Source of the DNA: a virus | Reading direction: 5' to 3' (one strand) | Virus record (IMG/VR): IMGVR_UViG_3300042691_019356 | Location: 7,318 to 71,317 of that record | Length of the DNA: 64,000 nt | Part shown: positions 1 through 64,000 of the stretch, one piece after another | Numbering within the stretch: the stretch's first letter is position 1 | How the letters are laid out: each line of letters begins with the position of its first letter | Notes under the pieces: generated by a model | What the model was told of the DNA's origin: nothing | Database searches by the model: none | What the model saw: the letters and a program-made list of their open reading frames with translations, nothing else | Translations under genes and position numbers: made by a program

Positions 1-126
1 CCTCATCGTGAAAACTCCTTGATTTGTTGAATTGCATCGTTGGCCTGCAGGATCATTTTCCTGCTGTTACATGAAATGCTGCTGCCTTTGTACTTAAGCC
101 ACCAGCATTCACGTTCAAACTCTTGC

Positions 127-387
127 TCAATCTTCGTTTTCGTCATTGTAATTTACTGAGTGAAATTGAAACGGCGCTCCGGCCAGGGCTGAATCAGAAA
201 TCCTCCTGCGATTGAAACGATCTTCGTGAATGCGATACCTTCCTGGTTTTGTAAATTCCCACAAAAAGCCTTCTGTGCATCTCGCAACGTTTGCAACATG
301 CGCAAGGCCGTTGTAACCATCGGGAGCAGCAATTGCACCAATCCATTCCCATCCATCGGGAAGAATGTGAGGATGATACTCAGTCAT
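127..387 (-). CDS. hypothetical protein (86 aa)
   Basis: Intact ORF in the co-directional minus-strand gene train. Its ATG overlaps the upstream stop by 8 nt. No recognisable motif. Confidence 0.4.
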   Translation of the reverse strand: MTEYHPHILPDGWEWIGAIAAPDGYNGLAHVANVARCTEGFLWEFTKPGRYRIHEDRFNRRRISDSALAGAPFQFHSVNYNDENED

Positions 388-754
388 TGTTTTGACGATT
401 GAGGAAGAAGTAGTAATTGCATTGAGTATGCCTTAGCCAATCAAGAACAGAGGCAGGTGAAATTGTTCCACCGCCATTCTTGTAAAGCCATTTGGCATCG
501 TCGTCTGGCATACGCATCGTAAATTCATCTAGCCTTTCAACGCAATTATCAGCAATTTCTTCAAGCTGGCTATCCGTCAATTCAGCAAGATCATCTTGCA
601 TTGTGGTTAGCCACTCGTAATCTGGATGCTCGTAATAGCGCTTGAACACCTCAGGATAAAAATCATTCTCGTGGCAAACTTGCAATGCGTTGCTCAGATC
701 CTCGATGAATCGTTTACGAGATTCTTGCAAATGCTTCGCTCTATCGTATGTCAT
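380..754 (-). CDS. hypothetical acidic protein (about 124 aa)
   Basis: Start moved to the internal ATG at 754..752. It is preceded by a GGGAGGAG Shine-Dalgarno and lies 1 nt after the upstream stop (756..758). Confidence 0.5.
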   Translation of the reverse strand: MTYDRAKHLQESRKRFIEDLSNALQVCHENDFYPEVFKRYYEHPDYEWLTTMQDDLAELTDSQLEEIADNCVERLDEFTMRMPDDDAKWLYKNGGGTISPASVLDWLRHTQCNYYFFLNRQNND

Positions 755-755
755 C

Positions 756-1088
756 TCACTCCTCCCACGGCAGATTCTCCATCTGCTCGCAAATGTCATT
801 AGCAAGCTCGTTGCAATTAGAGCGCTTCATGACGGTTGTAGTTGCCCAGTGCGCGAAACTGTAAGCAGCCCCCATGCAACTATTGTCGCCAGTCTGGTAG
901 TTCCATTCCAGCTCGTCAGATTCTTTGTCGTATCGAAATCCGATTGTAACTTCGATGCCGGGCTTTTCACCGTCGCCCGTCTCAACAAGTGTATCGCTTC
1001 CGATTTGCTTCTTGATTGCTTTGAAAAAATCCACAAAGGATTGTTTTTCACGCTGAATTGCATTCTTGGTGACTGTGTTGTTTTTCAT
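756..1088 (-). CDS. hypothetical protein (about 110 aa)
   Basis: ORF 756..1136. The internal ATG at 1088 is preferred because the promoter-like element at 1127..1155 covers the longer start. Confidence 0.4.
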   Translation of the reverse strand: MKNNTVTKNAIQREKQSFVDFFKAIKKQIGSDTLVETGDGEKPGIEVTIGFRYDKESDELEWNYQTGDNSCMGAAYSFAHWATTTVMKRSNCNELANDICEQMENLPWEE

Positions 1089-1126
1089 GGGAGTAATTTG
1101 ATGGTCCGGCTGCTGCCGGTTTTTAC

Positions 1127-1155
1127 AGGATAGCATGGTGCCGAAAGCCTGTCAA
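1127..1155 (-). promoter_or_regulatory. sigma70-like promoter candidate (TTGACA-N17-TATCCT)
   Basis: The minus strand reads TTGACA (1155..1150), a 17-nt spacer, then TATCCT (1132..1127). It shares the decamer TTGACAGGCT with the promoter at 1940..1968. Confidence 0.3.
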
Positions 1156-1183
1156 CCTCCGGCACCTAGAAGATTTCTAAGTA

Positions 1184-1888
1184 TTAAGCTGCCGTAACTT
1201 GCTCCTCGACTTGAACGTATTCCATCAGCTTTGGCTTGACTTTACGGAAATACGAATTGAGAACATCGCGCAAGGAAGATGTATTCTGCTTTTTCAGATC
1301 GTTTGCAATAATGTGATGCCAGAACATCGTGCGACCAGAACCACGCAGAGCTGTATTGATAAACGATCCGAAGTAGTATTCTTCTTCGATGTGCGACCAA
1401 ACGTGATCCAGGCTGCTGTCATTGAAACGACAGGAAAAACAATCACCTGCCTCCGGTTCGATACCGTTTTTCAGCGCCCACTTGATGTAACCATCAACAA
1501 ACTTTTTAACCTTTTTGTCGAGAAGTTTCTTGCGGGCCACGATGTCATCTGTTTTATTGATTGCATCAACCGGCTGGCCAGATGAATCAATCTTGATGCC
1601 ATCGTAAAATGGAATCCTATCGCTGTATCCGACACTGTAAAGATACCAGATACCACGCTCCTGTGAAATACGGGCGGGTGTAAATTCTTTGAGCCTGGCT
1701 TTCGTAGTAACGGTTTGCCAGCCGCCAGTGTTCAGCTCAAATGTATTGTCGTTGAAAACTTTTATGATGTCCGTATTGTGAAGCTTGACCAGGAAAACAT
1801 CATCCTCCTTGCGAAGGTATGTATTATTTGCAAGCTTTTTCGTTTCTCGCTTGCCAAGTGCATAGATGCACTTATCGTAAGTAAGCAT
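1184..1888 (-). CDS. hypothetical phage protein (234 aa)
   Basis: Long clean ORF directly downstream of a near-consensus promoter. Function unknown. Confidence 0.55.
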   Translation of the reverse strand: MLTYDKCIYALGKRETKKLANNTYLRKEDDVFLVKLHNTDIIKVFNDNTFELNTGGWQTVTTKARLKEFTPARISQERGIWYLYSVGYSDRIPFYDGIKIDSSGQPVDAINKTDDIVARKKLLDKKVKKFVDGYIKWALKNGIEPEAGDCFSCRFNDSSLDHVWSHIEEEYYFGSFINTALRGSGRTMFWHHIIANDLKKQNTSSLRDVLNSYFRKVKPKLMEYVQVEEQVTAA

Positions 1889-1939
1889 GGTTTTGTAATT
1901 TGAGAAAGGGATAAAAAGAAAGCCCCCGCCTCAGCCCCT

Positions 1940-1968
1940 ATTAAAGGGCAAGGACGGGAGCCTGTCAA
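1940..1968 (-). promoter_or_regulatory. sigma70-like promoter candidate (TTGACA-N17-TTTAAT)
   Basis: The minus strand reads TTGACA (1968..1963), a 17-nt spacer, then TTTAAT (1945..1940). It lies in the 108-bp gap upstream of ATG 1888. Confidence 0.45.
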
Positions 1969-1996
1969 GTAGCAGAAGCTACAAGGTAGCTAAAGT

Positions 1997-2185
1997 TTAC
2001 AGAGGCATTACAGGGATCGCACTGCCGCAATTATGGCAGGTCAAGTAAATGTTTTTTCTGTTGATGACATCTGTTTTGATTCTCCATAGTGGATCCAATG
2101 CAAAGCGACTGCGTTTTGTTTTGCAGCACTTGTGGCATATCTTAAAGAACCCCTCTGTAAATACATATCTGTAGGGTTGATTCAT
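1997..2185 (-). CDS. small zinc-ribbon-like protein (about 62 aa)
   Basis: Two CxxC pairs (CHKCC and CHNC). The internal ATG at 2185 follows the upstream stop at 2199 without overlap. Confidence 0.4.
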   Translation of the reverse strand: MNQPYRYVFTEGFFKICHKCCKTKRSRFALDPLWRIKTDVINRKNIYLTCHNCGSAIPVMPL

Positions 2186-2198
2186 GCCGGCAACAATG

Positions 2199-2411
2199 TC
2201 AGCCAGCCTCAGACTCGTTGATCTGCTCGTCATCAATACTTTCCTTGACTTGTTTGTAGAGTTTTTTGATTATCTCTCTGCACTTTTGCCATGATTCTTG
2301 CTTAAGTGGTTCTTTTCCATCGCCAAGCATTTCGACAAATGTATTGCCGGAATGATACATGAAGCGCAATGAAACCATGATCACACGCTTTTCGGTATTG
2401 CTCAGAGCCAT
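2199..2411 (-). CDS. hypothetical protein (70 aa)
   Basis: ORF in the gene train with start and stop overlaps to both neighbours. Confidence 0.4.
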   Translation of the reverse strand: MALSNTEKRVIMVSLRFMYHSGNTFVEMLGDGKEPLKQESWQKCREIIKKLYKQVKESIDDEQINESEAG

Positions 2412-2599
2412 TGAATTACAGCTCCGTCGATTTGCCAGGTCTTTTCGCCAATCTTGTCATCAAGAAAATGGAACCTCAATCCATTTTCAAGCGTGATGTA
2501 CTGACCAGTGCGGCCAATGACTTGTGTTTTCTCCAGGGGCTGCCCAGGAAAGAGAACGGCCATTGAATGGCCGCTCTCCGGTTTCTGAACTTCAATCAT
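2402..2599 (-). CDS. hypothetical protein (65 aa)
   Basis: ORF in the gene train with a 4-nt start/stop overlap to the upstream ORF. Confidence 0.4.
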   Translation of the reverse strand: MIEVQKPESGHSMAVLFPGQPLEKTQVIGRTGQYITLENGLRFHFLDDKIGEKTWQIDGAVIQWL

Positions 2600-2778
2600 T
2601 GCGATGAATTGGTTTCGCCAAACGTAGAATACTTGGCAACGATGTCAGGGAATGCGTCGCAGATGCGTTGATAGTTCTGCGGATCTGCTGCAATCATGGC
2701 ATCCGCCAAACGCGAAACAAAATTGCCGCCGTGTTGACGCATGTTTTCGACGAGTTGAAACTTGGTGTCTTGGTTCAT
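2596..2778 (-). CDS. hypothetical protein (60 aa)
   Basis: ORF in the gene train with 4-nt overlaps at both ends. Confidence 0.45.
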   Translation of the reverse strand: MNQDTKFQLVENMRQHGGNFVSRLADAMIAADPQNYQRICDAFPDIVAKYSTFGETNSSQ

Positions 2779-3113
2779 TTCTGGGAAGAATTGTTGGAAA
2801 TCATTTCACGGAAAGTAATTTTCTTTCCGTCATCATCGAATCCAGTGGATTCCATGAGCTTGTCCTTAAGCTGTTTAGCCTGTTCCATTTGATTTGCAAG
2901 CAACTGCATTTTGATGCCTGCAATCATTAAGTGCTCGTTAATACCAAATGGCCAAAAGCGCTTGCGACGCATCACACCGCGATGAACTTTGGCAGCCTCT
3001 TTTTCAATGTCGCTTGCATATGAATGCAGCAACGAATGAATTACGGCGATCTCGTAGGTGTAAAGCTCGGGAACTTTCATTTCAGGTACTGCTTGTAATT
3101 GCCAAGGAGACAA
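2775..3113 (-). CDS. hypothetical protein (112 aa)
   Basis: ORF in the gene train. No motif recognised. Confidence 0.45.
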   Translation of the reverse strand: MSPWQLQAVPEMKVPELYTYEIAVIHSLLHSYASDIEKEAAKVHRGVMRRKRFWPFGINEHLMIAGIKMQLLANQMEQAKQLKDKLMESTGFDDDGKKITFREMISNNSSQK

Positions 3114-3574
3114 AGATCCATGAGATCATTAAACTCAACGGAATCAATACTGCCGCCGCCGTAATCATCAGTTTTGCAAATGAGAAAACATTTCTGATGA
3201 TACGGACCAACATTGTGCAGATAACCTTTGTTTTCTGCAAGTGGATTGTCTTTGTTAAGCCATCGCATACAAAGGATCTGAATAGGAGCCATTGGGCTTC
3301 GCTCCCATTTATCCCTTGCTGCAATGTCGCAATACAGCGGCGTGAAGTAACTACCAAGCTCTCCGACGATCCATGCGTAGTAATGACCCACGGGAGCATC
3401 GTTAAGCTTTCGCCTGTCATGAATGGCGATGTCAGACCAGTTGTGCCGAACGTAATGCTCGGCTTCCATAATCATCCTGTCATGTAACGACCCATACGGA
3501 AGCTTGGGCCGGATTTTTTCAAGTTGCTGGGTGGAGACGAGGACAGACATAGATCCTTGCGAGGACTCTGGCAT
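3077..3574 (-). CDS. hypothetical protein (165 aa)
   Basis: Clean ORF. No motif recognised. Confidence 0.5.
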   Translation of the reverse strand: MPESSQGSMSVLVSTQQLEKIRPKLPYGSLHDRMIMEAEHYVRHNWSDIAIHDRRKLNDAPVGHYYAWIVGELGSYFTPLYCDIAARDKWERSPMAPIQILCMRWLNKDNPLAENKGYLHNVGPYHQKCFLICKTDDYGGGSIDSVEFNDLMDLCLLGNYKQYLK

Positions 3575-3620
3575 CCTACCACGTCCAAATCCCTATGGCA
3601 AGGGCGAGCGTCACAGAGAT

Positions 3621-4160
3621 TTACGCAGGCAATGGCTGCAACCTGAGCGACGGAAACAGCTTGCGATTTGAAAGGCGATGCCAGTTTTGTACGACCTGTG
3701 GCAATGTATCAAAAGGTTCGGTCATAACGTTTCCCGATTTCGTGTAGGGACATATCCAGTCAGCAACCGTATTGTTAATATAGATCAACGGAAAGTCATG
3801 CCTTGTGCCAATCCAAATTGCACCAGTATCAATCGGCTTGTTTCCTGAACAACGAACAAAAGGATAGAAGCCGCCTTCTATTGCCTGTTCGATCTGACAA
3901 TAAATACCACCCCATCCAAATTGATTGATCTCCTCCAGGATTTCAGTGAACTCCTGCCGTGATGTAGTCCGAAGCTTTGCGTGTTTCTGGATGTCAAGCT
4001 CTGTATTGTACCAGCGCTTAAACCTTATGACATACTTTCTACCCTGGCAAATTGCCTGCTTGCATAGTGCCAGTCTGTTGTCGGTCTGGGCTTTTGAAAA
4101 AACAGGCCAACCGTACTTATTTAATTGTTCGTAATGTTTTTTGCTCTGGTAGTTTGCCAA
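3621..4160 (-). CDS. hypothetical protein (179 aa)
   Basis: Clean ORF. No motif recognised. Confidence 0.5.
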   Translation of the reverse strand: MANYQSKKHYEQLNKYGWPVFSKAQTDNRLALCKQAICQGRKYVIRFKRWYNTELDIQKHAKLRTTSRQEFTEILEEINQFGWGGIYCQIEQAIEGGFYPFVRCSGNKPIDTGAIWIGTRHDFPLIYINNTVADWICPYTKSGNVMTEPFDTLPQVVQNWHRLSNRKLFPSLRLQPLPA

Positions 4161-4663
4161 GGTCTTGACGCAATGAATGGCGTTTTTTTCTCATAGGCTT
4201 TTACCTCTCTCAAGATTGGATCTTTGACAACCAGGAGAGAAAGCAAAAATGAATGAGTCTTAGCATTGTAGCGATTGACCTCAACGCCATCAAGCCATAA
4301 TAAAATCTCTTGCGACTTTCTGGCGCAGTCAATCCAATACTTCCTGTGTGAAATAGCTTCCTGTTGCTGAATTGTCTTGGCAACCATGCCAGATACAGGA
4401 CAGATAAATTCAAGTCTTCCAGGTGCCCCATAGCCACGAACTGTATAGAACTTATACCAGATGAATGCAGCTCTGCGTTTTGCCTTTTCAAGTTGAAACC
4501 AGAATTTCATTCTGATTGTATGCAATGCCCTGTGCCTCCATTGATTTGTGCCAATCCATGGTTTCTTTTCTTGTTTAACTCGCTCTCTTGAAATTAGCGT
4601 GATCTTATACGGGAATGACTTGGCCCCTGGTCTCTTCCTGGCCACTTGCCCCAAACACCACAT
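4121..4663 (-). CDS. hypothetical basic protein (start uncertain)
   Basis: ORF 4121..4813. The first 50 codons run through a GC-rich stretch and look like run-on, so the internal ATG at 4663 is used. Confidence 0.3.
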   Translation of the reverse strand: MWCLGQVARKRPGAKSFPYKITLISRERVKQEKKPWIGTNQWRHRALHTIRMKFWFQLEKAKRRAAFIWYKFYTVRGYGAPGRLEFICPVSGMVAKTIQQQEAISHRKYWIDCARKSQEILLWLDGVEVNRYNAKTHSFLLSLLVVKDPILREVKAYEKKTPFIASRPWQTTRAKNITNN

Positions 4664-4834
4664 AGATCTAGGATACAGCAATGGAATCCTCGTATCACTA
4701 CCTGATTCACCGGCCGGGCAAGCCTCCAATCTGGGGGCTGCTGCGCCGGTGGAACTGGGGGGCGGGATCCCCACTGGATCACCTTGCAAGGCTGTATCCA
4801 GACTCAACAACAATCACAATCACAAAAATCAACA

Positions 4835-5122
4835 ATGTTCCCACTTACGGATCAAGAGAAAGAAGAAACGCAACGCGATCTGGTGGCACTACTGGAATCG
4901 CTGAACAGCTCGGCCGAACTGCTGTCAGAATTTATTGAAGCCCTCCGCAATCGCGCAATTGGACTTGACAAGGAAACAGAGCAAGCACTGCGTAAGCCAA
5001 TTAACAGAATTGGTTCCCTTGGCTTTCAATTAAACCTAACCCAGTACAAGGCACGAAACTTCAAGGAACGGCAATTCACAATGGAAGTCCAGGGGATCGA
5101 ACCCTGCTCAGGCGAATTATGA
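4835..5122 (+). CDS. hypothetical helical protein (95 aa), 3' end antisense to the tRNA
   Basis: This is the only ORF covering 4835-5080 and it looks coding. Its last 41 nt overlap the minus-strand tRNA. Confidence 0.35.
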   Translation: MFPLTDQEKEETQRDLVALLESLNSSAELLSEFIEALRNRAIGLDKETEQALRKPINRIGSLGFQLNLTQYKARNFKERQFTMEVQGIEPCSGEL

Positions 5123-5154
5123 GTTCGCTGCATTCACCAGATTGCTAGACTTCC
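5082..5154 (-). tRNA. tRNA-Met (anticodon CAT); elongator Met or Ile-lysidine type
   Basis: Hand-folded cloverleaf. Acceptor stem GGAAGTC/GACTTCC, anticodon stem GCGAA/TTCGC with loop CTCATAA, T arm CAGGG-TTCGATC-CCCTG, 5-nt variable loop, discriminator A. The 1-72 pair is G-C, so it is not initiator-like. Confidence 0.85.
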
Positions 5155-5175
5155 GCAAATCAACCATAGCAGATC

Positions 5176-5406
5176 ATGAAACTTGTCCGCTGTGAACGTT
5201 GTGGAGCCAAGTGGATCAACGATCTGCACTACTGGGCAACCGGCAAGCCAGGATCAGAACTGGATCTCGCTGGCCTGGTTTGCAATCGGGTGAATGACGA
5301 TCGCTGCCCCAATCCCATGAAAGGCCAGACCGGTGGGGACACCTGGGAAGCCCGAGCTGCGCGGATGGTTTCGCTGGCGCCCCCTGACAGCCCTGAGGGG
5401 GCCTAG
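5176..5406 (+). CDS. small Cys-rich protein (76 aa)
   Basis: N-terminal CxxC plus two more Cys. GC-rich third codon positions give a coding look. Confidence 0.45.
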   Translation: MKLVRCERCGAKWINDLHYWATGKPGSELDLAGLVCNRVNDDRCPNPMKGQTGGDTWEARAARMVSLAPPDSPEGA

Positions 5407-5597
5407 TGGTCTGGTAGGCCATCGAGCCAGTCAGCAACGCCACTGGAGCCGCCGTAGCGCTCCCTCAGCACCGTGGCCAGCTCAGCCCCAACGGCCAGGG
5501 CCTGGCGCCTGCAGTCCAAACAAGCCACACGACATTGCATTACATCGCTGCCAGAAAGCTTGCAGGCAGCAAATGCCAATCTGTCAGAAAGCTTCAT
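5403..5597 (-). CDS. small Cys-rich protein (64 aa)
   Basis: GGAG lies 8 nt upstream of the ATG. GC3-rich codon pattern. Convergent with 5176..5406, with stop codons overlapping by 4 nt. Confidence 0.4.
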   Translation of the reverse strand: MKLSDRLAFAACKLSGSDVMQCRVACLDCRRQALAVGAELATVLRERYGGSSGVADWLDGLPDH

Positions 5598-5610
5598 AAT
5601 TCAACTCCTG

Positions 5611-5643
5611 CAAACAGCGCAAAGCCCCCGGTTTCCCGAGGGC
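5611..5643 (-). terminator. terminator/attenuator-like hairpin in a long leader
   Basis: The minus strand reads GCCCTCGG-GAAA-CCGGGGGC followed by TTTGCGCTGTTTG, 27 nt upstream of ATG 5597. The T-tract is weak. Confidence 0.3.
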
Positions 5644-5880
5644 CTTGGCAGGGCTTCATGCAGCGTTAACACACCTGATTGGCTCCATTCAGCCCAGGCT
5701 CACCGCTGCAGATGCTGGAGCAGTGTAGCAGAAAAGAGATGGCCCAGGCGTGAAGACTGTGGGGGGGCAGCAATCTTCAGGGGTCTGGGCTCTATCCCCA
5801 CGCTTGCCGTAATGGGTCGAGGGCGTGGTATGACCGACCGGAAGCAAGCCGGAGTCATCACGAGATCATACACCACCTGA

Positions 5881-6099
5881 CTACTGGTTGGCAGATTTAC
5901 GCATGACCTCAAGACGCTTTTCCGTAAGATAAATCTGATAAATAGTATCACATTTATCTGGTTTTGTGCGACAATCTATCATGCCCTTCACGTATAGCCT
6001 CGTCTGGTCAGGAGCAAATGAACTGAGCAAAATCAAAAGAATAGCGGAAAGAAATACACCAAAAAGCATTCCCGCAGTAAAAGATCCTGAGTTTTTCAT
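5881..6099 (-). CDS. small membrane protein (72 aa, one N-terminal TM helix)
   Basis: Hydrophobic stretch FTAGMLFGVFLSAILLILLSSF followed by a Cys-containing soluble tail. Confidence 0.5.
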   Translation of the reverse strand: MKNSGSFTAGMLFGVFLSAILLILLSSFAPDQTRLYVKGMIDCRTKPDKCDTIYQIYLTEKRLEVMRKSANQ

Positions 6100-6209
6100 T
6101 GAAGTAAAAGTTTGAATTGTTTGCCCCGATTGACCTTACGGGGACTTGTTGCCTGGGGATCCTCCCTACCCGATGGTCAAGGGGCATGGGCCAGGGTGTC
6201 AATCATACA

Positions 6210-6392
6210 TCACTCAACCCTTGATAGCTGCGACATCTCGAAAAGCGCCGTTGCATTGGCCCCAGGCCCATACGCATTATAGACATATACCGTTACTATA
6301 TCTTTTTCAATTTGCTTGATGACACCACAAGCGGGAATTCCATGTCGATTTTTCCACGGTGTAACAACCATGTCGTTGATTGAAAAGTTCAT
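6210..6392 (-). CDS. hypothetical protein (60 aa)
   Basis: The internal ATG at 6392 forms an ATGA overlap with the stop of ORF 6389..6688. Confidence 0.4.
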   Translation of the reverse strand: MNFSINDMVVTPWKNRHGIPACGVIKQIEKDIVTVYVYNAYGPGANATALFEMSQLSRVE

Positions 6393-6688
6393 TTCCTGAA
6401 AGTAAAACGAGTTGAAGGGCCTCGTCCGGTTACGGCATCCCACCAGGCGATGACCGAAATCCGCATCCTGCAATGGTTCCTTCTCCTGTTGTAGGGACCG
6501 GGATCATACAAGGTTTCTGCGCCGACGTGGCCCCTATGACGATCGAGCCAGCGCAAGCAACCACGACGCTCGGGGCATTTATCATCAAAGCATCTTGTCC
6601 AGTCCCTCGGAAGATTCATGGACTGCCTCGCAACTTGATTGCATAATAGCGGAATCCGTTTTGGGTTTGTGCTGTTTTTGTGAAGCAT
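6389..6688 (-). CDS. hypothetical Cys/His/Arg-rich protein
   Basis: ORF coupled by ATGA to the downstream gene. The start is uncertain (6688 or 6619). Confidence 0.35.
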   Translation of the reverse strand: MLHKNSTNPKRIPLLCNQVARQSMNLPRDWTRCFDDKCPERRGCLRWLDRHRGHVGAETLYDPGPYNRRRNHCRMRISVIAWWDAVTGRGPSTRFTFRK

Positions 6689-7202
6689 AATGCCTCTCGA
6701 TTAGTTTTACAAGCGTGTCTGCATTAAACTCCGTGACCCATCCACAACGAATCAGTTTTTCTCTTAGGGTTTCACTTAACTGTGCGGGCGGATTTCGGTA
6801 AGCCTTGGGGACTTCACGCATCCCTGTATAACAGGCCCAAAACTCAAGCGCAGTCCAGACCGGACAATCTTCATCGCCAATCGGCTTTGCATTTGCAAGC
6901 CTTTCCCTGATGGTCTGACTTTTTACATTGCCCCAATCAGCCTCATCAATGCGACGATTCATTTCAGCGAGCTGAAAGAATGCTTTTTGCCGCAGTTCAC
7001 CAGCTTTGCCATTTTCGATAACAGACAGATTGCCATAAGAGATTGCCTGAAATCCAGCTTCCGATGCCCAGTTGCACCACGTATATTGCGTCCAGCCAAT
7101 ATGTAGACGCCAGTTCTTCATCATGTTGCCAAACGCAACACGATTATCAGCCGGCTCCCATGATTCTGGTGCCGGTGATTGCTTGCTGCCAGAGTTGTTC
7201 AT
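6585..7202 (-). CDS. XRE-type helix-turn-helix DNA-binding protein (205 aa)
   Basis: The N-terminal segment FGNMMKNWRLHIGWTQ...ISYGNLSVIENGK matches the Cro/C1 HTH pattern (...is.iErGk). Confidence 0.5.
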   Translation of the reverse strand: MNNSGSKQSPAPESWEPADNRVAFGNMMKNWRLHIGWTQYTWCNWASEAGFQAISYGNLSVIENGKAGELRQKAFFQLAEMNRRIDEADWGNVKSQTIRERLANAKPIGDEDCPVWTALEFWACYTGMREVPKAYRNPPAQLSETLREKLIRCGWVTEFNADTLVKLIERHYASQKQHKPKTDSAIMQSSCEAVHESSEGLDKML

Positions 7203-7524
7203 TTTGGTTTTTGAGAGATTGCTTGAGTTGATTGATTTTTGGTTCTACAAGGTGGTGGCTAGAAACAGTTCCAGTAATACCTTGAACAGAAATACGAACT
7301 GATCCACATGGAAGGGTTTCAGTGGTAACAGACATCCACTGCTTCCATTCGTCTTCAGAAACTGGCTTAACCCCCTGAAAAACAAAATGACCACCACCAC
7401 TTCCATTAACGCATCCAAGGCAAGCACAAGCCTGGGACTTGCACCACCTTTTGCGCCAGGCGGAAGGAATCATCTGCATTGCTGCATTGACTTCTGCCTG
7501 GCTCCTCATTTGATCGTTACTCAT
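7147..7524 (-). CDS. hypothetical Cys-containing protein (about 125 aa)
   Basis: The internal ATG at 7524 overlaps the upstream stop (7517) by 8 nt. Confidence 0.4.
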   Translation of the reverse strand: MSNDQMRSQAEVNAAMQMIPSAWRKRWCKSQACACLGCVNGSGGGHFVFQGVKPVSEDEWKQWMSVTTETLPCGSVRISVQGITGTVSSHHLVEPKINQLKQSLKNQNEQLWQQAITGTRIMGAG

Positions 7525-7798
7525 TGTCGTCTCCTGGAAATGGAACAGACGGATCAAGTATAGTCACCTTGTACCTTGCGTGATTCCTCGTGAACCTAAA
7601 GTGACTCCATCCAAACTTTTCTCCAAGCTGAATCCAGCCAAGTAAACCCCACCAGCCAGGTTGGCAAGTATTACTGTTTGTCCAGCAGATGCAACCAATG
7701 GATCCACCATGGCTATCAATGTGCAATGGATAGCCAAGCCTTCTAACTGGCACAAATGCAATGAAGCCGGTGCTGGGCGTGAATGTAAAGTCGCTCAT
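7517..7798 (-). CDS. hypothetical protein (93 aa)
   Basis: ATG 7798 forms an ATGA overlap with the stop of 7795..8907. Confidence 0.45.
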   Translation of the reverse strand: MSDFTFTPSTGFIAFVPVRRLGYPLHIDSHGGSIGCICWTNSNTCQPGWWGLLGWIQLGEKFGWSHFRFTRNHARYKVTILDPSVPFPGDDNE

Positions 7799-8907
7799 CC
7801 CCCCACCTCCGGCAGCGGCAGGGCGGGGGCGGAGAGCCAGTGGGTGTAGAACCTTGCATTCAGCCCACTGGTGCGATCTTCCAGATTCCAACGGCCATCG
7901 GCATTGAGGCAGCTGCTAAACCAGCACCGCCCCTCCGCATCGCAGTCCTCCGGCCCCGGCAGGCGCTCTGAAACAGGGATCGGCTGCGGGGCGGGGCGGC
8001 CCCAGTGCTGCAGGAGCGCATCTATCGCCGCATCCGCAATTTCGTCAAGCCGTAAATCGCTGTCAACGATGGGATCAAAGTCATCTTGATCCATCGTTCC
8101 GACACTCCACGCCTCCCATACACGAGTGCAGTCGTATGTGCTTGTACCAATCGCGCAAGCCACTGCGTCTTTAACCATTGTGCGGAGGCGCTCGGCCACC
8201 GGGATCGGCTGCGGGGCGTGGTGGCCGAAGTTGCGGCCAGCGTTGAATACAGCTCTTAGGCACTTGGCACGGTGCTCTTTTTCTGCTTCTGGGTTCTCTT
8301 CAAGCCATTCGTAGTAGGCGCTGGTAAATAAGAACTGAAGATCTTTTTCGCCATCATCATTGGCTAGTTCTTCTTGAGTTGGCAAATGCCCCGTTGAGTA
8401 GATTTCGTCCAGCTCCTCATCCGTCGGCCCCGCCGGCTGCTCGGCCAGGGCGGCGCGACACCCCATCAAAGCGTCGACCTGGCGGATCACATCATCGAGG
8501 GATGCACTCCAGTAGTCCTTGTGCATGGTTCTGGCTCTGGCGGCAGAATCCGGCGTGTCGGCCATAGCGACAACGCCGCAGGCAGCCAGTCGCAAACGCT
8601 CGCGCTCCAGTTCCGCCTGAAGCGCGGCTATGCGATCTTCCGCCGGCTGCTCGGCCAGGGCGGCGGCATTGAGCGCGGCAATCACGTCCTCAATGGGCTG
8701 CATTACGCCGTCTCTCAGGATGGCCGCACCGTCCTCGCAGATGCCTTCGGTCCAGATAGGGCGCTCCACCGGCTCGGGCTCGGCCAGGGCGGCGCGGGCG
8801 CGGTCTACCAGCAAATATGCGTCGGCGATGTCGGCCTCATCGCCGTAAGCAATCCAGTCTTCAAGCTCGTCAAGCAGCTCAGCGCATAGGGCACGAAAGT
8901 CGGTCAT
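7795..8907 (-). CDS. modular repeat protein with DUF551-like C-terminus (370 aa)
   Basis: Repeated ALAEQPA and APQPIPV(A/S)ERL modules. The C-terminal ERLPGPEDCDAEGRCWF...W pattern resembles the phage DUF551 family, recalled from memory. Confidence 0.55.
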   Translation of the reverse strand: MTDFRALCAELLDELEDWIAYGDEADIADAYLLVDRARAALAEPEPVERPIWTEGICEDGAAILRDGVMQPIEDVIAALNAAALAEQPAEDRIAALQAELERERLRLAACGVVAMADTPDSAARARTMHKDYWSASLDDVIRQVDALMGCRAALAEQPAGPTDEELDEIYSTGHLPTQEELANDDGEKDLQFLFTSAYYEWLEENPEAEKEHRAKCLRAVFNAGRNFGHHAPQPIPVAERLRTMVKDAVACAIGTSTYDCTRVWEAWSVGTMDQDDFDPIVDSDLRLDEIADAAIDALLQHWGRPAPQPIPVSERLPGPEDCDAEGRCWFSSCLNADGRWNLEDRTSGLNARFYTHWLSAPALPLPEVGG

Positions 8908-9122
8908 GGCGTGTCGGGGGTGGTGGGCATCAGGCTCAGGAAATCATCCTTGAAAGCAGGCCTAACCTGGCTCTCGATAAAAATCTTGTCGCCGAGCTGA
9001 TGCGTGAATACTGGGTATCCAAGTCGCTTTTCGATTTCTTTGTGCATAGCGGAAAAGGGGCAGATCAGAACCCCTGTGTAAGCGCTGATCACAATTGCTT
9101 GGTCTAGATCAAGTGGTTTCAT
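8904..9122 (-). CDS. hypothetical protein (72 aa), flanked by 24-bp direct repeats
   Basis: ATGA overlaps at both ends. Both its start and stop junctions lie inside identical 24-mers. Confidence 0.5.
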   Translation of the reverse strand: MKPLDLDQAIVISAYTGVLICPFSAMHKEIEKRLGYPVFTHQLGDKIFIESQVRPAFKDDFLSLMPTTPDTP

Positions 9123-9190
9123 GGCGTGTCGGGGGTGGTGGGTTCATGCTCGGCCAACAGGCGGCGGAGCAGGGTGGAGGCGGATGTCAT
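9119..9190 (-). CDS. possible 23-aa mini-ORF (MTSASTLLRRLLAEHEPTTPDTP)
   Basis: ATGA overlaps with both neighbours. It shares the C-terminal PTTPDTP with the next gene. It may be a remnant left by cassette insertion. Confidence 0.2.
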   Translation of the reverse strand: MTSASTLLRRLLAEHEPTTPDTP

Positions 9191-9432
9191 GCCACCCTCC
9201 TGCCGCGATAAGGGCTGCAAGTGCCGTAGCCGTAGCCGTAGCCGTTGCCGTTGCCGTAGCCGTAGCCGTGGCCGTTGCCGTAGCCGGAGCCGTAGCCGTT
9301 GCCGTTGCCGTTGCCGTAGCTGTAGCCGTCGCCGTAGCCGGAGCCGCTGCCGTAGCCGGAGCCGGAGCCGTAGCCGTAGCCGTGGCCGTTGCCGGAGCCG
9401 TAGCCGTGGCCGTCGCCGATTGGCCCAAACAT
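9187..9432 (-). CDS. Gly/Tyr-rich low-complexity protein (81 aa)
   Basis: This frame was chosen among six open frames because its ATG overlaps the upstream stop (TGATG) and its stop overlaps the next ATG (ATGA). The sequence is (GYG/GSG/GNG)n. Confidence 0.5.
   Translation of the reverse strand: MFGPIGDGHGYGSGNGHGYGYGSGSGYGSGSGYGDGYSYGNGNGNGYGSGYGNGHGYGYGNGNGYGYGYGTCSPYRGRRVA
9223..9417. repeat. about 32 tandem hexamers, plus-strand consensus GCCGTA
   Basis: Direct reading shows gccgtagccgtagccgttgccgtt and so on. All six reading frames are open across the stretch. Confidence 0.9.
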
Positions 9433-9791
9433 CAGTCCAGCCCCCAGCCATCACCCACGGGCACAGAGAAAATTTCGGCGCCAGCAGGAATTTCAACATC
9501 AGACATCGGGCGGATGTCTGCATTACTGGGGTCTTCGATTACCTTCGCGAAGCCGCAGGATTCCCAGCGGAATACCCAAACAGCGCGAGATAGGCGAATA
9601 CGACCATTTTCACGAGTGACGTCACCCGCAAAGATCCAGCCGCGATCAACAACCACAACAGCACGGTTGCCGTTGGGCTGCAGAGCGGGAACGGAATCGG
9701 CGCGAACGTAGTCAACGCCGTTGATGGTGATGGTTTCAGTCATTTGGTTAGTGTGTTGTTGGTGATTGTGGAGAAGGGTGGGGTCAGCCAT
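9432..9791 (-). CDS. hypothetical protein (119 aa)
   Basis: Its start lies in an ATGGCTGA junction with the upstream stop. Confidence 0.5.
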   Translation of the reverse strand: MADPTLLHNHQQHTNQMTETITINGVDYVRADSVPALQPNGNRAVVVVDRGWIFAGDVTRENGRIRLSRAVWVFRWESCGFAKVIEDPSNADIRPMSDVEIPAGAEIFSVPVGDGWGLD

Positions 9792-9996
9792 CGGCCTGCT
9801 TCAGCTCGGCGGCGATGGCGAGGAGGTCAGCGCGGATTTCATTGTTCCGGCGTGATCCATTTGCCGGCACCACCTGATCCGCAGCGGCGTGGAGGGCGGC
9901 AGCGATGCGCTCACGACATACGCGGTCCCTCTGGATCACCTCATTGCTCGTGAACGCAGCCATGACTGCCTGCGCTGCGGGGGAGAGGTCAGCCAT
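9784..9996 (-). CDS. hypothetical Ala-rich protein (70 aa)
   Basis: The internal ATG at 9996 is preceded by GAGGAGG and sits in a second ATGGCTGA junction. Confidence 0.45.
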   Translation of the reverse strand: MADLSPAAQAVMAAFTSNEVIQRDRVCRERIAAALHAAADQVVPANGSRRNNEIRADLLAIAAELKQADG

Positions 9997-10090
9997 GGCG
10001 CTCCACCTCCTCACGGATGATGTCGGCCCAGCCAATAGCTGCGGGGTTGCGTTGCTTAGACGTGGTACGGTGTTGTGATTGGTTTTCCAT
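9989..10090 (-). CDS. possible 33-aa mini-ORF
   Basis: ATG 10090 overlaps the upstream stop as TGATG. This is the only part of ORF 9989..10237 not overlapping the better ORF. Confidence 0.25.
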   Translation of the reverse strand: MENQSQHRTTSKQRNPAAIGWADIIREEVERHG

Positions 10091-10434
10091 CAGAATCCAA
10101 GGTTGTGTGCAATTCGACCAAAGAACCTGCGGAGCCTTGTAAATGCGGGACGTGGAACCCAGCCACTCAAATTGGCATCGCACGGATACTTGGGGAAACT
10201 GCGCTGAATAACGCAATAACGGCCAGTCAACATACACTTATATGTGCGTGGATCGTCAAAGCTCTCACGAATGCAGTGGCCGCAACTATGGCAGTTCCTG
10301 ATTACCTGAGAGGCTGCCGGCCTGAACTTTTCTTCAATGAAGACGACATTGCTGTTTTGTTCTGCCATTGCGTATGGAATGTAAAGGTTTGGACCTTGAT
10401 TGGGCTTCAGAAGGTTGCTAATGGTTTTAATCAT
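10090..10434 (-). CDS. Cys-rich protein (114 aa)
   Basis: ATGA overlap with the thyX stop. Contains CHSCGHC plus further Cys residues. Confidence 0.5.
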   Translation of the reverse strand: MIKTISNLLKPNQGPNLYIPYAMAEQNSNVVFIEEKFRPAASQVIRNCHSCGHCIRESFDDPRTYKCMLTGRYCVIQRSFPKYPCDANLSGWVPRPAFTRLRRFFGRIAHNLGF

Positions 10435-11063
10435 GTTTCGGTAGTAAAAGCTGCTTCGCCAATCTCAGGGAATGTATCACGGAAAATATCCCTGCATTCT
10501 TTGGCGATTTCCCTGTGCTCAAGCTGTGTGCCTGGATCGGTCCTGAGTTGAATGTAATGAATCCAGCTCCTGAGCGTACCGTGCATATACAGCGTTGTTG
10601 GAGTAGCCAGCGGAAGAATGCGGCGAGCACATTCTTTTGCAATACCAGCTTCCAGCATTCCCTCGTACAACCTGTAGGATTCAGTAAATAAACCCCCTAT
10701 TGCATCCGAGAAAAGCTCATGAAGCTCGATTGGAATATCGTCAATACTATTTTGACGATTCTTCAAATCTTGACGACGCAAGCTCAATGAAGAAGCCTGC
10801 TGAGTTACTGCATAACGTGTTGAAAACTCCTGAAACGAAAATGAACGGTGTCGGAGGATTTGCGCAGCAATATCGCGCTCTGTTTCGATCTTGACGCACA
10901 GGCTTGCCATTTCAAATGGACTCCAGTGCTTATGAGCAATCAGGTAGCGCAGCAGCCTAGGGGCTGTATCGTAATTTCCCTGATTGGATGGATTGCTGAC
11001 ACGAGCCATGTCAACAATCAAGCGCTCTGCATTTGGTGTGCAGTGAACAAAAGAAACCTGCAT
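10431..11063 (-). CDS. thyX: flavin-dependent thymidylate synthase ThyX
   Basis: ThyX signature RHRSFSFQEFSTRY and typical length. ATG 11063 follows the upstream stop at 11068. Confidence 0.85.
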   Translation of the reverse strand: MQVSFVHCTPNAERLIVDMARVSNPSNQGNYDTAPRLLRYLIAHKHWSPFEMASLCVKIETERDIAAQILRHRSFSFQEFSTRYAVTQQASSLSLRRQDLKNRQNSIDDIPIELHELFSDAIGGLFTESYRLYEGMLEAGIAKECARRILPLATPTTLYMHGTLRSWIHYIQLRTDPGTQLEHREIAKECRDIFRDTFPEIGEAAFTTET

Positions 11064-11067
11064 GTTC

Positions 11068-11277
11068 TCAGAGTCCGAGTGTTTTTGCTTGCTCCCAAGG
11101 CATTCCAAGCATGATGGAAATTGCCTCTTGCTGACGCCAATAACGCTTTCGTGCTTCGGCGTAAGTAGGATGATCTTCCACTACGGCGCCATCAAACATT
11201 GCACGGCGCAGGGCGCAATCAATCGGGTTCTTGTGGATTGGGTTCATCGTTGATGTCAGGATCAGGTTGAAAGCCAT
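11068..11277 (-). CDS. hypothetical protein (69 aa or shorter)
   Basis: ORF in the train. It overlaps the upstream ORF by 29-59 nt, so the start is uncertain. Confidence 0.35.
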   Translation of the reverse strand: MAFNLILTSTMNPIHKNPIDCALRRAMFDGAVVEDHPTYAEARKRYWRQQEAISIMLGMPWEQAKTLGL

Positions 11278-11458
11278 AGCCTAGCATTCGATCTACAACA
11301 CTATTCAGCCATTCCGTAAATTGCGCTTCAACGCGTGCCATTGAGGCATCATTGATATTGTTCGGATGCCGAAGCATATAGATCGCCAGGCCAAGCGCAT
11401 TGCCCAGCCTATCCTCAAGCAATGCCTGTTTGAACGGGCCGGGCTGATCTTTTTTCAC
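11219..11458 (-). CDS. hypothetical protein (79 aa)
   Basis: ATGA-type junction with the stop of 11455..11823. Confidence 0.4.
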   Translation of the reverse strand: MKKDQPGPFKQALLEDRLGNALGLAIYMLRHPNNINDASMARVEAQFTEWLNSVVDRMLGYGFQPDPDINDEPNPQEPD

Positions 11459-11823
11459 TTGGCTGCCTCACGCTCAGCCCTGCGCTGTGCGATGTATTCA
11501 TCGACCCGACGCTTTTGCTCCAGTCGAGCCTGACGCTTGGGATAGGGATTGCAGTCGGATGAATTATTGGCAAAAAACCAAGCCACGTACTCGATTTCGT
11601 TTTCGGGGAAGGGGCGACCCATTTCTTCCCAGTCATTCTCATGGATGCCATCAGGCGAATAAGAGCCGCCTTCATCGCCATCCCAGCCTGCGTCATAGCG
11701 AGCGGTGCTGATGCGATCTTCCTCAGCCATGGCAGCTTCGACCTTGGGAAGATGGTCGTACCAGTTGGGATGAATCTGCAGCATGTGCAGATTGTGCTCA
11801 ACAGTCGGAGAAACTTGAGTCAT
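11455..11823 (-). CDS. hypothetical protein (122 aa)
   Basis: Clean ORF downstream of an extended -10 promoter candidate. Confidence 0.5.
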   Translation of the reverse strand: MTQVSPTVEHNLHMLQIHPNWYDHLPKVEAAMAEEDRISTARYDAGWDGDEGGSYSPDGIHENDWEEMGRPFPENEIEYVAWFFANNSSDCNPYPKRQARLEQKRRVDEYIAQRRAEREAAK

Positions 11824-11894
11824 GCGATTTGTAATGCTGTAGTGTTTTTTACCAGTTGGCGGCGGCTAGGGCTGCAACCCTCGCCTTCCCCAGA

Positions 11895-11923
11895 ATCATA
11901 CCATCAATCCTGCGTGCAAGCAA
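11895..11923 (-). promoter_or_regulatory. extended -10 promoter candidate (TTGCTT-N17-TGgTATGAT)
   Basis: The minus strand reads TTGCTT (11923..11918), a 17-nt spacer ending in TGG, then TATGAT (11900..11895). Confidence 0.3.
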
Positions 11924-11937
11924 CCCATTGACAAGGA

Positions 11938-12186
11938 TCACGAGCATCCCTGCCAGTGGGAGCCACCAGCTCGCTCACCAGTCTTCATGGCCTCATGGAT
12001 CCGACGCCTGGAGACGTAGTGCCTGCGGGCAGCGGCTGCAACGGATTCATAGATCAGACCACCCTCAACGCATCGGACCCTGCGCTTTTTCGGTTTTCTA
12101 TTTGTGTAATTATTCGCAATAAAAGCGGCAAGCTCCTCGTCTTCAAGCAAGATGACAAGATCCTGGTGCTTCCTGCCAGCAATCAT
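11938..12186 (-). CDS. small HTH DNA-binding protein (82 aa)
   Basis: The C-terminal segment LIYESVAAAARRHYVSRRRIHEAMKTG resembles NUMOD1 / sigma region 4 type HTH modules. Confidence 0.45.
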   Translation of the reverse strand: MIAGRKHQDLVILLEDEELAAFIANNYTNRKPKKRRVRCVEGGLIYESVAAAARRHYVSRRRIHEAMKTGERAGGSHWQGCS

Positions 12187-12212
12187 TTCTGGATGCTCCC
12201 TGGCAAACTTGA

Positions 12213-12542
12213 CTATATCCTTCGCTTAACGTAGTACCAGTGATTTCTTGTATCACCAACCCTGACAACCGGCAGAAGCCCAGCATCCGACCACTTGATC
12301 AGAGTTTGCTTTGAAATATCTAAAAGTCTTCTGACATCTGTTGACCTAATCCATTGGCCAACTGCAATGCGACTAAGACCAAGCCTGCTGATCTTGTCTT
12401 GAAGTGAGCCGCGACTTCTCAGGGGAAACCCATTTTTGCCGGCCCACGAATTGTAGTTATGACAAATAAGCTGAAAGGGAACATCACCCAGAATCTTTTC
12501 CAGGTGATCCACCTCTTCCTGGCTCCAGCGAGACAGTGGCAT
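12213..12542 (-). CDS. MerR/excisionase-type HTH protein (109 aa)
   Basis: The C-terminal segment WIRSTDVRRLLDISKQTLIKWSDAGLLPVVRVG resembles the excisionase-family HTH. Confidence 0.45.
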   Translation of the reverse strand: MPLSRWSQEEVDHLEKILGDVPFQLICHNYNSWAGKNGFPLRSRGSLQDKISRLGLSRIAVGQWIRSTDVRRLLDISKQTLIKWSDAGLLPVVRVGDTRNHWYYVKRRI

Positions 12543-12547
12543 TGTTA

Positions 12548-12805
12548 TTATTTCAATCCAAGTGCAATAGCCTGTTCGCCCTCAATAACATGAGTTCGAT
12601 CGGGATCTGCGTTTGGATAACGCTTGATCGCAAAGCGTTTAGCCTCTGCCCTTGATGCTGCTCTGATTGTTTCGTACATTGGGCGCTCGCCACTCGTGAA
12701 AACAACGCGAACAGGAAATAGCTTTGTCCCTGGTTTCGTGTTCCTAATCACTCCCTCCCACTGCCTGCTATCAGTGGTGTCGCCTCGCGTCGGTGACAGA
12801 TTCAA
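12548..12805 (-). CDS. hypothetical protein (85 aa), TTG start
   Basis: TTG start preceded by a GGAGGAGG Shine-Dalgarno. Confidence 0.45.
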   Translation of the reverse strand: MNLSPTRGDTTDSRQWEGVIRNTKPGTKLFPVRVVFTSGERPMYETIRAASRAEAKRFAIKRYPNADPDRTHVIEGEQAIALGLK

Positions 12806-12985
12806 TCAATCCTCCTCCGTGTTATCGGAATAAATGACTCTCCCTTTGTAGCGCGCAATCTCCTTCAGGTCAACCCAGAAGGGAGCTTCCTGATTGGGAA
12901 GATCGAGAAGCCCCTGCTTTATACCATCTTTTGTGCGCGTGTCAAGGACCCTGCAAATTCCCCAACCAGGAATCTTAAGTGTCAT
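12806..12985 (-). CDS. hypothetical protein (59 aa, below the ORF-track cutoff)
   Basis: Hand translation gives MTLKIPGWGICRVLDTRTKDG...NTEED. It fills the gap between mazG and 12548..12805. Confidence 0.4.
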   Translation of the reverse strand: MTLKIPGWGICRVLDTRTKDGIKQGLLDLPNQEAPFWVDLKEIARYKGRVIYSDNTEED

Positions 12986-13013
12986 TTCCTAACATGCGAC
13001 GCAGGTAAGTCTA

Positions 13014-13448
13014 TCAAGCAATGTCAGACAGATCGGGTGGCTGATAATTTGGGCCTTTCATGACCTTGCCCTTCTCGTTATAGATCGGCTTCCCATTTTC
13101 GTCAAGCTTGCTCATATTTGACGTGAACACTCGATCCATCGCTTCGTCAAGATTCATGCCAAGATAGGCAGCAAGCTGGTAAATGACAAAAACACTATCT
13201 GCCATCTCCTTCAATAGCTCTTGCCTTGCTTTCTTGATCTCCTCAACCGTTGCATTGTCGTAATCAGTATGCTGAACGATTGTTTCAATTAGATCCCAGG
13301 CAGCACCATGTAACTCGCCAAACTCCTCGTCAATCAATGAAAGTTGAAATTCAACCTTTGGGCAATTCGGGATTTGTTCACGAGATTCGGATACCGGATG
13401 ACCAAATGCAATGCGCCAATCAATCGCTTGCTGAATAAGACGTGACAT
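13014..13448 (-). CDS. MazG-like nucleotide pyrophosphohydrolase
   Basis: All-alpha NTP-PPase motifs LIDEEFGEL and KEMADSVFV, with typical length (144 aa). Confidence 0.65.
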   Translation of the reverse strand: MSRLIQQAIDWRIAFGHPVSESREQIPNCPKVEFQLSLIDEEFGELHGAAWDLIETIVQHTDYDNATVEEIKKARQELLKEMADSVFVIYQLAAYLGMNLDEAMDRVFTSNMSKLDENGKPIYNEKGKVMKGPNYQPPDLSDIA

Positions 13449-13454
13449 CGTAGA

Positions 13455-13482
13455 TAAAAGAAAAGCCCCGTTTTACCGGGGC
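13455..13482 (-). terminator. intrinsic terminator
   Basis: The minus strand reads GCCCCG-GTAAAA-CGGGGC followed by TTTTCTTTTAT, just after the stop at 13504. Confidence 0.6.
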
Positions 13483-13503
13483 GGTTGAAGTTGTGATGAT
13501 GGA

Positions 13504-14049
13504 TCAAAGATCCAGGTCGTCCTGCTCGGCGTCCTCTTCACCTTCGGCGGGGACGTAAGCGATGATGGTGATCTTGCCTTCAACAGCATCGACACGCACC
13601 TTGCTGCCAGGGGCAAAGGCAGCAACAGAGCTGTAGCGGTTGCCGACCACAATGTTGCCGTTGCCGCCAACAGTCACCACGGGAGCGCGGTTGGTGCGAC
13701 GGGAGTAGGCGCGGGTCGGGGGCGCAAACTCAACGCCCGACTGAGCCTTGAGCATGGCAGCCATGAAGTCACTGGTCAGGGTGACGGTGCGGCTTTCACC
13801 AGTTTCACGATTGGTGGTTTCGCGCCAGTAACCACATTCCTTGGCAACCTCGTCAATGGGCTTGCCGGCCATGGAAGCGCTCTTTTCGAGCAGTGCCTTG
13901 CCTTGAAGTTGCTCGCCCTTGACGATGATGTTCTTGGTTTCCTTGGTTTCGGGGGCGGCGGGAGCTTGAGTCACGGTTTCGGTTTCGGTTTGGGATGGGA
14001 CTTGGACTTGAGACTCGCTGGGCGAGGTCTCGGTTCTACGTCGTGGCAC
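13504..14049 (-). CDS. cyanobacterial-type AbrB (cyAbrB-like) transcriptional regulator
   Basis: N-terminal LQGKALLEK...AKECGY and a C-terminal AbrB/SpoVT-like segment NGNIVVGNRY...PGSKVRVD..GKITI, followed by an acidic tail. A GTG start at 14049 is proposed because no ATG precedes the conserved N-terminus. Confidence 0.55.
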   Translation of the reverse strand: MPRRRTETSPSESQVQVPSQTETETVTQAPAAPETKETKNIIVKGEQLQGKALLEKSASMAGKPIDEVAKECGYWRETTNRETGESRTVTLTSDFMAAMLKAQSGVEFAPPTRAYSRRTNRAPVVTVGGNGNIVVGNRYSSVAAFAPGSKVRVDAVEGKITIIAYVPAEGEEDAEQDDLDL

Positions 14050-14117
14050 CTTGCGGTTCGCGTATCGACCAGCCAATGGTAGCACCACGATCGGGAACGT
14101 GCAAGCATCCGAACGGA

Positions 14118-14561
14118 CTATTTCTGTGGTGGCCACCAGGGACGCAGATAAAGGAATGTCACAGGCTCTGGAGACGGCTGCCAGTAGCTGATGTGCAGGG
14201 GCAGGCGCGAGCAACGGTCATCGCGCATCACGCCAGCTTTCACGGCAGCGTCAAGCACAGCACCTTCCAGGTTGTCAACGTCTGATCTTGCATGTCCGTG
14301 GAACTCGATCGAGAACAAGGCGTGTTCCAGGGGCTCCCTGCCTCCCCACTGGTCCGCCAGAGACTCCCTGGCGTCACTCAGCCACTGGCGGTAGCGAGGA
14401 GAGGTGAAGCTCCTCCCACGACCCTGCCTGGGCCTCTCCTTCGGCTGCAGTGGAAGCCCAAGGCGCAAGGTCTCCCAGCTCGTCGTCCCATTCGGCCCCG
14501 GCTGATTCAGGATCCAGATCAGATACTCCGGCCCCATCCCGCCCGGTATCAAGGGACGCAT
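14118..14561 (-). CDS. rusA: RusA-family Holliday junction resolvase
   Basis: The pattern PKERPR...RSDVDNLEGAVLDAAVKAGVMRDDRCS fits RusA. The start is uncertain (14576 TTG, 14561 ATG or 14537 ATG). It overlaps the upstream ORF out of frame. Confidence 0.5.
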   Translation of the reverse strand: MRPLIPGGMGPEYLIWILNQPGPNGTTSWETLRLGLPLQPKERPRQGRGRSFTSPRYRQWLSDARESLADQWGGREPLEHALFSIEFHGHARSDVDNLEGAVLDAAVKAGVMRDDRCSRLPLHISYWQPSPEPVTFLYLRPWWPPQK

Positions 14562-15246
14562 TCTTGCAGCATTCAAGCAATCTATAGATTAGCACCCTCG
14601 TCTTGCCTTTCCCCAGTCTTTCAAATAAAATATCCGCCATCTCATGTACTTGATGGTTGGTTGGATTGCGAAATATCTTAATTGGTTTCAGGACTCGCTT
14701 CTTTTCTGCAAACCCTTCCTCAAAGTAGCATTGCTCTATATTTGCATACTTTCTGCCAGCACCAATTTGCTGCAGCAGCTCTGGATGATTCTGATAAATA
14801 AACCTTGCAACACCAAATAGCCACATTTTTTTGCGGCTATTGATGTTTCTTTTTTTTGCGATTGACTTGGCAAGTCGTCTGTATTGAAATAATTCTTCCG
14901 GGAACTCAAAGCAAGGATCTTGCGTCCTTAGCCAATCAATAAATTGATAGCCATACCGATTGCTATTGTTTTCCTTGTATGCTGCTTGTGAAACTGCACA
15001 AAGAAAAGTGCTAAGATCCTTGACGCCAAGACCGTAATGAACATTGTGTATAAAATCTTTAATGCCGCGTAGTTTGGCTGGTTTGTTCTTTAGCGTCTTG
15101 TATCCAAGGTGAACCTCGGCCTCTGCAATGCGCAGCATGTCAGAGAAAAAAATCTCTGAAGCCTGGCCAGCCATGACAGTTCCAAGGTGCAACCTTGCGC
15201 TTTCTACAAGCATTGCACCGTAAAACGGGTCGTCCTTACTTATCAT
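14374..15246 (-). CDS. hypothetical protein (290 aa)
   Basis: Long AT-rich ORF. Its last 60 or so codons run into the GC-rich rusA region. Confidence 0.5.
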   Translation of the reverse strand: MISKDDPFYGAMLVESARLHLGTVMAGQASEIFFSDMLRIAEAEVHLGYKTLKNKPAKLRGIKDFIHNVHYGLGVKDLSTFLCAVSQAAYKENNSNRYGYQFIDWLRTQDPCFEFPEELFQYRRLAKSIAKKRNINSRKKMWLFGVARFIYQNHPELLQQIGAGRKYANIEQCYFEEGFAEKKRVLKPIKIFRNPTNHQVHEMADILFERLGKGKTRVLIYRLLECCKNASLDTGRDGAGVSDLDPESAGAEWDDELGDLAPWASTAAEGEAQAGSWEELHLSSLPPVAE

Positions 15247-15808
15247 TAAACGATTTTACAACAGCAAGAATAGTTGCGCGAAGATCCTCAAGGCTTCCGT
15301 CATTTGCGATCTCGACATCAAACATGACATCTTCAAGACCGCCTTCGCTTTCATGATCACAATCTGCCGTTTTCTTTGCTGATTTTCTTGTGACTCGCCA
15401 AAGCTGACCACCAATTGATCGAATTAGCTCAGCCTCATTTGCGATCCTTACATCATCGACAATCACGCAAAATGTCTTACCAAATTCAGTGTACTCACGC
15501 TTCCATGCCTTCAGCCAAATATCTCTATCAATCATGTTTCTCGCAAAATCTGTTCCCATCTTTTGCATAATACCTCTTCCTGTAACGCCTTTGGCCATGC
15601 CAGGAATTTGAACATTTTTCCTTGTATAGAAGTATTGCTTAGCCGACGACTCGTTCATTCCTGTAACGGCACAGACAAACTTGACGCAAACCTCTTTCAG
15701 CGGCTTTGCGAATGGATGAATAATATAGCCGTGCTCACAAAGAATTTTTGCGGTCTCTGATTTACCGGATTGCGGAACAGGCGAATAGAGACCAATCAGT
15801 TGAACCAT
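15236..15808 (-). CDS. P-loop deoxynucleoside monophosphate kinase-like protein
   Basis: N-terminal P-loop GLYSPVPQSGKSE. The size and layout resemble phage dNMP kinases. Confidence 0.5.
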   Translation of the reverse strand: MVQLIGLYSPVPQSGKSETAKILCEHGYIIHPFAKPLKEVCVKFVCAVTGMNESSAKQYFYTRKNVQIPGMAKGVTGRGIMQKMGTDFARNMIDRDIWLKAWKREYTEFGKTFCVIVDDVRIANEAELIRSIGGQLWRVTRKSAKKTADCDHESEGGLEDVMFDVEIANDGSLEDLRATILAVVKSFNDK

Positions 15809-15912
15809 GGTTTGTGAAAGGGGGCCGGGGCTTACAGACTAGAACCTTAGCATTGCCTGAAGGGTCCACATGCTGACCTGGAACCACAATGCTCCGCTAA
15901 CAGACCCCAAGC

Positions 15913-15967
15913 TTGCATTGAATTGCAACAGCGCACCGCACGGCCCGAGCAGTGGTATTCAATGCAA
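15913..15967. repeat. 10-bp inverted repeat TTGCATTGAA ... TTCAATGCAA (35-nt spacer)
   Basis: Read directly at 15913-15922 and 15958-15967, inside the 185-bp ssb to dNMP-kinase gap. Confidence 0.7.
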
Positions 15968-15993
15968 AGGGAGGAACAGTCATGCCCGGTTAA

Positions 15994-16362
15994 TCAAAAG
16001 GGAACTTCCTCTTCCTCGGATTGGCTGGATCTACGGCTGCCAGGAGATGAAGTACCACCACCAGCGGAAGGCTTGGCAGGAATCGAGAACTCTGCACAAT
16101 CCATGTAGATTTGGCAGTAGTCGGTTCCGTCCTTGCGCTGCTTACTCATGATTGCGCTAACGGCACCAGAGATTGTGACCTGATCTCCATCATGAATGTA
16201 GTTGCACACTACATCAATCTTTTTGCCGTAGACCTTCGCATTGGCGTAATGAGTCTGTTTGCCATTGGAAGTTTTCCAACGAAGGGAAATTTCGGTGTAA
16301 CGACCGTAATCGCCCTCTTTTGCGACGGGATCGCCGCTGACGTAACCAGTGACCGTGAGCAT
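15994..16362 (-). CDS. ssb: single-stranded DNA-binding protein
   Basis: OB-fold-sized N-terminus, Gly/Ser linker and an acidic tip EEEEVPF that resembles the canonical DDDIPF tail. Confidence 0.8.
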   Translation of the reverse strand: MLTVTGYVSGDPVAKEGDYGRYTEISLRWKTSNGKQTHYANAKVYGKKIDVVCNYIHDGDQVTISGAVSAIMSKQRKDGTDYCQIYMDCAEFSIPAKPSAGGGTSSPGSRRSSQSEEEEVPF

Positions 16363-17177
16363 CAGAGTTTAATAGGGAACCTGGATTCTACAAGATATTG
16401 GAAGACCTTGTAGCGTTGGACAAAGGCATTGGCTGCCTTTTTGAGTTCAGCCCTGTTCAGGACATGAACATGCGGCTCTCTCCAATCGTAGCAGATGCAG
16501 ATGACCCCCTGAGTAATGGGAGTCATAAAAGGATTCTGCTTTGCAAGAATGTTGTGAGCCAGGGCATAAGCGCCAATCTGGACAAAAGCCTCAGCGTAGT
16601 AACGCATTGACTTTTCTTTTTTCTGTACTCCCTCCTCTTTATGAGAGCGTACAGACTTCCAGTCCCAAATGGTGTAATGACTATCCCACCAAAGTCTTAC
16701 ATCCGGTGTTCCGGCCCAACCATGAGGACAGAAGATTGGCTTTTCGATTAGCAGCATGTTGTCAAGGTTGCTGCATTGCTGGGATCCTGTTTCCATGCAA
16801 TCCCCGCCAACAGCAAGCTCGTCAGCACTGCAAAGAGATGAACAAGGATTTTGCTTCTTCATCTCCAGCAGCAGCGGCTGAAGATATGTCATATAACCAT
16901 GGATGTTATACGACATCATCTCTTCGTAGGATGGCCTGTCCTTTACGTGGACTCGATTTGCGCCAGTAAGAGCAAGCTCGACCTCAGCGTGAATAAAGGT
17001 TCCACGCTGTTGACCACGTTCAAGAATCTCAACAGCATCTGGTTCATTGTTTTGCCACCATTCAAGGCTGCTGACCTTTGATGGATTGAACAATGGCAGA
17101 GTCCTGCCAAGAACATTACTTACCGCAATGTAGCCGATGCCATCCTTTCTATAGATGCCATCATCTGGGTGCGACAT
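16362..17177 (-). CDS. PD-(D/E)XK family exonuclease (RecB/Cas4-like)
   Basis: GTPDV...IWDWKS forms a D..(D/E)xK core, with QIGAYAL downstream. It sits between erf and ssb. Confidence 0.6.
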   Translation of the reverse strand: MSHPDDGIYRKDGIGYIAVSNVLGRTLPLFNPSKVSSLEWWQNNEPDAVEILERGQQRGTFIHAEVELALTGANRVHVKDRPSYEEMMSYNIHGYMTYLQPLLLEMKKQNPCSSLCSADELAVGGDCMETGSQQCSNLDNMLLIEKPIFCPHGWAGTPDVRLWWDSHYTIWDWKSVRSHKEEGVQKKEKSMRYYAEAFVQIGAYALAHNILAKQNPFMTPITQGVICICYDWREPHVHVLNRAELKKAANAFVQRYKVFQYLVESRFPIKL

Positions 17178-18076
17178 CAGAACAGCTCGTCAGCTTCCTT
17201 CTCAAGCTCGTCAAGCGAAGGCGCATCATTGTCTTCATCCGGAAGATCAATAACTTGCTCACCCTTGCTGTTCTTGCCGACGTTCAGGAGCTTGGCATAG
17301 TCAGGCGTCATCATCTTTAGCACCTTTGCACGAAGCTTTTCGGGGATCTCGGCAATTTCAGCAACCTTGACAACGGCAAGCAATGTCTTAATGCCGATCG
17401 AATTCAGACCAGCTGCAGACATCGCTTCATACATTTCACTGACGAACGAATTGGTGTCATCGTCGCTGACAGTGGGCTGCTCCTGGGTGGCTGGCTCGGA
17501 AGCCTGCTGGGCGGGCTGCTGCTTGACCGGAGCGGCCTGCGCGGGGGCCTGCTTGGCATTGCGGGGCTGCCGGCCCTTGGCCTGGCCTTCGCTGCCCATG
17601 ATGGCGTCCAGGGCATCGTGCTCGACGATCTCCATTGCCGTCACCCACAGGTAGCGGCGCAGGTACGTTTGCACGGCGCCAAGATTCTGAATGTCGTGCG
17701 CTCCCTTCAGGCTTGCAGTTGCCATAGGGGATGTGATTTCCAGAATCCCACCACCCTCGGTATCAACAATGGTAAGAGTTGCGTAATCAGGCGTAAATGC
17801 AATGTAACCGCAAAGCCCAAGATTCAGAAAAATTTCCTGGACGGAGGGGAGAAAGTCACCAAGCTCAAAGTAGTGGTAGCCGGCAAACTTGTTGTGTCCA
17901 GACTTGGAAAGCTTTTTGCCCTGCAGCGCAACACGCGCCTGCATGAGCTTGTAATAAACGGCGCAGCCGGTGTCGGTTGCATGGGTTTGTTCGGTCATTG
18001 GTTCGGTGGTCATTGGTGGCTCGTTAGGTGTCAGCCAGTTTTTATGGTAGCAGGAGTGGGCGCGGCTGTCAAACAT
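17177..18076 (-). CDS. erf: ERF-family single-strand annealing protein
   Basis: SGHNKFAGYHYFELGDF...GL and QNLGAVQTYLRRYL match ERF hallmarks. Recombination-module synteny supports the call. Confidence 0.65.
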   Translation of the reverse strand: MFDSRAHSCYHKNWLTPNEPPMTTEPMTEQTHATDTGCAVYYKLMQARVALQGKKLSKSGHNKFAGYHYFELGDFLPSVQEIFLNLGLCGYIAFTPDYATLTIVDTEGGGILEITSPMATASLKGAHDIQNLGAVQTYLRRYLWVTAMEIVEHDALDAIMGSEGQAKGRQPRNAKQAPAQAAPVKQQPAQQASEPATQEQPTVSDDDTNSFVSEMYEAMSAAGLNSIGIKTLLAVVKVAEIAEIPEKLRAKVLKMMTPDYAKLLNVGKNSKGEQVIDLPDEDNDAPSLDELEKEADELF

Positions 18077-18425
18077 CCCTCTCTTCCATTTCCCGGTGCA
18101 AGGCTTTCAGTAGCTGCTCGGTGCCAACACCGGTCGGAATTCGCAGCATTCGCCTGAAGTCATCGACTGTTGCATAGCGGGTGTCACCAGTCAGTGTGAT
18201 AACCGCTTTGCCAGGCTCAACCTGAACATGCTTGACTCTGTAATTCTTGATAAGAGTGCCAAAAGCTGCATGAGCTGGAACTTGGAATTTTGTTTTCAAC
18301 CCATGAAATTGCTCAAGCCAGTGAACACGCTCACCAAGCAAAACTGCGACATCGCCGCAATCTGCCACAAGCATTCCGCGATGCGGATCCCTTCCAAAAA
18401 GGGTGTCTTCAGAAAACTCAGGCAT
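18069..18425 (-). CDS. hypothetical protein (118 aa)
   Basis: ORF in the train with 8-nt overlaps to its neighbours. Confidence 0.45.
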   Translation of the reverse strand: MPEFSEDTLFGRDPHRGMLVADCGDVAVLLGERVHWLEQFHGLKTKFQVPAHAAFGTLIKNYRVKHVQVEPGKAVITLTGDTRYATVDDFRRMLRIPTGVGTEQLLKALHREMEERDV

Positions 18426-18771
18426 CTCGGCTCTCCATGTTTTCGTAGATTTTTTTCATTAGAGCTTGGTTTGAGGTGTCAATGCCTCCCAGCAAGAGTG
18501 ATTCGATTTGAGATTTACGCCCTGGTGAAGAAGAATCTGCGTACCTGTCAATTACTGGATCAAAAATACGCAAGTGCAGCTCTAGTTCTGTAACCTCTCG
18601 TTCACAGAAATATCTACGATAGCCACCGGGAATAGAAAAATCTTGATAAGGAGTTTCGACGCTGATAGTGCTTGAAACAATCATAAAATTGCCACTAAAC
18701 ACCATGCAACCGTCGTCCAATATAAACTTTTCTCCATTTGCGTAAAGCTTTTTGTCATAGTAGTCTGCCAT
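18418..18771 (-). CDS. hypothetical protein (117 aa)
   Basis: First ORF after the terminator at 18784..18813. Confidence 0.45.
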   Translation of the reverse strand: MADYYDKKLYANGEKFILDDGCMVFSGNFMIVSSTISVETPYQDFSIPGGYRRYFCEREVTELELHLRIFDPVIDRYADSSSPGRKSQIESLLLGGIDTSNQALMKKIYENMESRDA

Positions 18772-18783
18772 GGTTTTTCACTA

Positions 18784-18813
18784 GAGAAAAATAAAAGCCC
18801 GGAAAGCCGGGCT
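18784..18813 (-). terminator. intrinsic terminator
   Basis: The minus strand reads AGCCCGG-CTTT-CCGGGCT followed by TTTTATTTTTCTC. Confidence 0.65.
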
Positions 18814-18827
18814 AGTTGAATCAGTTA

Positions 18828-19139
18828 TCAGAACAGAGCAATCTCGTTCGGATCCTTTTCCAGCAGTTTTTGCAGGTCTGCTTTTGCCTTGGCCAGCAAC
18901 TTTTCCAGTCGCTTGATCTCAAGAACACGCTCCTTGATAACAGCTTTTGCTGCATCGCGGCTGCCAGTGTTCACCTCGTCCAGAACTTCTTCAAACAGGC
19001 TCCGAGTCGAGTCCGTTGCAAGAACTTCCGTCGTAGTGGAAGGAAGCGGCGAAAGGCCGCACTGCTCGTTGGTGGTCTCTTCAGTCATTGGGTGGTTGCC
19101 CAAGTGGCGTACGTCATCTGTTCTAGCATGGCCGAACAC
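18828..19139 (-). CDS. hypothetical coiled-coil protein
   Basis: ORF ending just before the terminator. The start is 19139 or 19088. Confidence 0.45.
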   Translation of the reverse strand: MFGHARTDDVRHLGNHPMTEETTNEQCGLSPLPSTTTEVLATDSTRSLFEEVLDEVNTGSRDAAKAVIKERVLEIKRLEKLLAKAKADLQKLLEKDPNEIALF

Positions 19140-19151
19140 CGACCGTCAAGC

Positions 19152-19454
19152 ATGGCAACCATCGCAAGCACCAATCTTAATAGGCTTCTAAGACTGACGG
19201 CAAACCTGCTTTTCGAGAAAAAAGAAGATCCAAAAAACGTCGCAAGATTGATGGAAGGATTCGTAACAAACGCCATGATCAATACATGGTACGAGCAATA
19301 CTGCAAGACAAACGGTATCAGCACAGATACAAACCTCACATCACATAAACGCAGATTGCCAATGCCGCCGATCGACTGGCAAGCAGTTGACGTGAAAACA
19401 ATTGACCAGATGCTTAACAGCGAACCAGATAACGATGACGAACCGGACTGGTAG
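19152..19454 (+). CDS. hypothetical protein (about 100 aa) on the plus strand
   Basis: This is the distal part of ORF 18816..19454, which is not antisense to a better gene. Acidic C-terminus. Confidence 0.35.
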   Translation: MATIASTNLNRLLRLTANLLFEKKEDPKNVARLMEGFVTNAMINTWYEQYCKTNGISTDTNLTSHKRRLPMPPIDWQAVDVKTIDQMLNSEPDNDDEPDW

Positions 19455-19532
19455 TTGCGGGCGCCAGGCCAAGCCGCTACCCTGAGAGTCCGGCGGGCGC
19501 CGGTAGTAAAGAATTCTCAGCACTTTTCGGCA

Positions 19533-19724
19533 ATGAACAAAGCAATCGGGGCAGAAGCTGAATCAGGTTTCAACGGAAAAATGCCAGACGTGATTCATGC
19601 CCTGCTTGCCGATATTGCCGAGATTCGCAACATCATCCTGCTCAATGCCCCTAGCTGCCTGCCGCAGGTAGCTCCGGCACTGATTGACGCCGAAGATCAG
19701 GTCAAGATCCTTTGGCAGAACTAG
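19533..19724 (+). CDS. hypothetical protein (63 aa)
   Basis: Internal ATG of ORF 19455..19724, following a GC-rich palindrome. Confidence 0.3.
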   Translation: MNKAIGAEAESGFNGKMPDVIHALLADIAEIRNIILLNAPSCLPQVAPALIDAEDQVKILWQN

Positions 19725-19926
19725 ACTTTCTGCTGTTCCGAGACTTGTTGCGGTAGCTGACTTTTTCCTTGTTGATTTCCTGCATCAGAGCCCTGAGTCG
19801 ATCCGCTTCGTACTCCCCCCTGCGCTCTGCAATTTCAGCAAGAGTTTCTTTGTAGCCAGGTGGCTCAAGGTCTGGGCGACGAAGGAATATCTGAGTCCAG
19901 TTTGGTGTTGGGTGTTGATCCGACAT
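19702..19926 (-). CDS. hypothetical protein (74 aa)
   Basis: Its start abuts the dnaB stop. Confidence 0.45.
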   Translation of the reverse strand: MSDQHPTPNWTQIFLRRPDLEPPGYKETLAEIAERRGEYEADRLRALMQEINKEKVSYRNKSRNSRKSSSAKGS

Positions 19927-21374
19927 CAGAGGCGATCAAATACAACAGATGACGCAAGATCAATCTTGCATTGAAGTGTTCCAGTGATGCCACCTCGATT
20001 TTTGGCAACCGAAATCGCAAGCTCGTAGGGATCGGCCTCAGTGTCGTAATAACCAGGACGAAACAGAAACATCACAATATCTGCATCTTCCTCAATCCGA
20101 CCAGATGCACGTAGGTCTGACAACGTTGGCATCTTGTCGTTTCGCTGCTCAACACCACGATTGACCTGACTCATTAAGATAATATCAATTCCAAGTTCAA
20201 CAGCAAGACGCTTCAATGTTTTTGTGGCAACACCAATTGCAGTTGCGTCATTTGCTGTTCCAGTGCATCCATCTATCAACTGCAAATAGTCAATGAAAAT
20301 ACCACGAAGGTTGGGGCGCGTTCTTGCAAGCATTCTCACAGTTGCAGCAACGGAAGCAACATCCTGGCTTTTATCAAAAACATCAAAAGCCTTAACAAAG
20401 GAAGAAGTATTAAGCTCTTTGATTCTCTGCCTTTGTGCTGGGCTGTAACTACGATTCTGTAAATTGCCCATCCTGATTGGATCAACAATTCTACCAGCTT
20501 CTTTCATTCGCAAGAAATCAAGACAGGAAACTGCCTTATATTCGATCTGACGCCTTGGCATTTCAAGACTGAAAAAAGCAACGTTGTTGCCAGTATTAGC
20601 CAGGTGTGTTGCAAGTGTTACGGCAGCCGTTGTCTTGCCCATTGCTGGCCGTGCAGCAATTACAATCAATCGACCACCGTAAGCTGAATCGGGTCCGGCA
20701 ATACCACCTTGAATAGTATTATCAAGAATTGTAATACCAGTGCTGACAGTATTGTTCTCTGGCAGTGGTTGAAGCAACTCTGTAATTGTGCTATCCCATC
20801 CCTTATCTCCCTGTTCATCTTCTGATAGTGAATTCCATATAGTTTGCTGTCTTTCAATCAGAGACGGAATCTTTTCTGCAAGTAGCTCATGGCTTGGGCT
20901 TTCATCAAGTGCGTCAACAAGAAGTTCAGCCGAATTGCGAAGGTAGCGCCTTGCAAGCTTGAGACGCCAAAGCGGAATAACAGAATCAGAGAGAACAGAG
21001 AAAGAATATACACCAGCAAATAACGGACTTGCTGATCTTGCGTTTTCCACGATCTGTTCGCCACTTTCTTCAGACTTGAGTATTCCGCTCATAATCATTG
21101 CATTCAATCTCAATGCAATGGATCCGGGCATAATAAATCCATCTTTGCCAACCTCTAACATTGCCTTGCTAATTGCAATATACGCGGCACGCATCTTTCT
21201 ATCGCTAAACCAAGAATCATTAACAGAGGAGACAACTTCGTACATCTTGCTGGATCTGTAGTCACCAGACTCAATCGCATCAACACAAAAAGCAACAAAT
21301 GCTTCTTCCATTTCAGTTGTATCCCATGACCGCATGAAAGGGATCAGGGATTCAGCCTTCTCGATCTTCTTCAT
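19926..21374 (-). CDS. dnaB: DnaB-type replicative helicase
   Basis: Walker A AARPAMGKTT and Walker B IFIDYLQL. The 482-aa length and overall DnaB C-terminal RecA-fold pattern fit. Confidence 0.9.
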   Translation of the reverse strand: MKKIEKAESLIPFMRSWDTTEMEEAFVAFCVDAIESGDYRSSKMYEVVSSVNDSWFSDRKMRAAYIAISKAMLEVGKDGFIMPGSIALRLNAMIMSGILKSEESGEQIVENARSASPLFAGVYSFSVLSDSVIPLWRLKLARRYLRNSAELLVDALDESPSHELLAEKIPSLIERQQTIWNSLSEDEQGDKGWDSTITELLQPLPENNTVSTGITILDNTIQGGIAGPDSAYGGRLIVIAARPAMGKTTAAVTLATHLANTGNNVAFFSLEMPRRQIEYKAVSCLDFLRMKEAGRIVDPIRMGNLQNRSYSPAQRQRIKELNTSSFVKAFDVFDKSQDVASVAATVRMLARTRPNLRGIFIDYLQLIDGCTGTANDATAIGVATKTLKRLAVELGIDIILMSQVNRGVEQRNDKMPTLSDLRASGRIEEDADIVMFLFRPGYYDTEADPYELAISVAKNRGGITGTLQCKIDLASSVVFDRL

Positions 21375-22180
21375 GAAAGTGTGTAGTTGACTTTGTTTGT
21401 AGTTGGATTTGCAGGAACTTGCTTACCGCATTCCTTCGTGATCTTGCAAATAACGTCCTTGTATCCTATAAAGCCAAGTGACTGCCAGTTTCTCTCGGAA
21501 GCGTACTCACAGTATTCTGCAAGGACTCCAAGCTGCTTTGCATACAACAAGCCATTCAGCGTGGATTTTGTAAGTCCTGGTGCAACGCGAGGATGTGCCT
21601 TGCGGCGGTTGGCCTGCCACTGCTCCAGGTGCTCCCGGTAGGGCTCCAGCCAGTCGGGCAGCTCCAGCGATCGAGGGCTGGCCGCTGAGCGTCGAGGGGT
21701 CGGCGGTTGGGGGCTATGGGGGTTTTCTTGGTTTATTGGTTTTCTTTCTATTGGTTTTCTCTGGTGGACTGAAAATCCGTCCGCTGGTTTTCCGTCCGCC
21801 GGTAGGCCGGTGGACTGATTTTCAGTCCACCGGTCATCGGCCACCGCTGGCGACGGCTGCTCGACCGGTTCTGGCGGAACTGCCTGGTCGGTGAACTTGT
21901 AAATTTCACCAGTAACACGACCATCCGCATTCCTGGTTTTCACGTTCTGCAGGTAGCCATATTCCCTAAGCTCGCGCAGCGCAACTTTTATGGCATCTCT
22001 CCCCTCGGTCCCATGAGAGATAATCCAGTCCCTTGTGAAAACAAAGTTCTCAGCGTGTGAAAGACATCCAGCGAGAATACCCTTTGCACGCCAGCTAATC
22101 CTGCTATCTCGTATAGCCTCATTAAGAATGATGGTAAAGTTTTTACCAGCAGGAGTCGATGTAAAACGCAAGTCGCTCAT
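21371..22180 (-). CDS. replication initiator-like protein (winged-helix N-domain)
   Basis: The N-terminal wH segment ends in ALRELREYGYL. It lies immediately upstream of dnaB with an ATGA junction. Its central linker carries DNA repeats. Confidence 0.6.
   Translation of the reverse strand: MSDLRFTSTPAGKNFTIILNEAIRDSRISWRAKGILAGCLSHAENFVFTRDWIISHGTEGRDAIKVALRELREYGYLQNVKTRNADGRVTGEIYKFTDQAVPPEPVEQPSPAVADDRWTENQSTGLPADGKPADGFSVHQRKPIERKPINQENPHSPQPPTPRRSAASPRSLELPDWLEPYREHLEQWQANRRKAHPRVAPGLTKSTLNGLLYAKQLGVLAEYCEYASERNWQSLGFIGYKDVICKITKECGKQVPANPTTNKVNYTLS
21735..21833. repeat. ori-like repeat cluster inside the initiator gene
   Basis: ATTGGTTTTCT occurs twice (21735, 21750). TCCGTCCGC occurs twice (21776, 21791). 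GGTGGACTGA occurs at 21763, and a 27-bp perfect palindrome CCGGTGGACTGA-TTT-TCAGTCCACCGG spans 21807-21833. Confidence 0.6.
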
Positions 22181-22356
22181 TTTCCACCATTGGCAAGGTC
22201 TGCAAAGACTTGAGCAGCGTTCTTTTCTTGTTCCTCAATTTCAAGTGCCTTGTAGATCAGGCCACGGATATGAGTTGAGAGTCCGAGGTACTTCGGCTTC
22301 TTCAACTTCAACTCGTTAATCAGTTCGTCTGGAAGTGAGACACAGATGCGTGCCAT
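22177..22356 (-). CDS. ribbon-helix-helix (CopG/Arc-like) protein
   Basis: MARICVSLPDELINELK fits an RHH N-terminal strand-helix. ATG 22356 lies downstream of the predicted transcription start. Confidence 0.5.
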   Translation of the reverse strand: MARICVSLPDELINELKLKKPKYLGLSTHIRGLIYKALEIEEQEKNAAQVFADLANGGK

Positions 22357-22385
22357 GTGCTGATTCGATGTGAGTGGACTCAAAA

Positions 22386-22414
22386 AGCATACACATCTGC
22401 AGCGCCCCCGTCAA
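22386..22414 (-). promoter_or_regulatory. sigma70-like promoter (TTGACG-N17-TATGCT, TG-extended)
   Basis: The minus strand reads TTGACG (22414..22409), the spacer GGGGCGCTGCAGATGTG, then TATGCT (22391..22386). It heads the replication operon. Confidence 0.5.
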
Positions 22415-22665
22415 GGCCCCTTCGCTAGCACCTCGGGTATCACCTCACCTGAAACCGGATTGAGGCACCTTCCTGGGGCGCCTGGGCGTCGATCCGGTGG
22501 CCTTGGTGACGAGTGATCCACCCCCGGCTACCTCGGACAGCCCAAAAACAGGTGGACAGCGATCGAACTGTCACAGATTTACTGTCAACGTTCCGTCGTG
22601 TGTCAGGTTTCAATGCACCCACAAGTAACAAGCAAGTGGCTGCTCGAAAACCAATCAAGAAATCC

Positions 22666-22887
22666 ATGAAACGACCCTTTGTTCCTGGTGACGAGGTTTA
22701 CGCAAGGTGGTTTGGCGATGACACGCTGACCATCGTTGATAAAGCCGATGTCGCAAGTCCCTTTCCGCACTACATCTGCAAGATCAATAGAGCAACGTGG
22801 ATCATTCCAAAAATTCACCTGTCAAGAAAGAAAATTGCCAGCGAGACTGGTGATGGCAATCGCCGCCAGCTCTCTGCTTTTAATTGA
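22666..22887 (+). CDS. hypothetical protein (73 aa)
   Basis: Internal ATG of ORF 22513..22887. First gene of the plus-strand operon. Confidence 0.4.
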   Translation: MKRPFVPGDEVYARWFGDDTLTIVDKADVASPFPHYICKINRATWIIPKIHLSRKKIASETGDGNRRQLSAFN

Positions 22888-23112
22888 ATGACACGCCGAC
22901 TTCCTGTAGCGCAGCTTGTGTTAGACCAGTTGCATGAAGCCAAGATCACCGGTAGAAAACCGGATCACTGGGAGATAGGAATTGAAAGACTGAAAGAGTT
23001 GTTTGCGTCGGGTCTTGTTGAAAGGCTTGATCCAAGTTCTTTTAAGATTGCCGACCTTCCTGTAAGAGTTAATGATGAAGATTCTGATCACTTTTCACTT
23101 CACACTAGCTGA
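22888..23112 (+). CDS. hypothetical protein (74 aa)
   Basis: Abuts the previous stop. Weak resemblance to the next ORF (G..P..W.I..E ... (L/I)PV). Confidence 0.45.
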   Translation: MTRRLPVAQLVLDQLHEAKITGRKPDHWEIGIERLKELFASGLVERLDPSSFKIADLPVRVNDEDSDHFSLHTS

Positions 23113-23121
23113 GGAATTGAA

Positions 23122-23373
23122 ATGCTTTCCTTAAACAGTGATGCCAAATTTATAGTTGATGAGTGCCGCGAATGGCTTTATTGGTTTGCACTCCTTGGCA
23201 TACAACCTGGCAAATGGACAATTTCTGAGGAGTTTGTCTGCATTCTAATCAGAGAAAATAAAATTCTCATAGATGAATTGGGTATTGTAGAGCCGCTTAG
23301 CTCTAGCATAACAACACTATATGGTATTCCGGTTGAAATTTGCCAGTCACCACTGACCATCAAACTTACCTAA
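23122..23373 (+). CDS. hypothetical protein (83 aa)
   Basis: Clean ORF in the plus-strand operon. Confidence 0.45.
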   Translation: MLSLNSDAKFIVDECREWLYWFALLGIQPGKWTISEEFVCILIRENKILIDELGIVEPLSSSITTLYGIPVEICQSPLTIKLT

Positions 23374-23382
23374 ACACTACCA

Positions 23383-23994
23383 ATGCTCAAGAACGACAAC
23401 TGGATCCGTCACCAGGCTTCAAATGGAATGATCGAGCCGTTTACTGGTTCGCTTGTTCGTGAACTTGTCTGGACTGACGAGCAGTCACAGTATTTTACAG
23501 AAAAGGTGTTGAGTTACGGAACAAGTAGCTATGGCTATGACCTACGGCTTTCACCAAAGGAGTTCCTGATTTTCAAGCACGTTCCAGGAACTGTCATGAA
23601 TCCCAAGCGGTTTAATCCAGCAGCAAATCTTGAGTCCGTTGAACTACAGGAAGATGAAGATGGTTTGTTTTTCATCCTTCCAGCGCATTCATACGGCTTG
23701 GGTGTTGCACTTGAGCGTCTTCGTGTCCCAAGGAACATTACTTGCATCTGTCTTGGTAAGAGCACTTATGCAAGAATGGGCATTATTGTCAACGCAACTC
23801 CAGCGGAAAGCGAATGGGAGGGGCATCTGACACTGGAATTCAGTAATTCAAGTGGTGCAGATTGCCGCCTTTATGCAAATGAGGGCATCTGTCAGATCCT
23901 GTTCTTTGAAGGCGAGGAGTGTTCGACCAGTTACCAAAATCGTTTCGGGAAATATCAAGGGCAGCCTGAGCGGGTTGTTCCGGCTCGGATTTAA
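23383..23994 (+). CDS. dcd: dCTP deaminase
   Basis: N-terminal ML.NDNWI, SYGYDLRLS and EWEGHLTLEFSN motifs are typical of Dcd/dUTPase-fold enzymes. Confidence 0.8.
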   Translation: MLKNDNWIRHQASNGMIEPFTGSLVRELVWTDEQSQYFTEKVLSYGTSSYGYDLRLSPKEFLIFKHVPGTVMNPKRFNPAANLESVELQEDEDGLFFILPAHSYGLGVALERLRVPRNITCICLGKSTYARMGIIVNATPAESEWEGHLTLEFSNSSGADCRLYANEGICQILFFEGEECSTSYQNRFGKYQGQPERVVPARI

Positions 23995-24047
23995 CGACAG
24001 CAGTCGCATCGAGTGTTACAACTAGCCGCGAACGAACAAACACAGCC

Positions 24048-24917
24048 ATGAGCCTCAGTGACTACCTCAATGCCGTGGGCAAAGTCCCACTGCTCACGGC
24101 GCAGGAGGAGATCATCCTCGGAACACAGGTCCAACGGATGATGAAGATTCTTGCAGACAAGCAGGAATCTGAATTAACAGAGGAGGAGAGAAAGCATGTA
24201 CGAGTTGGCCGCAGGGCCAAGAATCGTATGGTTTCTGCAAACCTGAGGCTTGTTGTCAATGTGGCCAAGAAATTTAGACCACAGGCTCACATGAAAATGG
24301 AAGATATTTTGCAGGAGGGCAGCATTGGGTTGATGCGTGCCGTCGAGAAGTTTGACCCAGAGCGCGGATACAAGTTTAGTACATACGCTTACTGGTGGAT
24401 AAGACAGGGAATAACAAGGGCGGGAGAAAATCAAGAAGCAGAAATCAGAGTTCCAGCTCACCTGCAACGAATCGCCAAGCAAGCGGCAGACGCCAGATCA
24501 AAGCTTTTATCCAAAAACGGTAGGCAGCCAACTGTAAAAGAAGTTGCACTTGCTATCAACGAGCCAGACCCCAAAAAGATTGAGTACGCAATTGCGCATC
24601 AGGTTTATACGTTCTCCCTTGACATCTCGCTGCTAGATGGTGACAAGAGTCCATTGCTGGACATCATGAACTGTGATGACGAAAGCGAGATAGAGGACAA
24701 TGAAAACAATAAAATGAAAATGGACTTATTGATGCTGGCAATCAATGCCCTTGATCCAGTAGACGGAAGCATGATCAAAAAAAGATATGGAGTTAACTGT
24801 GAACCCCATACAATCAAGCAACTATCGGCAGAGTTTAATCTTTCGCCTCAGGCGATCAGGGACAGAATCAACAAAGCGATGAACAGGATCAGGATTGTTG
24901 TCAGCCAGTTTGTTTAG
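24048..24917 (+). CDS. sigma-70 family RNA polymerase sigma factor (regions 2, 3 and 4 present)
   Basis: PLLTAQEEI, NLRLVVNVAKKF, EGSIGLMRAVEKFDPERGYKFSTYAYWWIRQ, and a region 4 HTH LSAEFNLSPQAIRDRINKAMNRIR. Confidence 0.9.
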   Translation: MSLSDYLNAVGKVPLLTAQEEIILGTQVQRMMKILADKQESELTEEERKHVRVGRRAKNRMVSANLRLVVNVAKKFRPQAHMKMEDILQEGSIGLMRAVEKFDPERGYKFSTYAYWWIRQGITRAGENQEAEIRVPAHLQRIAKQAADARSKLLSKNGRQPTVKEVALAINEPDPKKIEYAIAHQVYTFSLDISLLDGDKSPLLDIMNCDDESEIEDNENNKMKMDLLMLAINALDPVDGSMIKKRYGVNCEPHTIKQLSAEFNLSPQAIRDRINKAMNRIRIVVSQFV

Positions 24918-25636
24918 GGCATGATTCGGTGAACCCACATGCCATCTTGGCTGCGATCAACATATCCTTTGTTGTAAACTCGTTCGGCGTCATAGCAGCT
25001 TGAGCCAGCAACGCAAGCGGCGTAGATGCAAAGCTCGCTGTAGAAGCCATCATAAAACTTTGCGCTGCTGTCATATCTCCATTTCAGAGCATTGAACTCG
25101 CTCCACGGATCTTTCACGTTGATCTGATTTCTCGCCTGCGGGCCAGACTTCAATCCGTCAAGGCAGATCACATGTCCACTGGGTGTGAACCAACCATGGG
25201 TGATAAGAAATTCACCGGCTTTTAGCCATCCAAAAACTTCATTCAGGGAAGCATCACCTTCGTACTTGTATTTCACCTTGTACGATTGAATCACCCTGGC
25301 CATTGCTGTCGGAGAGCCCGCTGAGAGCCCCGTGGCCAGCAGCTTGCGCCGGATGCCCTCCACACTGCGATCACCGACTGCCATGCCGATGCAGGCGCTC
25401 TGACAGGTCACTGCGTCGGGCTGGCTGATGTTGATGGCGTTGATCAGCGTCTTCCACTCGCTCACCGAGACCTTGACAGGTGCTTTTGTCTCCGTCGCAG
25501 AACGCCACAGATCATCGAGCGACGATCCATCTTTCAGTGCGCCCGGATCAACCTTGTTCAGTCGATCGATGACAGCGTTGAACCAGGCAACATGCAGTGG
25601 ATTTTTCGGATCAAAACGCTGAAGATAGTCCTTCAT
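24914..25636 (-). CDS. papain-like (C39-like) cysteine peptidase, endolysin candidate
   Basis: Q..TCQSACIGM and GHVICLDG form a Cys/His dyad pattern. It is the last gene of the structural operon. The call is tentative. Confidence 0.4.
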   Translation of the reverse strand: MKDYLQRFDPKNPLHVAWFNAVIDRLNKVDPGALKDGSSLDDLWRSATETKAPVKVSVSEWKTLINAINISQPDAVTCQSACIGMAVGDRSVEGIRRKLLATGLSAGSPTAMARVIQSYKVKYKYEGDASLNEVFGWLKAGEFLITHGWFTPSGHVICLDGLKSGPQARNQINVKDPWSEFNALKWRYDSSAKFYDGFYSELCIYAACVAGSSCYDAERVYNKGYVDRSQDGMWVHRIMP

Positions 25637-25640
25637 GGAA

Positions 25641-26486
25641 TCAGGAAGAAAGCAGCCGAATCGGCCCGGTTGTCACAAAGCTAGCGGAACCTGTCACGAT
25701 GTCGCTGTTGTCTACGTCAACTGCACAGGTTGTGATCAGTATTGACGACTGAAAAAACAAAGAAGAGGTGACGGGGCTACTGTCAGCATCATCAACTTCT
25801 ACAGTTGCTTGTTTCAGGTAAAACCTTGCATTGCCCGTGGATCCCTGTTCAGTAAGCTGAACAAGGCGCAGCATTGGGTCAACGTCGTTCTTGTTTGCCG
25901 AACTGTAGAGATTAACAATGAAGTCCATTGTTCCAGATCCGGTAACAGTGGCCTTCACATAGCTGCCAAACCTCTCTCCAATAACCCCGGTGTCAATCTC
26001 TGATGCAGTCCTGGCGAGCTGCCAGCGCCTCAGCTCACCCTGGATTTTGAAAGGGTTTTCGGTTGCCTGCGACTTGAACGAATTACTTGTTGATGGCCAT
26101 GCACGCAATCGAGTTTCGCTTGAGATGGTTGACAGTGATGTGACAAAAGTGCTGAGGGTTGTGCGCTGAGTTGAGTTGCTATTGCAAACAAGAACAACAG
26201 GCTTTGTGACATTGACAGTCGACAGGGGAATGAGAGTGGCCGAGCTATTTGAAAGCGCTCCATCAATGTTTTCGTGAAAGTAGATTCTATCGAGGGAATC
26301 CCTGTGGATATATCCGTTCAGGGATCCAGCTGCATGAATCAAATAAACATGCTCAGCAAAAAGCCAGTCATCATAGCCAACAGTGACAAAATTACTGGTT
26401 TTGTTTACTGATGAAGCGGGTACAACAATAGGCTCAGGCTGTGTTCGCTGAAGAGTGACAATTCCGTTGTAGCCGAGGTAAGCCAT
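25641..26486 (-). CDS. tail-associated structural protein (281 aa)
   Basis: Position in the distal tail/fibre block. No motif recognised. Confidence 0.4.
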   Translation of the reverse strand: MAYLGYNGIVTLQRTQPEPIVVPASSVNKTSNFVTVGYDDWLFAEHVYLIHAAGSLNGYIHRDSLDRIYFHENIDGALSNSSATLIPLSTVNVTKPVVLVCNSNSTQRTTLSTFVTSLSTISSETRLRAWPSTSNSFKSQATENPFKIQGELRRWQLARTASEIDTGVIGERFGSYVKATVTGSGTMDFIVNLYSSANKNDVDPMLRLVQLTEQGSTGNARFYLKQATVEVDDADSSPVTSSLFFQSSILITTCAVDVDNSDIVTGSASFVTTGPIRLLSS

Positions 26487-26878
26487 CAGAGCGTCGAGAT
26501 AGGTTTGCCAGAGATGCGGAACTGAATCTCACAAACCTGTGCAGCTCCGAATGATGCTGACATCGAAACGTTTGTGATCACCACTGTAGCGGCAACGCTC
26601 TTACCGATGACTGAATCAAACAGCATTTCCATTGGAATCGTGGCTGTGCCATCATTGTAAATTTCAGAAATCAACGCTACGGCAGCAGAGTCATCCGGGT
26701 CGTAAAACAAGCTGCCGGACGCAGATGACTCACGAAGTCCAGCAATAAAAGTTTTGTCCCATTTTTCAAGGGTTGTCGTCTCCAGTGCATCTCGTGATGT
26801 CTGGAACTGAATGCTACGAACTCGGCCAACCCTCACTCCGTTGTAACGAAGTTCTGCGTGAACTGATGTTGGGATCAT
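26486..26878 (-). CDS. tail-associated structural protein (130 aa)
   Basis: Position in the distal tail/fibre block, coupled to its neighbours. Confidence 0.4.
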   Translation of the reverse strand: MIPTSVHAELRYNGVRVGRVRSIQFQTSRDALETTTLEKWDKTFIAGLRESSASGSLFYDPDDSAAVALISEIYNDGTATIPMEMLFDSVIGKSVAATVVITNVSMSASFGAAQVCEIQFRISGKPISTL

Positions 26879-26880
26879 GG

Positions 26881-27873
26881 CTAAATGGCCTCAAACCAAT
26901 AATAGTTGATCTCTGGCTCCTGGGCGGGAATGTAAGCATCTGGGTTGCTCATGCCAAGTGGCATACCCGGCCTATAGCCATAAGCGTACTCAAAGTTAAA
27001 GAAAGGGCCAATCTTCTGGTTTGTGCCTACTTTCTTAAAGCCAATGGACACATTGCTCGGCCGAACCGTTGTTTGTTGTACTATCAGATTTCCGAACTGG
27101 TTTGTTGTAATACGCCCAAGCTGCGAGAAAACAAGAATACGTGTTTGATCTTCCTTGACTCCGTAAACCCGCGTTGTAAAGTCTTCAGCAGAATCACCAC
27201 CACTGAATTCTGGTGTCCCGCAAATCTTCCCGTGCATCTTAGGCACGACAACCTCAAACTCTTTGTAAATTCCGTTTGGATTGCTAATTACAGCCGTAGA
27301 AACAGAAGCGCCTGCCAAACTTGTAGAGCCCCCACCACACTGATCGCTTGTGAGTTGAGCCCCATAGCAAAAACGATTTGTGCATTCTCTCACCTCCCAC
27401 GAGGTGTAGTTCAGGTAGATTGTATAAGAGCCGGACGAAACAGCGAAGTAGTTGCTGGACAGCCTTGCTTGATTAACAACCTTGTCTGCGGTTGCAACAA
27501 GGTTAACCTGTGCTGTACTGATGCCGGGAATGACGCTGGTGATGGATGGCGCTTCGGCAAAATGCCAGCTCAATCCCGATGGGCTTAGCATCTTGTTGGC
27601 GAGGTTGGCATCAAGAATCCCATCAGCCAGGGCGGCTGGGAGCGCGATCGGCAGAGCGCCACTCAGTGAGGCGTACCAGCACTGCAGGATCGACGCTGCC
27701 GAGGTGTCAGCGATGTTCCTGAACTCAAGGCGCAGCCTGGTGTCTACCGCGTTGTCAGACCAGGGCCTGGTGTAGCAGGCGGCGTCCTCGCGCCAGGAGG
27801 CTTCGGTGACCGGGTAGCGGGCCAGGGTGGCCTCTCGGGAGCTTGGGCGAAGGGCGGGGAAGGTGATGGTCAT
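26881..27873 (-). CDS. tail-associated structural protein (330 aa)
   Basis: Its N-terminal layout resembles that of 27902..29524 (RL.F.N..DT.A......W), suggesting paralogy. Confidence 0.4.
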   Translation of the reverse strand: MTITFPALRPSSREATLARYPVTEASWREDAACYTRPWSDNAVDTRLRLEFRNIADTSAASILQCWYASLSGALPIALPAALADGILDANLANKMLSPSGLSWHFAEAPSITSVIPGISTAQVNLVATADKVVNQARLSSNYFAVSSGSYTIYLNYTSWEVRECTNRFCYGAQLTSDQCGGGSTSLAGASVSTAVISNPNGIYKEFEVVVPKMHGKICGTPEFSGGDSAEDFTTRVYGVKEDQTRILVFSQLGRITTNQFGNLIVQQTTVRPSNVSIGFKKVGTNQKIGPFFNFEYAYGYRPGMPLGMSNPDAYIPAQEPEINYYWFEAI

Positions 27874-27901
27874 AATTGATTCCTAGATTGAAATCTCATT
27901 A

Positions 27902-29524
27902 CTACTGTGCTGGCCATGCCGCCGTTGGCGACGTGAAATTAGATGTGTAGCGTGCCACGCCTTTTGTAATACGGAATTCGTCAACCTTACCCTTGAAAGT
28001 ATAAGCAGTTGTGTAATAGTAGCCTATTTTAGGTGCGTTATCTGTCAGGTTTGTGCTATTAGTCAGTGTTGCTCCTAGCTGGTTGCCATTGATAAACATT
28101 CGCGCACTTGTGCCGCCACGAGTCACTGCAAGATGCTGCCATACTCCTGCAGTCACCAATCCCATTGAGTTTCCACCCAGCCCAGCAAAAGTCAGATACC
28201 AATTGCCATTAAAAATAGAAACAGCAAGGCCGGTAGTGACACCGCCCATGGTAAATAAGCCAGCGTTGCTGTTGCCAGTGTCTACATAAACCCAGCACTC
28301 TACAGTTAAATCACCTGTGCCAAACTGGAACTTACTGCCTGAAGCAACGCTTAGATAGTCACCTACACCATCAAGAGCCAACGCGCCAGTTCCAAACTTG
28401 GGTGCCGTGGTTGTAATGGCTGCATTACCAGAGGCTGTTACTGTTGATGGGCTGCTACTGCTGTCAATAAATGTCGTAGAGCCATTGGTGCCGTCAAAGC
28501 TTAAAAGCAGCGAAACTGAATTAAACTGAGGATCAAAAGCGGCTTGCTGATTGTAGGTGAATCCAACATTTGCAATAGGGGTAGAAAGCTGAATAGTATT
28601 TATTGCTAAGGTACCCATATAAACAATAACAGCCTGCGACGTGATTGCACTTGCCTGCAGCGTGTCAACCGAGAAAACGTAAGTTCGCCTGAGCGCAATT
28701 TCACCAGCGGACTCGGACAAAGCGAGCGTGTTGACAATTACCCGCTTAAGGACGAGAGAATCATCAACAAAGACAGTGCCAAAGGTAGGGGCGGTTGATA
28801 GCGATTCAATAATGAACGAATATGGGCGCGAGAAGTTCACGTCACTAACACTCGACGAGAGTGCAAGGTCGTCGATCTCGGTGATTCGATACGTGAATCG
28901 AATGGCAGCACCGACCGTTGGCGTAGTTGCAAGAGACGGAATATAAAAGATCGGAGCTTTGAGTTTGATTCCAACCTGCGGAAATGCTGCAGTCAGTGCA
29001 AGCGAATTGATTTGCAGCTCGATCGGCGGATCAGGAATGCTGGCCAGCGGAACCGTGACGCTCCCGTATCCACGCGCCTTGAAGTTCAGCGTCACGCTGC
29101 TCACGCCAGGCGCCACGGATGTCACCACCGGGGGCTCGACAAAGCTCCACATCAACTGCTGGCTGTTGAGCTGCAGGTAGGCCCGCAGAGAGGCATCCAG
29201 GCCCTCCAGGAAGCGGTTTGGCAGGTTAATGGTGTATCGAGTCCCCTTGGCTACCTCCCACAGGCTGCACAGGCCATCAGCCTGCGTGTCGGTGACATTG
29301 GTGAAGCTCAGGCGCAGGCTGCCGCCACCCGGCCTGGAGGCCCAGATCCGACGCGAGGTTGCCCCGGACTGCGTGCGAACCTCGCTGCGGGAGTAGGCAG
29401 GTGGAACAAACTCTCTGGTTGTAGGCACAAAATCAGCGGCAGTCCTGTAAGAGACGTACCGCAGATCAACTGGATTTTGCGCTAGGTCAAGATCAAGTGA
29501 CTCGACCTGAAGTTGATACACCAC
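27902..29524 (-). CDS. tail fibre protein with C-terminal LamG/concanavalin-like module (GTG start)
   Basis: C-terminal WQHLAVTR...KVDEFRITKGVARYTSNFTSPT, the same module as in the J-like protein. Confidence 0.55.
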   Translation of the reverse strand: MVYQLQVESLDLDLAQNPVDLRYVSYRTAADFVPTTREFVPPAYSRSEVRTQSGATSRRIWASRPGGGSLRLSFTNVTDTQADGLCSLWEVAKGTRYTINLPNRFLEGLDASLRAYLQLNSQQLMWSFVEPPVVTSVAPGVSSVTLNFKARGYGSVTVPLASIPDPPIELQINSLALTAAFPQVGIKLKAPIFYIPSLATTPTVGAAIRFTYRITEIDDLALSSSVSDVNFSRPYSFIIESLSTAPTFGTVFVDDSLVLKRVIVNTLALSESAGEIALRRTYVFSVDTLQASAITSQAVIVYMGTLAINTIQLSTPIANVGFTYNQQAAFDPQFNSVSLLLSFDGTNGSTTFIDSSSSPSTVTASGNAAITTTAPKFGTGALALDGVGDYLSVASGSKFQFGTGDLTVECWVYVDTGNSNAGLFTMGGVTTGLAVSIFNGNWYLTFAGLGGNSMGLVTAGVWQHLAVTRGGTSARMFINGNQLGATLTNSTNLTDNAPKIGYYYTTAYTFKGKVDEFRITKGVARYTSNFTSPTAAWPAQ

Positions 29525-29530
29525 GAATCA

Positions 29531-29953
29531 TCATGCTCCGATAGCGCCATTGATGCCGTCGAAGTCGAAGACGATTTGCTCGTTGGTAGTCATACCGGAA
29601 ATAGTTACGCCATAATCCAGATAGTACATCAACGGTTTTGTTGCACTGGTACTGTTATACAAAACTGCGTATCTGAAATCAGCGACAGTGCCGGTAGCAG
29701 TAAACGTGTAGTCGTTGATGATCAGCTTGTAGACACCGCTGGTCTGCGAGGAGCTTGCAACAGTGAGCGTAAAGCCGTTAGTTGGATAGCCACCGCCGGC
29801 AGCGATCTGCGTAATGTTCGTCAGAACGGTATTAGAAACAACCGGAGCGGTATTGGTCAGCGCAAGCTTCAGCGTATGGGAACCGAGATTGTGCAGACCG
29901 TTGTAAGCGTCAGCCGGGAAACAATGAAACTTGACAGGCGTAACAACGGGCAT
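29531..29953 (-). CDS. tail-associated protein (140 aa)
   Basis: Lies between the J-like and fibre genes. Confidence 0.4.
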   Translation of the reverse strand: MPVVTPVKFHCFPADAYNGLHNLGSHTLKLALTNTAPVVSNTVLTNITQIAAGGGYPTNGFTLTVASSSQTSGVYKLIINDYTFTATGTVADFRYAVLYNSTSATKPLMYYLDYGVTISGMTTNEQIVFDFDGINGAIGA

Positions 29954-29986
29954 GGATCTGGCAGCGTATGGGCCAGTCTACCGGCC

Positions 29987-32900
29987 TCAGTTCGTTGGAT
30001 TTGAGTATGGCTGTGTCGGCGGAGTGAAGCTTGCTGTCCATTCAGCCTTGCCGGTCATTACTCTAAATTCGTCAATGTATCCGTTATATGTTGCTTGGTT
30101 GAAAGAAAGGCCGCCAATATACATGCCGCTTGTATTGAAATTGTCCGTCAAGGAATACACGGCTGTATCAGTATATGTATTCGCAAGAATGCCATTAATG
30201 AAGGTGTATGTATTTAGTCCTTCCCTGGTGACTGCAATGTGGTTCCACGTATTGATTGTCACCACGGCGCCATTTGCTGGGTTTTCCCAGTCCCTGCCCA
30301 TAAACCGCAGCGCTCCGCCAACTCCATCGAATTGGCCAGAGCCAAACTTGGTGAAAATGTAGCCGTTTTTTACTGTTGGGCGAATCCAGAGATCAATGGT
30401 AAAATCGTTGGTAAGTATATTCGGGAGATAGTAATAAATGATGGACGCTGTTCCGCTCATCCGAAGCGAAGATCCACCAAATACACTTTGAGCTGCAGTT
30501 AAGTAGTTGACCCCAGCAACAACGCCACCAAATTGATCGTCATTCGTGTAGGCGGAGTTATTGATAAGATCGGTGCTACCCTCAACACCATTGCAGTGCA
30601 TAAGGAACAGAACAGATTCCGTCGGGTAGCTGACTGGTGCTGCCGGCAGGAAGCTTGCGGTTGGTGGCGTGAAAGAGCTTGTATAAACTGCAGTTCCTTT
30701 CGTCAGTCTGACTTCATCAATGAATCCGCTGATTTTGCCAACAGTTACTGTTGTATTTGTCGATGAGAAGGGAGCAAGGCCGGAAGCGGCACTCACGCCA
30801 TCCACATACAGCGTTACAGCACCGGCATTTCGCACTACGGCAATGTGACGCCATTGAGACAGTGCAAGATTTCCGCTGGTGATCGACCAGCTATTGTTCG
30901 GGAATGCAGCCTGAACAATGATTGGCGGCTGGCTACCGGATGAAATAGTTACGGTAAAACCAAAACAGCTAAAGAGGGTGCCGAGACCCGCAGTAGCGTA
31001 GATCCAGCACTCCATCGTGAAGCTTTCCGCGTATCCAATGGCAAAAGCGGTTGGATGGGTAAACGTAGGCGTTGGGTATGGACCGCCAAAAGTGCTGCTG
31101 TAGAACGTGGAAGAAGAACCACCAAAGCGGCTCATGTTACGAACAATTCGGCAACCGCTATACACGCCGCCCTGGCTCGTATTCAGAATGCCGAAGAAGG
31201 TTGAATGTTCGTAGGGGCTGGAATCAATAAACGCAACGGAGTTGTGGTCTCCGTCCATGTGGAGCAGGAGCACAACCTCGCCGGTTACAGCAGCGCTGGC
31301 ATCTGCGTAGACCCGACAGGTTCCAGTAACGCCAAGCTGTGTTTGATACACGACATCGGCGTAAACCGTTTCACCAACATCCAGCGTGGAATAAGTGTAG
31401 GTTGAGGTATTTGCTCCAACAATGACAGCCCCACTCCTGTACCATTGAACACCAATCTTGGTTGCAGTACCCGACTTGCAAACAACGTCGCCAACCGTCA
31501 GAACATTGCCAGGCGAAGAAACACCAGAGATCAGCGGACAGGTGCAAGCGTCGGCCTCATTTTCGTTGCCTTCGATGATCCAGTTAGAATCAGTTTGATA
31601 GGTCGTCCAGTTTTTTGCAATTTCGCTCAGACCGTTTTCATCAGTCGGGTGGTGAACAGCTTCGATCTCAATTGTTCCCTCTTCTGATACCGTGATCTTC
31701 TCGATCTTGTAAGTACGAGTTTCCGTAACAGCTGTTTTCTTGGCAAAGACAATTCCAGCCGGCGATGCCTTGCCTTCTGAATCAACAGAGACGGTCAGGC
31801 TTTCCACAAAGTCACTGGCACCATCCCATGCCGTGACTTCATGTGTGCCTGGTGTCAGCAGATCGCTTCTTGTTGACAGAACAGTGCCATCGGCAAGAAT
31901 TACACCATGCGAGAACTGGTCGTAATAGCTCAGGTCCATGGCGACCTTTATGTAGTCGCCAGCCGCCAGGCCAGCCCCCAGGCCATCCGGTGTTGTTGAG
32001 AACGCGATCGAGTGCGTCACCAGGCGCCGCATCCTGATCAGATAGCAACACACGTCGATGGCGTGCTCTGCATTGGTGCAGAACGCTGACAAGTCGATGC
32101 TCTCAATCGGATCCGAGTCCGACTGGCCGGCTTCTTGAACGAAAACCTCGCGCTCAACAGGGAAGAAACCAGTTGATGTCAGATCAAACCGTTGGCGTTC
32201 CTCTCGCCATTTGGCACTGACACGAATTGGCTGCCGCTCCGACTCTTCAAGGAATTGCAGCCTGAAGGTGTTTTCAAGAATGTTGCCAGCCGTGAACAAT
32301 GCCCTGATTGGAACGGGGCCGTCCTCGGGAAAGATGAGCGCAGGAGACAATGCAAACTTGCCGCCGCGCTGACTGAGTTCAAGTAGGTGGTACGCCGCAA
32401 TATCAGCTGCAAACTGAATTGAGTTGACACGCTGAGCATCAACGGCATCGTAAAAGTAGCGACGCTTTTGGCACCAGTCAGCAGCGTCAAAAAATGATTG
32501 CGCGTCAATTAGAGAATCGCCAATAATCTCTCCCAGCCCATACTGATCAGTTGTCAGGTAGGCGCGAAGAATATCAGGGAAGAGGTTTGTTGATTCAAAC
32601 GCATCGCTACCAAGCAGGCGCCTAGCCTTTGTGCCTGCAGTAACATAACCAGAGAATTGCGGCAACTGATTGAACTCAGTTGATGCAAAAATGTTCAGGC
32701 CAATGGTTGCGATCCTGTCATAGGTTGGATCTGTTGAGTTTTCAGAAATTGTATTGACGTAAACAATCTCGTGCTCAGGGCCGTTTTGTGCTGTAGTCTG
32801 GATCTCTTGGTACGAAAAAGCTTCCGCAATCATCGCCCAGTCATCAACATAGGTATTATCATCTGTTTTCGGAATGCCAATGTTTTCACTTGTCTCAAGC

Positions 32901-34966
32901 CGTGGAATGTTAAAGCTTCTCCAATTGCGGTCTCGGTTATACCCATTCCACTCAATAATAATTCCGTCGTTGACAACAGTGCGATTGAGCTGACCGGACG
33001 TGTTGCTGATAACACACAGGGGCTCCTGTATTCCTGAGCTGTGGCGGATTTCCCAGCTGGAAACAGGTTCAAACCTAATCTCCCAGCGGCGGGAGGTTTT
33101 CATCTCAAAGCGAATGGAGTTAAACGTATTATCTTCTGAGCTACCACGAATACCCCAGGTGCCGTTGATAACGGTCCAGGTTCCACCGTTGGATCTGTAC
33201 CAAATACGGAAAAAACTGATTCGAGTCTCGGCTCTGGTAACGGTTCCCGACTGAAAATTAGTAACACCAATCTTGTCGTTCTTGTCGTATGTCTTGCCTT
33301 CGTACTTCAGTCCAGCGTCTTGATTGATCTTAATCAGGCTTTTACAATCACGCAAATTTGCAAAGCCATTAACACGAATTCCAACAGTCGATCGAATTCC
33401 TATTTCAAATAACCTGGAGGAACGAGCAAGGGCAACCGTTGCCACGGCACAACGGAAAATCTGAGGAAAGTCGCTGCAAGTCCTGAACTCATTCGGAATA
33501 CCAAGATTATTCAGGCTTGAGCTTCGATTCCATTGCGGAGGTTCAATGGTTTGACCCGAATACGAAGGATTGATGTAGTCATTATTGGGAATGCTGTCAA
33601 TACTTCCAGCCTGAATAACACGGAAGACGTATTCCATCGTCTGTCCATTGCCTTCTGGCTCGTTGTCGGCGTTTGACACAAAAACCTTGTCGCCGGGCTC
33701 GCGTTCAACCAGAACAGCAAGACAGGATCCGCAACGATAGACCTCACCGATAATCAAAGCTTCATCGGCAGCTCGCTGCTTTGAAGCTACGGTGCTGGCG
33801 ATGTCACCACAGGTAGCCTCGCCATCTGACTCGGATGACGTGTTATCCGTGTTTTCCGAGCTAAATCGAAACTTTGTTTCTCCGTCAGATCGCCTGTCAA
33901 GCGTATAGCGAAAACGATCACCAGGATTCAAGTTCATAGAACCCGTGCTGGTGGAGATAATCGCTCCCCTCAGCGAGTAGTGATAGCGAGCCTTCCAGTG
34001 TTCAGCAAGGGCTTGCGGATCATCATCGCAGTCAACTTGAAACTTTTCTCCATCGTCCTTCGACTTTGTGGTTACACGAATTGTTGGACGCAGCCTGGGA
34101 TTGACCCTATAAGCCATCCGGTTGGGGATGTGTGCATACAGGCCAAAGGTTGTTGAAGTAGAAGGTTTGGTTGAGTAGCAGAAATGCTCCTCATATTTGC
34201 CATCGTTGTCCTTGATGGCAAACACGGTGGAACCACCATAATTGATGGAATTGCCAACGTCATTGCCAGGAAGTCGGCCAAGATAACCATGGGCATTTGT
34301 AATTGGTCCGCCAGTCAGGTTTGCGTAAATAGTCGCCCGAGATACAAGCTGTCTTGCGCCCTGATCAACAATTTCATAAGTGCCGAGCGAGTTATCGCCA
34401 ATGGCAAAGCCAGTCGTATCAAGAGCGCCAATCGGACCTTCGCCAAGCAGGAAGATCGCTCGCAGGTACTGCGATCCCCGGTACGTGACCATCTGGCTCC
34501 AGATCAGGCCCAGATTGACCCGCACGCCGCCATAGGTGCCCGCTGGCCTGGGAGGGGTGACCTGGGCCGGCAGGGTCTGGCGACGCGCCCAGATCACCGG
34601 GATGGTCGAGCCGAGGGAGCTGGGCTGCTGAACAGAGTCGAAGCCGACACGAGGAGCTGTGCGATTGGCAACTACAACGTTTTCGCCCTGCTTGTCAGTT
34701 GAAGTGAGGCCGCCTTTACCAGGCTCGGGAGCTTTTGGCTTGAAGAAAGACGCAGCAATGGTCAGGCCAATGCTGATAATGCTTGAAGCAAGTGCAATGA
34801 TTCCCAGTGCCGCACCAGCTTGTGGCTGCGATGGATCAATCTTTACTTTGCTCTCGATCTCAACAAGAAACTTCTTGTATTTAGCAGCGGCTACAACAGG
34901 ATCATCGTCCGGCCACAGCATGGCCGCCAGATAGCGATCCGCAGGCAGCATCGGCTGCTCAGGCAT
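29987..34966 (-). CDS. central tail fibre / host-specificity protein (lambda J position, about 1659 aa)
   Basis: ATG 34966 overlaps the K-like stop by 8 nt. Size and order (TMP, minor tail, K-like, J-like) fit the call. Two C-terminal LamG-like modules are present (IDEVRLTKGTAVYTSSFTPPT and IDEFRVMTGKAEWTASFTPPT). Confidence 0.6.
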   Translation of the reverse strand: MPEQPMLPADRYLAAMLWPDDDPVVAAAKYKKFLVEIESKVKIDPSQPQAGAALGIIALASSIISIGLTIAASFFKPKAPEPGKGGLTSTDKQGENVVVANRTAPRVGFDSVQQPSSLGSTIPVIWARRQTLPAQVTPPRPAGTYGGVRVNLGLIWSQMVTYRGSQYLRAIFLLGEGPIGALDTTGFAIGDNSLGTYEIVDQGARQLVSRATIYANLTGGPITNAHGYLGRLPGNDVGNSINYGGSTVFAIKDNDGKYEEHFCYSTKPSTSTTFGLYAHIPNRMAYRVNPRLRPTIRVTTKSKDDGEKFQVDCDDDPQALAEHWKARYHYSLRGAIISTSTGSMNLNPGDRFRYTLDRRSDGETKFRFSSENTDNTSSESDGEATCGDIASTVASKQRAADEALIIGEVYRCGSCLAVLVEREPGDKVFVSNADNEPEGNGQTMEYVFRVIQAGSIDSIPNNDYINPSYSGQTIEPPQWNRSSSLNNLGIPNEFRTCSDFPQIFRCAVATVALARSSRLFEIGIRSTVGIRVNGFANLRDCKSLIKINQDAGLKYEGKTYDKNDKIGVTNFQSGTVTRAETRISFFRIWYRSNGGTWTVINGTWGIRGSSEDNTFNSIRFEMKTSRRWEIRFEPVSSWEIRHSSGIQEPLCVISNTSGQLNRTVVNDGIIIEWNGYNRDRNWRSFNIPRLETSENIGIPKTDDNTYVDDWAMIAEAFSYQEIQTTAQNGPEHEIVYVNTISENSTDPTYDRIATIGLNIFASTEFNQLPQFSGYVTAGTKARRLLGSDAFESTNLFPDILRAYLTTDQYGLGEIIGDSLIDAQSFFDAADWCQKRRYFYDAVDAQRVNSIQFAADIAAYHLLELSQRGGKFALSPALIFPEDGPVPIRALFTAGNILENTFRLQFLEESERQPIRVSAKWREERQRFDLTSTGFFPVEREVFVQEAGQSDSDPIESIDLSAFCTNAEHAIDVCCYLIRMRRLVTHSIAFSTTPDGLGAGLAAGDYIKVAMDLSYYDQFSHGVILADGTVLSTRSDLLTPGTHEVTAWDGASDFVESLTVSVDSEGKASPAGIVFAKKTAVTETRTYKIEKITVSEEGTIEIEAVHHPTDENGLSEIAKNWTTYQTDSNWIIEGNENEADACTCPLISGVSSPGNVLTVGDVVCKSGTATKIGVQWYRSGAVIVGANTSTYTYSTLDVGETVYADVVYQTQLGVTGTCRVYADASAAVTGEVVLLLHMDGDHNSVAFIDSSPYEHSTFFGILNTSQGGVYSGCRIVRNMSRFGGSSSTFYSSTFGGPYPTPTFTHPTAFAIGYAESFTMECWIYATAGLGTLFSCFGFTVTISSGSQPPIIVQAAFPNNSWSITSGNLALSQWRHIAVVRNAGAVTLYVDGVSAASGLAPFSSTNTTVTVGKISGFIDEVRLTKGTAVYTSSFTPPTASFLPAAPVSYPTESVLFLMHCNGVEGSTDLINNSAYTNDDQFGGVVAGVNYLTAAQSVFGGSSLRMSGTASIIYYYLPNILTNDFTIDLWIRPTVKNGYIFTKFGSGQFDGVGGALRFMGRDWENPANGAVVTINTWNHIAVTREGLNTYTFINGILANTYTDTAVYSLTDNFNTSGMYIGGLSFNQATYNGYIDEFRVMTGKAEWTASFTPPTQPYSNPTN

Positions 34967-35351
34967 AGCCCAGAACCCGGTGGTAGGTGGTGTCGGCAGG
35001 CAGGGCGAACAAGGGGAGGGCCGTGACGCCCCTGGAGTGCAGGGGAACCAGCAGCAGCCGGCCGGGAACCACCGTGCCGATCCCCAGGCCCTCCTCGGGG
35101 CTGTCCAGCAGGGTGATCGACCACGGCTCAGCCTTCGGTAGCTCCTCGGTGTTCCGGTAGAACGCATCCCGTAGGGGCTCCCAGCGGCCAGCGCGGGCCA
35201 GCTCGATCCAGTCGTCGATCGGTGGCGGGGTCTGCCCAGCGTCCTCCAGGAGGATCCTGGCCATCACCAGGCAGCAGGCGGCGTGCCCATCCCGTGGATC
35301 AGCGCCGATCTCATGGGGAAGGCCAAGCCAGGAGTGATAGATAGGTGCCAT
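34959..35351 (-). CDS. NlpC/P60-like tail protein (lambda K position)
   Basis: GADPRDGHAACCLVMARIL resembles the Cys-containing NlpC/P60 motif, with His residues downstream. Synteny supports the call. Confidence 0.4.
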   Translation of the reverse strand: MAPIYHSWLGLPHEIGADPRDGHAACCLVMARILLEDAGQTPPPIDDWIELARAGRWEPLRDAFYRNTEELPKAEPWSITLLDSPEEGLGIGTVVPGRLLLVPLHSRGVTALPLFALPADTTYHRVLGYA

Positions 35352-35363
35352 GAGGCAGCCTAA

Positions 35364-35846
35364 CTACGAAATGACGATTTGCCCAGTTGGTGGAATCGCG
35401 CCAACCATTGAACGTGTAAGAATTCTGCCAGGGATTTCTTGTCTGGCAGCATTCAGTGGTGAAGAAAGCGTGATCGTGGGACGTTCAAGATCGTTGGAGC
35501 CGCCAGTGCAAGCCCAAACCTCGGAAGCAATAACAGTAGATTCCGTGAATGCCGTGGCCTCTGCAACAATGATGCTGACAGTTTTAACCTCAAGCAACCA
35601 ACGATTCAGGATTGCCTCAGAAAACAGAGGAACAGTGATCTCGTTAGCAGTTGCAATCAGCGAAGCTTGGCCGCTATCGCCATTGCGGCTAGAAGATAGA
35701 CCAGCAATACCATAGGGGCCAAATAGGTACTGTACTGAATCAAAAGTTCTCGTCTCTCCGACAAAGAAATTTTGGTAGCTCCTGCCAGCAATGTAGCTGC
35801 CAGTGCGATCAAGGAATCTTGCATAGTGAGCAAAGGCGACAGCCAT
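35364..35846 (-). CDS. minor tail protein (lambda M/L position)
   Basis: Directly follows the tape measure gene with a TGATG junction. Confidence 0.45.
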   Translation of the reverse strand: MAVAFAHYARFLDRTGSYIAGRSYQNFFVGETRTFDSVQYLFGPYGIAGLSSSRNGDSGQASLIATANEITVPLFSEAILNRWLLEVKTVSIIVAEATAFTESTVIASEVWACTGGSNDLERPTITLSSPLNAARQEIPGRILTRSMVGAIPPTGQIVIS

Positions 35847-38800
35847 CAGATCGCAAGCCTCCTGCGGGTTGGGACGGAACCGCGAATGCCTTGGTAGGAC
35901 AGCGCTTGACCCATCTTCGCAGCCTCTTGCATTCCCTTGCGATGCTGCTCCATCGTAACGTACTCAACACTGTTGATAACAGTAGACTCAGAGCGAACAT
36001 CAATGACTTGCGGTTCCATCGACTGGCTACCAGAATCGGCCGAGCCAGACATAGCAGCCCGCTGCTGCTCAAGTGAAGCGCGAGTGGCAGAAAAGACGCT
36101 TGAGGAATCTGCACTGCCGGAATTGGCCTCATCGCCTTGAGCGGTCGAGCTGCTTTCGCCGGGCAGTGGCCTACCAGGAACATACAGCTGGTCAACAGGA
36201 ATGATTGTGCCGGCGCGATCGGGCCACCACAGCTCGGGACCATTCTCACCAACCCAACTGGGCTGACCCATTGGTGGGCGACCACCTTCGGCAAATCCCT
36301 TGAGGCCAAACAATTTGCCAGAGCCGTAAGAAACTTGGGATATAGCGCCAAAGATGCCGGCTAGGCCCATAAGAACGTTGTAAGTGCCGCCTTTCTTCAT
36401 TTGCTGGACACCAGCAACGCCCATGGCAATACCACCAAGGATTTGTATGCCAGTGCCAAGCTTCTGACCGATCATCTGAAGCTTGCCGATATTTTCTTCC
36501 TCTGTGGTTATCCTGCTGTCATAAGCAGCTTTAATTTTTGCCGCACCTTCTTCGCTGGCTACAACAGCAGAAGAGAAAATTTTATCGCTAGACTCTAGTG
36601 TATTTACAAACGAAATACCAAAATTACTTGCTGTATCAGAGGCAAATAAAACATTATCACTGAAACTCTGCAGTTTTACGGTTGCGTTGTCGCTTGCCGC
36701 CTGCAGTGAAGCAGTGCTCCACGGACTGCCGGACTCCACTGCGGCAGGCGGCGTGTAAAACTTGATACCGCTAAGAGTCGCTGGCTGAGCTAAGGCCTCT
36801 ACCGAGGATTGTGTATTGCCGGAAATGCCGCCAGCAATTATTGCAACATTTTCTTTAATGCTTTTAACATTAACATCAAGACTTGACAGTGGTGCAACCA
36901 TTGGATCGCCCGGTTGCTCAAAGCCAAGAAACTTAGTAATACTACCAAATATCTGATCTTGAATAGGACGCATTGTGATCTCAAGCAATATATCAATTGC
37001 CCTGGAGCTAATGCCCTCACCCCACTTGGTAAGCGCATCTGAAAGATTGCCAGTCTTTAGCAATTCGGCATTAAAGCCAATAAAAGAATCAGTCCAGGCC
37101 CCAGCAATGTCTTTAACGCGCTCAAGCTGCCTAATTTTTTGATTTAATAGGTCAATAGCCTTTGCTGTTTGCAGAATGCCATCAGCCTGGCCACTATCAT
37201 TTTGAATACCCTTTGTAGCAATTTCTCTTAGAGCTTTTTGATACTCCGTCAGCCCGCTAGTGCCGGCAAAAATTTCAACAATTCTATCCTGTGCATCCCT
37301 CAGTTTATTATTGTAATTCGCCTGAAGCTCATTGATTTTAGCCTGCTGCTCTGCTTGAGTCGTCAGATTTTCAAGCAAATTACGCTGTTCTTCGCTCGCT
37401 TGTTTGTAGAGAAGGGTTGTTTTTAGTATTTCACTATTAGATGCCTGTAGCTTGCCAAGCTCCAGCGCAGCAGCCTCAACTCTACCAACAGCAACCTTTT
37501 CTTGAAGTTGAATAATTTCAGCGCGAGCACGCTCTAGACCCTGCAACTGATTAGACAGTTCAAGATTTTTGCGTCGCTGCTCCTCCTCCTTCTTGGCAAT
37601 GCCAATTGCAAGATTTGCTTGCTCATTGACTTGCTTAATTAAATCAGCATTTCCACCATATTCTTTCTTAAGCTTAGTAATTGCATTAGTGCGATCTTTT
37701 TCAAGTTGCGCCAGCCGTGCAGTTGCCTCAGCTTCAATATCAGCAACAGAAGCAGCATTGTCACTAAGGTTGAGAATTCGCTTTCTTGCTTCAAGCTGTT
37801 GCTGCAATACACTTCTTTGTTGCTGAAGCTGTGGAAGTTGATTATCTTGCAGAATGCTTTCAATCTGCCCAAGCTCTACACCCTTTTGCCTGAGCTTAAT
37901 TTGCTCCTCAAGAATGCGCTGCGCTTCCTTCATGCTGCCAGTCATTGCAGCAAGAACAGCTAGTCGCTCTTTGTTTAATGGAGCAGCCGCTGGAGTTGGG
38001 CCAAGCGGTGTTTCACTATATTGCGGTTGAGGTATATTGCTAATCTGTGTTGAGCCCATCATCTGGGTATTTCTTGCCGTTGCGCCAGGCGCAGAAACCA
38101 TATATCCGCCAGCTCCACCAGGATTAAATCTGCCGCCAAATTCCTGCCAGCTCATCTGGCGGTTCCAGGGCTGCCGCCTATTCGGATCAAAAAGTGATAT
38201 ACCCTGATCGTTCATACCAGAAACATACACCCAGTGGCCAGATGTAGTGCCGGAGTCTGACGTAATACCAACACCAATAGAGCGACCTGCTGCATATTCA
38301 GCTCGCAAATCGCTAATTCTCGCTGATGTGGTACCACGCGCACTGACGCCAATGCTTTGAAGCGCGGAAATTTGCGCTCCCATGGACGTAGTATCGCCAA
38401 AGCGCTTTCGTGTTTGATTGTAAACATCATCTGGAATGTTCACACCCTTTGATCCACTGGCAATCATTGCAGAAACAGTGGTAAAACACTCTCTCCATCC
38501 CTGTCCACCAGCATTGTCAAGCTGACTCTGCCATGCAACGCCAAAGCGATCAAGCAGCTGCCCACCCTGAGCAGTTTGATTGACGCTAGAAACTGCAGAT
38601 CGTGGCATCAAAAGTGCATTTGCACTTGCAAGTCGTTGACCCGTTGCTGCCTCGGAGCCACCGGGAAGGGATGTCCAAATCCTGTTCAGCAAACGATCAA
38701 GCCCAGCAACGTCGCCAGCTTCAAGCAAGCTCTTTGCGGCTGGGCGCATGATAATTGCAAACTCTTTCGCGGCTTGCGCAGCTGTCGAGAAATCACGCGA

Positions 38801-41800
38801 CAGCATTCGCGCCGCAACATCACCTTTGCCAATATCATTCAGCCACCGCTCGGTTTTTGGAATGAGTTGGAAGAATCCACGAGCGTTACTAGATGGATTT
38901 GTCCAATTCTTGCCACTGTTAGATTCCAGTTCAGCAAGTCGAGCGAAATATCCGCTATTTGCGCCAGACCCCGTCGCTCCACCACCAATGCCACTCATGT
39001 CAGGCAGCGTCACTGCTTGACGCATCAGATCGGCGGCTTCCCTTGCACGCGCAAGCACGTAGTCGGCAACCTGCATCTTGTAATCTTCGACTGAACGTAC
39101 ATAGGAAAGCTTCCTACGTTCAATATCTTCAATCTCGCGTGCGGTTGTGCGCTTGTAGTCCTCAACGTCTCGATTAAGCTTCGCAAGTGTAAGCTCAAGC
39201 TTTTTGCGAGATTGCTCAATATCGGCCTCGCCCTCTTTCCTTGTACGCATAACTTCGCGTACATTCGTCAGTAATTGCTGCTCAAAACCAACAGCTGAAG
39301 CAAAAAGGGCGCGAGCATTAAGATCGCTATTTTCAATGCGATTTTGAGCAGCCGCGCGATTATTATCAATTACGGATTCCGCAACTTGTTGGCGCAAGTC
39401 AAAAATTTCACGCTCTTTTTTATACGAGTAATCAGCAACATCCCTGTTGAAATCAGCGGCCTCGCGCTGCAGGTCATACGCCTGACGCTGAAGATTAAAG
39501 GCTTCGCGGTAAGCGGATTTAACTTGATCAGCGATTCTCCTCGATTCGCCAATACGGGTCGTTTCAGCTGCAAACGCCTCCTGTGGATCAATAGGTGGGC
39601 GTACGTCGATAGGCGTGTTAGTTGCCGTTCTTGCGCCACGTCGGGACGCCATATCAATTGCAACTGCAGCGACCGAAGCTCCAGGAACCGGCGCAAGTAC
39701 AGACTTGCCAAGAGTTTCAAGAATTTTGCCAACAATTGGATCGTTTGCTGCAGCGCGAGCGGCATTCAAAATACCATTGATGACTTCAGTAAAGCCAACA
39801 AGCACTGGAAGCAGCTGCCCCTGAATTACTCCAGTGATAGAAGACCACTGCTCCTCCAGTTTCTTTTGCTGAACCTCAAGTGCAACAAGATTGCGCACAC
39901 CATCAGCCCCAAGTCTCTTTTGCACCTCACGAAGTACAAGAGTTTGCGCATCATAAGCTCGGCCAAGTGATTGCAGTTGCTGAACTTGAAATTTCAGTGT
40001 GCTACCGACCTTAATTCCACTCGTTTCAAGGGCCGCAATAGCATCATTCGGGCTCTTAAGCCCAGCAGCAAGAGTCTTGAGATTTTGAACTGTTGTATCA
40101 ACGGCACTACCAATTGCCGTGCCGACCAGTGACAGGCCAAAGCCCAGCATCCCACCGGCAAAGCCACCAGCAGCACCACCAATCAGGCCACCAGCAGACG
40201 CCCCAAGGCCCTGGCCGAACAGAAGTGGGAAGGCACCACCAATTAGGCCCTCGGACACCGCACGGCCGCCCCTGGTGCCCAGTCGGCGGGTCAGGAAGTC
40301 GGCATTGGGATCCCTGCGCTGAATCTGATCATCAAAACGAGCGATAGTTTGCCTGAGCTGTTCATCAAGTCGCTCAAAGTTTGCATCTGTTGCATCAATT
40401 GATGCACGAAGATTGGTGAACTCTTCAATGCTTGCTCTAATTGCATTAGTCGAAAGCCTGGAAACATTTCCAAGATCAGCAAGTGTAAGTAGCGCCCGTC
40501 TTGCACGATCAGCGGCGTCCTGCCCAGGTGTTGGAACACTTCCACCAGCAGCAGCTGCGGGAGTGCGAGGTGGTGCGCCACCAGTACCACCAGCTCCCAT
40601 GATTTCAGCCGCTCTCTGATCAGACCTTGCATAGGCAGCTCTCCTCGCTTCCTCAAAGCGAGCACTCGATGCCGTCATTCCAGCTGGCGGAAGTGCTGGC
40701 AGTGCTTGGGCTGGCGGCAGCGCAAGTCTGGCCTGTGTCTGCGGCCTTGCAATTTGCTCGGCCATAGACGCAAGCTGCCTGTAATTTGCAAGCGGTCCGA
40801 TCCATGGATCGCCAGAAGTCATCCCAGACGGCAGCAGGGCTCCGGCAACCCTTGAGCCTGGCAACTTAATTTGACCAGTTGCTTTAATAATTGAATCAAT
40901 AAATTGCTGATATTCCTTGCTTGTGGTCCGAAGCGACTCGCCAGCACCATCAAGAATTGTCTGCAGCTCGACAAAAAACTGCTTATAGTCAGCAACAACA
41001 AATTCCCACGGATCGGGAATATTCATTTGTGTTACTGTTTTTGCCGACAACGCTTCTGGCGAAACGTTGCTGGCGTTATTGATGGCATCGCTCCACGTAT
41101 TGAGCAATTCCATCATTGCCGTCATTCCAGCATTCTGCGGAAGTGCAGGAAAGTTGCCACCACTGCTTGCGCCAAAATCAAAAACACGATTCTTGCCGCT
41201 ATTGAAATTGCGAGAAAGATTGCTGCCGTAGGAAAAAGCAGGCTTGACAGGATAGAAAGACTGACCAATGCCAAAAGTCTTTTCTGTGGTAGATTTGATT
41301 CTTGGGAATGCTTTTTCAAGCTGGCTAATGTAGGTATTGATGAGGTTATTTGCCATCTCGATCATAAATCGAGACGGACTTGCAATACCAAGACCTTTCT
41401 TGACAGCCTGCCTAAAAGCGCTTGTCATGTCGCTTGCAGCAGTAGCAGCTTTGCTAGCTCCCGACTTGATGCGATCAGTAAAAGTATTGACGACATTATT
41501 GGCAGCGCTATCAACGCCAGTTTTGGCGCCAGGAATTTGCTTATTGACAGTGCGAACAAGCTGATCAATGGCCTGCTCTGGCGAAAGATTGCCGAGGTAG
41601 TCAGCCCTTTGCTTAGGCACGTCAGCAATTTTCTTCAGGCCAGCAGCAAAAGAGTTGTCCTTAACAGATTGAGCAGCAAGACTAGAAATAGTATTCTTCA
41701 GGCCGGCAAGACGATCCCTAAGATCATCAATTGGTGTGGCTGTATCACGAGCTTCTTGGGAAATTTCAGCAAGTGCATCACGAATTGGCTGTGCCGCATC

Positions 41801-43552
41801 ATTGCCTATAGTTCCCCTGCCGACAAAGCTGGAAAGCCTCGTTTCAGTGGTAGCAATGCTATTTGACAGCTTGCGACGAGTGCTTATTTCATTTTCGTAA
41901 GCCTTGGCAGAATTTGCTACTGCGGGGGCGATGCTCTTCAGCTGATCACTAAAGATGCTGAATATATTCCTACCAGCAACTGTAAAGTTGGGATCAGTCT
42001 TGCTGAGAATATCTATCGCATTTGGATCGGATACAGCCCTGCGACTGCGCCCGCGCTTCGGTTCCAATGGCAGCGTCATCGCCAAGCCAGCCGCATCAAG
42101 AGCTGGGATATTCGTTCTTCGACCCTGTGCGTTTGTAATGAACTCGCGGCTCGTCCCGATCATGCGGGCGCCACCAGAGGGCAGCATGGCCTCTCTGGGG
42201 AGTGGTTGATCCACAGGGAAGCCTGCGGCTGGGGGGAGAGCCCTGATGGCGCCACCCTTTACCCACGCCTCAAGCTCTTTGCTGTTCAGCTGCCTACCAC
42301 TAAGAATTTTCTTTTCAGTGGTGGAAGCAAGATTGGCCGCTTCCTGCTGTTTTTTTAGTGTGGTAAGCCTATCTCGCTCCGATCTTTCAAGATTGGCAAG
42401 CGCTCCTCTTGCTTTTTCAAGGTCAACTCGATATTTACTGACATCACCCTTGGCGATTGCACGCGACAAATCTGCAACAGCTTTCTGCGGTCCACTCAGA
42501 ATACTTGAATCAGCTCCGGCAGTCCTGAGATTGTCGATTCGACGCTGAAGAGTGTCAATTGAATTTAGCGCTCTCTGATTTGTTAATTGCTCAGCATTGG
42601 CACGGGCAACTGTTTTTACTTTTCTGTCGTAGTCAAACAGCTTGGCCTCAAGATCGCTAAGGCGCCTGCGAGCAAGCTCGGTTGAACCCCTGGCGGCATC
42701 AGCGGAAGCCGCCATCCCTATTGATTTTAGCTTATCTGCTGTTTCTTGTTTTATTACACCTTTTCTTGCAAACTCGTTGATTCGATCATTTCCAGTTTTT
42801 ATCCGCCTACCGATTAAGGATCTTTCGCGCTGAAGGCGAATATCCTCATTTTGAAGTCTGTTGTATTGCTCAAGCTCCTGGGAAAGAGAGTTGAGCGTCC
42901 TAATTTCTTCAAATCTTTCCCTATTGTTTCTTGCCTTGGGGGCTTTCAAAAGCTTTTCAAAAGCTTTAATTGTTTTTTCAGCCGAAAGTCTTTCGTCTTC
43001 TGGTATGTTTGCTCCAGATCCTTTTCTGACAAATTCTTGTCGCCTGCCCTCGAATCTCTTGATTTCAACGTTTCTTCTTGCTTCAAGAGCTATTTCAAGT
43101 CTTAGCTGAGAAGCCTTTTTGTTGAGACTATCTCTATCGTCTCTTGCGGCACGGCTAATCACACCAGCACGCTCGGCGTAAAAGCGCTTTTGCCGAGCCG
43201 ACTCAACGCGATCCCTTTGAGCCGAGCGACGAATGGCCCTCTCATCCAGCGCCGCCGCAAGTCTCTCTTCGTTTTTTCTAAGCTGCAACTCGGTTTGCCT
43301 TTTTGAAAAGCTGCCAGCCCCACGACCCTGCTCAAGCGCACTGCCCAGCCCCTTGTTTATATTTTTAATAGCTCGGATTTCTTGATTTAGATTTTTGATT
43401 GACCCTGAAGATTCCTTGACCGCTTCATCTATGCTGCCAAGTTCTCTGTTCAATGCAGATGCAGCAGACTCCGCCTCAGATAGCGCACTCTCAAGATCGT
43501 TAATCTTGTTGAGGTTGTTGATGATAATATCAATCTTCTGCTGATAAGACAT
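35846..43552 (-). CDS. tape measure protein with lytic transglycosylase and peptidase domains (2568 aa)
   Basis: Lies downstream of the G/GT chaperone. Long coiled-coil regions and Gly-rich TM segments are present. SLT motif LESNSG...GFFQLIP lies near 38600-38950. A Cys/His peptidase-like domain (WRECFTT ... GHWVYVSG) lies near 38160-38520. Confidence 0.8.
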   Translation of the reverse strand: MSYQQKIDIIINNLNKINDLESALSEAESAASALNRELGSIDEAVKESSGSIKNLNQEIRAIKNINKGLGSALEQGRGAGSFSKRQTELQLRKNEERLAAALDERAIRRSAQRDRVESARQKRFYAERAGVISRAARDDRDSLNKKASQLRLEIALEARRNVEIKRFEGRRQEFVRKGSGANIPEDERLSAEKTIKAFEKLLKAPKARNNRERFEEIRTLNSLSQELEQYNRLQNEDIRLQRERSLIGRRIKTGNDRINEFARKGVIKQETADKLKSIGMAASADAARGSTELARRRLSDLEAKLFDYDRKVKTVARANAEQLTNQRALNSIDTLQRRIDNLRTAGADSSILSGPQKAVADLSRAIAKGDVSKYRVDLEKARGALANLERSERDRLTTLKKQQEAANLASTTEKKILSGRQLNSKELEAWVKGGAIRALPPAAGFPVDQPLPREAMLPSGGARMIGTSREFITNAQGRRTNIPALDAAGLAMTLPLEPKRGRSRRAVSDPNAIDILSKTDPNFTVAGRNIFSIFSDQLKSIAPAVANSAKAYENEISTRRKLSNSIATTETRLSSFVGRGTIGNDAAQPIRDALAEISQEARDTATPIDDLRDRLAGLKNTISSLAAQSVKDNSFAAGLKKIADVPKQRADYLGNLSPEQAIDQLVRTVNKQIPGAKTGVDSAANNVVNTFTDRIKSGASKAATAASDMTSAFRQAVKKGLGIASPSRFMIEMANNLINTYISQLEKAFPRIKSTTEKTFGIGQSFYPVKPAFSYGSNLSRNFNSGKNRVFDFGASSGGNFPALPQNAGMTAMMELLNTWSDAINNASNVSPEALSAKTVTQMNIPDPWEFVVADYKQFFVELQTILDGAGESLRTTSKEYQQFIDSIIKATGQIKLPGSRVAGALLPSGMTSGDPWIGPLANYRQLASMAEQIARPQTQARLALPPAQALPALPPAGMTASSARFEEARRAAYARSDQRAAEIMGAGGTGGAPPRTPAAAAGGSVPTPGQDAADRARRALLTLADLGNVSRLSTNAIRASIEEFTNLRASIDATDANFERLDEQLRQTIARFDDQIQRRDPNADFLTRRLGTRGGRAVSEGLIGGAFPLLFGQGLGASAGGLIGGAAGGFAGGMLGFGLSLVGTAIGSAVDTTVQNLKTLAAGLKSPNDAIAALETSGIKVGSTLKFQVQQLQSLGRAYDAQTLVLREVQKRLGADGVRNLVALEVQQKKLEEQWSSITGVIQGQLLPVLVGFTEVINGILNAARAAANDPIVGKILETLGKSVLAPVPGASVAAVAIDMASRRGARTATNTPIDVRPPIDPQEAFAAETTRIGESRRIADQVKSAYREAFNLQRQAYDLQREAADFNRDVADYSYKKEREIFDLRQQVAESVIDNNRAAAQNRIENSDLNARALFASAVGFEQQLLTNVREVMRTRKEGEADIEQSRKKLELTLAKLNRDVEDYKRTTAREIEDIERRKLSYVRSVEDYKMQVADYVLARAREAADLMRQAVTLPDMSGIGGGATGSGANSGYFARLAELESNSGKNWTNPSSNARGFFQLIPKTERWLNDIGKGDVAARMLSRDFSTAAQAAKEFAIIMRPAAKSLLEAGDVAGLDRLLNRIWTSLPGGSEAATGQRLASANALLMPRSAVSSVNQTAQGGQLLDRFGVAWQSQLDNAGGQGWRECFTTVSAMIASGSKGVNIPDDVYNQTRKRFGDTTSMGAQISALQSIGVSARGTTSARISDLRAEYAAGRSIGVGITSDSGTTSGHWVYVSGMNDQGISLFDPNRRQPWNRQMSWQEFGGRFNPGGAGGYMVSAPGATARNTQMMGSTQISNIPQPQYSETPLGPTPAAAPLNKERLAVLAAMTGSMKEAQRILEEQIKLRQKGVELGQIESILQDNQLPQLQQQRSVLQQQLEARKRILNLSDNAASVADIEAEATARLAQLEKDRTNAITKLKKEYGGNADLIKQVNEQANLAIGIAKKEEEQRRKNLELSNQLQGLERARAEIIQLQEKVAVGRVEAAALELGKLQASNSEILKTTLLYKQASEEQRNLLENLTTQAEQQAKINELQANYNNKLRDAQDRIVEIFAGTSGLTEYQKALREIATKGIQNDSGQADGILQTAKAIDLLNQKIRQLERVKDIAGAWTDSFIGFNAELLKTGNLSDALTKWGEGISSRAIDILLEITMRPIQDQIFGSITKFLGFEQPGDPMVAPLSSLDVNVKSIKENVAIIAGGISGNTQSSVEALAQPATLSGIKFYTPPAAVESGSPWSTASLQAASDNATVKLQSFSDNVLFASDTASNFGISFVNTLESSDKIFSSAVVASEEGAAKIKAAYDSRITTEEENIGKLQMIGQKLGTGIQILGGIAMGVAGVQQMKKGGTYNVLMGLAGIFGAISQVSYGSGKLFGLKGFAEGGRPPMGQPSWVGENGPELWWPDRAGTIIPVDQLYVPGRPLPGESSSTAQGDEANSGSADSSSVFSATRASLEQQRAAMSGSADSGSQSMEPQVIDVRSESTVINSVEYVTMEQHRKGMQEAAKMGQALSYQGIRGSVPTRRRLAI

Positions 43553-43585
43553 TGAGGATCGACCGCGATGGGATCAATGTAGCCA

Positions 43586-43609
43586 AGAAAAAGGGGCCTC
43601 ATCGGCCCC
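43586..43609 (-). terminator. terminator-like hairpin between the chaperone and tape measure genes
   Basis: The minus strand reads GGGGCC-GATGA-GGCCCC followed by TTTTTCTTGG. The loop contains the stop codon of the -1 frame ORF. Confidence 0.4.
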
Positions 43610-43796
43610 CCTTCTTCGCCTTCTCGATAGCCTTGGCTTCGTCCTCTCGCTTAATTTGATGATAGGCCGACCAGAGAATAATCTCCTCTTCGGTTATCAT
43701 GCTATTAAGCTCGGAAAGAGTTTTGCCAAGACTCTCGGCTATACTCATCTTGATGTATAGCCACTTATCTTGGCGCAGCTCCTGGACTACTTTTTT
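43599..43796 (-). CDS. -1 frame extension of the tail assembly chaperone (gpT-like part of the G-T fusion)
   Basis: The -1 frame is open from the slippery site to the TGA at 43601..43599 (63 codons, hand-translated: VVQELRQDKWLYIKMSIAESLGK...KKGGR). Confidence 0.6.
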   Translation of the reverse strand, partial: KKVVQELRQDKWLYIKMSIAESLGKTLSELNSMITEEEIILWSAYHQIKREDEAKAIEKAKKGGR

Positions 43797-44164
43797 TGAT
43801 CGAGATCAGCATCGGAATCATCGTCGCCAATCACAGCACCGATGATCTTCTGCAGATCCTCATCCTCAATCTCATGCTTGAGAGCGGGGATGTCGCCAAC
43901 AGTAAACAGCGGATTGCCGTTCTCGTCTTTGGCTTTCAGGATCAGCAGGTGCATTGCAAAAGCACCAGCCTCGTCACTCTTTGCATTCTTGCGAGCCTTG
44001 TCACGCTCAGCGGCAACAAGCGGGGCACAGTACATCGTGAACTCAGTCACGCCATCATTGAGGATGACGGTTTTCTTGACGGGTTCCAGATTGGCCGCAC
44101 GCTTCAGGACGTCGATTGCACGACCGAAGCCAGATCCAGAGGGGGTGGGAGTTGGGGACGCCAT
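43787..44164 (-). CDS. tail assembly chaperone (gpG-like, 125 aa)
   Basis: Lies between the major tail and tape measure genes, has an acidic C-terminus and ends in the slippery heptamer. ATG 44164 follows the terminator. Confidence 0.65.
   Translation of the reverse strand: MASPTPTPSGSGFGRAIDVLKRAANLEPVKKTVILNDGVTEFTMYCAPLVAAERDKARKNAKSDEAGAFAMHLLILKAKDENGNPLFTVGDIPALKHEIEDEDLQKIIGAVIGDDDSDADLDQKK
43790..43796 (-). promoter_or_regulatory. programmed -1 ribosomal frameshift site A_AAA_AAG
   Basis: The last two sense codons of the chaperone ORF read CAA AAA AAG TAG. The heptamer is identical to the dnaX slippery sequence. Confidence 0.65.
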
Positions 44165-44193
44165 ACGAATGATTGGTGGCTCACAAAGCATAG

Positions 44194-44222
44194 CAACAAA
44201 AAGCCCCCGATTTCTCGGGGGC
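44194..44222 (-). terminator. intrinsic terminator after the major tail gene
   Basis: The minus strand reads GCCCCCGA-GAAA-TCGGGGGC followed by TTTTTGTTG. Confidence 0.7.
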
Positions 44223-44244
44223 CTTCGGTTCCGTATCAACTAAC

Positions 44245-45000
44245 TCAGACAGCCTTCGTAAAGTCGAAGGTGGGAGCCTTGGAAGGACGGAAGTTGATGG
44301 AAACCTGGATGGCGTCATCGGGGTTGACATTGAAACCGGCCGAGGTCAGCACAATGTTGGTTTCGATGAAACGGCTCAGGTTGTCGCTGACAACACCGCT
44401 TGCAAACACCTCGTCAATGTAGAGCTTGACGCCAGCGCCGGTTTGACGACGCTGAATCACGTCTTCAACAATGCGGTTGGCGATCGAGGTGTCATCATCA
44501 GTGAAGTACACCGTGGCGCTACCAGTGCCATCAGCAAAGCTGGTCTGATAGCTGCGGAAAGGTGCATACTGACCGGCGCCCTGACCGATGGTGGTAACGT
44601 CAATTTCAGCCCGAGTGATCTCAAAGCTCCAATCACGCACCTGACCCACAGGCAGATACGACTTGTAGGCGATGGTCGCCTTGCTGTTACCAAAGCCCGA
44701 GGGGGCAGCGGTAGCAGTCACAGCCGAACCACCAGCAGTCGAGCTGAGGGTGGCAACGCCAGTTTCGTTGTTGTACGTCTTGATGAAGTAGTCACCAGCA
44801 GCAATTGCACCAGTCACGGTGGCGCCGACCGGGTAGGTCAGGGTCACGGGATCGTTGATGCGGAAGCCCAGGTAGCTGCCAACAGAGATGTTGGCGCCAG
44901 TGCTGGGAAAAGCAGCAGCAGTGATGCAGGCTTCGGTGTTGGCGGGCTTGTAGTAAAAGGCGCCCGAGGTGCCGGTAAGAACCGTAGTTTCGCAGGTCAT
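44245..45000 (-). CDS. major tail protein (about 251 aa)
   Basis: Its position upstream of the chaperone, its size and the strong terminator after it support the call. ATG 45000 is preferred over TTG 45018. Confidence 0.6.
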   Translation of the reverse strand: MTCETTVLTGTSGAFYYKPANTEACITAAAFPSTGANISVGSYLGFRINDPVTLTYPVGATVTGAIAAGDYFIKTYNNETGVATLSSTAGGSAVTATAAPSGFGNSKATIAYKSYLPVGQVRDWSFEITRAEIDVTTIGQGAGQYAPFRSYQTSFADGTGSATVYFTDDDTSIANRIVEDVIQRRQTGAGVKLYIDEVFASGVVSDNLSRFIETNIVLTSAGFNVNPDDAIQVSINFRPSKAPTFDFTKAV

Positions 45001-45076
45001 GATCGGACCCAAAAGCAATAGGACAGCAGTGCGGGCACTGCCCGTTGCCTCATACTAGCCACCGGCAATGACAATT

Positions 45077-45508
45077 CTAATTAGACTTTGTAGCGTGCCA
45101 GGCGGCTTCGATGCGAGCAAAAAAGTGCGGAGATTCGTTATTCATTGAAAAGGATGGACCCATGATATTCTGAGTTCTAATGAAAATACCGGTTGCTGTC
45201 TTTCTAGTTTTACCAAGATCGCTCAACACGCTTTTGGCAATAGCACTGAGTTGACGAGCCCGTAGACCGCCGATATCCTTTGGCGTATAAATTCGTATGA
45301 CAATAATTCCCCTTGCACGATCAAGCAGGGAATTGATAGCAGACTCAGTGGTATTACCAAATGCAATGTTGATCATTGCATACTCTTTGTCTGGATCAGG
45401 CGGAATAGCAATAATGTTGTCAAAATAAAGCTGCGTATTTGGCGCTTGAGATATAAAGGCCGAGCTAATCGGGACTTCAAGTGCCGCACAAATTGCTTGA
45501 TAGTCCAT
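45077..45508 (-). CDS. tail-completion / tail-terminator position protein (143 aa)
   Basis: Synteny only. Confidence 0.4.
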   Translation of the reverse strand: MDYQAICAALEVPISSAFISQAPNTQLYFDNIIAIPPDPDKEYAMINIAFGNTTESAINSLLDRARGIIVIRIYTPKDIGGLRARQLSAIAKSVLSDLGKTRKTATGIFIRTQNIMGPSFSMNNESPHFFARIEAAWHATKSN

Positions 45509-45510
45509 TG

Positions 45511-46119
45511 TCAGCTACCTGCCCGAAACTCGTACCTGAAGACCCTTGCCACAACGGCATCCATATCGCCACCACCAGCATAGGTCGAGTACCAATCTTG
45601 CTCAGCTGTTGAAATATTCGACTTTCTGGAGCCAAGATTGACATCGCCACCACTACCAGCCGGAGCAACCTGACCTCGCATTGGCCCATAGCGACGACCC
45701 TCTACAACCTTGAATTCAATGCCACCCATTGGCTCGTATCCAGGATCAATGAATTTTCCGGGTTCAAGATCCAGGGCAACAGGTGCGTAATCCGCGATGT
45801 TGTCGATCGTAAAAACAACAACACGCTGAGTTGCCTTTACGGTAGACGGAATTGTTGGGACATTCTCGATGGTGTACGGATATTCGCCGTCTTTTACCTT
45901 GCCACCCTCGTTCCCAACAGGAATTGCACGCCACGAATCAGCAAAAGAACCACCGTACCGTGGTCCCTTTTCAGCAAGGTCATTCATAATGTCGGCCATG
46001 GCCCTACGAGTTGCATTATTGATCTTCGCCCTCAGGTCTTTTGAGATTTTTCCGCTAATTCCCTTGCCACGCTTTGCAATTAAATTCAGATCACGCTGAC
46101 TTGGCTTTCTCCTGCTCAT
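45511..46119 (-). CDS. neck protein (HK97 gp10-like position, 202 aa)
   Basis: Synteny, with an N-terminal basic helical region. Confidence 0.4.
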   Translation of the reverse strand: MSRRKPSQRDLNLIAKRGKGISGKISKDLRAKINNATRRAMADIMNDLAEKGPRYGGSFADSWRAIPVGNEGGKVKDGEYPYTIENVPTIPSTVKATQRVVVFTIDNIADYAPVALDLEPGKFIDPGYEPMGGIEFKVVEGRRYGPMRGQVAPAGSGGDVNLGSRKSNISTAEQDWYSTYAGGGDMDAVVARVFRYEFRAGS

Positions 46120-46526
46120 GACAACCTCGCTATAACAGAGTGAAATACGGGCGAATCGCCACGATACGAGTTTGGGAAAATAATTTTTGCAGTTCTGGTC
46201 TGCCCGTCTTGCGTGTACTCAATCCAATCCTTTGTTCTTGGATAGTAACTGCCAAGCGATGTAGCTGCAATCAGAATTTTAACATCTGTGATCTGAACTT
46301 CACCCTTGACATCTTCGGCCTGAAGTTGAACCGGAAGCATCTTAATGTTAATCCGGTTTTTCAAGACTTTGGGGCTACCCGTCAACCTGTCAATAGGATT
46401 GTCGTAGGTGCCGGTAGCCGGATTGTATTGCTGTTCATCAACATGCTTGATGTAGGCGCCATCAATTCCCCACTGATTGATCAGCGGTCCAGGAATCGAA
46501 GCAAAAATGCGATCTACAAGAGACAT
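46116..46526 (-). CDS. head-closure / neck protein (136 aa)
   Basis: Synteny, with an ATGA junction. Confidence 0.4.
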   Translation of the reverse strand: MSLVDRIFASIPGPLINQWGIDGAYIKHVDEQQYNPATGTYDNPIDRLTGSPKVLKNRINIKMLPVQLQAEDVKGEVQITDVKILIAATSLGSYYPRTKDWIEYTQDGQTRTAKIIFPNSYRGDSPVFHSVIARLS

Positions 46527-46532
46527 GGTAAT

Positions 46533-47192
46533 TTACAGTGGGTTGCTGGCCCATCCACCGCTTGCCGGGTAGACCATTCCGTTCACAACGCGAACATTGC
46601 TCGGGCGGAATGCGTTGCTTGGCATGTACGGATTGATGCGCGCCGTAGATTCGCGCCTCACACGAGGCTGATAGAAATCACCACGAATAATATAGCGAGC
46701 AAAAATATCCATGCAGAACGGCGGAATGTATCCCATCCCGCTTTGCGCCATGTTATCCCGGTTAAACTTAACCCTCAGATCACTGCGCCCAAGTTCAACT
46801 TCTTCGTATTCGTGATTGCCGCGTTCGGTGGCGCCACCGTCAAGATTCAGAATTCCGGTATAACCACCAGTCTCCCCAAGAAACGCTGCCATGTAGGCAA
46901 CACCGATCTGAAAATCAATCGGAAGCTCTTCAGTCGAGACGTTGTAGTAATCGGCTGATACAACTCTGGGCCACGCAAGGCTTTGTGTCGATGAAACGGG
47001 CCGGCCCTTCCAGTGAAGGGAATTGACAGCCATCGTTGCAGCAACCAGCGTCTGCTCCTTTTCTTCGGTTGTTAGAGCAAGCCAAGCTGTAACACCGGTG
47101 CTTGCAGGAAGATCACCAAGCAGTGAGGTGGCCCTTGCAACACTCAGGTACGAGTTTGCATCACTGGCACCAAGAGTAGATACAAAGGCCAT
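46533..47192 (-). CDS. head-tail connector/adaptor (gp6-like)
   Basis: The N-terminal pattern ANSYLSVARATSLL...W..LTTEEKEQTLVAAT.AVN.L.W.G...S.TQSLAWPR is typical of gp6-like adaptors. Confidence 0.5.
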   Translation of the reverse strand: MAFVSTLGASDANSYLSVARATSLLGDLPASTGVTAWLALTTEEKEQTLVAATMAVNSLHWKGRPVSSTQSLAWPRVVSADYYNVSTEELPIDFQIGVAYMAAFLGETGGYTGILNLDGGATERGNHEYEEVELGRSDLRVKFNRDNMAQSGMGYIPPFCMDIFARYIIRGDFYQPRVRRESTARINPYMPSNAFRPSNVRVVNGMVYPASGGWASNPL

Positions 47193-47198
47193 GACGTG

Positions 47199-47390
47199 TC
47201 ATCGAGTTGCGGTCTTGGGCTTGGGCTTGGCCACGGGGGCCGCAGTGGGCTCGGGAGCGGCCTCTGCCGGCTCGTCGACCTCAGCAGCCTGGCCGGGCTG
47301 CTCAGGGGTGGCTGCGGCGGCCTCTGCGGCCAGTCTGGCGGCTTCCCGCTCCCTGGCCATTCGGAAGGAAGCTGCTCCCATGATCAACAC
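47199..47390 (-). CDS. small Ala/Pro/Glu-rich protein (63 aa)
   Basis: ORF in the train. Low complexity, so the call is uncertain. Confidence 0.3.
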   Translation of the reverse strand: MLIMGAASFRMAREREAARLAAEAAAATPEQPGQAAEVDEPAEAAPEPTAAPVAKPKPKTATR

Positions 47391-47449
47391 TCCTGGTAGT
47401 AAGAATTGCTGCCATCGGCAGTCATGTCACATTATACCAGGGACGAGTA

Positions 47450-47914
47450 TTACTTCTGTCGCTCAATCCCAGGGATAATTTTATGCTCAATTTCCTGCCG
47501 GTTGAATTGACTGCTAATCAAGGCAAGCAATGCAACCAAAAGAGTGCCCCACTGTGCAATAACAGGAACAGCCCATTGCGCTTGACTCCTCTGCCCCTCT
47601 GACCTATTTTCAGATGCGGTGAGTCCTTCAACCCTTTTTGTAAGCTCGCGCATATCTTCGGAGCTTCGCTTGGTCATCTCCTTAATGTCATCGGATGTAA
47701 CCATCTGACGCTCAAGCTCAACCTGCCTTTTTTCCAAGTCGCTGAGTTTTGTCAGAAAGTTTGTTACCGTTGTCTGGCTTGAAAGTAGCGTCGTCTGCAG
47801 GCCGTGCAGCAGCCCCTCCAGTCGTCCCAGTCGGGTATCCAGGCTCTCCGCTCCACCGGTCGCCCCCGGAAAGCTCTCCGATCCGCTCGTCATTGCGGGC
47901 ACTCCGGGTTTCAA
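47450..47914 (-). CDS. coiled-coil protein with C-terminal TM anchor (154 aa)
   Basis: A heptad-like central region and the hydrophobic stretch AVPVIAQWGTLLVALLALI near the C-terminus. Confidence 0.45.
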   Translation of the reverse strand: MKPGVPAMTSGSESFPGATGGAESLDTRLGRLEGLLHGLQTTLLSSQTTVTNFLTKLSDLEKRQVELERQMVTSDDIKEMTKRSSEDMRELTKRVEGLTASENRSEGQRSQAQWAVPVIAQWGTLLVALLALISSQFNRQEIEHKIIPGIERQK

Positions 47915-47994
47915 TGGACATCGTAATTGGCCGAGCTACCGCAGCAACATCAAGAGAAGATGCGGTTATCGCAATAACTCGACCAATCCTTCGA

Positions 47995-48495
47995 TCATTG
48001 GTCCTCCTGAAACAAAGCGGAAACAAACACCTCCGGCAAGTTAAAGGCTGCTGCCATTACAGAAACGCTTTCAGCAAGTGTGTCTGAGATGAAACCGTTT
48101 TGCCTTGCGTAATCCCAGGATCCAAAAAATACCCTTGAATCCCCTTTAGCAGCTTCGTTAAGGCCGGCAATCAGGCCACCGAAGCAGCCGGGATCCTCTG
48201 CAACAAGCTGGATCAGCATGACCTTCACCTGCTGATCGCCCATCAGGGTTGCACTGAACTCGACCCACTGCGGCTGAGGCTCCGGTGGCGGTAAATCGAC
48301 TACCACATAGGCGCCGTCGATCCAGTCCAGGCTCTGGGTCGCCGGGTCATACGGTGGCTCGATGAACGGACCAGTGAAGCCGGCGGCGGCGATCTCCTCG
48401 GCCGTGAAGCTCGATGGATCAGTGCGAGTCGTGCCGTTGACGTGAATGCGGAAAGGCAACGGAACGGGACGAGCGCCATTTAGCGAGTACAGCAT
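47995..48495 (-). CDS. hypothetical structural-module protein (166 aa)
   Basis: ATG 48495 forms a TGATG junction with the upstream stop. Confidence 0.45.
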   Translation of the reverse strand: MLYSLNGARPVPLPFRIHVNGTTRTDPSSFTAEEIAAAGFTGPFIEPPYDPATQSLDWIDGAYVVVDLPPPEPQPQWVEFSATLMGDQQVKVMLIQLVAEDPGCFGGLIAGLNEAAKGDSRVFFGSWDYARQNGFISDTLAESVSVMAAAFNLPEVFVSALFQEDQ

Positions 48496-50177
48496 CAGAA
48501 CCTGAGCCTCCAACGGTGTTGGGCGACGGTGCCACCAGTGCTACACCAAGCCTCAATAGCCGTAGCATCTGGAGTTACAGCAACCCCGCTGAAATCGGGA
48601 ACAGTCTGGGCACTTGTGCCAACATCGCCCCCAGCGCTAATATATCCGTCTGTAGTCGAACCCGTTAAGCTGAATGCTGGTGACAATGAAAGCCTGAATA
48701 CTGAGTATGAGTTTGTTCCGACTGCGTAAAGCTTGCGACCATCCGGTGATAAATCAATGCCGTTAATCGCCCCTACACCCATTGCCTGCGACTGCTCTGA
48801 TCCTGCGGTATGTAATCGCCCTGCAGTGCTCAGGGTATATCGGTATAAGTTTGAAGAAGCATCAGCTATAAACAGGCTGGTATCGCCGTTCGCAAGCATA
48901 ATCGAGTCGTATCGCAAACGAGATATACCAAGAGCCATCCCCTCAACCGTACTGATGTCCCAAGCCGTACCAAGTGTCGCCTGGTAGACGCAAAGCCGAG
49001 TATCATCCAACCAGTAAAGTTTTGTCCCAGAATCGCCAATATACAAATCGCGAAGGCCATCTGCAGAAAAGAAAGGCCCCTGTGCAGACTGAAAACTTAA
49101 GTTAGTGCTACCGGTGTCCCATGCGCTACCGGTTAGGTTGAACGTTCTGATCGTTCCTGCGGTGTTCCCTGCTGCATACAGCCTAGTTCCGTCCTTGAAA
49201 AAAACAGAATTAGGTGCCGTATCACCGAGACCACTTGATTCTGACGTAAACGTTACACTGGCCAAACTGTAGGCACTGCCAAGGGCGTAACGCACTATGT
49301 TGTCGCCAGTTGGCCCGACAACATATAGATCGTTGCCTGAGTTCCCAAAGTCGAATCCGAGTGGAGTAGCCTCTTGGGTTGACACACTATAGCTAACGTT
49401 ATCATAAGTGAGTGCTCCCGTTGTAGTTGTGTACGCAGGGCTCACGCTGTATTGGTAGATTGTATCGTTTCCGCTGTTAAGCACAAAGAGCTTGGTGCCG
49501 TCGGCGTTGAACCTCACTTTTACCGGTGTAGTTGCCTGTGTTGCTACGCTTGCGGATCCCTGAAAGGATGCCGACGATATATCCCAGGCTGTCGAAAGGT
49601 TGTATTGATTTATGTCATCCCCGCTTGTCCCAATCACGAACAGACGAGTCCCATCAGGCTTGAAAGTAAATCCCTGCGGTAGCGCTTCTTCGCCGCCTAC
49701 ATATAGTTTTTTCACCAGAGGCGTAGCGCTGTCTAGCTCCCACGCCGTTGATAAGTCAAACTCTACAAGTCGCTCATCCACGGCTGCCGCCGCGTTATAT
49801 CCACCAGCATATAACTTTGTTCCAGCCGCGTTAAAAGTTACGGTATTGCAGTTTAGCATCCAATCGCCCAGCACAATAGATTTACTGGGGTTGGTACGAC
49901 TAGCCAGGTCGTAAGGGGCGCCGAGATTGAGCTGATGGACCGCTGCCGTCGTCCTGGTGCCACCAAGTACCGTGACGTAAGCGCGAGTGCCCTGCTTGCC
50001 ATAAACCACTTGCCGGATCGTGCCAGAGATGCCAGTGATGTTGTTGACGTCATAGGCATAGGCGGTCATCGGTGCGCGACCTTGAGCACTTGAGGCATAT
50101 CGCAGCCCGTCATCCATGGAATAGATGCCAGAAGTCCTGGTGAGATCAACCTGCCTACCCATCAATCCGAGTCTCAT
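48495..50177 (-). CDS. repeat (beta-propeller-like) protein, 560 aa
   Basis: At least 8 repeats of roughly 45-60 aa, each ending in a (Y/F)xLSTAWD(I/T)S-type motif preceded by G(T/K)KL(Y/F). Confidence 0.5.
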   Translation of the reverse strand: MRLGLMGRQVDLTRTSGIYSMDDGLRYASSAQGRAPMTAYAYDVNNITGISGTIRQVVYGKQGTRAYVTVLGGTRTTAAVHQLNLGAPYDLASRTNPSKSIVLGDWMLNCNTVTFNAAGTKLYAGGYNAAAAVDERLVEFDLSTAWELDSATPLVKKLYVGGEEALPQGFTFKPDGTRLFVIGTSGDDINQYNLSTAWDISSASFQGSASVATQATTPVKVRFNADGTKLFVLNSGNDTIYQYSVSPAYTTTTGALTYDNVSYSVSTQEATPLGFDFGNSGNDLYVVGPTGDNIVRYALGSAYSLASVTFTSESSGLGDTAPNSVFFKDGTRLYAAGNTAGTIRTFNLTGSAWDTGSTNLSFQSAQGPFFSADGLRDLYIGDSGTKLYWLDDTRLCVYQATLGTAWDISTVEGMALGISRLRYDSIMLANGDTSLFIADASSNLYRYTLSTAGRLHTAGSEQSQAMGVGAINGIDLSPDGRKLYAVGTNSYSVFRLSLSPAFSLTGSTTDGYISAGGDVGTSAQTVPDFSGVAVTPDATAIEAWCSTGGTVAQHRWRLRF

Positions 50178-50539
50178 TAGCCCATCCTCTTTTCAGTCCA
50201 AGTAATTTCAAGATCACCAGCGGCGCTGGCCTGAGCACGCAAGCTGTAGCCCTCTTTCAGAAAGACTTCGCCGTTGCGGGCAAGCACAACCTGCGTTGCG
50301 TCAGCCGGCACCGTCAACGTCTTGCAGTAGCTGTATCCAGTGGTGCCGTTGAACAGTTCCACGGTAATGTCTGCCGCGTTGACGCCATCTACGTTGGCCA
50401 CCATCAGATTCGTGATGTGGACCACCGTGTTGCTGTTGCTGCTGTTGCTGACGAATGCCGTCATTGACGTGGTGACGGCATAACCTTCACTGCCGGCATA
50501 CACGGGAATGGTGCTGCTGTTGATGTTGGGGTTGGCCAT
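50177..50539 (-). CDS. hypothetical structural protein (120 aa)
   Basis: ORF in the train. Composition suggests a beta-rich protein. Confidence 0.4.
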   Translation of the reverse strand: MANPNINSSTIPVYAGSEGYAVTTSMTAFVSNSSNSNTVVHITNLMVANVDGVNAADITVELFNGTTGYSYCKTLTVPADATQVVLARNGEVFLKEGYSLRAQASAAGDLEITWTEKRMG

Positions 50540-50540
50540 G

Positions 50541-50906
50541 TTAAAACACTAAAGAGGCAGCAAGGCTGCTCATGCCAGCGCTACCGCCCGTTGCAGTTAT
50601 CGTGGTGCCGCTAATGCTTAGCCCACTACCTACTTCCAGATATGTCAACTTGCCAGCGCTATCATCCCAGAACGCCAGTCGATCGGCGCCAGGATCATCT
50701 GCACTGATCTCACCGGCAATAGCTGACAGCACATCAGCGGCGCTGGCGGCAATCGTGACACTGCCCGTACCACCAGCCGGCGGGTCGTCCCACACGGCAG
50801 GCGCCCCAGGCCCCGCTGAGTATGGGATCTGCCCAGGAATGCCGGCACTACCACCAAGCAGCAGGGCACCCTTCAGGTCAACGTCGGCGTGGAACTCTTT
50901 TGCCAT
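50541..50906 (-). CDS. Gly/Ala/Ser-rich fibre-associated protein (121 aa)
   Basis: ORF coupled to the fibre-like gene upstream. Confidence 0.4.
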   Translation of the reverse strand: MAKEFHADVDLKGALLLGGSAGIPGQIPYSAGPGAPAVWDDPPAGGTGSVTIAASAADVLSAIAGEISADDPGADRLAFWDDSAGKLTYLEVGSGLSISGTTITATGGSAGMSSLAASLVF

Positions 50907-51697
50907 CAGCCAGTCACCACAGCAGTAAACTGGTTGGAAGTCGGCGCCAAAGTGAACAGCAGCGTCAGCGCTGACGTGCTGGTATGACGCACCTCGGCTT
51001 CAATCTGGTCGTAATTTCCCGAGTTCCTGTAGATCGCCACCTGTAGCGCCCGAGTGCCAAGGTTGTGCGTCAGCGTGAAACTGGTAGCCGAGCCGTCGCC
51101 AATATCACTTGTATAGCGCTTCGTCTTGCCACTCCAAGTCGTTAGCTTCAGCGGCGTGATAGCCCGCTGATCGTCCGTACCAACATCAGTTTCGGCTTGC
51201 GTGGCGATTTCGATTCGGCCGGCGGTCGTCTCGCTTGCCAGCGGGATCACAGCAGCAAACGCAGTCCATACAACATTGCTGCTGTCAATCGTTCCGTTTA
51301 CCTGTGTCTGCCGCCATTGCGTGCCACCATCCGTACCTTCTTCGACGGTGACAACCGCAGCTTCCAGTTCGGCAAACGTCGAAGCATCCAGTGCCCGCGT
51401 CATTGGCGTCGCGGCCCCGGTCCACACGTAAATCCCGTTCCCTGGCTCGCTGGTCTGCAGTCGCACCAGCACCCGATCGCCACTGCTCATGCTGATGCCG
51501 TCGATCGTGGCGCCAGGAGCAGACAGGTTGATGTTTCCCTGCGTGCTGACACGTACGGAATCCTTCCAGGCCAGTCCCTCGACAAACGTCCGAACCTGCG
51601 CAAGGGTTGCGGGCTCCTGCGGATCAGTGGCATCCGGCAGGTTCAGAATCCTGCTAGCGCTCAGCAGGTCAAGATCGACGTAAATGGGACGAGCCAT
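50906..51697 (-). CDS. fibre-like protein (263 aa)
   Basis: N-terminal ILNLPDATDPQEPATLAQV and ASETTAGRIEIATQAETDVGTDDQRAITPLKL motifs are common in phage tail/head fibre N-termini. Confidence 0.5.
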   Translation of the reverse strand: MARPIYVDLDLLSASRILNLPDATDPQEPATLAQVRTFVEGLAWKDSVRVSTQGNINLSAPGATIDGISMSSGDRVLVRLQTSEPGNGIYVWTGAATPMTRALDASTFAELEAAVVTVEEGTDGGTQWRQTQVNGTIDSSNVVWTAFAAVIPLASETTAGRIEIATQAETDVGTDDQRAITPLKLTTWSGKTKRYTSDIGDGSATSFTLTHNLGTRALQVAIYRNSGNYDQIEAEVRHTSTSALTLLFTLAPTSNQFTAVVTG

Positions 51698-51699
51698 GA

Positions 51700-52008
51700 T
51701 CAGGTAAGCCTTGCGAGGCCAGCGACGGGAATGTTGAAGTTGACAACGGTGACGTTATCGGAAAGGTGAAAGACGTCACCATCAATTTCCTGGCTTGCTG
51801 TATTCAGAAGCTCAACACTTGGCTTGAGACCAAGATTGTGGGAAATTGTCCACGTTGTAGATGGAGATGTCTGTGTGTGGATGTAGGTTGGAGCTGATGG
51901 GCCTGGGGGACCAGGGACGAGGATTTTCACAATTCTAACGCCGCCGTCCTCGACAACATTGATAATCGGACGGATTGCCCCAGATACGCTGATTGATGGC
52001 TCGGTCAT
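51700..52008 (-). CDS. small beta-rich structural protein (102 aa)
   Basis: ORF in the train with ATGA-type junctions. Confidence 0.4.
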   Translation of the reverse strand: MTEPSISVSGAIRPIINVVEDGGVRIVKILVPGPPGPSAPTYIHTQTSPSTTWTISHNLGLKPSVELLNTASQEIDGDVFHLSDNVTVVNFNIPVAGLARLT

Positions 52009-52352
52009 GGCAGTGCCTCTGTTGAGCGCTCGTCAAGAGGAGCGGGACCACGCAAGTAATGATCCCTGGTGCCATCCGAATTGATGATAAGCAAATCCCA
52101 GGCAGCATCTTTTGTAACTGTCTTCGTTACAGTCCACGGGGCCTCAAGCCTTACCTTCAGGGTCGGCGTAAGCTGTGTCACAACAACCGTCAACTGAAAT
52201 AAAAGCTCCCTTGGCTCGCAGCCACTAGACCAAACTTGGGCAACAACCGTTTTGCCGCTGCCGGAAAACGGAAATTCAAACTCTTCCCGCAACGTCGCCT
52301 TTTGCGGAATAACCAACGCATAAGTAGCTGGAATTACGGTTGCCGAGGTCAT
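52005..52352 (-). CDS. hypothetical structural protein (115 aa)
   Basis: First ORF after the capsid-gene terminator. Confidence 0.4.
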   Translation of the reverse strand: MTSATVIPATYALVIPQKATLREEFEFPFSGSGKTVVAQVWSSGCEPRELLFQLTVVVTQLTPTLKVRLEAPWTVTKTVTKDAAWDLLIINSDGTRDHYLRGPAPLDERSTEALP

Positions 52353-52399
52353 GGCTCATGCTGTTGTGCGGCGGAAAGCCGCCAAACCAATGCTAGCCA

Positions 52400-52427
52400 T
52401 GAAAAAGCCCCCCATTGCAGGAGGGCT
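52400..52427 (-). terminator. intrinsic terminator after the capsid gene
   Basis: The minus strand reads AGCCCTCC-TGCAAT-GGGGGGCT followed by TTTTTC. A second hairpin GGCGG-CTTT-CCGCC follows at 52370-52383. Confidence 0.65.
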
Positions 52428-52452
52428 TAATCACTCGATCAACTAGAAGTGA

Positions 52453-53436
52453 TCAGACGTAGCAACGAAGGCGGGTGATGCGGATGTTGCGGTTGTCGGT
52501 GAACACTTTCTGCCAGTTGGAACCGGTAGAAAGTTCAGCGTTGGTAGGGGCGTTACCGGCAGCGTTACCGACCCAGCTAATCCCGTTCGGGTGAATCATG
52601 TAGTGGGTGCGGTTGATCAGGTAGTCGATACCCATCAGCTTGTCCCGATCGGTTTCGAGCGGGTTCTTGGCGGGAGCATTTGCATAGGCAAAAGCGCCAG
52701 GGCCGAAGAAGTAGGTGTGATGGACATCGGCACCACCGGTACCAGCACCAGCGTCATACGGAAGTGTGTTGTCAACGAACACTGGGCGACCGAGATAGGT
52801 GCCAAGTTCCAGGCGCTGCGCGGACAGGCGGCTGTCGAGCTGCGATGTGGTAGACGCCGGAATGATGAGGTCCATCTTCATCAGCGCGTAGTAAACCTCA
52901 CTACGCATCATGATGCCGGTCAGCTCCTGGCCCGCGTCGCCCAGCTTGGCGATACCATCAACCATCGCGCTTTGCGAAAGCTGAGTAGAGGTGCCGCCAA
53001 CAGCGTGACTACTGGCCAGAGGGCCGCCGGTATTGAACAGACCCTGCATGATGTTGATCGCAGTCTTCTGCATGTCACGCACCCAGTATTGACCGGTGCG
53101 ACGAGCAGTGGCCTGCATCGGGTCAGCACCAGAAAGCTCACCAGCGAGATCGCTGGCCTTCCAGGCGCGGCCACGCATGTTGCGAACACCGGTCTGCACG
53201 TCACCGGTCAGGGTGGCGGGGCTCAGGCCAGATGTATCGCTCAGGATCTCCGAATCACCCGAGAGATCACCGAAGAAAGGAAGGTCGATCGTCTTGCCGC
53301 CTTTGGCAAACTCAGCCTGGATAGCAGAGTTCGTCACCATGAGGCCGGAGGAAACCAGGGCATTGCGATCCTGGATTTCTTCCTGTTGGTACTCAAGAAA
53401 GAGAGTGGGGATAAAAGGAACGCCTGCGAGCAGCAT
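52453..53436 (-). CDS. major capsid protein (HK97-fold candidate, 327 aa)
   Basis: Size, position after the scaffold gene, a private leader, and strong terminators on both sides all suggest a highly expressed gene. Confidence 0.6.
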   Translation of the reverse strand: MLLAGVPFIPTLFLEYQQEEIQDRNALVSSGLMVTNSAIQAEFAKGGKTIDLPFFGDLSGDSEILSDTSGLSPATLTGDVQTGVRNMRGRAWKASDLAGELSGADPMQATARRTGQYWVRDMQKTAINIMQGLFNTGGPLASSHAVGGTSTQLSQSAMVDGIAKLGDAGQELTGIMMRSEVYYALMKMDLIIPASTTSQLDSRLSAQRLELGTYLGRPVFVDNTLPYDAGAGTGGADVHHTYFFGPGAFAYANAPAKNPLETDRDKLMGIDYLINRTHYMIHPNGISWVGNAAGNAPTNAELSTGSNWQKVFTDNRNIRITRLRCYV

Positions 53437-53572
53437 TGTCCTTAATGCGAGTGTACGAGGGGTTGCGGTACGACCGCTAGACGGTTCAGCTTCACAGCAC
53501 TGCTGCTGGACCGCCTAGCGATCCTGCTGCGAGGCACGGCCTCATTGCCTAGATGATAGCCACTGGCTACGG

Positions 53573-53606
53573 AGAAACAAACAAAAGCCGGGGTGTTATC
53601 CCCGGC
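53573..53606 (-). terminator. intrinsic terminator
   Basis: The minus strand reads GCCGGGG-ATAACA-CCCCGGC followed by TTTTGTTTGTTTCTCC. Confidence 0.7.
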
Positions 53607-53627
53607 GTACATTGCAAGATCGTGTGA

Positions 53628-53903
53628 TCAGTTCAGGGTATAGCCCTTACCAGTCAGCACAGCCTTTTCGCCAGCATCGAGAGCAGCCCAACCAGCACAG
53701 CCACTGGCGGTAATGGTTTTGGTACCAGTGACGGTAGGAGCCTGGGCAAACAGCGAATTCAGTTGAGCTTCGGTGAAAGCATCGGGAAGCACGAAAGTCC
53801 AGTTCTTCACGGAATCCGTAGCAATACGAATTGCAGTCAGAACTTCGTCAACTTCGGTCGTGATCTGACGAGCGATGACATTGCGATCAGTTTTGAGGGC
53901 CAT
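53628..53903 (-). CDS. small head-associated protein (91 aa; decoration candidate)
   Basis: Position just upstream of the capsid gene. Confidence 0.35.
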   Translation of the reverse strand: MALKTDRNVIARQITTEVDEVLTAIRIATDSVKNWTFVLPDAFTEAQLNSLFAQAPTVTGTKTITASGCAGWAALDAGEKAVLTGKGYTLN

Positions 53904-54177
53904 GGCTGGAATGGAACGTTCCGTCTTCCATGTTAGCGACAGTCTCCGGTTGGACTATCTCCAGTAGGCTATATCGTCTTTGAACAAGCTCTTTCTTCAA
54001 TTCTTCAATTTGCTTTTCGCTTGGCATGTAGGAAACATCGACCGTTGCAACTTCTCCCGCAACAAAGTTAATTGAAAACGATGTTACGGTTTCGTAGTTT
54101 TCAACTCCAAGCGCCCTCAAAATATCCAATACCAGCGGGTTCTGGGAACTCACTGCACGAAATTGCTCCATTGTCAC
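53887..54177 (-). CDS. hypothetical protein (96 aa)
   Basis: ORF in the train. Confidence 0.4.
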   Translation of the reverse strand: MTMEQFRAVSSQNPLVLDILRALGVENYETVTSFSINFVAGEVATVDVSYMPSEKQIEELKKELVQRRYSLLEIVQPETVANMEDGTFHSSHGPQN

Positions 54178-54461
54178 TTTGCTACAGGACGCTTGGTGGA
54201 TTGTGTGCGAGCCCTGGTAGCGGGCTTTGGGGCATCCACTACAAGTTCACGCGATTGCACGGATCGGCTAATCTCCGGGTTTTCGGTCCAGTAGCCACGC
54301 TCGTAGCCAATGCGAGCCGCAGGCCCGAGGCCCATGATTGCCAGCGCAGCCGTCCATCTGGATTCACTCCAGCCACCAGTACCCGCATAGATCATGCCAA
54401 TGACCATCGGCAGAAACATCGAGATGTCAATCTGCCCACGAAACAGTTTTCCCATTGTCAA
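54174..54461 (-). CDS. small membrane protein (95 aa, two hydrophobic segments)
   Basis: Hydrophobic segments ISMFLPMVIGMIYAG and WTAALAIMGLGPAA. Confidence 0.4.
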   Translation of the reverse strand: MTMGKLFRGQIDISMFLPMVIGMIYAGTGGWSESRWTAALAIMGLGPAARIGYERGYWTENPEISRSVQSRELVVDAPKPATRARTQSTKRPVAK

Positions 54462-54791
54462 TCAGCAGATAGAGCTTGAAATCAGGGTAGCCACAACAAT
54501 CCATTTTACCTTATCAGCCCAATAGGCAGCCGACAGCTTTCCTTTTTTAATGTTTTTGGCATGGCGAGCTTTGAAAGATCGCTGCCTGGCTTTTTCACTT
54601 GCGGAACTTGGATTGCTGCCAGCGCCCTGCACACCCTGCTGGCCAAAACGAATTAGCTTATAGGTATCGCCTTCTTTTGCCATCACGACATGAGATTTTT
54701 TGTCGTGACTTGGAGTCCGCTTAGGCTTGTTGACACCAGAAAGGCCAAGCCTCTTCATGGTGCTTTTGACCCGCTCAGGTGTTGCCGCCAT
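54462..54791 (-). CDS. small basic protein (109 aa)
   Basis: Lys/Arg-rich. Contains NKPKRTPSHDKKSH..V.AKEGD..K.IRFGQQG and RHAKNIKKGKLSAAYWA.KVKW motifs. Confidence 0.5.
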   Translation of the reverse strand: MAATPERVKSTMKRLGLSGVNKPKRTPSHDKKSHVVMAKEGDTYKLIRFGQQGVQGAGSNPSSASEKARQRSFKARHAKNIKKGKLSAAYWADKVKWIVVATLISSSIC

Positions 54792-54838
54792 CTCTGATCA
54801 TCCACAAATAGCTTCAGTTGTAATTTTAGCCATTGCCG

Positions 54839-55102
54839 CTAGGAGCGCTTCTTCCTTTTGTGTTGATAGCCAATTCTCTTTGAGCTTGTCTTCTCTCTCT
54901 TGAACTTATCTTTTTCTTTCTTGGAAAGCTCGCCTGAAGTCTTTGGTGTTTCGGAGGATACCCGCTTTGATGGTCGGCAGGCCGGATACCCTTTACGCTT
55001 TTCACCCTCCTGTCTGCCACAGGGCTTGCCAGTCTTGACGTCAATCCACTTTTCAGCAAACCAACGGCCCAAGCCGCCCCTTGGCTTTTTACTTTTTGCC
55101 AC
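54839..55102 (-). CDS. small basic protein (87 aa, GTG start)
   Basis: KWIDVKTGKPCGR...GYPACRP motif followed by a Lys-rich tail. Confidence 0.45.
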   Translation of the reverse strand: MAKSKKPRGGLGRWFAEKWIDVKTGKPCGRQEGEKRKGYPACRPSKRVSSETPKTSGELSKKEKDKFKREKTSSKRIGYQHKRKKRS

Positions 55103-55259
55103 TCTTTACCTCCTGGGTTTTATAGCCACCGCCACGCCTCTTGTACTCACGAACAAGCCATCCATTTGCATAGGCACTTGGATAAACCTTGAACTTTCTT
55201 TTTGCCTCGGCCTTAACCCTTGCGTAAAGAGCTTTGTCGGTTGGAATGTTCTTTTTCAT
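55089..55259 (-). CDS. small basic protein (56 aa, below the ORF-track cutoff)
   Basis: Hand translation gives MKKNIPTDKALYARVKAEAKRKFKVYPSAYANGWLVREYKRRGGGYK... ATGA junction with the upstream stop. Confidence 0.45.
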   Translation of the reverse strand: MKKNIPTDKALYARVKAEAKRKFKVYPSAYANGWLVREYKRRGGGYKTQEVKSGKK

Positions 55260-55411
55260 TTTCCGCCCTTTTTGGTTTTTGGCTTTTTCTTGCTCTTGCT
55301 GGCTTTGGAATAAGCAATGGCAATCGCTTGCTTTTGCGGATAGCCTTCATCCATCAGCTTCTTCACGTTGGAAGACATTGCCTTGCTGGATTTACCAGAT
55401 TTCAGTGGCAT
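55256..55411 (-). CDS. small basic protein (51 aa)
   Basis: Internal ATG gives MPLKSGKSSKAMSSNVKKLMDEGYPQKQAIAIAYSKA followed by a Lys tail. Confidence 0.4.
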   Translation of the reverse strand: MPLKSGKSSKAMSSNVKKLMDEGYPQKQAIAIAYSKASKSKKKPKTKKGGK

Positions 55412-55442
55412 AGTATTTCGGCGGTTGGCCCAGTCTAGGCAC

Positions 55443-55468
55443 AAAAAAAAGACCCCCTCGCGGAGGTC
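55443..55468 (-). terminator. intrinsic terminator after the scaffold gene
   Basis: The minus strand reads GACCTCC-GCGA-GGGGGTC followed by a run of eight T. Confidence 0.75.
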
Positions 55469-55492
55469 TCATAGCCCAAGTCCCTTCCGATC

Positions 55493-56341
55493 TTAGGACG
55501 CCGAGAGCGCACGGCCAATGATCGGATCGAGCTTGCCGGCCAGCCTTGCATCTTGCATCAGACGACGACCCTTGCTCGGATCTTCGGTCATGATCCTTGC
55601 CGCTTCGGTTGCGTTTGCAGATCCAACGGCGAAAGGATTGTTGGACATCGGAACGGAAGTGCGAGAGGCGGGCAGGCCAGAACCACTCGCGCCAGATCCT
55701 CGGAAGTAAATTGAATACTCCTCATCTTCACGAAGCTTCGTTGCAGCATCACGAAGAGTAACCGGATCATCCTCGGAGCCAAAAACAGCGGTTTCATCAT
55801 CATCGAGGAGATGAAACTTATCTTGCAGCAGCTTGTAGACATGGCTCGGCCGCTGGCAATCGGCCCTTTCGAGTTCCTGAACAACCTTGGATTGCAGAAT
55901 GCTTTGGCGACGCAGTTGCTTTTCGCGTTGCGCCATCTGATCTTTCTGCACATTCTCCTCGGTCAGGCGGTTGATCTGGTTCTGCAGGGCCGACAGCTGC
56001 GCCCGCAGGGCCGAGTCCACCGCCTCGCTGGGAGTTTCCCCGCTGGACTGGCCAGAGGGCTGCTGCTGGGTCTCCTGGGTGCCAGTGGCGGTGGTGCCGG
56101 TGCGAACAGCGGTGACAGCCTGGATCACCTGATCTTCAAAGTTCTCGGCATTCAAGTCAATACCAGCAGCCTTGATCAGTGATTCAACGGTTTTCTTTTT
56201 CCGTAGATCAGCAAGCAGGCCGGACTTGGTGCCCTCAAGACTCTTGATCTTGATGGCCTGTTCGTCCAGCTTGCGTTGCAGCTCCTCGATGGTCAGGTTG
56301 CTGGAGTCGTTGGTGGTGGGGTCTTGGGATTCGGGAGGCAC
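55493..56341 (-). CDS. scaffolding protein candidate (282 aa, GTG start)
   Basis: Helical coiled-coil composition. Lies between the portal and capsid genes. Confidence 0.5.
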   Translation of the reverse strand: MPPESQDPTTNDSSNLTIEELQRKLDEQAIKIKSLEGTKSGLLADLRKKKTVESLIKAAGIDLNAENFEDQVIQAVTAVRTGTTATGTQETQQQPSGQSSGETPSEAVDSALRAQLSALQNQINRLTEENVQKDQMAQREKQLRRQSILQSKVVQELERADCQRPSHVYKLLQDKFHLLDDDETAVFGSEDDPVTLRDAATKLREDEEYSIYFRGSGASGSGLPASRTSVPMSNNPFAVGSANATEAARIMTEDPSKGRRLMQDARLAGKLDPIIGRALSAS

Positions 56342-56387
56342 GAACAGTTTGCGTTGTGACTATTGGAAGTGTAGCACCGAACGGGGA

Positions 56388-58088
56388 TCAGGATTCCCTG
56401 CTTTCGACGCTCGCTTCCATGCTCTCGCCCTCCAGCGCTCTGCCAGTAGCTTCCTCCATAGTGTTCTGCATGTTGTTTGTTGCAGGGGGCTCCGGGGCAA
56501 GCTGTTCCTTGTTGGGGCCGATTCCGAGATCCTTTGCGGTCTCGCTTCCCTCCAGGCCCATCTTTTCAAGCAGTGTCTTAACGCTGAAGTTCGGCAAGCC
56601 TTCAAACAGCTCACCAGCATCGAGCATTTCAAGAAATGTGCCAATGGGAATAGCATTGGAATCCTTGAACAAGCTGCTGTATGCCATGACTTGCTGGCTA
56701 TGAAGCTTGACGGGAATGAAGTTCTTGCTAATCGTAATTTCAATCGGTGGGTAGTTGCGGTAGGCGGAGGCGTACATCAACGCTGCATTCAGGCAGTCCT
56801 GCAGTGAACTGATCAGCACAGCAAGTTGCGAATCAGATTGAGAGCGATCGAGCAGCTTGGCAAAGCCTGATTCAACCTGTGTTTTGCCAGGTGTCATCGT
56901 CACGGCAGCTAACTTGTCCATCGCGGCTTCAATCCGTGCAAGTTCTTTCAATGTTGTGTCGGCACCCTCCATGCCAGGAGACAGCATTCCAAACCTTGCA
57001 TCTGGATTAGCGCTAAACAAGGCACGACCAGCACCAGAAAAAATCTCTTCATCCGGCCTGATGCCAGTACCGGTCAGCATCGTGGACGCATTGAGGTGAA
57101 TGTTCTCGGAAAGATCAGCAGAAACGGCCCAGTGGTGCAGATTGAGGCGGGCAACGTCATACAGAAGTGGACGGGCACGGAAAAATGCCTCTTTTTTGCC
57201 GCCGTAGCAGGGCCGGAAGGGAATAAATGACAGCGAAAGGATGGTTGTCATGCCTTCATTAAGCAAATATCTGTTGACATTCTCGTTTCCGGTGTCTTTT
57301 TCGTAAATACGGCAACGAACACGCTCTTCAACGACATCGCTACCAGGATTTTGGTACGGAATCAGATCGTAAACAACGACAGTAGGAATAACTTCCTCAA
57401 AATGTTCGTTTTCAAGGCTTGGGCGACGAATTTCCGACTTGATTCGCAGATATGTAACGCGAGTATCGTACCTCGTAACCCCATTGATTGTTACCGGGCC
57501 ACGATCATCACGAATATCAAGCACATCATCAGTCGGAATAATGACAAAATAGGGCCTGGCATTCAGCATGATCTCCTCGGCGGACGTAATTCCGTCGCGC
57601 ATTCGTGGATATTCAGACCAAATGCCGGCAACACCACCATTCAGAGCCTTCGTGAACAGCTCTTTAGTGAACGAAGTGATGGCATTGCCCTGGAGATCGA
57701 CGTTTTTGAAGAATTCTTCCCATTGCGGAGGTACGTCCTGGGGAAGGATTACCCCTTTTCGCAGTGCTGTACCAACAATCAGGTCAACAAGATGGCTATA
57801 ATACGGCTCGAAACACGTCAGTGCACGGGTTTTGCGGACGTTGTAAGACTCCGGGTGCTCTCGATGATCTTGCGGAATCGTTCCAGGCGCCGCTTCATCA
57901 AGCCAATACTCGGGATAGGTGCAGAATTTGATCGGCATCAGCCGTGTCATCTGCTGCGCTTGCTCGGGAGAGTAGGAATCAGCATCTACAACCTCTTCCA
58001 GGAATGTTTCCTGTTCCGGGAACCGACGCTCAAACGGATCGAGATTATCGTCGGCCCCGAGAATCAGCGAGCTGGGCGTGGCAATCAT
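56388..58088 (-). CDS. portal protein (566 aa)
   Basis: Size and position downstream of terL and upstream of the scaffold gene. Confidence 0.6.
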   Translation of the reverse strand: MIATPSSLILGADDNLDPFERRFPEQETFLEEVVDADSYSPEQAQQMTRLMPIKFCTYPEYWLDEAAPGTIPQDHREHPESYNVRKTRALTCFEPYYSHLVDLIVGTALRKGVILPQDVPPQWEEFFKNVDLQGNAITSFTKELFTKALNGGVAGIWSEYPRMRDGITSAEEIMLNARPYFVIIPTDDVLDIRDDRGPVTINGVTRYDTRVTYLRIKSEIRRPSLENEHFEEVIPTVVVYDLIPYQNPGSDVVEERVRCRIYEKDTGNENVNRYLLNEGMTTILSLSFIPFRPCYGGKKEAFFRARPLLYDVARLNLHHWAVSADLSENIHLNASTMLTGTGIRPDEEIFSGAGRALFSANPDARFGMLSPGMEGADTTLKELARIEAAMDKLAAVTMTPGKTQVESGFAKLLDRSQSDSQLAVLISSLQDCLNAALMYASAYRNYPPIEITISKNFIPVKLHSQQVMAYSSLFKDSNAIPIGTFLEMLDAGELFEGLPNFSVKTLLEKMGLEGSETAKDLGIGPNKEQLAPEPPATNNMQNTMEEATGRALEGESMEASVESRES

Positions 58089-58117
58089 GGTTTTATCACT
58101 TTGCCACCATTATAGCC

Positions 58118-58462
58118 TTATTCGGCACTACCCCTGGCGATGATTTCATTCAAGGTATTACAGTAGATGGTGATCAGCATTTCAAGCGTGCCAATGACTG
58201 AGTAAATTGTCATCTCTCCACTTTCAATCACGCCAATGCAAACCGTGATCAACTTACTATAAAGCTCTGGGCAGGTAAATGAAAGCGCAACAGAACGATA
58301 GTGGGCGACGTCATTGACAACAAGCCGAAGCTGGCCAATCAGATCGGTGATTTGCTCGCAGGTCTCAAACTGTCCGCACTCAAGTAAAATATCACCAATT
58401 TCTTTCTTGAATTGCATGTAGCGAGTGGATGGCTTCATTGATGTGGCTGTGGTGCGCCGCAA
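58118..58462 (-). CDS. hypothetical protein (114 aa)
   Basis: ORF between terL and the portal gene. Confidence 0.4.
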   Translation of the reverse strand: MRRTTATSMKPSTRYMQFKKEIGDILLECGQFETCEQITDLIGQLRLVVNDVAHYRSVALSFTCPELYSKLITVCIGVIESGEMTIYSVIGTLEMLITIYCNTLNEIIARGSAE

Positions 58463-58470
58463 TCATAGCG

Positions 58471-59883
58471 CTACTTCCAACGCGGGCCATAGCCAGCACG
58501 CATACCAGCCCTGGGGAATACCTGCCAAACGAGGTAGCGGAACGCATCACCAGCATGGGAGTGGTCGGTGGCACCACCCTTCAACGGCTTCATCGTCTTG
58601 CTGTCATACACCCATTGCTCCAGTGATGCAATGGTGTCGTAACAGGTCGTTGGATTGACGAGAATGCAATTCCGGTGGATGTAGAGGTTGGTGTGGGCCA
58701 GGGTCTCCGCGATCGGCGGGTTGCGGCGCTCCGTCACCACCTGCACGCCGGCATTCCGCAGGATGTCGTGGTCGCTCTGGGTCGAGGCAGTCGAGCCGTG
58801 GCTGCCGCTGGCGTCCGGGTAGCAGGTGATCATGCCATTCGCCAGATGACGTGGGAATTTGCGTTGCAGATGAGCAACAAGCGCAAAGGTATCAGGGACA
58901 CGAGCTTCATCAAAACAGTGCAGCTGCTGACCACCAGGACCAGGACGGACAACACCATAAACGGATTGGCATTGACCCACGTTGAAGTCAGCGCCAAACA
59001 CAATGCGTTCACCGGCTTCGGGATGAAACAGACCAGTGGAATGCTTCTGTCGATCGAACTCGTAGAAGACAGTGGCAGATTCAAGGTTGACGAACTCACC
59101 TTCGAGATACGCCTTAATCAGTGACGGATGGTACTTAGATTCGAGGTCAGCAATAAAACCGGGATCAAGGTATGGGTTTTCGCGGGACTTACCTTTATAC
59201 AGCTTCTTGTTGTCAGCTGGTTCTTTAACGTAGAAGGAATACATCCATGCAAAGCCTTCAGGCGTTGACACGGTGCAAATTTGTGGGCAGTTACCAACAC
59301 GAACGCGACCCTGCAGCTTCACCATTGCTTTCTCGGCAATGTCATGCCTGGACGTGTCAATTTCATCAGCTACCAGTGAAGCAGCATTGACACCGACGAG
59401 ACGTTGGTAGTTTTCAAGCGACCGCTGTAGTATCGGAGTGTCACCACCGGGAATCTTCAGAATGATGTTCGGGCGGGGAGAAGCGCGGAACTCATACGGG
59501 ATCGAGTATTTCTCCAGCACCTGGAACCAAGTAGGTAGCGCCACGTCCATGATTAGCGGAACGGTGGGCTCCAGAAACAAATGCGTGAAGCCAGGAGATC
59601 GCAAGCAAAGAAGAATTGCTTTTATTACGGCACTGTAAGATTTACCAGAACCGTAGCCCGCACAGAACCCAACGTACTTGTGATCAAAGTCACATACAAA
59701 GTCACGCTGATACGGCAGTAAATCAGCAACCAGCCTGGATTCAAGATCCTCGCCATCCAGTCTCGATTTCGTTCGCTTCGATAGCCGATTCAAGATCGCT
59801 TGATCTGCCAGTAGCCCCAATCCGCGCAGCGATGCCTGGTCCGCATATCGTGTCGCCTTTGCCTTGATCGGCATTCGTGTCAA
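58471..59883 (-). CDS. terL: terminase large subunit
   Basis: Walker A CAGYGSGKS and Walker B LVADEID, with a C-terminal nuclease-sized domain. The start is TTG 59883 or ATG 59874. Confidence 0.85.
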   Translation of the reverse strand: MTRMPIKAKATRYADQASLRGLGLLADQAILNRLSKRTKSRLDGEDLESRLVADLLPYQRDFVCDFDHKYVGFCAGYGSGKSYSAVIKAILLCLRSPGFTHLFLEPTVPLIMDVALPTWFQVLEKYSIPYEFRASPRPNIILKIPGGDTPILQRSLENYQRLVGVNAASLVADEIDTSRHDIAEKAMVKLQGRVRVGNCPQICTVSTPEGFAWMYSFYVKEPADNKKLYKGKSRENPYLDPGFIADLESKYHPSLIKAYLEGEFVNLESATVFYEFDRQKHSTGLFHPEAGERIVFGADFNVGQCQSVYGVVRPGPGGQQLHCFDEARVPDTFALVAHLQRKFPRHLANGMITCYPDASGSHGSTASTQSDHDILRNAGVQVVTERRNPPIAETLAHTNLYIHRNCILVNPTTCYDTIASLEQWVYDSKTMKPLKGGATDHSHAGDAFRYLVWQVFPRAGMRAGYGPRWK

Positions 59884-59906
59884 CCCTCTGTCGGAATCTT
59901 AAAGCA

Positions 59907-59936
59907 TTGACAAGGAAAAGAACAGTGGGATACAAT
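59907..59936 (+). promoter_or_regulatory. near-consensus sigma70 promoter (TTGACA-N18-TACAAT)
   Basis: Read directly on the plus strand, 24 nt from the terL start and divergent from it. Confidence 0.55.
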
Positions 59937-59956
59937 ATCACCGTTGCTTGGCTGCC

Positions 59957-60061
59957 ATGACAAAGGCCGAAATCACCGCAATCACCATCGTTGTTGCATC
60001 TGCTGTCATTGCTATGCTGTTTACAGTAACTGATGCAATGATCCAACTGCACCATGGCTGA
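59957..60061 (+). CDS. 34-aa single-TM peptide (MTKAEITAITIVVASAVIAMLFTVTDAMIQLHHG)
   Basis: Hand-translated ORF downstream of the promoter. Its stop overlaps the next ATG in an ATGGCTGA junction. Confidence 0.4.
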   Translation: MTKAEITAITIVVASAVIAMLFTVTDAMIQLHHG

Positions 60062-60332
60062 TTTCATTGTTCCTGACGGCTGGCCCATTGATCGTCATGT
60101 TGATGCCCACGAGTCAAATGAAAGATGGGGGCCATGCTATGTCTTTGATGCCAGTGGAAATTTCATTGACAAGGCAATCTCGTGCCATGTCAGCGCTGGA
60201 GAGGTTATATCTGTTTTCATGGATGCCAATGGTATGTGCGAACGTGGTCTGGATAGTAAGCCTGCAACAATCTTGACGGTTCATCCAGCACCACTTATTG
60301 TTCGACAGATCAAGGAACCCGTGCTACCCTAG
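60054..60332 (+). CDS. hypothetical protein (92 aa) on the opposite strand
   Basis: Clean ORF bracketed by a consensus promoter and a strong plus-strand terminator. Confidence 0.5.
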   Translation: MADFIVPDGWPIDRHVDAHESNERWGPCYVFDASGNFIDKAISCHVSAGEVISVFMDANGMCERGLDSKPATILTVHPAPLIVRQIKEPVLP

Positions 60333-60352
60333 TCACGTTCTTGGAGGACACT

Positions 60353-60383
60353 TCCCTCGGGGTGAGATCCGGGGGATTTTTTT
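60353..60383 (+). terminator. intrinsic terminator (plus strand)
   Basis: TCCCTCGG-GGTGAGAT-CCGGGGGA followed by a run of seven T. Confidence 0.7.
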
Positions 60384-60620
60384 GGAAAAAAATTTGGTGG
60401 CAAGGACTTGTTGTTATATGGTGTGGTGAAAATATATTGTGGTTGGGAAGGATTTGTTGAAAATGGGAAAAAAATTGTGGTCGTTGAAATTGGGAAAAAA
60501 ATTTGGTGGTGGGCTTGGTGAAATTGGAAAAAAAATCTAGGGGTGGGTTTGGTGAAAATGGAAAAAAAATTTGGTGGTGGGCCCGTTGAAAACGGGAAAA
60601 AAATTTGGGAGTGGGTGGTC
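60384..60620. repeat. phased A-tract repeat array (six GGA7-8TTT units)
   Basis: GGAAAAAAA starts at 60384, 60466, 60493, 60526, 60560 and 60595. The last four units of 33-35 bp read GGAAAAAAATTTGGTGGTGGGCYYGGTGAAAAT. Confidence 0.85.
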
Positions 60621-60713
60621 GCCGCCGTTCCGCGCAAAATGTAACCCACCCCGGCTAAATTGTAACCCATTCCTTATTGCATCGTAACCTCTGCTTCGAT
60701 GTATTGCAATGTA

Positions 60714-60743
60714 GCGGCCCCTTGATTGTATTAAAGGGGCCGC
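60714..60743. repeat. 10-bp-stem hairpin GCGGCCCCTT ... AAGGGGCCGC
   Basis: Read directly, just past the stop of 60756..61670. There is no T-tract on either strand. Confidence 0.7.
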
Positions 60744-60755
60744 CGTTACTGTTAA

Positions 60756-61670
60756 TCAGCGCTTGCGATTCTCCTCCTGCTTGTTGGAAAATGTGATAAC
60801 ATCGCCACGGCGAAGGACTACCCTGCCGCAGTAATCTGCGAGAGCATTAAGAGTGCCCTCCAACGTATTAAACCGTGCCACGCCCTTAAACGTATCTTTG
60901 TGTTGGATCATATATGCTGCCAGTGATACAACCCTGGCACTGCCACCCTTACTGGTCAAGTTCGTTTGAGCTGTAACCCAATTAAGCAGGGCATGTTTCT
61001 GCAATTTACCGCGCTTTTCATTGGCACTGATCGATGTGATGATTGGACGCGTCAGAGCATCAATGTCACGCGGACTGTAACCAGTATTGATCTTCTCACT
61101 GATTCCCCAGCCAGCGCGCTCCATTGCGGCGCGCGTGATCGCATCAGGCTCCCAGACAGGCTGTCCGGGCTTGACGGTACGTGAACCCTTCTCAACGGTC
61201 GGCAGGGGGGGCAGGGGGGCCGCCATTGACGCTAGGAGCGTATCAAGCTCCAGCATTACCGGATCGTCGGCATCCTCTGCCACAGCGGCGTCCTCTGCCA
61301 CAGCGGCGTCCTCTGCCGCGTCAGCAGCGGCCACACTTGCGGCGATCCTCTCAGCAGAATCAGCAGCGGCCACGGCGTCAGCAGCAGCAGCAGCAGCAGC
61401 AGTAAGGTCGCCGGTCGCCATAGCGTCAGCCACGGCCACAGCAGCAGCAGCGGCGGCGTCAGCAGCAGCGGCCACAGCGGTAGCAGCGTCAGGATCAGCG
61501 GCCACAGCAGCAGCAGCAGCGGCGATCCGATCAGCAGCAGCAGCGGCATCCTTGACGTAGTTGAAGGAGCGGCCGTTGTTCTTGCGATTGTTGGGCACGG
61601 TTTTTTCCGGTAGGCGGGACTGGTAGAGGTTTGTCCCGTTGCAGGAATCATACAACCCCCTGCCTGCCAC
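60756..61670 (-). CDS. protein with Ala/Asp low-complexity N-terminal half and globular C-terminal domain (304 aa, GTG start)
   Basis: This is the only frame with a non-repetitive C-terminal 160 aa. The start codon is uncertain. Confidence 0.45.
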   Translation of the reverse strand: MAGRGLYDSCNGTNLYQSRLPEKTVPNNRKNNGRSFNYVKDAAAAADRIAAAAAAVAADPDAATAVAAAADAAAAAAVAVADAMATGDLTAAAAAAADAVAAADSAERIAASVAAADAAEDAAVAEDAAVAEDADDPVMLELDTLLASMAAPLPPLPTVEKGSRTVKPGQPVWEPDAITRAAMERAGWGISEKINTGYSPRDIDALTRPIITSISANEKRGKLQKHALLNWVTAQTNLTSKGGSARVVSLAAYMIQHKDTFKGVARFNTLEGTLNALADYCGRVVLRRGDVITFSNKQEENRKR

Positions 61671-61907
61671 GCAACCTACAGGCTAAACCGGTTTGCAAAC
61701 CGTAACAGTCTCGCCACGTTGTAGGACGGTGAACCGCAAAAAACATTCGTTTTTAGCCGTTGCGGGAACGTGCTAGCAGCCGTGCCATACAGATAAAAAC
61801 GCGGGAATTGTGGGGAACCGGCAGGTCGATGTAACTAACACCTGGCGCGGTTTGCATCAGCGCCGGCACCCTATCTTGCATCGGTTGGGTTTGTTGTATT
61901 TAGCGAT

Positions 61908-62382
61908 TGCAATGTATCATTGTGTTTAGCATCTGCTATGTATTGTTATCTATCAGCAATTGCTATGTAACAAACAGCGATTGCAATGTATTGTAATTCG
62001 ATCGTAATGTAATGTAGAAGGCTGTGCATTGTAATGTAACTGCAGCTGTATTGTAATGCACCGGGGCGTTGTATTGTAACGTGCATTCGTTGTATTGTAA
62101 GGCGTACTTGTTGTATTGTAGCACGGAACGGGCGTAACGTAACGTGGCGCAAGCGTAATGCAATAAGGTAAATGGCGTAATGTAATGAATGGCGTTGTAA
62201 TGTATTATGAATGGCGTTGCGATGTAATGAATGGCGCAATCGCCTGTAATGAATGGCGTTGCGATGTAATGTGAATGGCGTTGTAATGTAATGAATGCGT
62301 GAATGGCTTGTTATGAATGGGCCTGGGGCTTGTCATGAATGGCCCAGATCAGTGTTGCGAATGCGCTTGTATTGAATGGCGT
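61908..62382 (+). repeat. iteron array, about 22 direct repeats with a 21-22 bp period
   Basis: Cores are TTGC(A/T)ATGTA, TGTA(A/T)TGTA and (GTAATG)AATGGCG. Positions are listed in the findings. Confidence 0.85.
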
Positions 62383-62815
62383 TATTCCAAACTTGTATCT
62401 TGTGGGTTCTCTGTTGCTTGGTGCCAGGGTTTGCAAGCAAGGGATCGACAATAATGTATTTTTTCTCTTTGTAATCTACCATGCGAATGAGATCAAGTTC
62501 ACGCAGGTCTTGTATTGCTCGCCGCATTGTTCTTTCATGAATGATGGTTTCTTCTGCGAATTCCACCAGATTGTAATGTATCAACATCTTGCAATAAGAA
62601 ACGTCAATAAGCGTGGCAAGTATTGCAAATGATGTCATCGAAAGATTGAGATCACCCCTGTTGCGAAGTATTTTAAGCAGTCTTGCACTCCATGGAGGTA
62701 ACGTACCAAGGCTTGTAGTTAGTTGCATTTTGTAGAAATTTGGGATGGGTTCCGGGCGGCCCCGAATTGTAAACGAGTTTTGTAAAACCCTGTCGTGGAC
62801 TGGGGTTCTCGCCAT
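62333..62815 (-). CDS. winged-helix DNA-binding protein (160 aa; possible TTG extension to 62971)
   Basis: The C-terminal segment ETIIHERTMRRAIQDLRELDLIRMVDYKEKKYI fits an HTH plus wing. ATG 62815 is preferred over TTG 62971. Confidence 0.5.
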   Translation of the reverse strand: MARTPVHDRVLQNSFTIRGRPEPIPNFYKMQLTTSLGTLPPWSARLLKILRNRGDLNLSMTSFAILATLIDVSYCKMLIHYNLVEFAEETIIHERTMRRAIQDLRELDLIRMVDYKEKKYIIVDPLLANPGTKQQRTHKIQVWNNAIQYKRIRNTDLGHS

Positions 62816-62980
62816 GGGATTGTCAAATTCCCGGTTTGAGATCCATTGCGGCGCAGTCGATCTCGGGAGTTGCTTATTATTATTTATGGCCTGTACGGCA
62901 ATCCCTATGGTTGCAATGCGACCACGCACAACGTTGTAATGCAACTTGACAGCCGTTGCAATGTAATGCAATACTCGTTG

Positions 62981-63817
62981 CTATTCAACCTCGGACTCCT
63001 CCAATGCAACTAACAGTTGATCGACACCAAGTGCGGTAGATTGTAATTGCTTCCCGATGTCAGCTAACTTGGCAGCAGCGTTTAACATTGATGGCATGTC
63101 CCGTACTGTAATGTTTTCTGCATTGTCCAGCATTGTATTCAAGGTGGCATTGGCAAGTTGTGCAATCTTTGCTGCATTCATACTTAGCTGCCGACCAATT
63201 GCTTCTTGTTCCTGGCGATACCTCTCCAGTTGCATTAAGTGTTCCTGTTGTCTTGCATCCTGGGACAGCTTGATCTTCTGGGATAGCATGTACCTGTCGT
63301 AATCAGCAGCACGTAGCTTCCAATTGTTCTTGCAATAAATCTTGTAGATGGTTGATTCTTGTATATTGAGTATCTGCGAGATATATTGTATTGATCGACC
63401 CCCTCCCAGTTCTAGGAAGGATTGTAGGAATTGAAATTCTCGTTCAGATTCAAGAGGGGCGTACTGTGACCTGTATAGCCAGGAATGTGTTTTGGTTGTG
63501 GGGGAGGAGTTAGTGGGCGCGAGAATAACTTCTTCTTGGGTATTGTCATCACTATCAAAACCAAAAGGATTGACATCAACAGTAGCATCATCTTGTGATT
63601 CATCTTCAGCGTCATTGTATTCAAAGTCATACTGTGTTGTATCTTCATTCGTGTCTTCGTTGTAATCAGATTGGTTGGGCACTTGTGATTGGGGGCGGGT
63701 GGTTGTAATTCTACCACGGGTGGGATGTTTGTGCTGGGGACTGGTTGTAACGTTTCCATTCCTGTAACGTAATGTGAGTTGACACAAAAAATGGGATGTG
63801 ACATTGCCACACCCCAT
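62981..63817 (-). CDS. HTH plus coiled-coil protein, terminase small subunit candidate (278 aa)
   Basis: Acidic N-terminus, an HTH-like segment RSIQYISQILNIQESTIYKIYCKNNW, then a long helical region. The TerS call is tentative. Confidence 0.4.
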   Translation of the reverse strand: MGCGNVTSHFLCQLTLRYRNGNVTTSPQHKHPTRGRITTTRPQSQVPNQSDYNEDTNEDTTQYDFEYNDAEDESQDDATVDVNPFGFDSDDNTQEEVILAPTNSSPTTKTHSWLYRSQYAPLESEREFQFLQSFLELGGGRSIQYISQILNIQESTIYKIYCKNNWKLRAADYDRYMLSQKIKLSQDARQQEHLMQLERYRQEQEAIGRQLSMNAAKIAQLANATLNTMLDNAENITVRDMPSMLNAAAKLADIGKQLQSTALGVDQLLVALEESEVE

Positions 63818-63851
63818 TGACTTATTCCAGTAGTAACCATGTTCAAAGCCA

Positions 63852-63879
63852 ATCGAATGTATTTGGCGCTACATTCGAT
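63852..63879. repeat. perfect palindrome ATCGAATGTA-N8-TACATTCGAT
   Basis: Read directly, 35 bp upstream of ATG 63817. Confidence 0.8.
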
Positions 63880-64000
63880 CACAAGCCATTCAACACTAAA
63901 TAATCCCACACGGCGTTGCTTTGTAACGCTTGTGATGCTTCATAAACCATTAACAAAGAACAATGGATTGTGTCGAGAGGTGTCATTCATGTAGTGTGCG

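Follow-up and report, generated by a model that had tools for sequence, protein, structure and literature searches.

Why does a phage whose genes lie almost entirely on one strand carry a short unit of the opposite orientation beside its terminase large-subunit gene? We analyzed this locus in a stretch of 64,000 nt (the window), which holds almost the entire genome of an uncultivated, apparently virulent phage of ~71 kb and in which nearly all genes are on the minus strand. The original prediction described the unit as a self-contained, moron-like cassette of two ORFs expressed from a prophage. On balance, we think it somewhat probable that the unit is an independently transcribed, non-essential accessory cassette of moron-type architecture, placed in a variable spacer between terS and terL of a phage that appears to be virulent. 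The features are listed by position below.

59907..59936, plus strand: sigma-70-type promoter, TTGACA-N18-TACAAT (consensus match)
59957..60061, plus strand: ORF1, putative single-pass membrane peptide of 34 aa (hydrophobicity rank)
60054..60332, plus strand: ORF2, soluble beta-rich protein of 92 aa, unannotated phage-only small-protein family (selection, homologues and model)
60127..60131, plus strand: polymorphic G run, GGGGG in haplotypes A and C (intact) and GGGG in haplotype B (frameshift)
60353..60383, plus strand: intrinsic terminator with a 9-bp stem (6 G-C pairs), a 6-nt loop and U7 (folding)
60381..60611, no strand: A-tract repeat array, 6-7 copies with a period of ~34 bp, abutting the terminator
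59891..60320, no strand: allelic divergence patch with 36 substitutions (~8%), covering the promoter, ORF1 and ORF2
58471..59874, minus strand: terL, the divergent neighbour (Pfam Terminase_6N, phrog_2)
62981-63817, minus strand: terS (phrog_6299)
22513-24917, plus strand: the only other plus-strand block, with three small ORFs, dCTP deaminase and a sigma factor
23383-23994, plus strand: dCTP deaminase
24048-24917, plus strand: phage sigma-70-family factor (regions 1.2, 2 and 4)

Three natural haplotypes of the cassette were compared. Haplotype A, that of the window, specified an intact 92-aa product on at least 22 contigs (JGI, ENA and Logan). Haplotype B occurred in three Logan assemblies (L001-L003) from at least two studies and matched the cassette of the window at 95% identity. 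Haplotype C (L040 and L041) was a recombinant in which a B-type promoter and the 5' part of ORF1 were joined to an A-type remainder, with the crossover between 60000 and 60044 and with ORF2 intact.

Genome setting and transcription signals

In minus-strand reading order, the genes around the cassette were terS, a 212-aa HTH_36-like gene, a 304-aa Ala-rich gene, the cassette itself (on the plus strand), terL and the portal gene (DUF4055), followed by scaffold, capsid (Gp13-like) and giant tail protein genes and then the other plus-strand block. Genes further on encoded DnaB, ERF, an exonuclease, a dNMP kinase, a MazG-like protein, ThyX and tRNA-Met. A 71,417-bp contig that was 100% identical to the window over 50054-64000 reached 6.3 kb beyond it, and the extra sequence held small minus-strand ORFs with no Pfam match. 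The nearest annotated terL proteins, at 36-40% identity, belonged to cyanophage siphoviruses, and there was no DNA match to GenBank phages. The MazG-like (13014-13448), ThyX (10431-11108) and Kyano_Gp96-like (1184-1888) genes formed a cyanophage-like repertoire, despite which HIP1 sites (GCGATCGC) numbered zero in the 64 kb. The tRNA-Met gene (CAT; 5082-5154, minus strand) lay in the early region.

The spacer between terS and terL measured 3.1 kb and held two genes, two repeat fields and the cassette; the gaps of relatives were also at least 2 kb long, with different contents. An iteron field of 21-22 bp (61890-62385; TGTAATG, TTGTATTGTAA and AATGAATGGCG) lay between the 304-aa and the 212-aa HTH_36-like genes and resembles either an origin or an array for a DNA-binding protein, while two copies of TGTAACCC at 60640-60669 were closer to the cassette. 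The 304-aa gene (60756-61670, minus strand) contained CAG/GCN repeats and a hypervariable patch (61227-61449) with 39 substitutions relative to L001, mostly with period 3. It was followed on the minus strand by a hairpin with an 11-bp GC stem and no U tract (-26 kcal/mol).

The terL homologues begin MPxK/R, and the ATG at 59874 has AGAGGG 9 nt upstream; terL most probably starts at this codon rather than at the TTG at 59883. With the homologue-based start, the -35 box of the cassette would lie 33 nt from the start of terL, and not 24 nt as first given. Close relatives carried an insert of ~1.07 kb in terL exactly at window position 59650, which the window terL lacked. In L001 (7273-9750) the insert was an in-frame intein (PF14890) within an 825-aa terL, and L002 (311-1138) held an HNH_3 ORF there. 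Beside the insertion site (window 59199-59650), the sequence was identical apart from a cluster of 25 substitutions, a pattern that resembles a homing co-conversion tract.

A near-consensus promoter had been predicted at 59907-59936 and was found there, with a -35 box TTGACA (59907-59912), an 18-nt spacer and a -10 box TACAAT (59931-59936). It matched 11 of the 12 consensus positions and was the top sigma-70 match on both strands of the 64-kb window; the same scan gave zero further sites at 11/12 and only five at 10/12. We estimate that the 870-nt gap separating terL from the next gene on the minus strand would contain ~0.01 sites of this quality by chance. The predicted transcription start at ~59943 would leave a leader of just ~14 nt, and no Shine-Dalgarno motif was found for either ORF1 or ORF2. 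In haplotypes B and C the promoter read TTGACA-N18-TATGGT with a preceding TGG as an extended -10-like motif, so that a promoter-like site was kept despite 7 substitutions in 50 nt. The phage-encoded sigma-70-family factor could redirect the host polymerase, and it bears on which promoters count as early. If this factor read the cassette promoter, the timing would be other than that expected of a host-polymerase early cassette, which is a point against our preferred reading.

The strong terminator predicted at 60353-60383 was likewise present, starting 21 nt past the ORF2 stop. Its hairpin had a centroid energy of -14.7 kcal/mol on the plus strand vs -10.7 kcal/mol on the minus strand, where the G-U pairs become mismatches and the U tail is absent, and it is predicted to act in the plus orientation only. 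Terminator-like patterns were common as such, with 12 found over 9 kb against 9.8 expected. The hairpin was identical across the haplotypes but for T7 vs T8. Both the promoter and the terminator are matches to consensus patterns and are predicted signals. The A-tract array began at the T run of the terminator, had the repeat unit GAAAATGG(A)7-8TTTGGTGGTGGG with phased A-tracts, and was unique in the window. It showed zero substitutions between haplotypes and was polymorphic in copy number, with L040 lacking 60456-60482 and haplotype B carrying 2 extra nt. The array probably lies outside the cassette and may be a pac/terS site, an origin or an activator-binding array.

The head-on arrangement makes antisense interference with read-through into terL, which the original prediction implied, geometrically possible. 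A mainly regulatory role, in which the ORFs would be secondary and in which, for as long as early transcription lasts, head-on transcription or antisense RNA would weaken or hold back the read-through that reaches terL from terS and the 304-aa gene, seems to us unlikely. Such a role would fit the 870 nt of non-coding sequence, including the entire cassette, that minus-strand transcripts must cross to reach terL, and the rank of the cassette promoter as the strongest match in the genome. It would also fit a weak minus-strand promoter-like site (59963-59934) that overlaps the -10 box, and there is a precedent in the P22-like ant moron (immI/sieA region), which affects tailspike expression (PMC2629481). 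However, the overlapping minus-strand site was degraded in haplotypes B and C, and the strong hairpin that follows the 304-aa gene (60717-60748; z=-4.6) suggests that transcription of terL may begin at a point of its own. The protein-level selection on ORF2 described below was strong, which argues that coding is not secondary.

The two open reading frames

The 34-aa ORF1 was present where it had been predicted, from the ATG at 59957 to the TGA at 60061, and contained a 19-residue hydrophobic core (ITAITIVVASAVIAMLFTV). Its top 19-residue Kyte-Doolittle window scored 2.5, which made it the most hydrophobic (rank 1) of the 150 window ORFs that begin with ATG and encode 28-45 aa. ORF1 was intact in 3/3 haplotypes with the variants S15F and Q30E, and its dN/dS was 0.31, based on just 4 changes. 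No homologues were found beyond its own lineage, and a 34-codon frame would be open by chance with an estimated frequency of ~0.19. ORF1 is thus best described as a putative gene, the coding nature of which is plausible.

Type I toxin peptides of the Hok, TisB and Fst type are likewise small and hydrophobic, and ORF1, with ~34 aa that form mainly one hydrophobic helix, resembles them. It differs in being putative, in having no sequence relation to them and in that no cognate antisense RNA gene was found. That ORF1 encodes a toxin-like membrane peptide of this type, the mRNA of which is neutralized by antisense read-through of the late operon, would agree with its strong hydrophobicity and with the convergent transcription geometry, but we consider it highly improbable. 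We detected no dedicated or conserved antisense promoter; a search against Rfam returned no RNA family, the isrG match of 21 bits (100 needed) being attributable to chance; and ORF1 had neither homologues nor a selection signal, in a frame that could be open by chance.

ORF2 extended from the ATG at 60054 to the TAG at 60332 and overlapped ORF1 by ATGGCTGA, so both the junction and the 92-aa frame of the original prediction were borne out. The two natural alleles of ORF2 in the window and in haplotype B were 8% apart, and 18 of the 23 substitutions between them fell at third codon positions (binomial P=1.3e-5). After restoration of the haplotype B frame, dS was 0.33 and dN was 0.031, giving a dN/dS of 0.09 that spanned both sides of the G run. 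None of the frames other than that of ORF2 was open (1-9 stops each). A minus-strand gene under the cassette was considered and rejected, as the minus frames held 2-7 stops and the third-position pattern fitted plus frame 0 only. ORF2 is a genuine gene under strong purifying selection, because its dN/dS is 0.09, it is intact on at least 22 contigs and it belongs to a conserved family.

To define this family we searched 1.8 billion representative proteins with HMMER, followed by a profile search. This identified ~13 homologues of 75-92 aa that aligned over their full length at 34-48% identity (profile E 1e-20 to 1e-35). The invariant positions were P11, P27, D32-A33-x-G35, G49-E50-V51 and P78-A-P-L81, and the N-terminal 26 residues formed the best-conserved stretch. 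When the family alignment was supplied, AlphaFold2 gave a model of one short helix and six strands with a pLDDT of 87.9 and a pTM of 0.73; the single-sequence model (pLDDT 40) was useless. Foldseek found no match to the model in the PDB (best E 0.4, TM <=0.31), and its matches in BFVD were uncharacterised small phage proteins only (TM 0.6-0.7). Searches of Pfam, PHROG, PADLOC and PDB sequences with ORF2 or the family gave no match, PADLOC-DB models matched 0 of the 13 members at E up to 1, and ORF2 as a single-protein query had no match in IMG/VR. The homology and structure searches that the original prediction had proposed were therefore productive in part, yielding phage homologues and a confident model and no link to an annotated family or a solved structure in these databases.

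Strong HMMER matches of ORF2 to FG-GAP/beta-propeller proteins were rejected as evidence of homology, since they consisted of one short motif that is repeated 6-14 times in the targets. ORF2 has in common with the FG-GAP_2 repeat proteins (PF14312) a ~13-residue beta-hairpin motif, Y(V/I)FD(A/T)SGN(F/Y)I(D/T)K. It differs from them in matching one motif copy only and in giving no propeller in the fold search; the likeness is one of motif and not of family membership, and PF14312 matched neither ORF2 nor the other members of the family, even with the E limit relaxed to 1. Separately, relatives of 70% identity encoded 151-aa proteins ~2 kb upstream of terL and co-directional with it (L005-L007, 3772-4227; L015, 1097-1555; L028, 2590-3045). 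These had the motif LFDADGVEI..C.EIDTETG in common with ORF2 (hmmsearch E ~5e-4 in a small database; hhalign probability 39%, weak), and it is possible that they are very remote members of the ORF2 fold that occupy the same slot.

From these features we infer a course of expression that would begin with host RNA polymerase and its primary sigma factor reading 59907-59936 and producing a transcript of ~440 nt from ~59943, opposite in direction to the neighbouring genes. Ribosomes would load on the short leader without a Shine-Dalgarno motif and make the ORF1 membrane peptide, and termination-reinitiation at ATGGCTGA would pass them to ORF2. The hairpin-U7 terminator would halt the transcript before it ran antisense into the upstream minus-strand gene (304-aa).

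Alleles, homologues and origin of the cassette

In haplotype B the loss of one G from the run shifted the frame of ORF2 beyond codon 26; what remained was an out-of-frame product of 73 aa and, for the C-terminal part, an ORF of 68 aa with a chance ATG start. Since the 26 N-terminal residues that are lost are the best-conserved part of the family, haplotype B is a null or crippled allele. In three assemblies this frameshifted allele occurred on a backbone that did not differ otherwise, which suggests that ORF2 is dispensable and that the phage can lose it and stay viable. Frame-disrupted homologues had been named in the original prediction as evidence against it. One allele does carry such a disruption, while the ORF as such is conserved and intact on at least 22 contigs. 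We therefore judge it quite unlikely that the cassette is a relic in decay that no longer serves a function: the frameshift at the G run in three assemblies would favour it, but the intact allele dominates (at least 22 contigs vs 3), the low dN/dS holds on both sides of the run, and the recombinant allele C keeps ORF2 intact.

We then compared the window with L001 and found that they were 100% identical over ~12.8 kb save for four discrete patches, one of which was 59891-60320. This patch started 16 nt before the -35 box and ended 12 nt before the ORF2 stop. A patch of this kind in identical flanks points to import of the module by recombination from a more diverged relative, and the existence of the recombinant allele C shows that the cassette is exchanged as a module. 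Diversity-generating or targeted hypermutation was rejected as a source of the 8% patch, as the changes were mostly transitions at synonymous third positions without an adenine bias.

A more elaborate reading takes ORF1 and ORF2 together as an undescribed, membrane-associated early host-interaction module, in which allele exchange and a G5/G4 switch would tune dosage or on-off state and the head-on promoter would time terL. Its basis is the two promoter versions, the intra-cassette recombinant and the G5/G4 homopolymer indel, and we regard it as speculative and rather improbable. The genes just upstream of the ORF2 homologues varied, with a semi-hydrophobic product of 55 aa in one lineage and soluble products of 58, 129, 190 and 295 aa elsewhere; the pairing of ORF1 with ORF2 is thus not conserved.

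Elsewhere, the ORF2 homologues (L029-L032, L035-L039 and L114-L118; more than 10 contigs) were all co-directional members of tightly packed, overlapping small early genes, typically 1.5-2 kb upstream of dCTP deaminase (DCD). Their neighbours in this early block included DnaB, RusA, DUF4942, HTH_36, AbrB-like, SocA_Panacea, R2K ATP-grasp and DCD genes. The phages that carry them matched the window in DCD (63-67% aa identity) and in several small early genes at 7.8-13.9 kb, and they are genuine relatives because DCD and these genes are common to both. An inverted, self-contained ORF2 unit in the spacer between terS and terL was found in this lineage only, among the phages examined, and the window held no second copy of ORF2. 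As a side observation, a 109-aa ORF in the head-gene region (54462-54791, minus strand) was 66% identical to a 91-aa gene of L035 and L036, where it belongs to the early block and follows the ORF2 homologue, downstream, at a distance of 700 nt. This is a second small gene found in differing modules.

On the side of terL, 25 IMG/VR loci with a terL 57-81% identical to that of the window were inspected, and ORF1 and ORF2 were present in 0/25. The terL-proximal genes of these relatives were mostly co-directional with terL and differed by locus, so the spacer is a variable slot; as a whole, it was non-syntenic among the terL relatives. We found no isogenic empty site, either by an exact-pattern scan of IMG/VR with the post-terminator sequence or with a degenerate metagenome pattern, which gave chance matches and one known contig. 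Insertion or relocation of the cassette is for this reason deduced from distant comparisons. The cassette had a GC content of 47.8% (ORF2 GC3 0.43) compared with 53.4% for terL (GC3 0.58) and 44-48% for the early region, and its base composition resembles that of the early region. Because the ORF2 family is elsewhere transcribed together with early genes, upstream of dCTP deaminase, we further infer that the private promoter, the terminator and the inversion would preserve early expression, independent of the late operon, for a relocated gene.

Lysogeny, function and moron-type architecture

Morons have been defined by their architecture (PMC2629481). The cassette resembles them in that it has a promoter and a terminator of its own, lies among morphogenetic and packaging genes, is variable or absent in related phages and, judged by the frameshifted allele, is not needed for assembly. 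The original description as a self-contained, opposite-strand, moron-like unit was upheld on these grounds: the unit has its own predicted signals, is absent from the terL relatives and carries a gene that is located in the early block elsewhere. Another example of a moron is HK97 gp15. Classical morons are known from temperate phages, and it is typically the prophage that expresses them, whereas no lysogeny module was detectable here. The cargo also differs, being unlike known moron products, from an unannotated family and drawn from the early-gene pool of the phage group itself. At the sequence level, the cassette thus has the private promoter, the private terminator, the insertion relative to related phages and the apparent dispensability of a moron. 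It lacks signs of prophage expression that benefits a lysogen, a trait that is usual and not obligatory.

Expression from a prophage was the part of the original prediction that fared worst. According to that view, the repressed prophage would transcribe the cassette and the lysogen would gain an exclusion, toxin-antitoxin, abortive-infection or conversion function; the private signals, the opposite orientation and the small membrane peptide, which is like some exclusion proteins, would all suit it. However, the window and the 6.3 kb beyond it (~70 of 71 kb) yielded no recognisable integrase, recombinase or repressor family, and no relative of terL was found among 185,579 bacterial and archaeal species genomes (GTDB, one per species), hence no prophage relative. 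The prophage reading was therefore unsupported, and the ORF2 family had no PADLOC match and homologues that lie in operons of the lytic, early type. We rate it as very unlikely. Similarly, the proposed exclusion, toxin-antitoxin and abortive-infection functions received no support from PADLOC, Pfam, PHROG or the PDB.

Returning to the accessory cassette of an apparently virulent phage, a further comparison is with the small early host-takeover and accessory genes of virulent phages, which is one of kind and not of homology. The ORF2 homologues resemble such genes in their length of 75-92 aa, in being packed beside replication and nucleotide-metabolism genes, and in being dispensable and shuffled between genomes. 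In the window, by contrast, the gene stands outside the early block, alone and on the opposite strand inside the packaging region. The most likely class for ORF2 is that of the early host-interaction proteins, with takeover, anti-defence and exclusion as candidate roles.

Taken as a whole, the cassette is a fairly ordinary moron-type unit. It is a clean natural example of a phage that re-deploys one of its own early genes as an insulated unit in the late packaging region, and of moron-style architecture without evidence of lysogeny. The analysis also defines an unannotated, phage-only family of small proteins with a confidently predicted fold and no solved relative, and the three co-circulating alleles (intact, frameshifted and recombinant) amount to a natural experiment on its fitness value. 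Current understanding is not overturned by these observations, and their main value is to supply a candidate for screens of early phage protein function.

Follow-up and report, generated by a model that had tools for sequence, protein, structure and literature searches.

Organization of the locus

The window analysed here, the whole stretch of 64,000 nucleotides, comes from an uncultured freshwater phage, probably a cyanophage. Behind its small terminase (terS) gene lies a block that is real and conserved in relatives: a gene for a stand-alone winged-helix (wHTH) DNA-binding protein, a field of same-direction short repeats and an orphan gene, here called gene X (Table 1). All eight elements listed in a preliminary description of this DNA can be read directly in the sequence, with repeats far above chance.

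Table 1. Features of the locus and its neighbourhood, with positions in the window.
Feature	Position	Strand	Remarks
Portal gene	56388-58088		after TerL
TerL (large terminase)	58471..59883	-	
Opposite-strand cargo	59907..60376	+	TTGACA-N18-TACAAT promoter; 92-aa ORF 60054-60332; terminator 60353-60376
A-tract array	60376..60616	-	~7 tandem copies, some degenerate: C-arm + AAATTTTTTT + CCCATTTTCAAC
Clade-conserved box	60597..60658	-	TTAGCCGGGGTRGGTTAYA, G-arm/C-arm hairpin, AAATTTTTTT
G+C hairpin, 11-bp stem	60713..60744	-	directly 3' of gene X; flanked by TACATTGCAA
Orphan gene X	60756..61598	-	280 aa, probable GTG start at 61598
Gene X 5' leader hairpin	61615..61638	-	GGGAC...GTCCC; z -2.6
Gene X promoter, extended -10	61647..61654	-	TGTATGAT
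G+C-rich spacer	61655..61889	-	blocks shared with L014 (CTGTATGGCACGGCTGCTAGCACGTT); TGCAAGAT-type boxes
Repeat zone 3	61890..61999	-	four ~25-bp units TACATWGCARWYGCT; near-palindromic AGCAATTGCT-type core
Repeat zone 2	62000..62170	-	lineage-specific TTACAWTAC / CGTTACA units, period ~21 bp
Repeat zone 1	62171..62385	-	~10 units, (G)CCATTCA core, spacing 20-22 bp
wHTH DNA-binding protein gene	62333..62815	-	invariant neighbour downstream of terS
terS-wHTH spacer, 165 bp	62816..62980	-	lineage-specific motif of the field, GCATTACA[T]TGCAAC / GCATTACAACG, present twice
TerS-like gene	62981..63817	-	278-aa product; phrog_6299 match, tblastn, AF2 model
Hairpin, 13-bp stem + U6	63790..63818	-	intrinsic-terminator-like; overlaps annotated terS ATG
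Palindrome ATCGAATGTA-N8-TACATTCGAT	63852-63879		perfect 10-bp inverted repeat, 8-bp spacer; upstream of terS

The 278-aa HTH/coiled-coil protein is, as judged by homology, a TerS, one of the folds against which the preliminary description had proposed to search. It matches phrog_6299 'terminase small subunit' with E 2.8e-9 (2.5e-13 for the relative P0014), tblastn finds the annotated terS of S-CBS2, PSS2 and S-CRES, and in the AF2 model a disordered, acidic N-terminal part precedes an HTH of three helices and a pair of long helices. Foldseek gave no structural match to TerS at significance. Since the relatives are 216-264 aa long, the GTG at 63682 is probably the true start. The hairpin over the annotated start has a folding energy of -19.7 kcal/mol (z -4.4). 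The palindrome upstream lies exactly where it had been placed and is a candidate operator; lineage L007 has different palindromes at the matching position.

The second protein had been called a winged-helix protein, correctly. In Pfam, HTH_36 is matched by five of seven family members and RepL by three of seven, and DnaD_N is also matched. In PHROG, the matches are N-terminal domains of replication initiators (186, 678, 345, 428, 270, 8102, 1032 and 19658) and DnaD-like proteins, with best E 7e-6. The profile matches 2d1h (E 1e-3) and TubR (6tey, E 0.009; 4asn, E 1.2) in PDB, and the best PDB and NCBIfam matches include MarR, Lrs14 and Sta1-type regulators. The sole isolate-phage match in tblastn is an annotated RepL. 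These E-values are all weak and below curated cut-offs, yet the matches are consistent, being to the domains with which phage initiators bind origins at their N-termini, to RepL and to TubR. No terminase component appeared among the homology signals, which came from replication-type domains (O-like, DnaD_N, RepL, HTH_36) and TubR, and the protein has no helicase-recruiting domain. Two copies each of TTGCATTACA and ATTGCAAC lie on the minus strand of the spacer in front of its gene, as described before. The 7-mers of the field are enriched in the spacer of their own lineage (rank 1 of 34), at 0.31 per 100 nt versus 0.11 for other lineages.

The repeat field spans about 61890-62385 and already starts inside the wHTH gene, in its final codons; many lineages likewise have their first repeats at the 3' end of this gene. 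The window contains 13 copies of TGAATGGC, 8 of which fall within 62186-62380; 4.1 are expected by chance, and none of 100 shuffles reaches 13. TTGYAATGYA occurs 12 times (0.9 expected; 10 inside the locus) and GTAATGTA 7 times (0.7 expected; all inside the locus). The zone 3 core is also present in L007, L011, L012 and L014, and L033 and L058 have a zone 2 of very high A/T content. The decamer TTGCAATGTA does recur at four sites as reported, but at 60704, 61907, 61981 and 62956, so that two of the reported positions (61908 and 61982) were off by one.

Gene X had been described as a 304-aa ORF at 60756..61670. The ORF is present, but its true length is probably 280 aa, because gene callers and relatives start at the GTG; the extra 24 codons cover the -10 element and the leader hairpin. 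The TGTATGAT octamer is also found ahead of small genes at 5865, 6202 and 6503, and an equivalent leader hairpin (GGGGACC...GGTCCCC) in L011, L012, L014 and L015. The N-terminal half of the product is Ala/Asp-rich and helical, the Ala/Asp tract being a lineage-specific expansion, and the last elements of a conserved C-terminal domain of ~150 aa are a helix and a beta-hairpin. Among 1.84 billion proteins the family counts 5 representatives. Searches of Pfam, PHROG, NCBIfam, PADLOC and PDB gave no match, and X shows neither an NTPase motif nor similarity to the C-terminal part of the window's own initiator.

Directly behind gene X stands a G+C hairpin (-23.7 kcal/mol, z -4.95); TGTAACCCA lies at 60640 and 60661, and the T-run box follows the hairpin. 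In 22 other lineages the box has 1-3 copies with the consensus AAATTTTTTTTCCCTATTCCAGC, conserved in sequence over 25 nt. The box hairpin of the window itself folds no better than shuffles (z -0.3), and RNAalifold finds four invariant G-C pairs only and no covariation. In L007 and L058 sigma-70-like promoters follow the box. The A-tract array exists as described, with GRAAAAAAATYT found 5 times against 0.12 expected and a period of 34 (3.9 copies) within the longer array 60376-60616. However, it is not an independent element but an approximately seven-fold tandem amplification of the clade's terminator-like hairpin/T-run box, and this expansion is lineage-specific. The opposite-strand cassette before terL is likewise present but is variable cargo outside the machine: relatives have ThyX or other ORFs in its place.

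Conservation and genomic context

Is this block a unit, or a peculiarity of one genome? A wHTH homologue lies directly 3' of terS in 54/54 related metagenomic loci with at least 500 nt of downstream sequence, and the block is common to more than 40 related lineages. The order of terS, wHTH gene, CATTCA field, GC-rich orphan ORF and hairpin/T-run box is kept in every lineage read through, even where TerS is only 41-58% identical to that of the window. Behind the CATTCA field these lineages have lineage-specific repeats, a promoter with leader hairpin, gene X, and a terminator-like G/C hairpin with T-run box. The field measures 450-1000 bp, and its 20-40 repeats fall into three classes. CATTCA is present in 2-25 copies around the stop codon of the wHTH gene in 42 lineages (median about 10; background at most 0.5), almost always in the same orientation, with one reverse copy in each of three lineages. 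The modal spacing is 13 bp, but spacings of 4, 9, 13, 17 and 22 bp occur. The distance to terL is anything between 1.4 kb and over 6 kb, with varying cargo in the interval.

The preliminary description had named absence of the unit from related phages as grounds for dropping its hypothesis; the unit was found in every related locus examined. It had also called the ensemble undescribed, and indeed no described system matches the whole of it. Its view of one unit with an HTH/coiled-coil protein, which is TerS-like, and a winged-helix protein stands, with the A-tract array and the length of one ORF corrected, while its suggestion of a phage-plasmid lifestyle found no support.

The window has a separate replication module at 19.9-22.2 kb, as claimed before, with a lambda-like (O-like) initiator, which has its own internal palindromic iterons at 21734-21835, and DnaB. 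No DnaA-box cluster was found, and GC skew shows a local anomaly only, with no genome-wide switch. No integrase had been visible in the window; neither integrase nor ParA, ParM or TubZ was found in the ORFs scanned there and in the 7 kb that complete the genome. Among 185,579 genomes of bacteria and archaea and 72,556 plasmids there was no relative. A phage-plasmid or partition lifestyle is therefore unsupported. The nearest relatives by TerL are cyanosiphoviruses and Jersey-like and Dhillon-like phages, which we take to package by the headful mechanism.

A possible packaging-initiation region and its alternatives

What might such a block do? Our tentative answer, to which we give a probability of about one third, is that the whole locus works in cis as a single, conserved nucleoprotein module, at which packaging is initiated in this clade (its pac region). 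terS and the wHTH gene, side by side, would probably form one unit, and their products would load onto the repeat field, whose first units overlap the end of the wHTH coding sequence. There might be two layers of recognition, clade-invariant CATTCA cores and lineage-specific flanking repeats, with TerS as a generic DNA-wrapping oligomer and the fast-evolving wHTH protein as specificity or architectural subunit. Concatemeric DNA of the phage would be marked for TerL by the complex. Copies of these motifs upstream of terS and the wHTH gene may serve autoregulation, gene X may be expressed from its own strong promoter within the module, and the G/C hairpin and T-run box would end the unit ahead of the late operon.

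The identity of TerS, with its terL-adjoining homologues and its HTH followed by two long helices, argues for this scenario, as does the wHTH gene that stays behind terS in all 54 loci despite changing cargo and a variable distance to terL. The CATTCA field in 42 lineages, nearly uniform in direction and far above background, also fits, and its median copy number is of the order of the number of subunits in a TerS ring. Short-repeat arrays with A/T tracts beside terS are a known format of terminase sites (SPP1 pacL/pacR, lambda cosB, P1 pac hexamers), which the position of the field resembles. The presumed headful packaging of the TerL relatives and the primary origin elsewhere point the same way, and the field motifs in the terS-wHTH spacer hint at autoregulation. 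On the other side, the distant TerS homologues of S-CBS2 and S-CRES3 work without wHTH gene, repeat field or T-run box, so the block looks inserted and self-contained rather than required by this TerS family. The wHTH homologies are of replication type and to TubR, not to terminase components; the field, with its three repeat classes, is several times the size of known pac or cos regions; CATTCA spacing is not conserved; and the Foldseek search gave TerS no significant structural support. Because the recognition helices of TerS and of the wHTH protein are both only partly conserved, assigning the invariant core to TerS is weak.

The same wHTH homologies would suit a second, auxiliary or late origin, with the wHTH protein as a small RepL/O-type initiator on iterons that start in its own gene, where A/T-rich repeats, and transcription that starts at the promoter of gene X, would help to open the DNA. 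The matches to initiator N-terminal domains, HTH_36, RepL and DnaD_N, the RepL match in an isolate phage, the A/T-rich zone 2 of two lineages and the self-contained nature of a block absent from S-CBS2-type relatives all speak for it. However, an O-like initiator with internal iterons and DnaB is already complete elsewhere, the wHTH protein lacks a helicase-recruiting domain, X has no similarity to the C-terminal part of that initiator, and 20-40 repeats of three classes at variable spacing differ from the usual 4-8 iterons of 17-22 bp. With no DnaA-box cluster, a merely local skew anomaly and homologies under curated cut-offs, we regard a second origin as doubtful, though a serious candidate. 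Slightly less likely still is that the locus acts at the early/late boundary as a switch or timer of transcription. The wHTH protein would then be an autoregulated repressor or activator whose sites control the terS, wHTH and X promoters and may titrate it as genomes replicate, and the hairpin and T-run box would be a terminator that controls access to the late operon. Field motifs do lie upstream of all three genes, terminator-like hairpins stand on both sides of the unit, the promoter and leader of gene X are conserved, MarR, Lrs14 and Sta1-type regulators are among the best wHTH matches, and two lineages have sigma-70-like promoters behind the box. But a field of this size far exceeds the usual needs of promoter control, 25 nt of conserved box sequence is more than a terminator needs, and the box fold, no better than shuffles in the window, has no covariation.

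A partition centromere of a phage-plasmid is very improbable. The wHTH protein would then be a TubR/ParR-like binder building a segrosome on packed direct repeats; the TubR profile matches agree with this, and same-direction short repeats packed at ~13 bp beside a binder gene resemble tubC, parC and omega-heptad arrays. The motor NTPase gene and a circular episome in host isolates are both absent so far, which disfavours this reading: X shows neither an NTPase motif nor a match to any family, the scanned ORFs of the window and the remaining 7 kb have no ParA, ParM, TubZ or integrase, and the genome and plasmid collections gave no relatives. That there is no machine, and that hypervariable intergenic repeats, a moron and terminators came together by chance, is scarcely credible. 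The variable cargo between box and terL would agree with it, as would two expansions specific to the lineage, the Ala/Asp tract of X and the box array with its seven-fold amplification, but the conservation data, with element order kept down to 41-58% TerS identity, contradict it.

Comparison with known systems

The systems closest to the proposed pac region are lambda cosB (gpNu1 wHTH on R3-R1 with an IHF bend), SPP1 pacL/pacR (G1P) and the P1 pac hexamers, all of which adjoin terS. The locus shares with them short direct-repeat arrays with intrinsically bent A/T tracts, an HTH small terminase and autoregulatory sites overlapping promoters. It differs in a field 3-5 times longer with three repeat classes, in an orphan gene and a distinct, dedicated wHTH protein encoded within the region, and in distant TerS homologues that lack wHTH gene, field and box. 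Like lambda O/ori-lambda, P1 RepL/oriL and small RepL plasmids, it has a wHTH protein weakly similar by HMM to initiator DNA-binding domains and same-direction repeats that start in the 3' end of the binder gene. Unlike them, its wHTH protein has no helicase-loading domain, its repeats number 20-40 instead of 4-8, and it lies in the packaging region while a canonical set of O-like initiator, ori and DnaB lies elsewhere. With TubR/tubC, ParR/parC, the pSM19035 omega heptads and SopB/sopC it shares a small binder beside dense direct repeats, repeats recurring in promoter regions and a weak TubR profile match, but not a motor NTPase or any sign of an episomal or lysogenic state. Finally, the 278-aa protein is by sequence a member of the cyanosiphovirus TerS family (S-CBS2, PSS2, S-CRES, CL131; phrog_6299), from which it differs by an acidic disordered N-terminal extension of ~100 aa. 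While terS adjoins terL directly in S-CBS2 and S-CRES3, here it is followed by the block of wHTH gene, repeat field and gene X.

Conservation and layout of the locus

A conserved cis-acting repeat field, a dedicated winged-helix protein (wHTH) and an orphan gene, called X here, always stand directly after the terS gene. The relatives comprise five lineages found through TerS homologues and 46 IMG/VR loci whose TerS is 41-58% identical to that of the window. The IMG/VR relatives came only from the TerS alignment, and direct IMG/VR scans with each single protein gave no relatives. The element order of the window is kept throughout. A wHTH homologue comes next after terS in all 54 of the loci with at least 500 nt downstream. 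Next come a repeat field of 450-1000 nt, an ORF of 170-280 aa that is rich in G+C and has a promoter-like element of its own, a hairpin with a conserved box, and last a cassette whose content varies (ThyX, antisense ORFs or a number of small genes). The distance from the wHTH gene to terL ranges from 1.4 to more than 6 kb. The same phage was also found on further contigs of up to ~71.9 kb. In contrast, the cyanosiphoviruses S-CBS2 and S-CRES3 have neither the wHTH gene nor X, and no T-run box or array of this kind lies near their terS and terL. Thus the non-coding apparatus travels with the wHTH/X block and not with the whole TerS family.

Almost all genes of the window are on the minus strand. 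The elements listed for this locus in the preliminary description were accurately described, and small corrections were needed.

Features of the locus in the order of transcription, followed by features elsewhere in the window
Feature	Position	Strand	Remark
Perfect palindrome ATCGAATGTA-N8-TACATTCGAT	63852-63879		First element in transcription order; read in the sequence
13-bp hairpin followed by U6	63790-63818		Overlaps annotated ATG of ORF 62981-63817
TerS-like ORF, 278 aa	62981-63817	-	Probable start GTG at 63682
Spacer, 165 bp			Between TerS-like and wHTH ORFs
wHTH ORF, 160 aa	62333-62815	-	
Repeat field, ~500 bp	61890-62385		Zone 1, 62171-62385; zone 2, 62000-62170; zone 3, 61890-61999
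G+C-rich spacer			Between repeat field and X ORF
X ORF	60756-61670/61598	-	
11-bp hairpin	60713-60744		3' of X
Conserved box and A/T-tract array	60376-60658		
Opposite-strand cassette, 92-aa ORF	59907-60376	+	Own promoter and terminator
TerL	58471-59883	-	
114-aa ORF	58118-58462	-	Between terL and portal gene
Portal gene	56388-58088	-	
Sigma-70-family factor	24048-24917	+	
dCTP deaminase	23383-23994	+	
Replication initiator ORF	21371-22180	-	
Palindromic iterons, then A-rich stretch	~21734-21835		In the initiator's linker
DnaB ORF	19926-21374		
Further TGTATGAT copies	5865-5872, 6202-6209, 6503-6510	-	
Local G+C peak	8001-10000		0.60 vs ~0.50 for the window

The promoter of the opposite-strand cassette is near consensus (TTGACA-N18-TACAAT), its terminator is clean, and the 92-aa ORF has no family match. 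The cassette looks like moron-type cargo, and ThyX or other ORFs fill the slot in relatives. The 114-aa ORF is also without family match; a counterpart of 99-140 aa occupies the same slot in several relatives and is missing from one lineage, L007.

About 15 of ~52 independent contigs start inside terS or in a stretch of ~900 nt around its start (L003, L004, L036, L037, L040, L044, L046, L051 and L058-L063). These starts could be physical DNA ends, or else the assembly may have broken where conserved sequence gives way to variable sequence. As a proxy for genome ends they were discarded, for their positions scatter widely, and variation between strains or breaks in the assembly graph would account for them equally well. 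Two contigs from different samples (L005 and L006) both stop 681 nt into terL, at ~59202 of the window.

The TerS-like protein

What is the protein at the head of the block? A comparison with TerS had been proposed in the preliminary description, and it proved fruitful: the protein matches phrog_6299, "terminase small subunit", with E 2.8e-9, and its 49% identical relative P0014 does so with E 2.5e-13, while tblastn matched only annotated terS genes of the cyanosiphoviruses S-CBS2 (2e-11), PSS2, S-CRES1-3 and CL131. By this homology the 278-aa protein is a putative member of the phrog_6299 or cyanosiphovirus type TerS family. No other TerS candidate adjoining terL was found among the ORFs of the window or in a relative. 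In S-CBS2 and S-CRES3 terS directly adjoins terL, whereas 3.1 kb separates them in the window.

An AlphaFold2 (AF2) model from a 12-sequence alignment has residues 1-110 disordered and acidic, a three-helix HTH at 125-163 (pLDDT 82-91), and long helices at 166-231 and 238-275. The predicted order of an N-terminal HTH and then a helical oligomerisation core is as expected of TerS. Foldseek against the PDB gave no significant match to this model (best E 1.4; G20C TerS E 7.7), a PDB sequence-profile search with the protein found nothing, and in BFVD only its own family and cyanophage proteins were matched. The downstream GTG is the probable true start, since relatives are 216-264 aa long and the annotated ATG is overlapped by the terminator-like hairpin. 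The N-terminal ~100 aa are disordered and strongly acidic, differ in length among family members and show no conservation, which is unusual for a small terminase.

The repeat field and the wHTH protein

The repeats of the locus are far above chance. In the window, TGAATGGC was found 13 times against 4.1 expected (8 in the field), TTGYAATGYA 12 times against 0.9 (10 in the locus), GTAATGTA 7 times against 0.7 (all in the locus), and GRAAAAAAATYT 5 times against 0.12 (each of them within the A-tract array). Every lineage read has a composite field. Zone 1 consists of units with a CATTCA core; it begins in the final codons of the wHTH gene and runs into the downstream field in 42 lineages. There are 2-25 CATTCA copies in these lineages, with a median of ~10 and a background expectation of at most 0.5; all point one way in 39 lineages, and a single reverse copy occurs in the other 3. 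Their spacing differs among lineages (modes of 4, 13, 17, 9 and 22 bp), which means that no helical phasing is shared by all. Zone 2 is built of lineage-specific hexamer or heptamer units, namely TTACAWTAC in the window and the related lineage L014, GTTACA in L007 and GTTAAT in L012. Zone 3 has units of ~25 nt with a AGCAATTGCT-type core.

Then which protein reads the field? Field motifs also occur upstream of terS, the wHTH gene and X, and field 7-mers are ~3 times commoner in a lineage's own terS-wHTH spacer than in the spacers of other lineages, a weak signal, as 16 of 34 lineages have no exact match between field and own spacer. Taken together, the upstream motifs and the own-spacer enrichment weakly suggest autoregulation by a lineage-specific binder; the simplest assumption would be that this binder is the fast-evolving wHTH protein.

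The profile of the wHTH protein, a winged helix that stands alone, matched the archaeal regulator 2d1h (E 1e-3), TubR (E 0.009) and also MarR proteins in the PDB. In Pfam, HTH_36 was matched by 5 of 7 family members (best 3.1e-5) and RepL by 3 of 7 (5.4e-4), both below curated cut-offs, and DnaD_N was matched as well. The family also matches N-terminal DNA-binding domains of many PHROG replication-initiator families weakly (7e-6 to 0.03), the sole isolate-phage match is an annotated RepL (E 0.04), and hhalign against the phage's own initiator gave a probability of 3%. These matches agree and are all weak; they support a fold class and a leaning to replication-type wHTH domains, and no more. 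The proteins are 101-190 aa long and beyond the wing have just a short basic tail; the helicase- or loader-recruiting C-terminal domain of Lambda O-like or RepL-like initiators is not present. As with those initiators, whose direct repeats lie in or beside the initiator gene, the wHTH gene has its CATTCA units in 42 lineages. Within the wHTH and X families identity has fallen to 15-38%, which is why both appear orphan in ordinary searches. A word-indexed search of 5.8 billion proteins gave no relatives of either beyond the same phage, and tblastn of the wHTH protein against plasmids gave nothing.

The orphan gene X and the downstream box

The start of X given by gene callers and relatives is the GTG at 61598 (280 aa); the 24 extra codons of the 304-aa reading adopted at first overlap the TGTATGAT -10 element and a leader hairpin. 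No match of X was obtained in Pfam, PHROGs, NCBIfam, PADLOC or a PDB profile search, and an exhaustive HMMER search with its C-terminal domain over 1.84 billion representatives returned 5 proteins only. By hhalign X shows no relationship to the wHTH family, to TerS or to the initiator, including the initiator's C-terminal part. Long helices are predicted for its N-terminal Ala/Asp tract; a single-sequence AF2 model is confident for the Ala-rich helices only, with pLDDT below 50 for the conserved C-terminal domain.

Several further features of X were observed. The low-complexity tract (GCN/GAY repeats) is an expansion largely confined to the window's lineage. X and its leader have 55-70% G+C against 30-45% in the flanking DNA, in the window as in lineages L007, L012, L014, L033 and L058. 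Three further copies of the TGTATGAT extended -10 octamer each lie upstream of a small ORF with a G+C-rich leader, and the octamer looks like a recurrent phage promoter type.

The DNA 3' of X aligns across 22 lineages in the order GGGGT, a variable inner segment able to form its own hairpin, a C-rich arm, AAATTTTTTT(T) and CCCTATTCCAGC. Most lineages have 1-3 copies of this box while the window has ~7 with a period of 34. Seen through this alignment, the A-tract array (60376-60616), which had been taken for a separate element, thus consists of the 3' arm, T-run and box amplified locally. In 15 of 15 lineages tested, the sequence ahead of the T-run can fold into a G-arm/C-arm hairpin (-13 to -30 kcal/mol, z -0.8 to -5.4), with AAA between stem and T-run; the window's own copy has z -0.3, no better than shuffles, and RNAalifold found 4 invariant pairs only and no covariation. 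A terminator is plausible from these folds, and the conservation of a 25-nt sequence suggests that the box may also be a protein-binding or promoter-proximal site. An Rfam scan of the locus gave only a sub-threshold isrG match, which lies in the repeats of Ala codons and scores 21 bits where the gathering score is 100, and a tRNA scan was negative. An exact-pattern scan of IMG/VR for the T-run box gave 17 loci, several on contigs already in the set. The phage also encodes a sigma-70-family factor and a dCTP deaminase on the strand opposite to nearly all genes, and the conserved boxes of the locus might be sites for this sigma factor.

Replication and lysogeny context

The conventional replication module pointed out in the preliminary description was confirmed: the initiator ORF matches several initiator PHROGs (best E 1.8e-16), the neighbouring ORF is DnaB, and palindromic iterons (ACCGGTGGACTGAAAATCAGTCCACCGG and relatives) lie inside the initiator gene. 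Iterons within an O-like initiator gene correspond to the lambda O/ori layout, and this stretch is probably the primary origin. With a canonical initiator/iteron/DnaB module, the primary origin is thus accounted for. At the locus itself there is no DnaA-box cluster, and GC skew shows a local C-rich anomaly from terS to the box with no genome-wide, origin- or terminus-type switch.

The same early reading had seen no integrase in the window, which holds, and it had raised a phage-plasmid or partition idea, which found no backing. An integrase, ParA, ParM or TubZ turned up neither among the scanned ORFs nor in Pfam tables covering the other 7 kb of the genome; X, its neighbours and the other ORFs scanned have no family match to a ParA/ParM/TubZ motor NTPase, and there is no relative in 185,579 genomes (GTDB representatives) or PLSDB.

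Function of the block

There is a further question, what is the block for? We rank first, with a probability of about 0.35, that it would be a packaging-initiation region. This is because terS-wHTH-field is the only adjacency that never varies, because a primary origin exists elsewhere in the genome, and because pac and cos recognition is known to use repeat arrays with A/T tracts beside terS. TerL falls together with that of cyanosiphoviruses and of Jersey- and Dhillon-like phages, which use headful packaging. The main argument against packaging is that distant TerS homologues do without the whole block. Another is that the only apparent homology of the wHTH protein is to replication-type domains, which speaks instead for a second replication origin; we consider that origin doubtful, though deserving attention. 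Rather unlikely, in our judgement, is a transcriptional switch or titration device at the boundary of early and late genes. A partition centromere is very improbable, since neither a motor gene nor a lysogeny module was found. Note that these readings are not mutually exclusive and can coexist.

The packaging reading allows a more specific, and rather speculative, proposal. A stand-alone wHTH protein of initiator type, permanently encoded next to TerS, would polymerise along 20-40 repeats of one direction and assemble, together with TerS and perhaps X, into a large O-some-like complex which sets where, or by copy number when, the terminase engages the concatemer. This would be a two-component system for packaging-site choice or for coupling replication to packaging and, with similarly low confidence, a previously undescribed one.

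To our knowledge, the choice of start site by the terminase has been worked out in no more than a few model phages and is essentially unknown for environmental phages, including cyanophages. The locus offers a clade-wide, sequence-defined candidate for it, in which a TerS is combined with a wHTH protein as obligatory partner and with a composite repeat field. What is more, an invariant core with fast-evolving flanks is a natural system for the evolution of specificity, possibly for exclusion between co-infecting relatives. If the block is a second origin or a copy-number timer, a replication-type initiator domain would have been recruited into a packaging region. X, with its few known representatives and a conserved, strong predicted promoter, is a clean target for functional discovery.

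Comparison with known systems

Each component is of a known kind: a TerS, a wHTH protein with direct repeats, and terminator-like hairpins. A full-text literature search gave no comparable phage system, and we know of none with this combination, in which a stand-alone wHTH protein of initiator type is fixed beside terS and is joined by a three-zone field of invariant core and lineage-specific flanks and by an embedded, strongly promoted orphan gene.

Follow-up and report, generated by a model that had tools for sequence, protein, structure and literature searches.

In phage lambda, the helix-turn-helix (HTH) of the small terminase reads repeats to start DNA packaging, namely the R1-R3 sites for gpNu1 within cosB. 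The pac site of phage SPP1 consists of three sets of direct repeats that span the promoter and start of the small terminase gene, terS (PMC4737164). Like the pac sites of SPP1 and SF6 (pacL-pacC-pacR), the repeat array described here, from an uncultured freshwater phage, is a putative cis site near terminase genes made of sets of short direct repeats. It lies in a stretch of 64,000 nucleotides that was analysed as a whole (the window; positions 7,318 to 71,317 of IMG/VR record IMGVR_UViG_3300042691_019356). While the SPP1 and lambda sites have 2-4 repeats over 100-270 bp, in or beside terS, the present array has ~24 units over 475 bp, and, unlike those sites, it is accompanied by an additional winged-helix gene of its own and by another array, which is palindromic. 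A further likeness is with the SRL/SRR repeats of T7, in whose sequence we found 13 copies of CCTAAAG (at most one mismatch) at positions 175-338 with a strict 13-bp period. Both arrays are polar, with a core of 6-7 bp, variable spacers, one orientation and a non-coding location in a concatemer-junction or packaging region; the T7 array adjoins the terminal repeat, and its period of 13 bp is also the commonest spacing of the CATTCA core in the clade of the window phage. However, the window phage has a Terminase_6N-type large terminase (TerL), siphovirus-like genes, an array period of 21-22 bp and no T7 layout. To our knowledge, no dedicated binding protein is known for the SRL/SRR array, and its function is still unsettled.

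Two kinds of plasmid locus are also comparable. Repeats flank the initiator gene in mini-F (incB-repE-incC) and P1 (incC-repA-incA), and the gamma origin of R6K has 7 x 22 bp; plasmid initiators of this kind have two winged-helix Rep_3 domains, and their loci combine sets of 4-9 iterons with neighbouring DnaA boxes and an AT-rich stretch. The array resembles these iteron plasmids in its head-to-tail repeats of ~19-22 bp, a period near two helical turns, and resembles mini-F and P1 in having repeats on both sides of a winged-helix gene with more copies downstream. It differs from them in its ~24 units, in a protein with a single winged helix below Pfam thresholds, in the lack of an unwinding element and DnaA box, and in a separate O-like/DnaB replication module elsewhere in the genome. 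In plasmid centromeres (sopC of F, 12 x 43 bp, in the order sopB-sopC; parC of R1, 10 x 11 bp, in the order parR-parC; tubC of pBtoxis, with TubR, in the order tubR-tubC), a small DNA-binding protein is believed to form a filament along the repeats, and the sopC units have a palindromic core. There too, long direct repeats directly follow the gene of a small DNA-binding protein, but in the window no partner NTPase was found, the genome is of lytic type and the site is inside a packaging module.

The array occupies positions 61895-62390 (~475-500 bp, non-coding) and consists of ~24 short units in the same direction, arranged in three sub-arrays, A, B and C (Table 1). The initial annotation had counted about 22 units, a fair figure, and its repeat positions agree with ours within 1 bp; its three graded, same-orientation sub-families were borne out by the motif positions. 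All copies are on the + strand, and the flanking genes read antisense to them. The sub-family A motif [T/C]TGC[A/T]ATGTA starts at 61907, 61933, 61960 and 61981 (spacings 26, 27 and 21), and its units contain a near-palindromic core, AGCAATTGCT. The sub-family B motif TGTA[A/T]TGTA starts at 61987, 62008, 62030, 62047, 62070, 62091 and 62112, with a degenerate copy, CGTAACGTA, at 62133 and spacings of mostly 21-23. The sub-family C motif TGAATGG[C/G] starts at 62186, 62208, 62228, 62250, 62272, 62300, 62314, 62336 and 62373, with the variants TAAATGGC at 62169 and TGAATGCG at 62292 and spacings of mostly 20-22. Sub-array C decays into the 3' end of the winged-helix (wHTH) gene, as had been noted before: the last three or four copies lie inside this ORF, one of them taking in the stop codon (GGC CAT TCA TGA).

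Table 1. Positions of the repeat array and associated features in the window.
Feature	Position	Strand	Description
Sub-array A	61895..61995	+	4 units AGC(G/A)AT(T/C)GC(A/T)ATGTA; in gene sense TACATTGCAATCGCTAAAT
Sub-array B	61985..62165	+	~8-9 units TGTA(A/T)TGTA; in gene sense TACAATACAAC; period 21-23 bp
Sub-array C	62165..62390	+	~12 units TGTAATG-AATGGCG; in gene sense GCCATTCA + TTACATTACAAC; period 20-22 bp
Four B-like copies	62905..62975	+	GTTGCAATGC / GTTGTAATGC / GTTGCAATGTAATGCAAT; spacing 22-23 bp; located between the terS and wHTH genes
wHTH	62333..62815	-	160 aa from ATG; extended to 62971 (212 aa) by gene callers
TerS, small terminase	62981..63817	-	Acidic N-terminal extension, HTH, coiled-coil region
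Ala-rich protein	60756..61670	-	Acidic, low-complexity, Ala-rich N-terminal half; conserved C-terminal domain
CCACCAAATTTTTTTCCCATTTTCAAC array	60380..60625	-	6 units (gene sense), period 34 bp; link to main array uncertain
TerL, large terminase	58471..59883	-	Terminase_6N, E 2.2e-8; phrog_2, E 4e-34
Portal gene (DUF4055)	56388-58088		Next after TerL
O-like initiator	21371-22180		In operon with DnaB (19926-21374)
Iteron-like repeat cluster	21734-21834		Inverted + direct repeats within the O-like initiator gene

The motif TGTAWTGTA was found 11 times in the 64 kb, against an expectation of 0.50 +/- 0.64 (0/100 shuffles reached 11), and nine of these occurrences are inside the array; for ATGAATGGCG (at most one mismatch), 13 matches were found where 6.4 were expected, seven of them in the array. 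Autocorrelation of positions 61900-62390 gave peaks at lags 5 (z 5.4), 21-22 (z 4.8-6.3), 42 (z 6.1) and 64 (z 7.1), and Tandem Repeats Finder reported periods of 21, 22, 42 and 64. The 5-bp sub-period fits sub-array B, which is built from tandem 5-mers. The TTACA-type B units recall HLR1 half-sites, but their register is 5-bp, not 10-bp. The main array is where the initial annotation had placed it, but repeats also occur beyond that interval. The four B-like copies upstream of the wHTH gene (62912, 62935, 62957 and 62962; repeat families D3, D9, D10 and D12) have the orientation of the main array, and one or two more lie at 60697-60715; no repeats comparable to the upstream copies were evident by eye at that place in the relatives examined. 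The claim that the array holds no credible ORF stands: the only long one (97 aa, 61946-62239, minus strand) was rejected as merely the repeats translated, is called by neither the JGI nor the ENA gene callers and is broken by a 5-bp indel in the strain variant L006. A CRISPR-like array was also rejected, the whole unit being just 21-22 bp with no spacers. Strain variants differ by whole units (a 42-bp deletion of two units; extra A units in L006), so changes in the copy number of the array are tolerated.

In transcription order, the module comprises terS, the wHTH gene, the array, the gene of the Ala-rich protein, a hairpin-T8 element and terL. The array starts ~650 bp beyond terS and 2 kb ahead of terL. 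Within the array the CATTCA repeats come first, followed by a lineage-specific middle array and by an array with the core AGCAATCG. TerS matched phrog_6299, 'terminase small subunit' (E 2.8e-9), and by tblastn only the annotated terS genes of the cyanosiphoviruses S-CBS2, S-CRES1-3, PSS2 and CL131. In the cultured relatives S-CBS2 and S-CRES1 terS directly adjoins terL; the wHTH gene, the array and the Ala-rich gene therefore constitute an insertion into the packaging module. TerS is 41-51% identical across the clade and has an invariant HTH region (GRS..Y...N..E....NNW..R..DYD). The Ala-rich protein is found at the same position in all relatives and is weakly conserved (17-25% identity, with an 'MGW' motif); its gene encodes 280, 299 or 304 aa depending on the strain. 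It had no match in Pfam, PHROG or PDB profile searches, and a profile search of its own gave four matches and was swamped by low-complexity words. The AlphaFold2 model was poor (pLDDT 49), with a C-terminal H-H-H-beta hairpin, and the modelled C-terminal domain is possibly a second winged helix. The CCACCAAATTTTTTTCCCATTTTCAAC array is the amplified form of an element that is single-copy in relatives, where it lies 50-1100 bp upstream of terL and is composed of a compound GC-rich hairpin, AAAT8 and CC-CYATT.

The initial annotation had called the gene before the array a winged-helix gene, and the AlphaFold2 model of its product (mean pLDDT 69; topology H-H-H-beta hairpin-H) supports this, with SmtB and ST1710/MarR, winged helices of ArsR/MarR type, as the top Foldseek matches (E ~4e-3). 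The protein has one winged helix (~120 aa). Its Pfam match to HTH_36 is below threshold (E 0.006-0.01), and TubR (4asn, E 0.014) was among the top matches of a PDB profile search, with matches to SarX and SmtB that were at least as good. Against 5.8 billion proteins the sequence retrieved only itself, a profile search 18 proteins and an exhaustive profile search 453 representatives. When 59 members of this family were scanned, HTH_36 was matched by 17, RepL by 14 (best E 1e-10) and Phage_rep_O by two; DnaD_N, Rep3_N and PHROGs named 'replication initiation O-like' were matched as well. The family-wide alignments (A7 and A8) were too diverse for locus searches. Four distant relatives outside the clade (L060, L069, L071 and L072) lie at most ~800 bp upstream of T7-type large terminases, which indicates that the family is terminase-linked in two unrelated terminase lineages; no comparable downstream array was present in these T7-type contexts.

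A search of relatives for the motif had been proposed, and the repeats turned out to be conserved in 15 related lineages. The module order is common to at least these 15, that is, to every clade member with enough sequence, at identities of 56-81% for TerL and 18-30% for wHTH. The relatives were found only via TerL and via alignments: single-protein searches of IMG/VR with wHTH and TerS gave no matches, no near-identical DNA was found among 50,697 phage records, and the 185,579 species genomes of GTDB contained neither a relative nor a copy of the array. The GTDB result gives no sign of a prophage or plasmid state and allows no host assignment. The element kept in all 15 lineages is the GCCATTCA/CATTCA core of sub-array C, which has 4-24 sense copies at most 400 nt from the wHTH stop (background 0.05-0.34) and no antisense copy there in any lineage; an array with the AGCAATCG core lies downstream of it. 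The sub-array A core is found at the same place in relatives in 7-15 units (for example TAAATGTTAAATAGCAATCGT at 21 bp, and 15 copies of ATAGTTACAGATAGCGATTGCTATTTA at 27 bp). The sub-array B motif is confined to the lineage of the window, and relatives have a different middle array, such as AATTATGTAAATCAC in L024. Two genomes with a TerL 63-70% identical (L013 and L022) are without this TerS type, without wHTH and without the arrays, and have another small HTH/Zn protein directly upstream of terL; these parts are therefore inherited together.

Spacing is far less stable than the cores. Neighbouring CATTCA cores are 4, 9, 13, 17-18 or 22 bp apart in relatives, 13 bp being the commonest value (L031, L064-68, L066, L077 and L028) and 20-22 bp that of the window, and the AGCAATCG-type arrays have spacings of 21, 27 or 55 bp. 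The initial annotation had argued that a 21-bp period puts every site on one face of the helix for cooperative binding. This argument did not hold up in the relatives, nor fully in the window, where A units are 26-27 bp apart; it applies only to the lineage of the window, and the variable spacing shows that helical phasing is not a conserved property.

The cores, their orientation and their position have persisted in 15 lineages although the proteins have diverged to 18-50% identity, and the array is therefore very probably a protein-binding site. Our leading but tentative reading of the comparative evidence is that it serves as a cis-acting, multi-site recognition and assembly region of the DNA-packaging module. 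It lies within the terS-terL interval in the same order in all clade members, and its co-inheritance with the TerS type fits a recognition site of the pac or cosB kind. TerS and wHTH, possibly with the Ala-rich protein, would polymerise head-to-tail along the polar repeats, and the resulting large nucleoprotein complex would tag one place on the replicated concatemer as 'self' and recruit or position TerL; we infer that the first packaging cut would be made nearby. The circular map of the genome assembly is compatible with headful packaging. Since copy number and spacing drift, the short cores would be bound singly and then joined by protein-protein polymerisation with no fixed helical register. 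The deeply conserved CATTCA and AGCAATCG cores would be read by a conserved partner, most plausibly TerS, given its almost unchanging HTH, and the lineage-specific flanks and middle repeats (TACAATACAAC in the window) by the fast-evolving wHTH. Four more copies of TACAATACAAC precede the wHTH gene, so that auto-regulation of this gene is probable. This assignment of proteins to cores is guesswork, because the recognition helix of the window protein (MRRAIQDLR) departs from the family consensus (S.SLKRLK) although its CATTCA core is unchanged.

Several observations argue against the packaging reading. Characterised pac and cosB sites are compact, with few repeats over ~100-300 bp, and the array exceeds each of them several-fold in size; relatives carry up to 24 CATTCA cores and 15 A units. 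Known TerS sites are in or beside terS, not 650 bp downstream of it. The conserved hairpin-T8 element, which is nearer to terL, could be the real pac or cos site. The weak sequence affinity of wHTH is to the winged helices of replication initiators (HTH_36, RepL, phage O and DnaD_N) and not to terminase families. A bolder form of the packaging reading, which we regard as possible but doubtful, would make the locus a previously undescribed packaging-initiation centre: a polar 'multi-iteron' platform of half a kilobase on which TerS and the initiator-like wHTH co-polymerise, the CATTCA cores serving one and the lineage-specific repeats the other, while the Ala-rich protein reads the palindromic array. 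In that case the wHTH family, with its 453 unannotated representatives, would constitute a novel group of accessory or specificity factors for terminases, common to siphovirus-type and T7-type machines. Such a family might be derived from replication initiators and so link origin-like iteron recognition to packaging.

The initial annotation had listed plasmid Rep proteins, centromere-binding proteins and small terminases as candidate binders; the last belongs to the reading favoured here, while the other two lost ground. In an iteron-type replicon, wHTH would be initiator-like and the repeats iterons, forming a secondary origin (late or plasmid-mode) or a locus for copy control or handcuffing like incA of P1 or incC of mini-F. 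We consider this unlikely. Head-to-tail repeats of 21-22 bp lie beside a winged-helix gene, four copies upstream and ~24 downstream, and the wider family matches HTH_36, RepL, Phage_rep_O, DnaD_N and Rep3_N; yet wHTH has one winged helix where Rep_3 has two, the Pfam Rep families are below threshold, and the upstream copies are not evident in the relatives examined. In L024, L020 and L066 the CATTCA array is followed, ahead of the AGCAATCG array, by a stretch of ~170 bp that on visual inspection seems very rich in AT. In the window, however, no AT-rich unwinding element was found in 60.3-63.0 kb (the top 40-mer, 72.5% AT, is inside the wHTH gene), and no DnaA box (at most one mismatch) near the array. 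The genome has a separate O-like initiator and DnaB with an iteron-like cluster of their own at 19.9-22.2 kb, and there is no helicase, loader or primase gene near the array. A repeat spacing of 4 to 27 bp and the GTDB result, with zero copies and no sign of a plasmid-prophage, also speak against iterons.

On one side of the array are ~15 kb of small genes of early type together with terS, and on the other the structural genes; nearly all genes are on one strand, and the phage encodes its own sigma factor. This would suit a transcriptional switch or insulator at the early/late boundary, where wHTH, perhaps with the Ala-rich protein, would cover the repeats and thereby repress or activate read-through into the structural operon or block it. 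The MarR/ArsR-like fold is typical of repressors, and auto-regulation is suggested by the B-like copies that precede the wHTH gene. Overlapping promoters may be formed by the B units themselves, which on the gene strand create three pairs of sigma-70-like hexamers (TTACA-17-TACAAT at 62101, 62057 and 62018), but this geometry is a by-product of a repeat period of 21-22 bp, and relatives with periods of 13, 18 or 27 bp lack it. The motifs are limited to this locus and absent from other promoters in the 64 kb, 20 or more operators per promoter are without precedent, and the co-inheritance with TerS and the terminase linkage of the distant wHTH relatives are left unexplained. A role of this kind is thus a rather weak prospect.

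The order of a small DNA-binding gene and a long direct-repeat array, the TubR profile match and the palindromic core of the A units, as in sopC or parS repeats, also recall a centromere-like or genome-organising site, on which a TubR- or ParR-like wHTH would form a filament for segregation or condensation. The TubR match is no better than those to SarX or SmtB, and neither an integrase or plasmid-maintenance gene nor a copy in bacterial genomes was found. No ParA, ParM or TubZ-type NTPase was detected either in the window or in the other ~7 kb of the genome: Pfam and PHROG gave none in the seven ORFs flanking the array and in 20 of the larger ORFs of 1-26.5 kb, and none is among the Pfam marks precomputed for the upstream 10 kb. 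A centromere is improbable.

We give very little credence to an element acting at the RNA level, in which (CAUUCA)n in the 3' UTR of the wHTH mRNA and the 5' UTR of the Ala-rich gene would recruit or sequester an RNA-binding protein or sRNA. The orientation of the core relative to transcription is conserved without exception, but uniform orientation is normal for iterons too. The spacing is irregular and untied to the helix, as for single-strand binders, there is no terminator between the wHTH gene and the array, the sense strand is high in C (27.8%) and low in G (13.7%), and neither strand folds beyond the level of shuffled sequence (z +0.72 and +0.69). However, no conserved structure and no known CAUUCA binder were found, the sole match in an Rfam scan was a sub-threshold isrG located elsewhere than the array, the neighbouring genes encode DNA-binding folds, and palindromic A cores make sense on duplex DNA. 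A neutral tandem repeat produced by replication slippage, although units are gained and lost among strains and assemblies often break at the array, is effectively refuted, since cores, sub-array order, orientation and position are kept at 18-50% protein identity while flanks and periods have turned over, which points to purifying selection on the cores.

How a terminase chooses viral DNA is understood for just a few model phages, and next to nothing is known of the recognition sites in environmental phages. The present locus offers two invariant short cores and a dedicated, uncharacterised wHTH family that accompanies terminase genes in phages of two unrelated types. The natural variation of spacing and copy number in at least 15 lineages is a comparative data set on what a packaging (or iteron) platform needs, which is apparently core, polarity and number and not helical phase. 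If the packaging reading is true, the locus would provide a new accessory factor and a new site architecture, and a CATTCA array plus a AGCAATCG array after a small wHTH gene would be a signature by which to locate packaging origins in cyanophage genomes from metagenomes; should the iteron reading be true, the locus would be a second, plasmid-like replicon within the packaging module of a lytic cyanophage.

Many contig ends of these phages fall within the arrays. They were considered as physical termini and rejected, as they lie inside the repeats at differing places. The breaks are caused by the repeats themselves, and the arrays thus account for the frequent interruption of assemblies at this point.

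The array comprises about 24 short units at window positions 61895-62390, all on the plus strand and thus antisense to the flanking genes, which are on the minus strand. The three sub-families and coordinates in the initial annotation were right to within 1 bp (Table), and its statement that no credible ORF lies between the stop of the winged-helix gene (wHTH; 62333) and the start of the Ala-rich gene (61670 or later) was borne out, as no gene finder calls coding sequence there. The first three or four C units in gene direction are taken in by the wHTH coding sequence, whose stop codon falls within one of them, and the A-unit core AGCAATTGCT is near-palindromic. TGTAWTGTA was found 11 times (0.5 expected; none of 100 shuffles reached 11), and autocorrelation maxima were detected at lags of 5, 21-22, 42 and 64 bp (z 5-7). 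Four further B-like copies lie at 62905-62975, upstream of the wHTH gene. The C-unit core 10-mer ATGAATGGCG also has two isolated exact copies on the array's strand inside unrelated coding regions (3419-3428 and 4173-4182; chance expectation ~0.1 exact copies), and TGTATTGTA is present at 4002. The A sub-array and the Ala-rich gene are separated by a unique non-coding stretch of some 230-300 bp. A perfect 14-bp palindrome in it, CGGTTTGCAAACCG (61689-61702), may serve as an operator or form a small hairpin.

Features of the repeat arrays and associated genes (window coordinates unless an L-numbered contig of a related phage is named; unit motifs in gene sense)
Feature	Position	Strand	Description
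C units			GCCATTCA and TTACATTACAAC; ~12 copies; spacing 20-22 bp; first in gene direction
B units			TACAATACAAC; ~8-9 copies; spacing 21-23 bp; after C units
A units			TACATTGCAATCGCTAAAT; 4 copies; spacing 21-27 bp; after B units
Array 2	60380-60625		six 34-bp units CCACCAAATTTTTTTCCCATTTTCAAC; two phased T-tracts per unit
Ala-rich gene	60756-61670	minus	between the array and array 2
terL (large terminase)	58471-59883		followed by portal gene
terS (small terminase)	62981-63817		upstream of wHTH gene; matches phrog_6299
DnaB gene	19926-21374		beside O-like initiator gene
O-like initiator gene	21371-22180	minus	~40 kb from array
Repeat cluster in initiator gene	21734-21834		direct and inverted; TATTGGTTTTCT x2 and palindromic units GGTGGACTGAAAATC.../GGTGGACTGATTTTCAGTCCACC
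Sigma-70-family factor gene	24048-24917	plus (opposite)	regions 1.2, 2 and 4; beside dCTP deaminase gene
Hairpin element in relatives	L011:1-110; L029:~95-130; L066:~6990-7030; L079:~7310-7350
Distant wHTH loci	L060:757-3682; L069:1547-4312; L071; L072:500-2953		1-3 small genes before terminase; podovirus-like contigs

Relatives were gathered by TerL (56-81% identical), by TerS alignment, by wHTH alignment and by contig look-ups. The repeats proved to be conserved: every lineage with sequence past the wHTH stop has the order terS, wHTH, CATTCA array, middle array, array with a AGCAATCG-type core, Ala-rich homologue and terL. Within 400 nt of the wHTH stop, 15 lineages have 4-24 sense CATTCA hexamers each and no antisense ones (background 0.05-0.34 per 400 nt), while protein identity across this clade is 18-30% for wHTH, 17-25% for the Ala-rich protein and 41-51% for TerS. 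The middle array and the flanks vary from lineage to lineage. The CATTCA period is 4, 9 and 13 bp in L031, L064-68, L077 and L028, 17-18 bp in L017, L020, L024, L044 and L079, and 20-22 bp in the window; that of the distal array is 21, 27 or 55 bp. Because diverged lineages share the cores and differ in the periods, selection has maintained the two cores, their polarity, order and position, but not helical phase. The initial annotation's description of an iteron-like, putative protein-binding region beside a winged-helix gene is thus supported by conservation, but its argument that the sites share one face of the helix is not general. Strain variant L006 of the window phage lacks exactly two C units (42 bp, cleanly deleted) and has additional A units, so variation in copy number is tolerated.

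The source phage is uncultured and from fresh water; its assembly map is circular, ~71.4 kb long, and nearly all of its genes share one strand. In a search of 50,697 phage records, the relatives of TerS were solely the annotated terS of cyanosiphoviruses S-CBS2, S-CRES1-3, PSS2 and CL131. In S-CBS2 and S-CRES1, terL immediately adjoins terS, whereas in the window ~3.1 kb lies between them, with the wHTH gene, the array, the Ala-rich gene, array 2 and a small opposite-strand ORF. Two relatives with TerL 63-70% identical (L013 and L022) are without this TerS type, wHTH and the arrays, and have a different small HTH/Zn-ribbon-like protein immediately upstream of terL; the module is thus inherited or exchanged together with the recognition subunit as one unit. 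Beyond the clade, T7-type large terminases (PF22530, E 3e-38) are preceded within ~800 bp by four distant wHTH members (Table), which are interrelated and so make up one extra independent clade. The slot one to three genes upstream of such a terminase is usually that of the small terminase. The co-absence and these neighbours link the module to packaging and not to replication. Direct-repeat protein-binding arrays are well known; a composite and deeply conserved module of this sort inside a terminase operon, with an unannotated winged-helix family, has to our knowledge not been described previously.

Several minor features were seen in these genes. TerS has a long, acidic N-terminal extension, and the N-terminal half of the Ala-rich protein is of low complexity, acidic and Ala-rich; in near-identical strains (L001, L002, L005) its gene is called at 280, 299 or 304 aa, apparently through GCN/GCAGCA repeats. 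In strain L004 (56-232), 70 bp matching window 63931-64000 is present twice, 107 bp apart; the window lacks this local duplication, which lies upstream of terS. TerL of L022 (3340-5190) has 616 aa versus 467, with a ~150-aa insertion after the Walker A region that resembles an intein or a homing-endonuclease insertion. In L069, a short CTGCCACCAG array with a 10-bp period (TRF 5-8 copies) lies ~480 bp upstream of the wHTH gene.

AlphaFold2, run on an 18-sequence alignment, models wHTH as H-H-H-beta hairpin-H with a mean pLDDT of 69. Foldseek ranks SmtB and MarR-type regulators highest for this model (E ~4e-3), and profile search of the PDB gave SarX, SmtB and TubR (E 0.006-0.016); these results confirm the winged-helix fold, which does not identify a function. 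No annotation exists for the family: word-indexed search of 5.8 billion proteins returned 18 members and an exhaustive profile search 453 cluster representatives. Among 59 members scanned, 17 matched HTH_36, 14 RepL, two Phage_rep_O and two DnaD_N, and PHROG matches were 'replication initiation O-like', so the closest resemblance of the DNA-binding domain is to small replication initiators. The sequence CCCGAGATCGACTGCGCCGCAATGGATCTCA (gene sense, 62840-62869), which precedes the wHTH ATG, shows nucleotide-level conservation in relatives (L017:~925-960; L020:~5940-5975). Because it is kept in L020 despite a stop interrupting the reading frame, it may act in regulation, as DNA or as RNA, rather than encode the N-terminus of the 212-aa ORF predicted by gene callers.

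We tentatively favour the array being a large cis-acting platform for packaging-recognition proteins, which would polymerise on it head-to-tail and thereby flag the concatemer for the initial cut by terminase. TerS would read the invariant CATTCA core and wHTH the lineage-specific repeats, since the TerS HTH is nearly invariant in the clade and the wHTH recognition helices vary; the window's lineage-specific repeat also lies upstream of the wHTH gene, where auto-regulation would be expected. Among the binders initially proposed (Rep, centromere-binding protein or small terminase), the small terminase type is thus favoured, without the helical-phase argument. Packaging signals made of direct repeats are known: SPP1 pac has three direct-repeat sets (PMC4737164), and in the T7 sequence we found 13 CCTAAAG cores arranged as a polar array with a 13-bp period next to the terminal repeat; characterised pac/cosB sites are, however, several-fold smaller. 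The array is also not adjacent to terS, and another conserved element (hairpin-AAAT8) might be the true cut site.

An iteron replicon or copy-control locus is less likely. In its favour are the wHTH family's affinities to initiators and the repeat copies on both sides of the gene, as in mini-F and P1, where copies lie upstream and downstream of the initiator gene. However, wHTH is a single winged helix, spacing is variable, a scan of the window around the array gave no AT-rich element or DnaA boxes, no genome-borne copy was found in 185,579 species genomes, and the O/DnaB module stands apart. The cluster inside the O-like initiator gene is likely the primary origin, by analogy with the position and style of the lambda ori iterons. 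Somewhat less likely again is a late-operon transcriptional switch, consistent with the MarR-like fold and the site at the early/late boundary; the array motifs are not at other promoters in the 64-kb window, and the promoter-like hexamers of the B units arise incidentally from the repeat period in the window. Elsewhere in the window are ThyX-like thymidylate synthase, dNMP kinase, Erf and exonuclease genes. A centromere is improbable, as its NTPase is missing: the ORFs scanned in the window and the Pfam marks from the remaining genome included neither an ATPase of the ParA, ParM or TubZ type nor an integrase. Action at the RNA level, for which absolute strand polarity and irregular spacing are the sole grounds, is very improbable, as no structure or known RNA family was found. 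A neutral repeat is ruled out by the conservation pattern.

Array 2 has 34% G and 5% C on the plus strand. It is a six-fold amplified form of an element that in relatives is single-copy, 50-1100 bp upstream of terL, and consists of a GC-rich compound hairpin, AAAT8 and CC-CYATT in that order. It may act as a strong terminator or as the UP element of a late promoter, or it may itself be the true pac/cos site. Its stems appear compensatorily different among lineages (e.g., CCCCCCG/CGGGGGG versus CCCCCGG/CCGGGGG).
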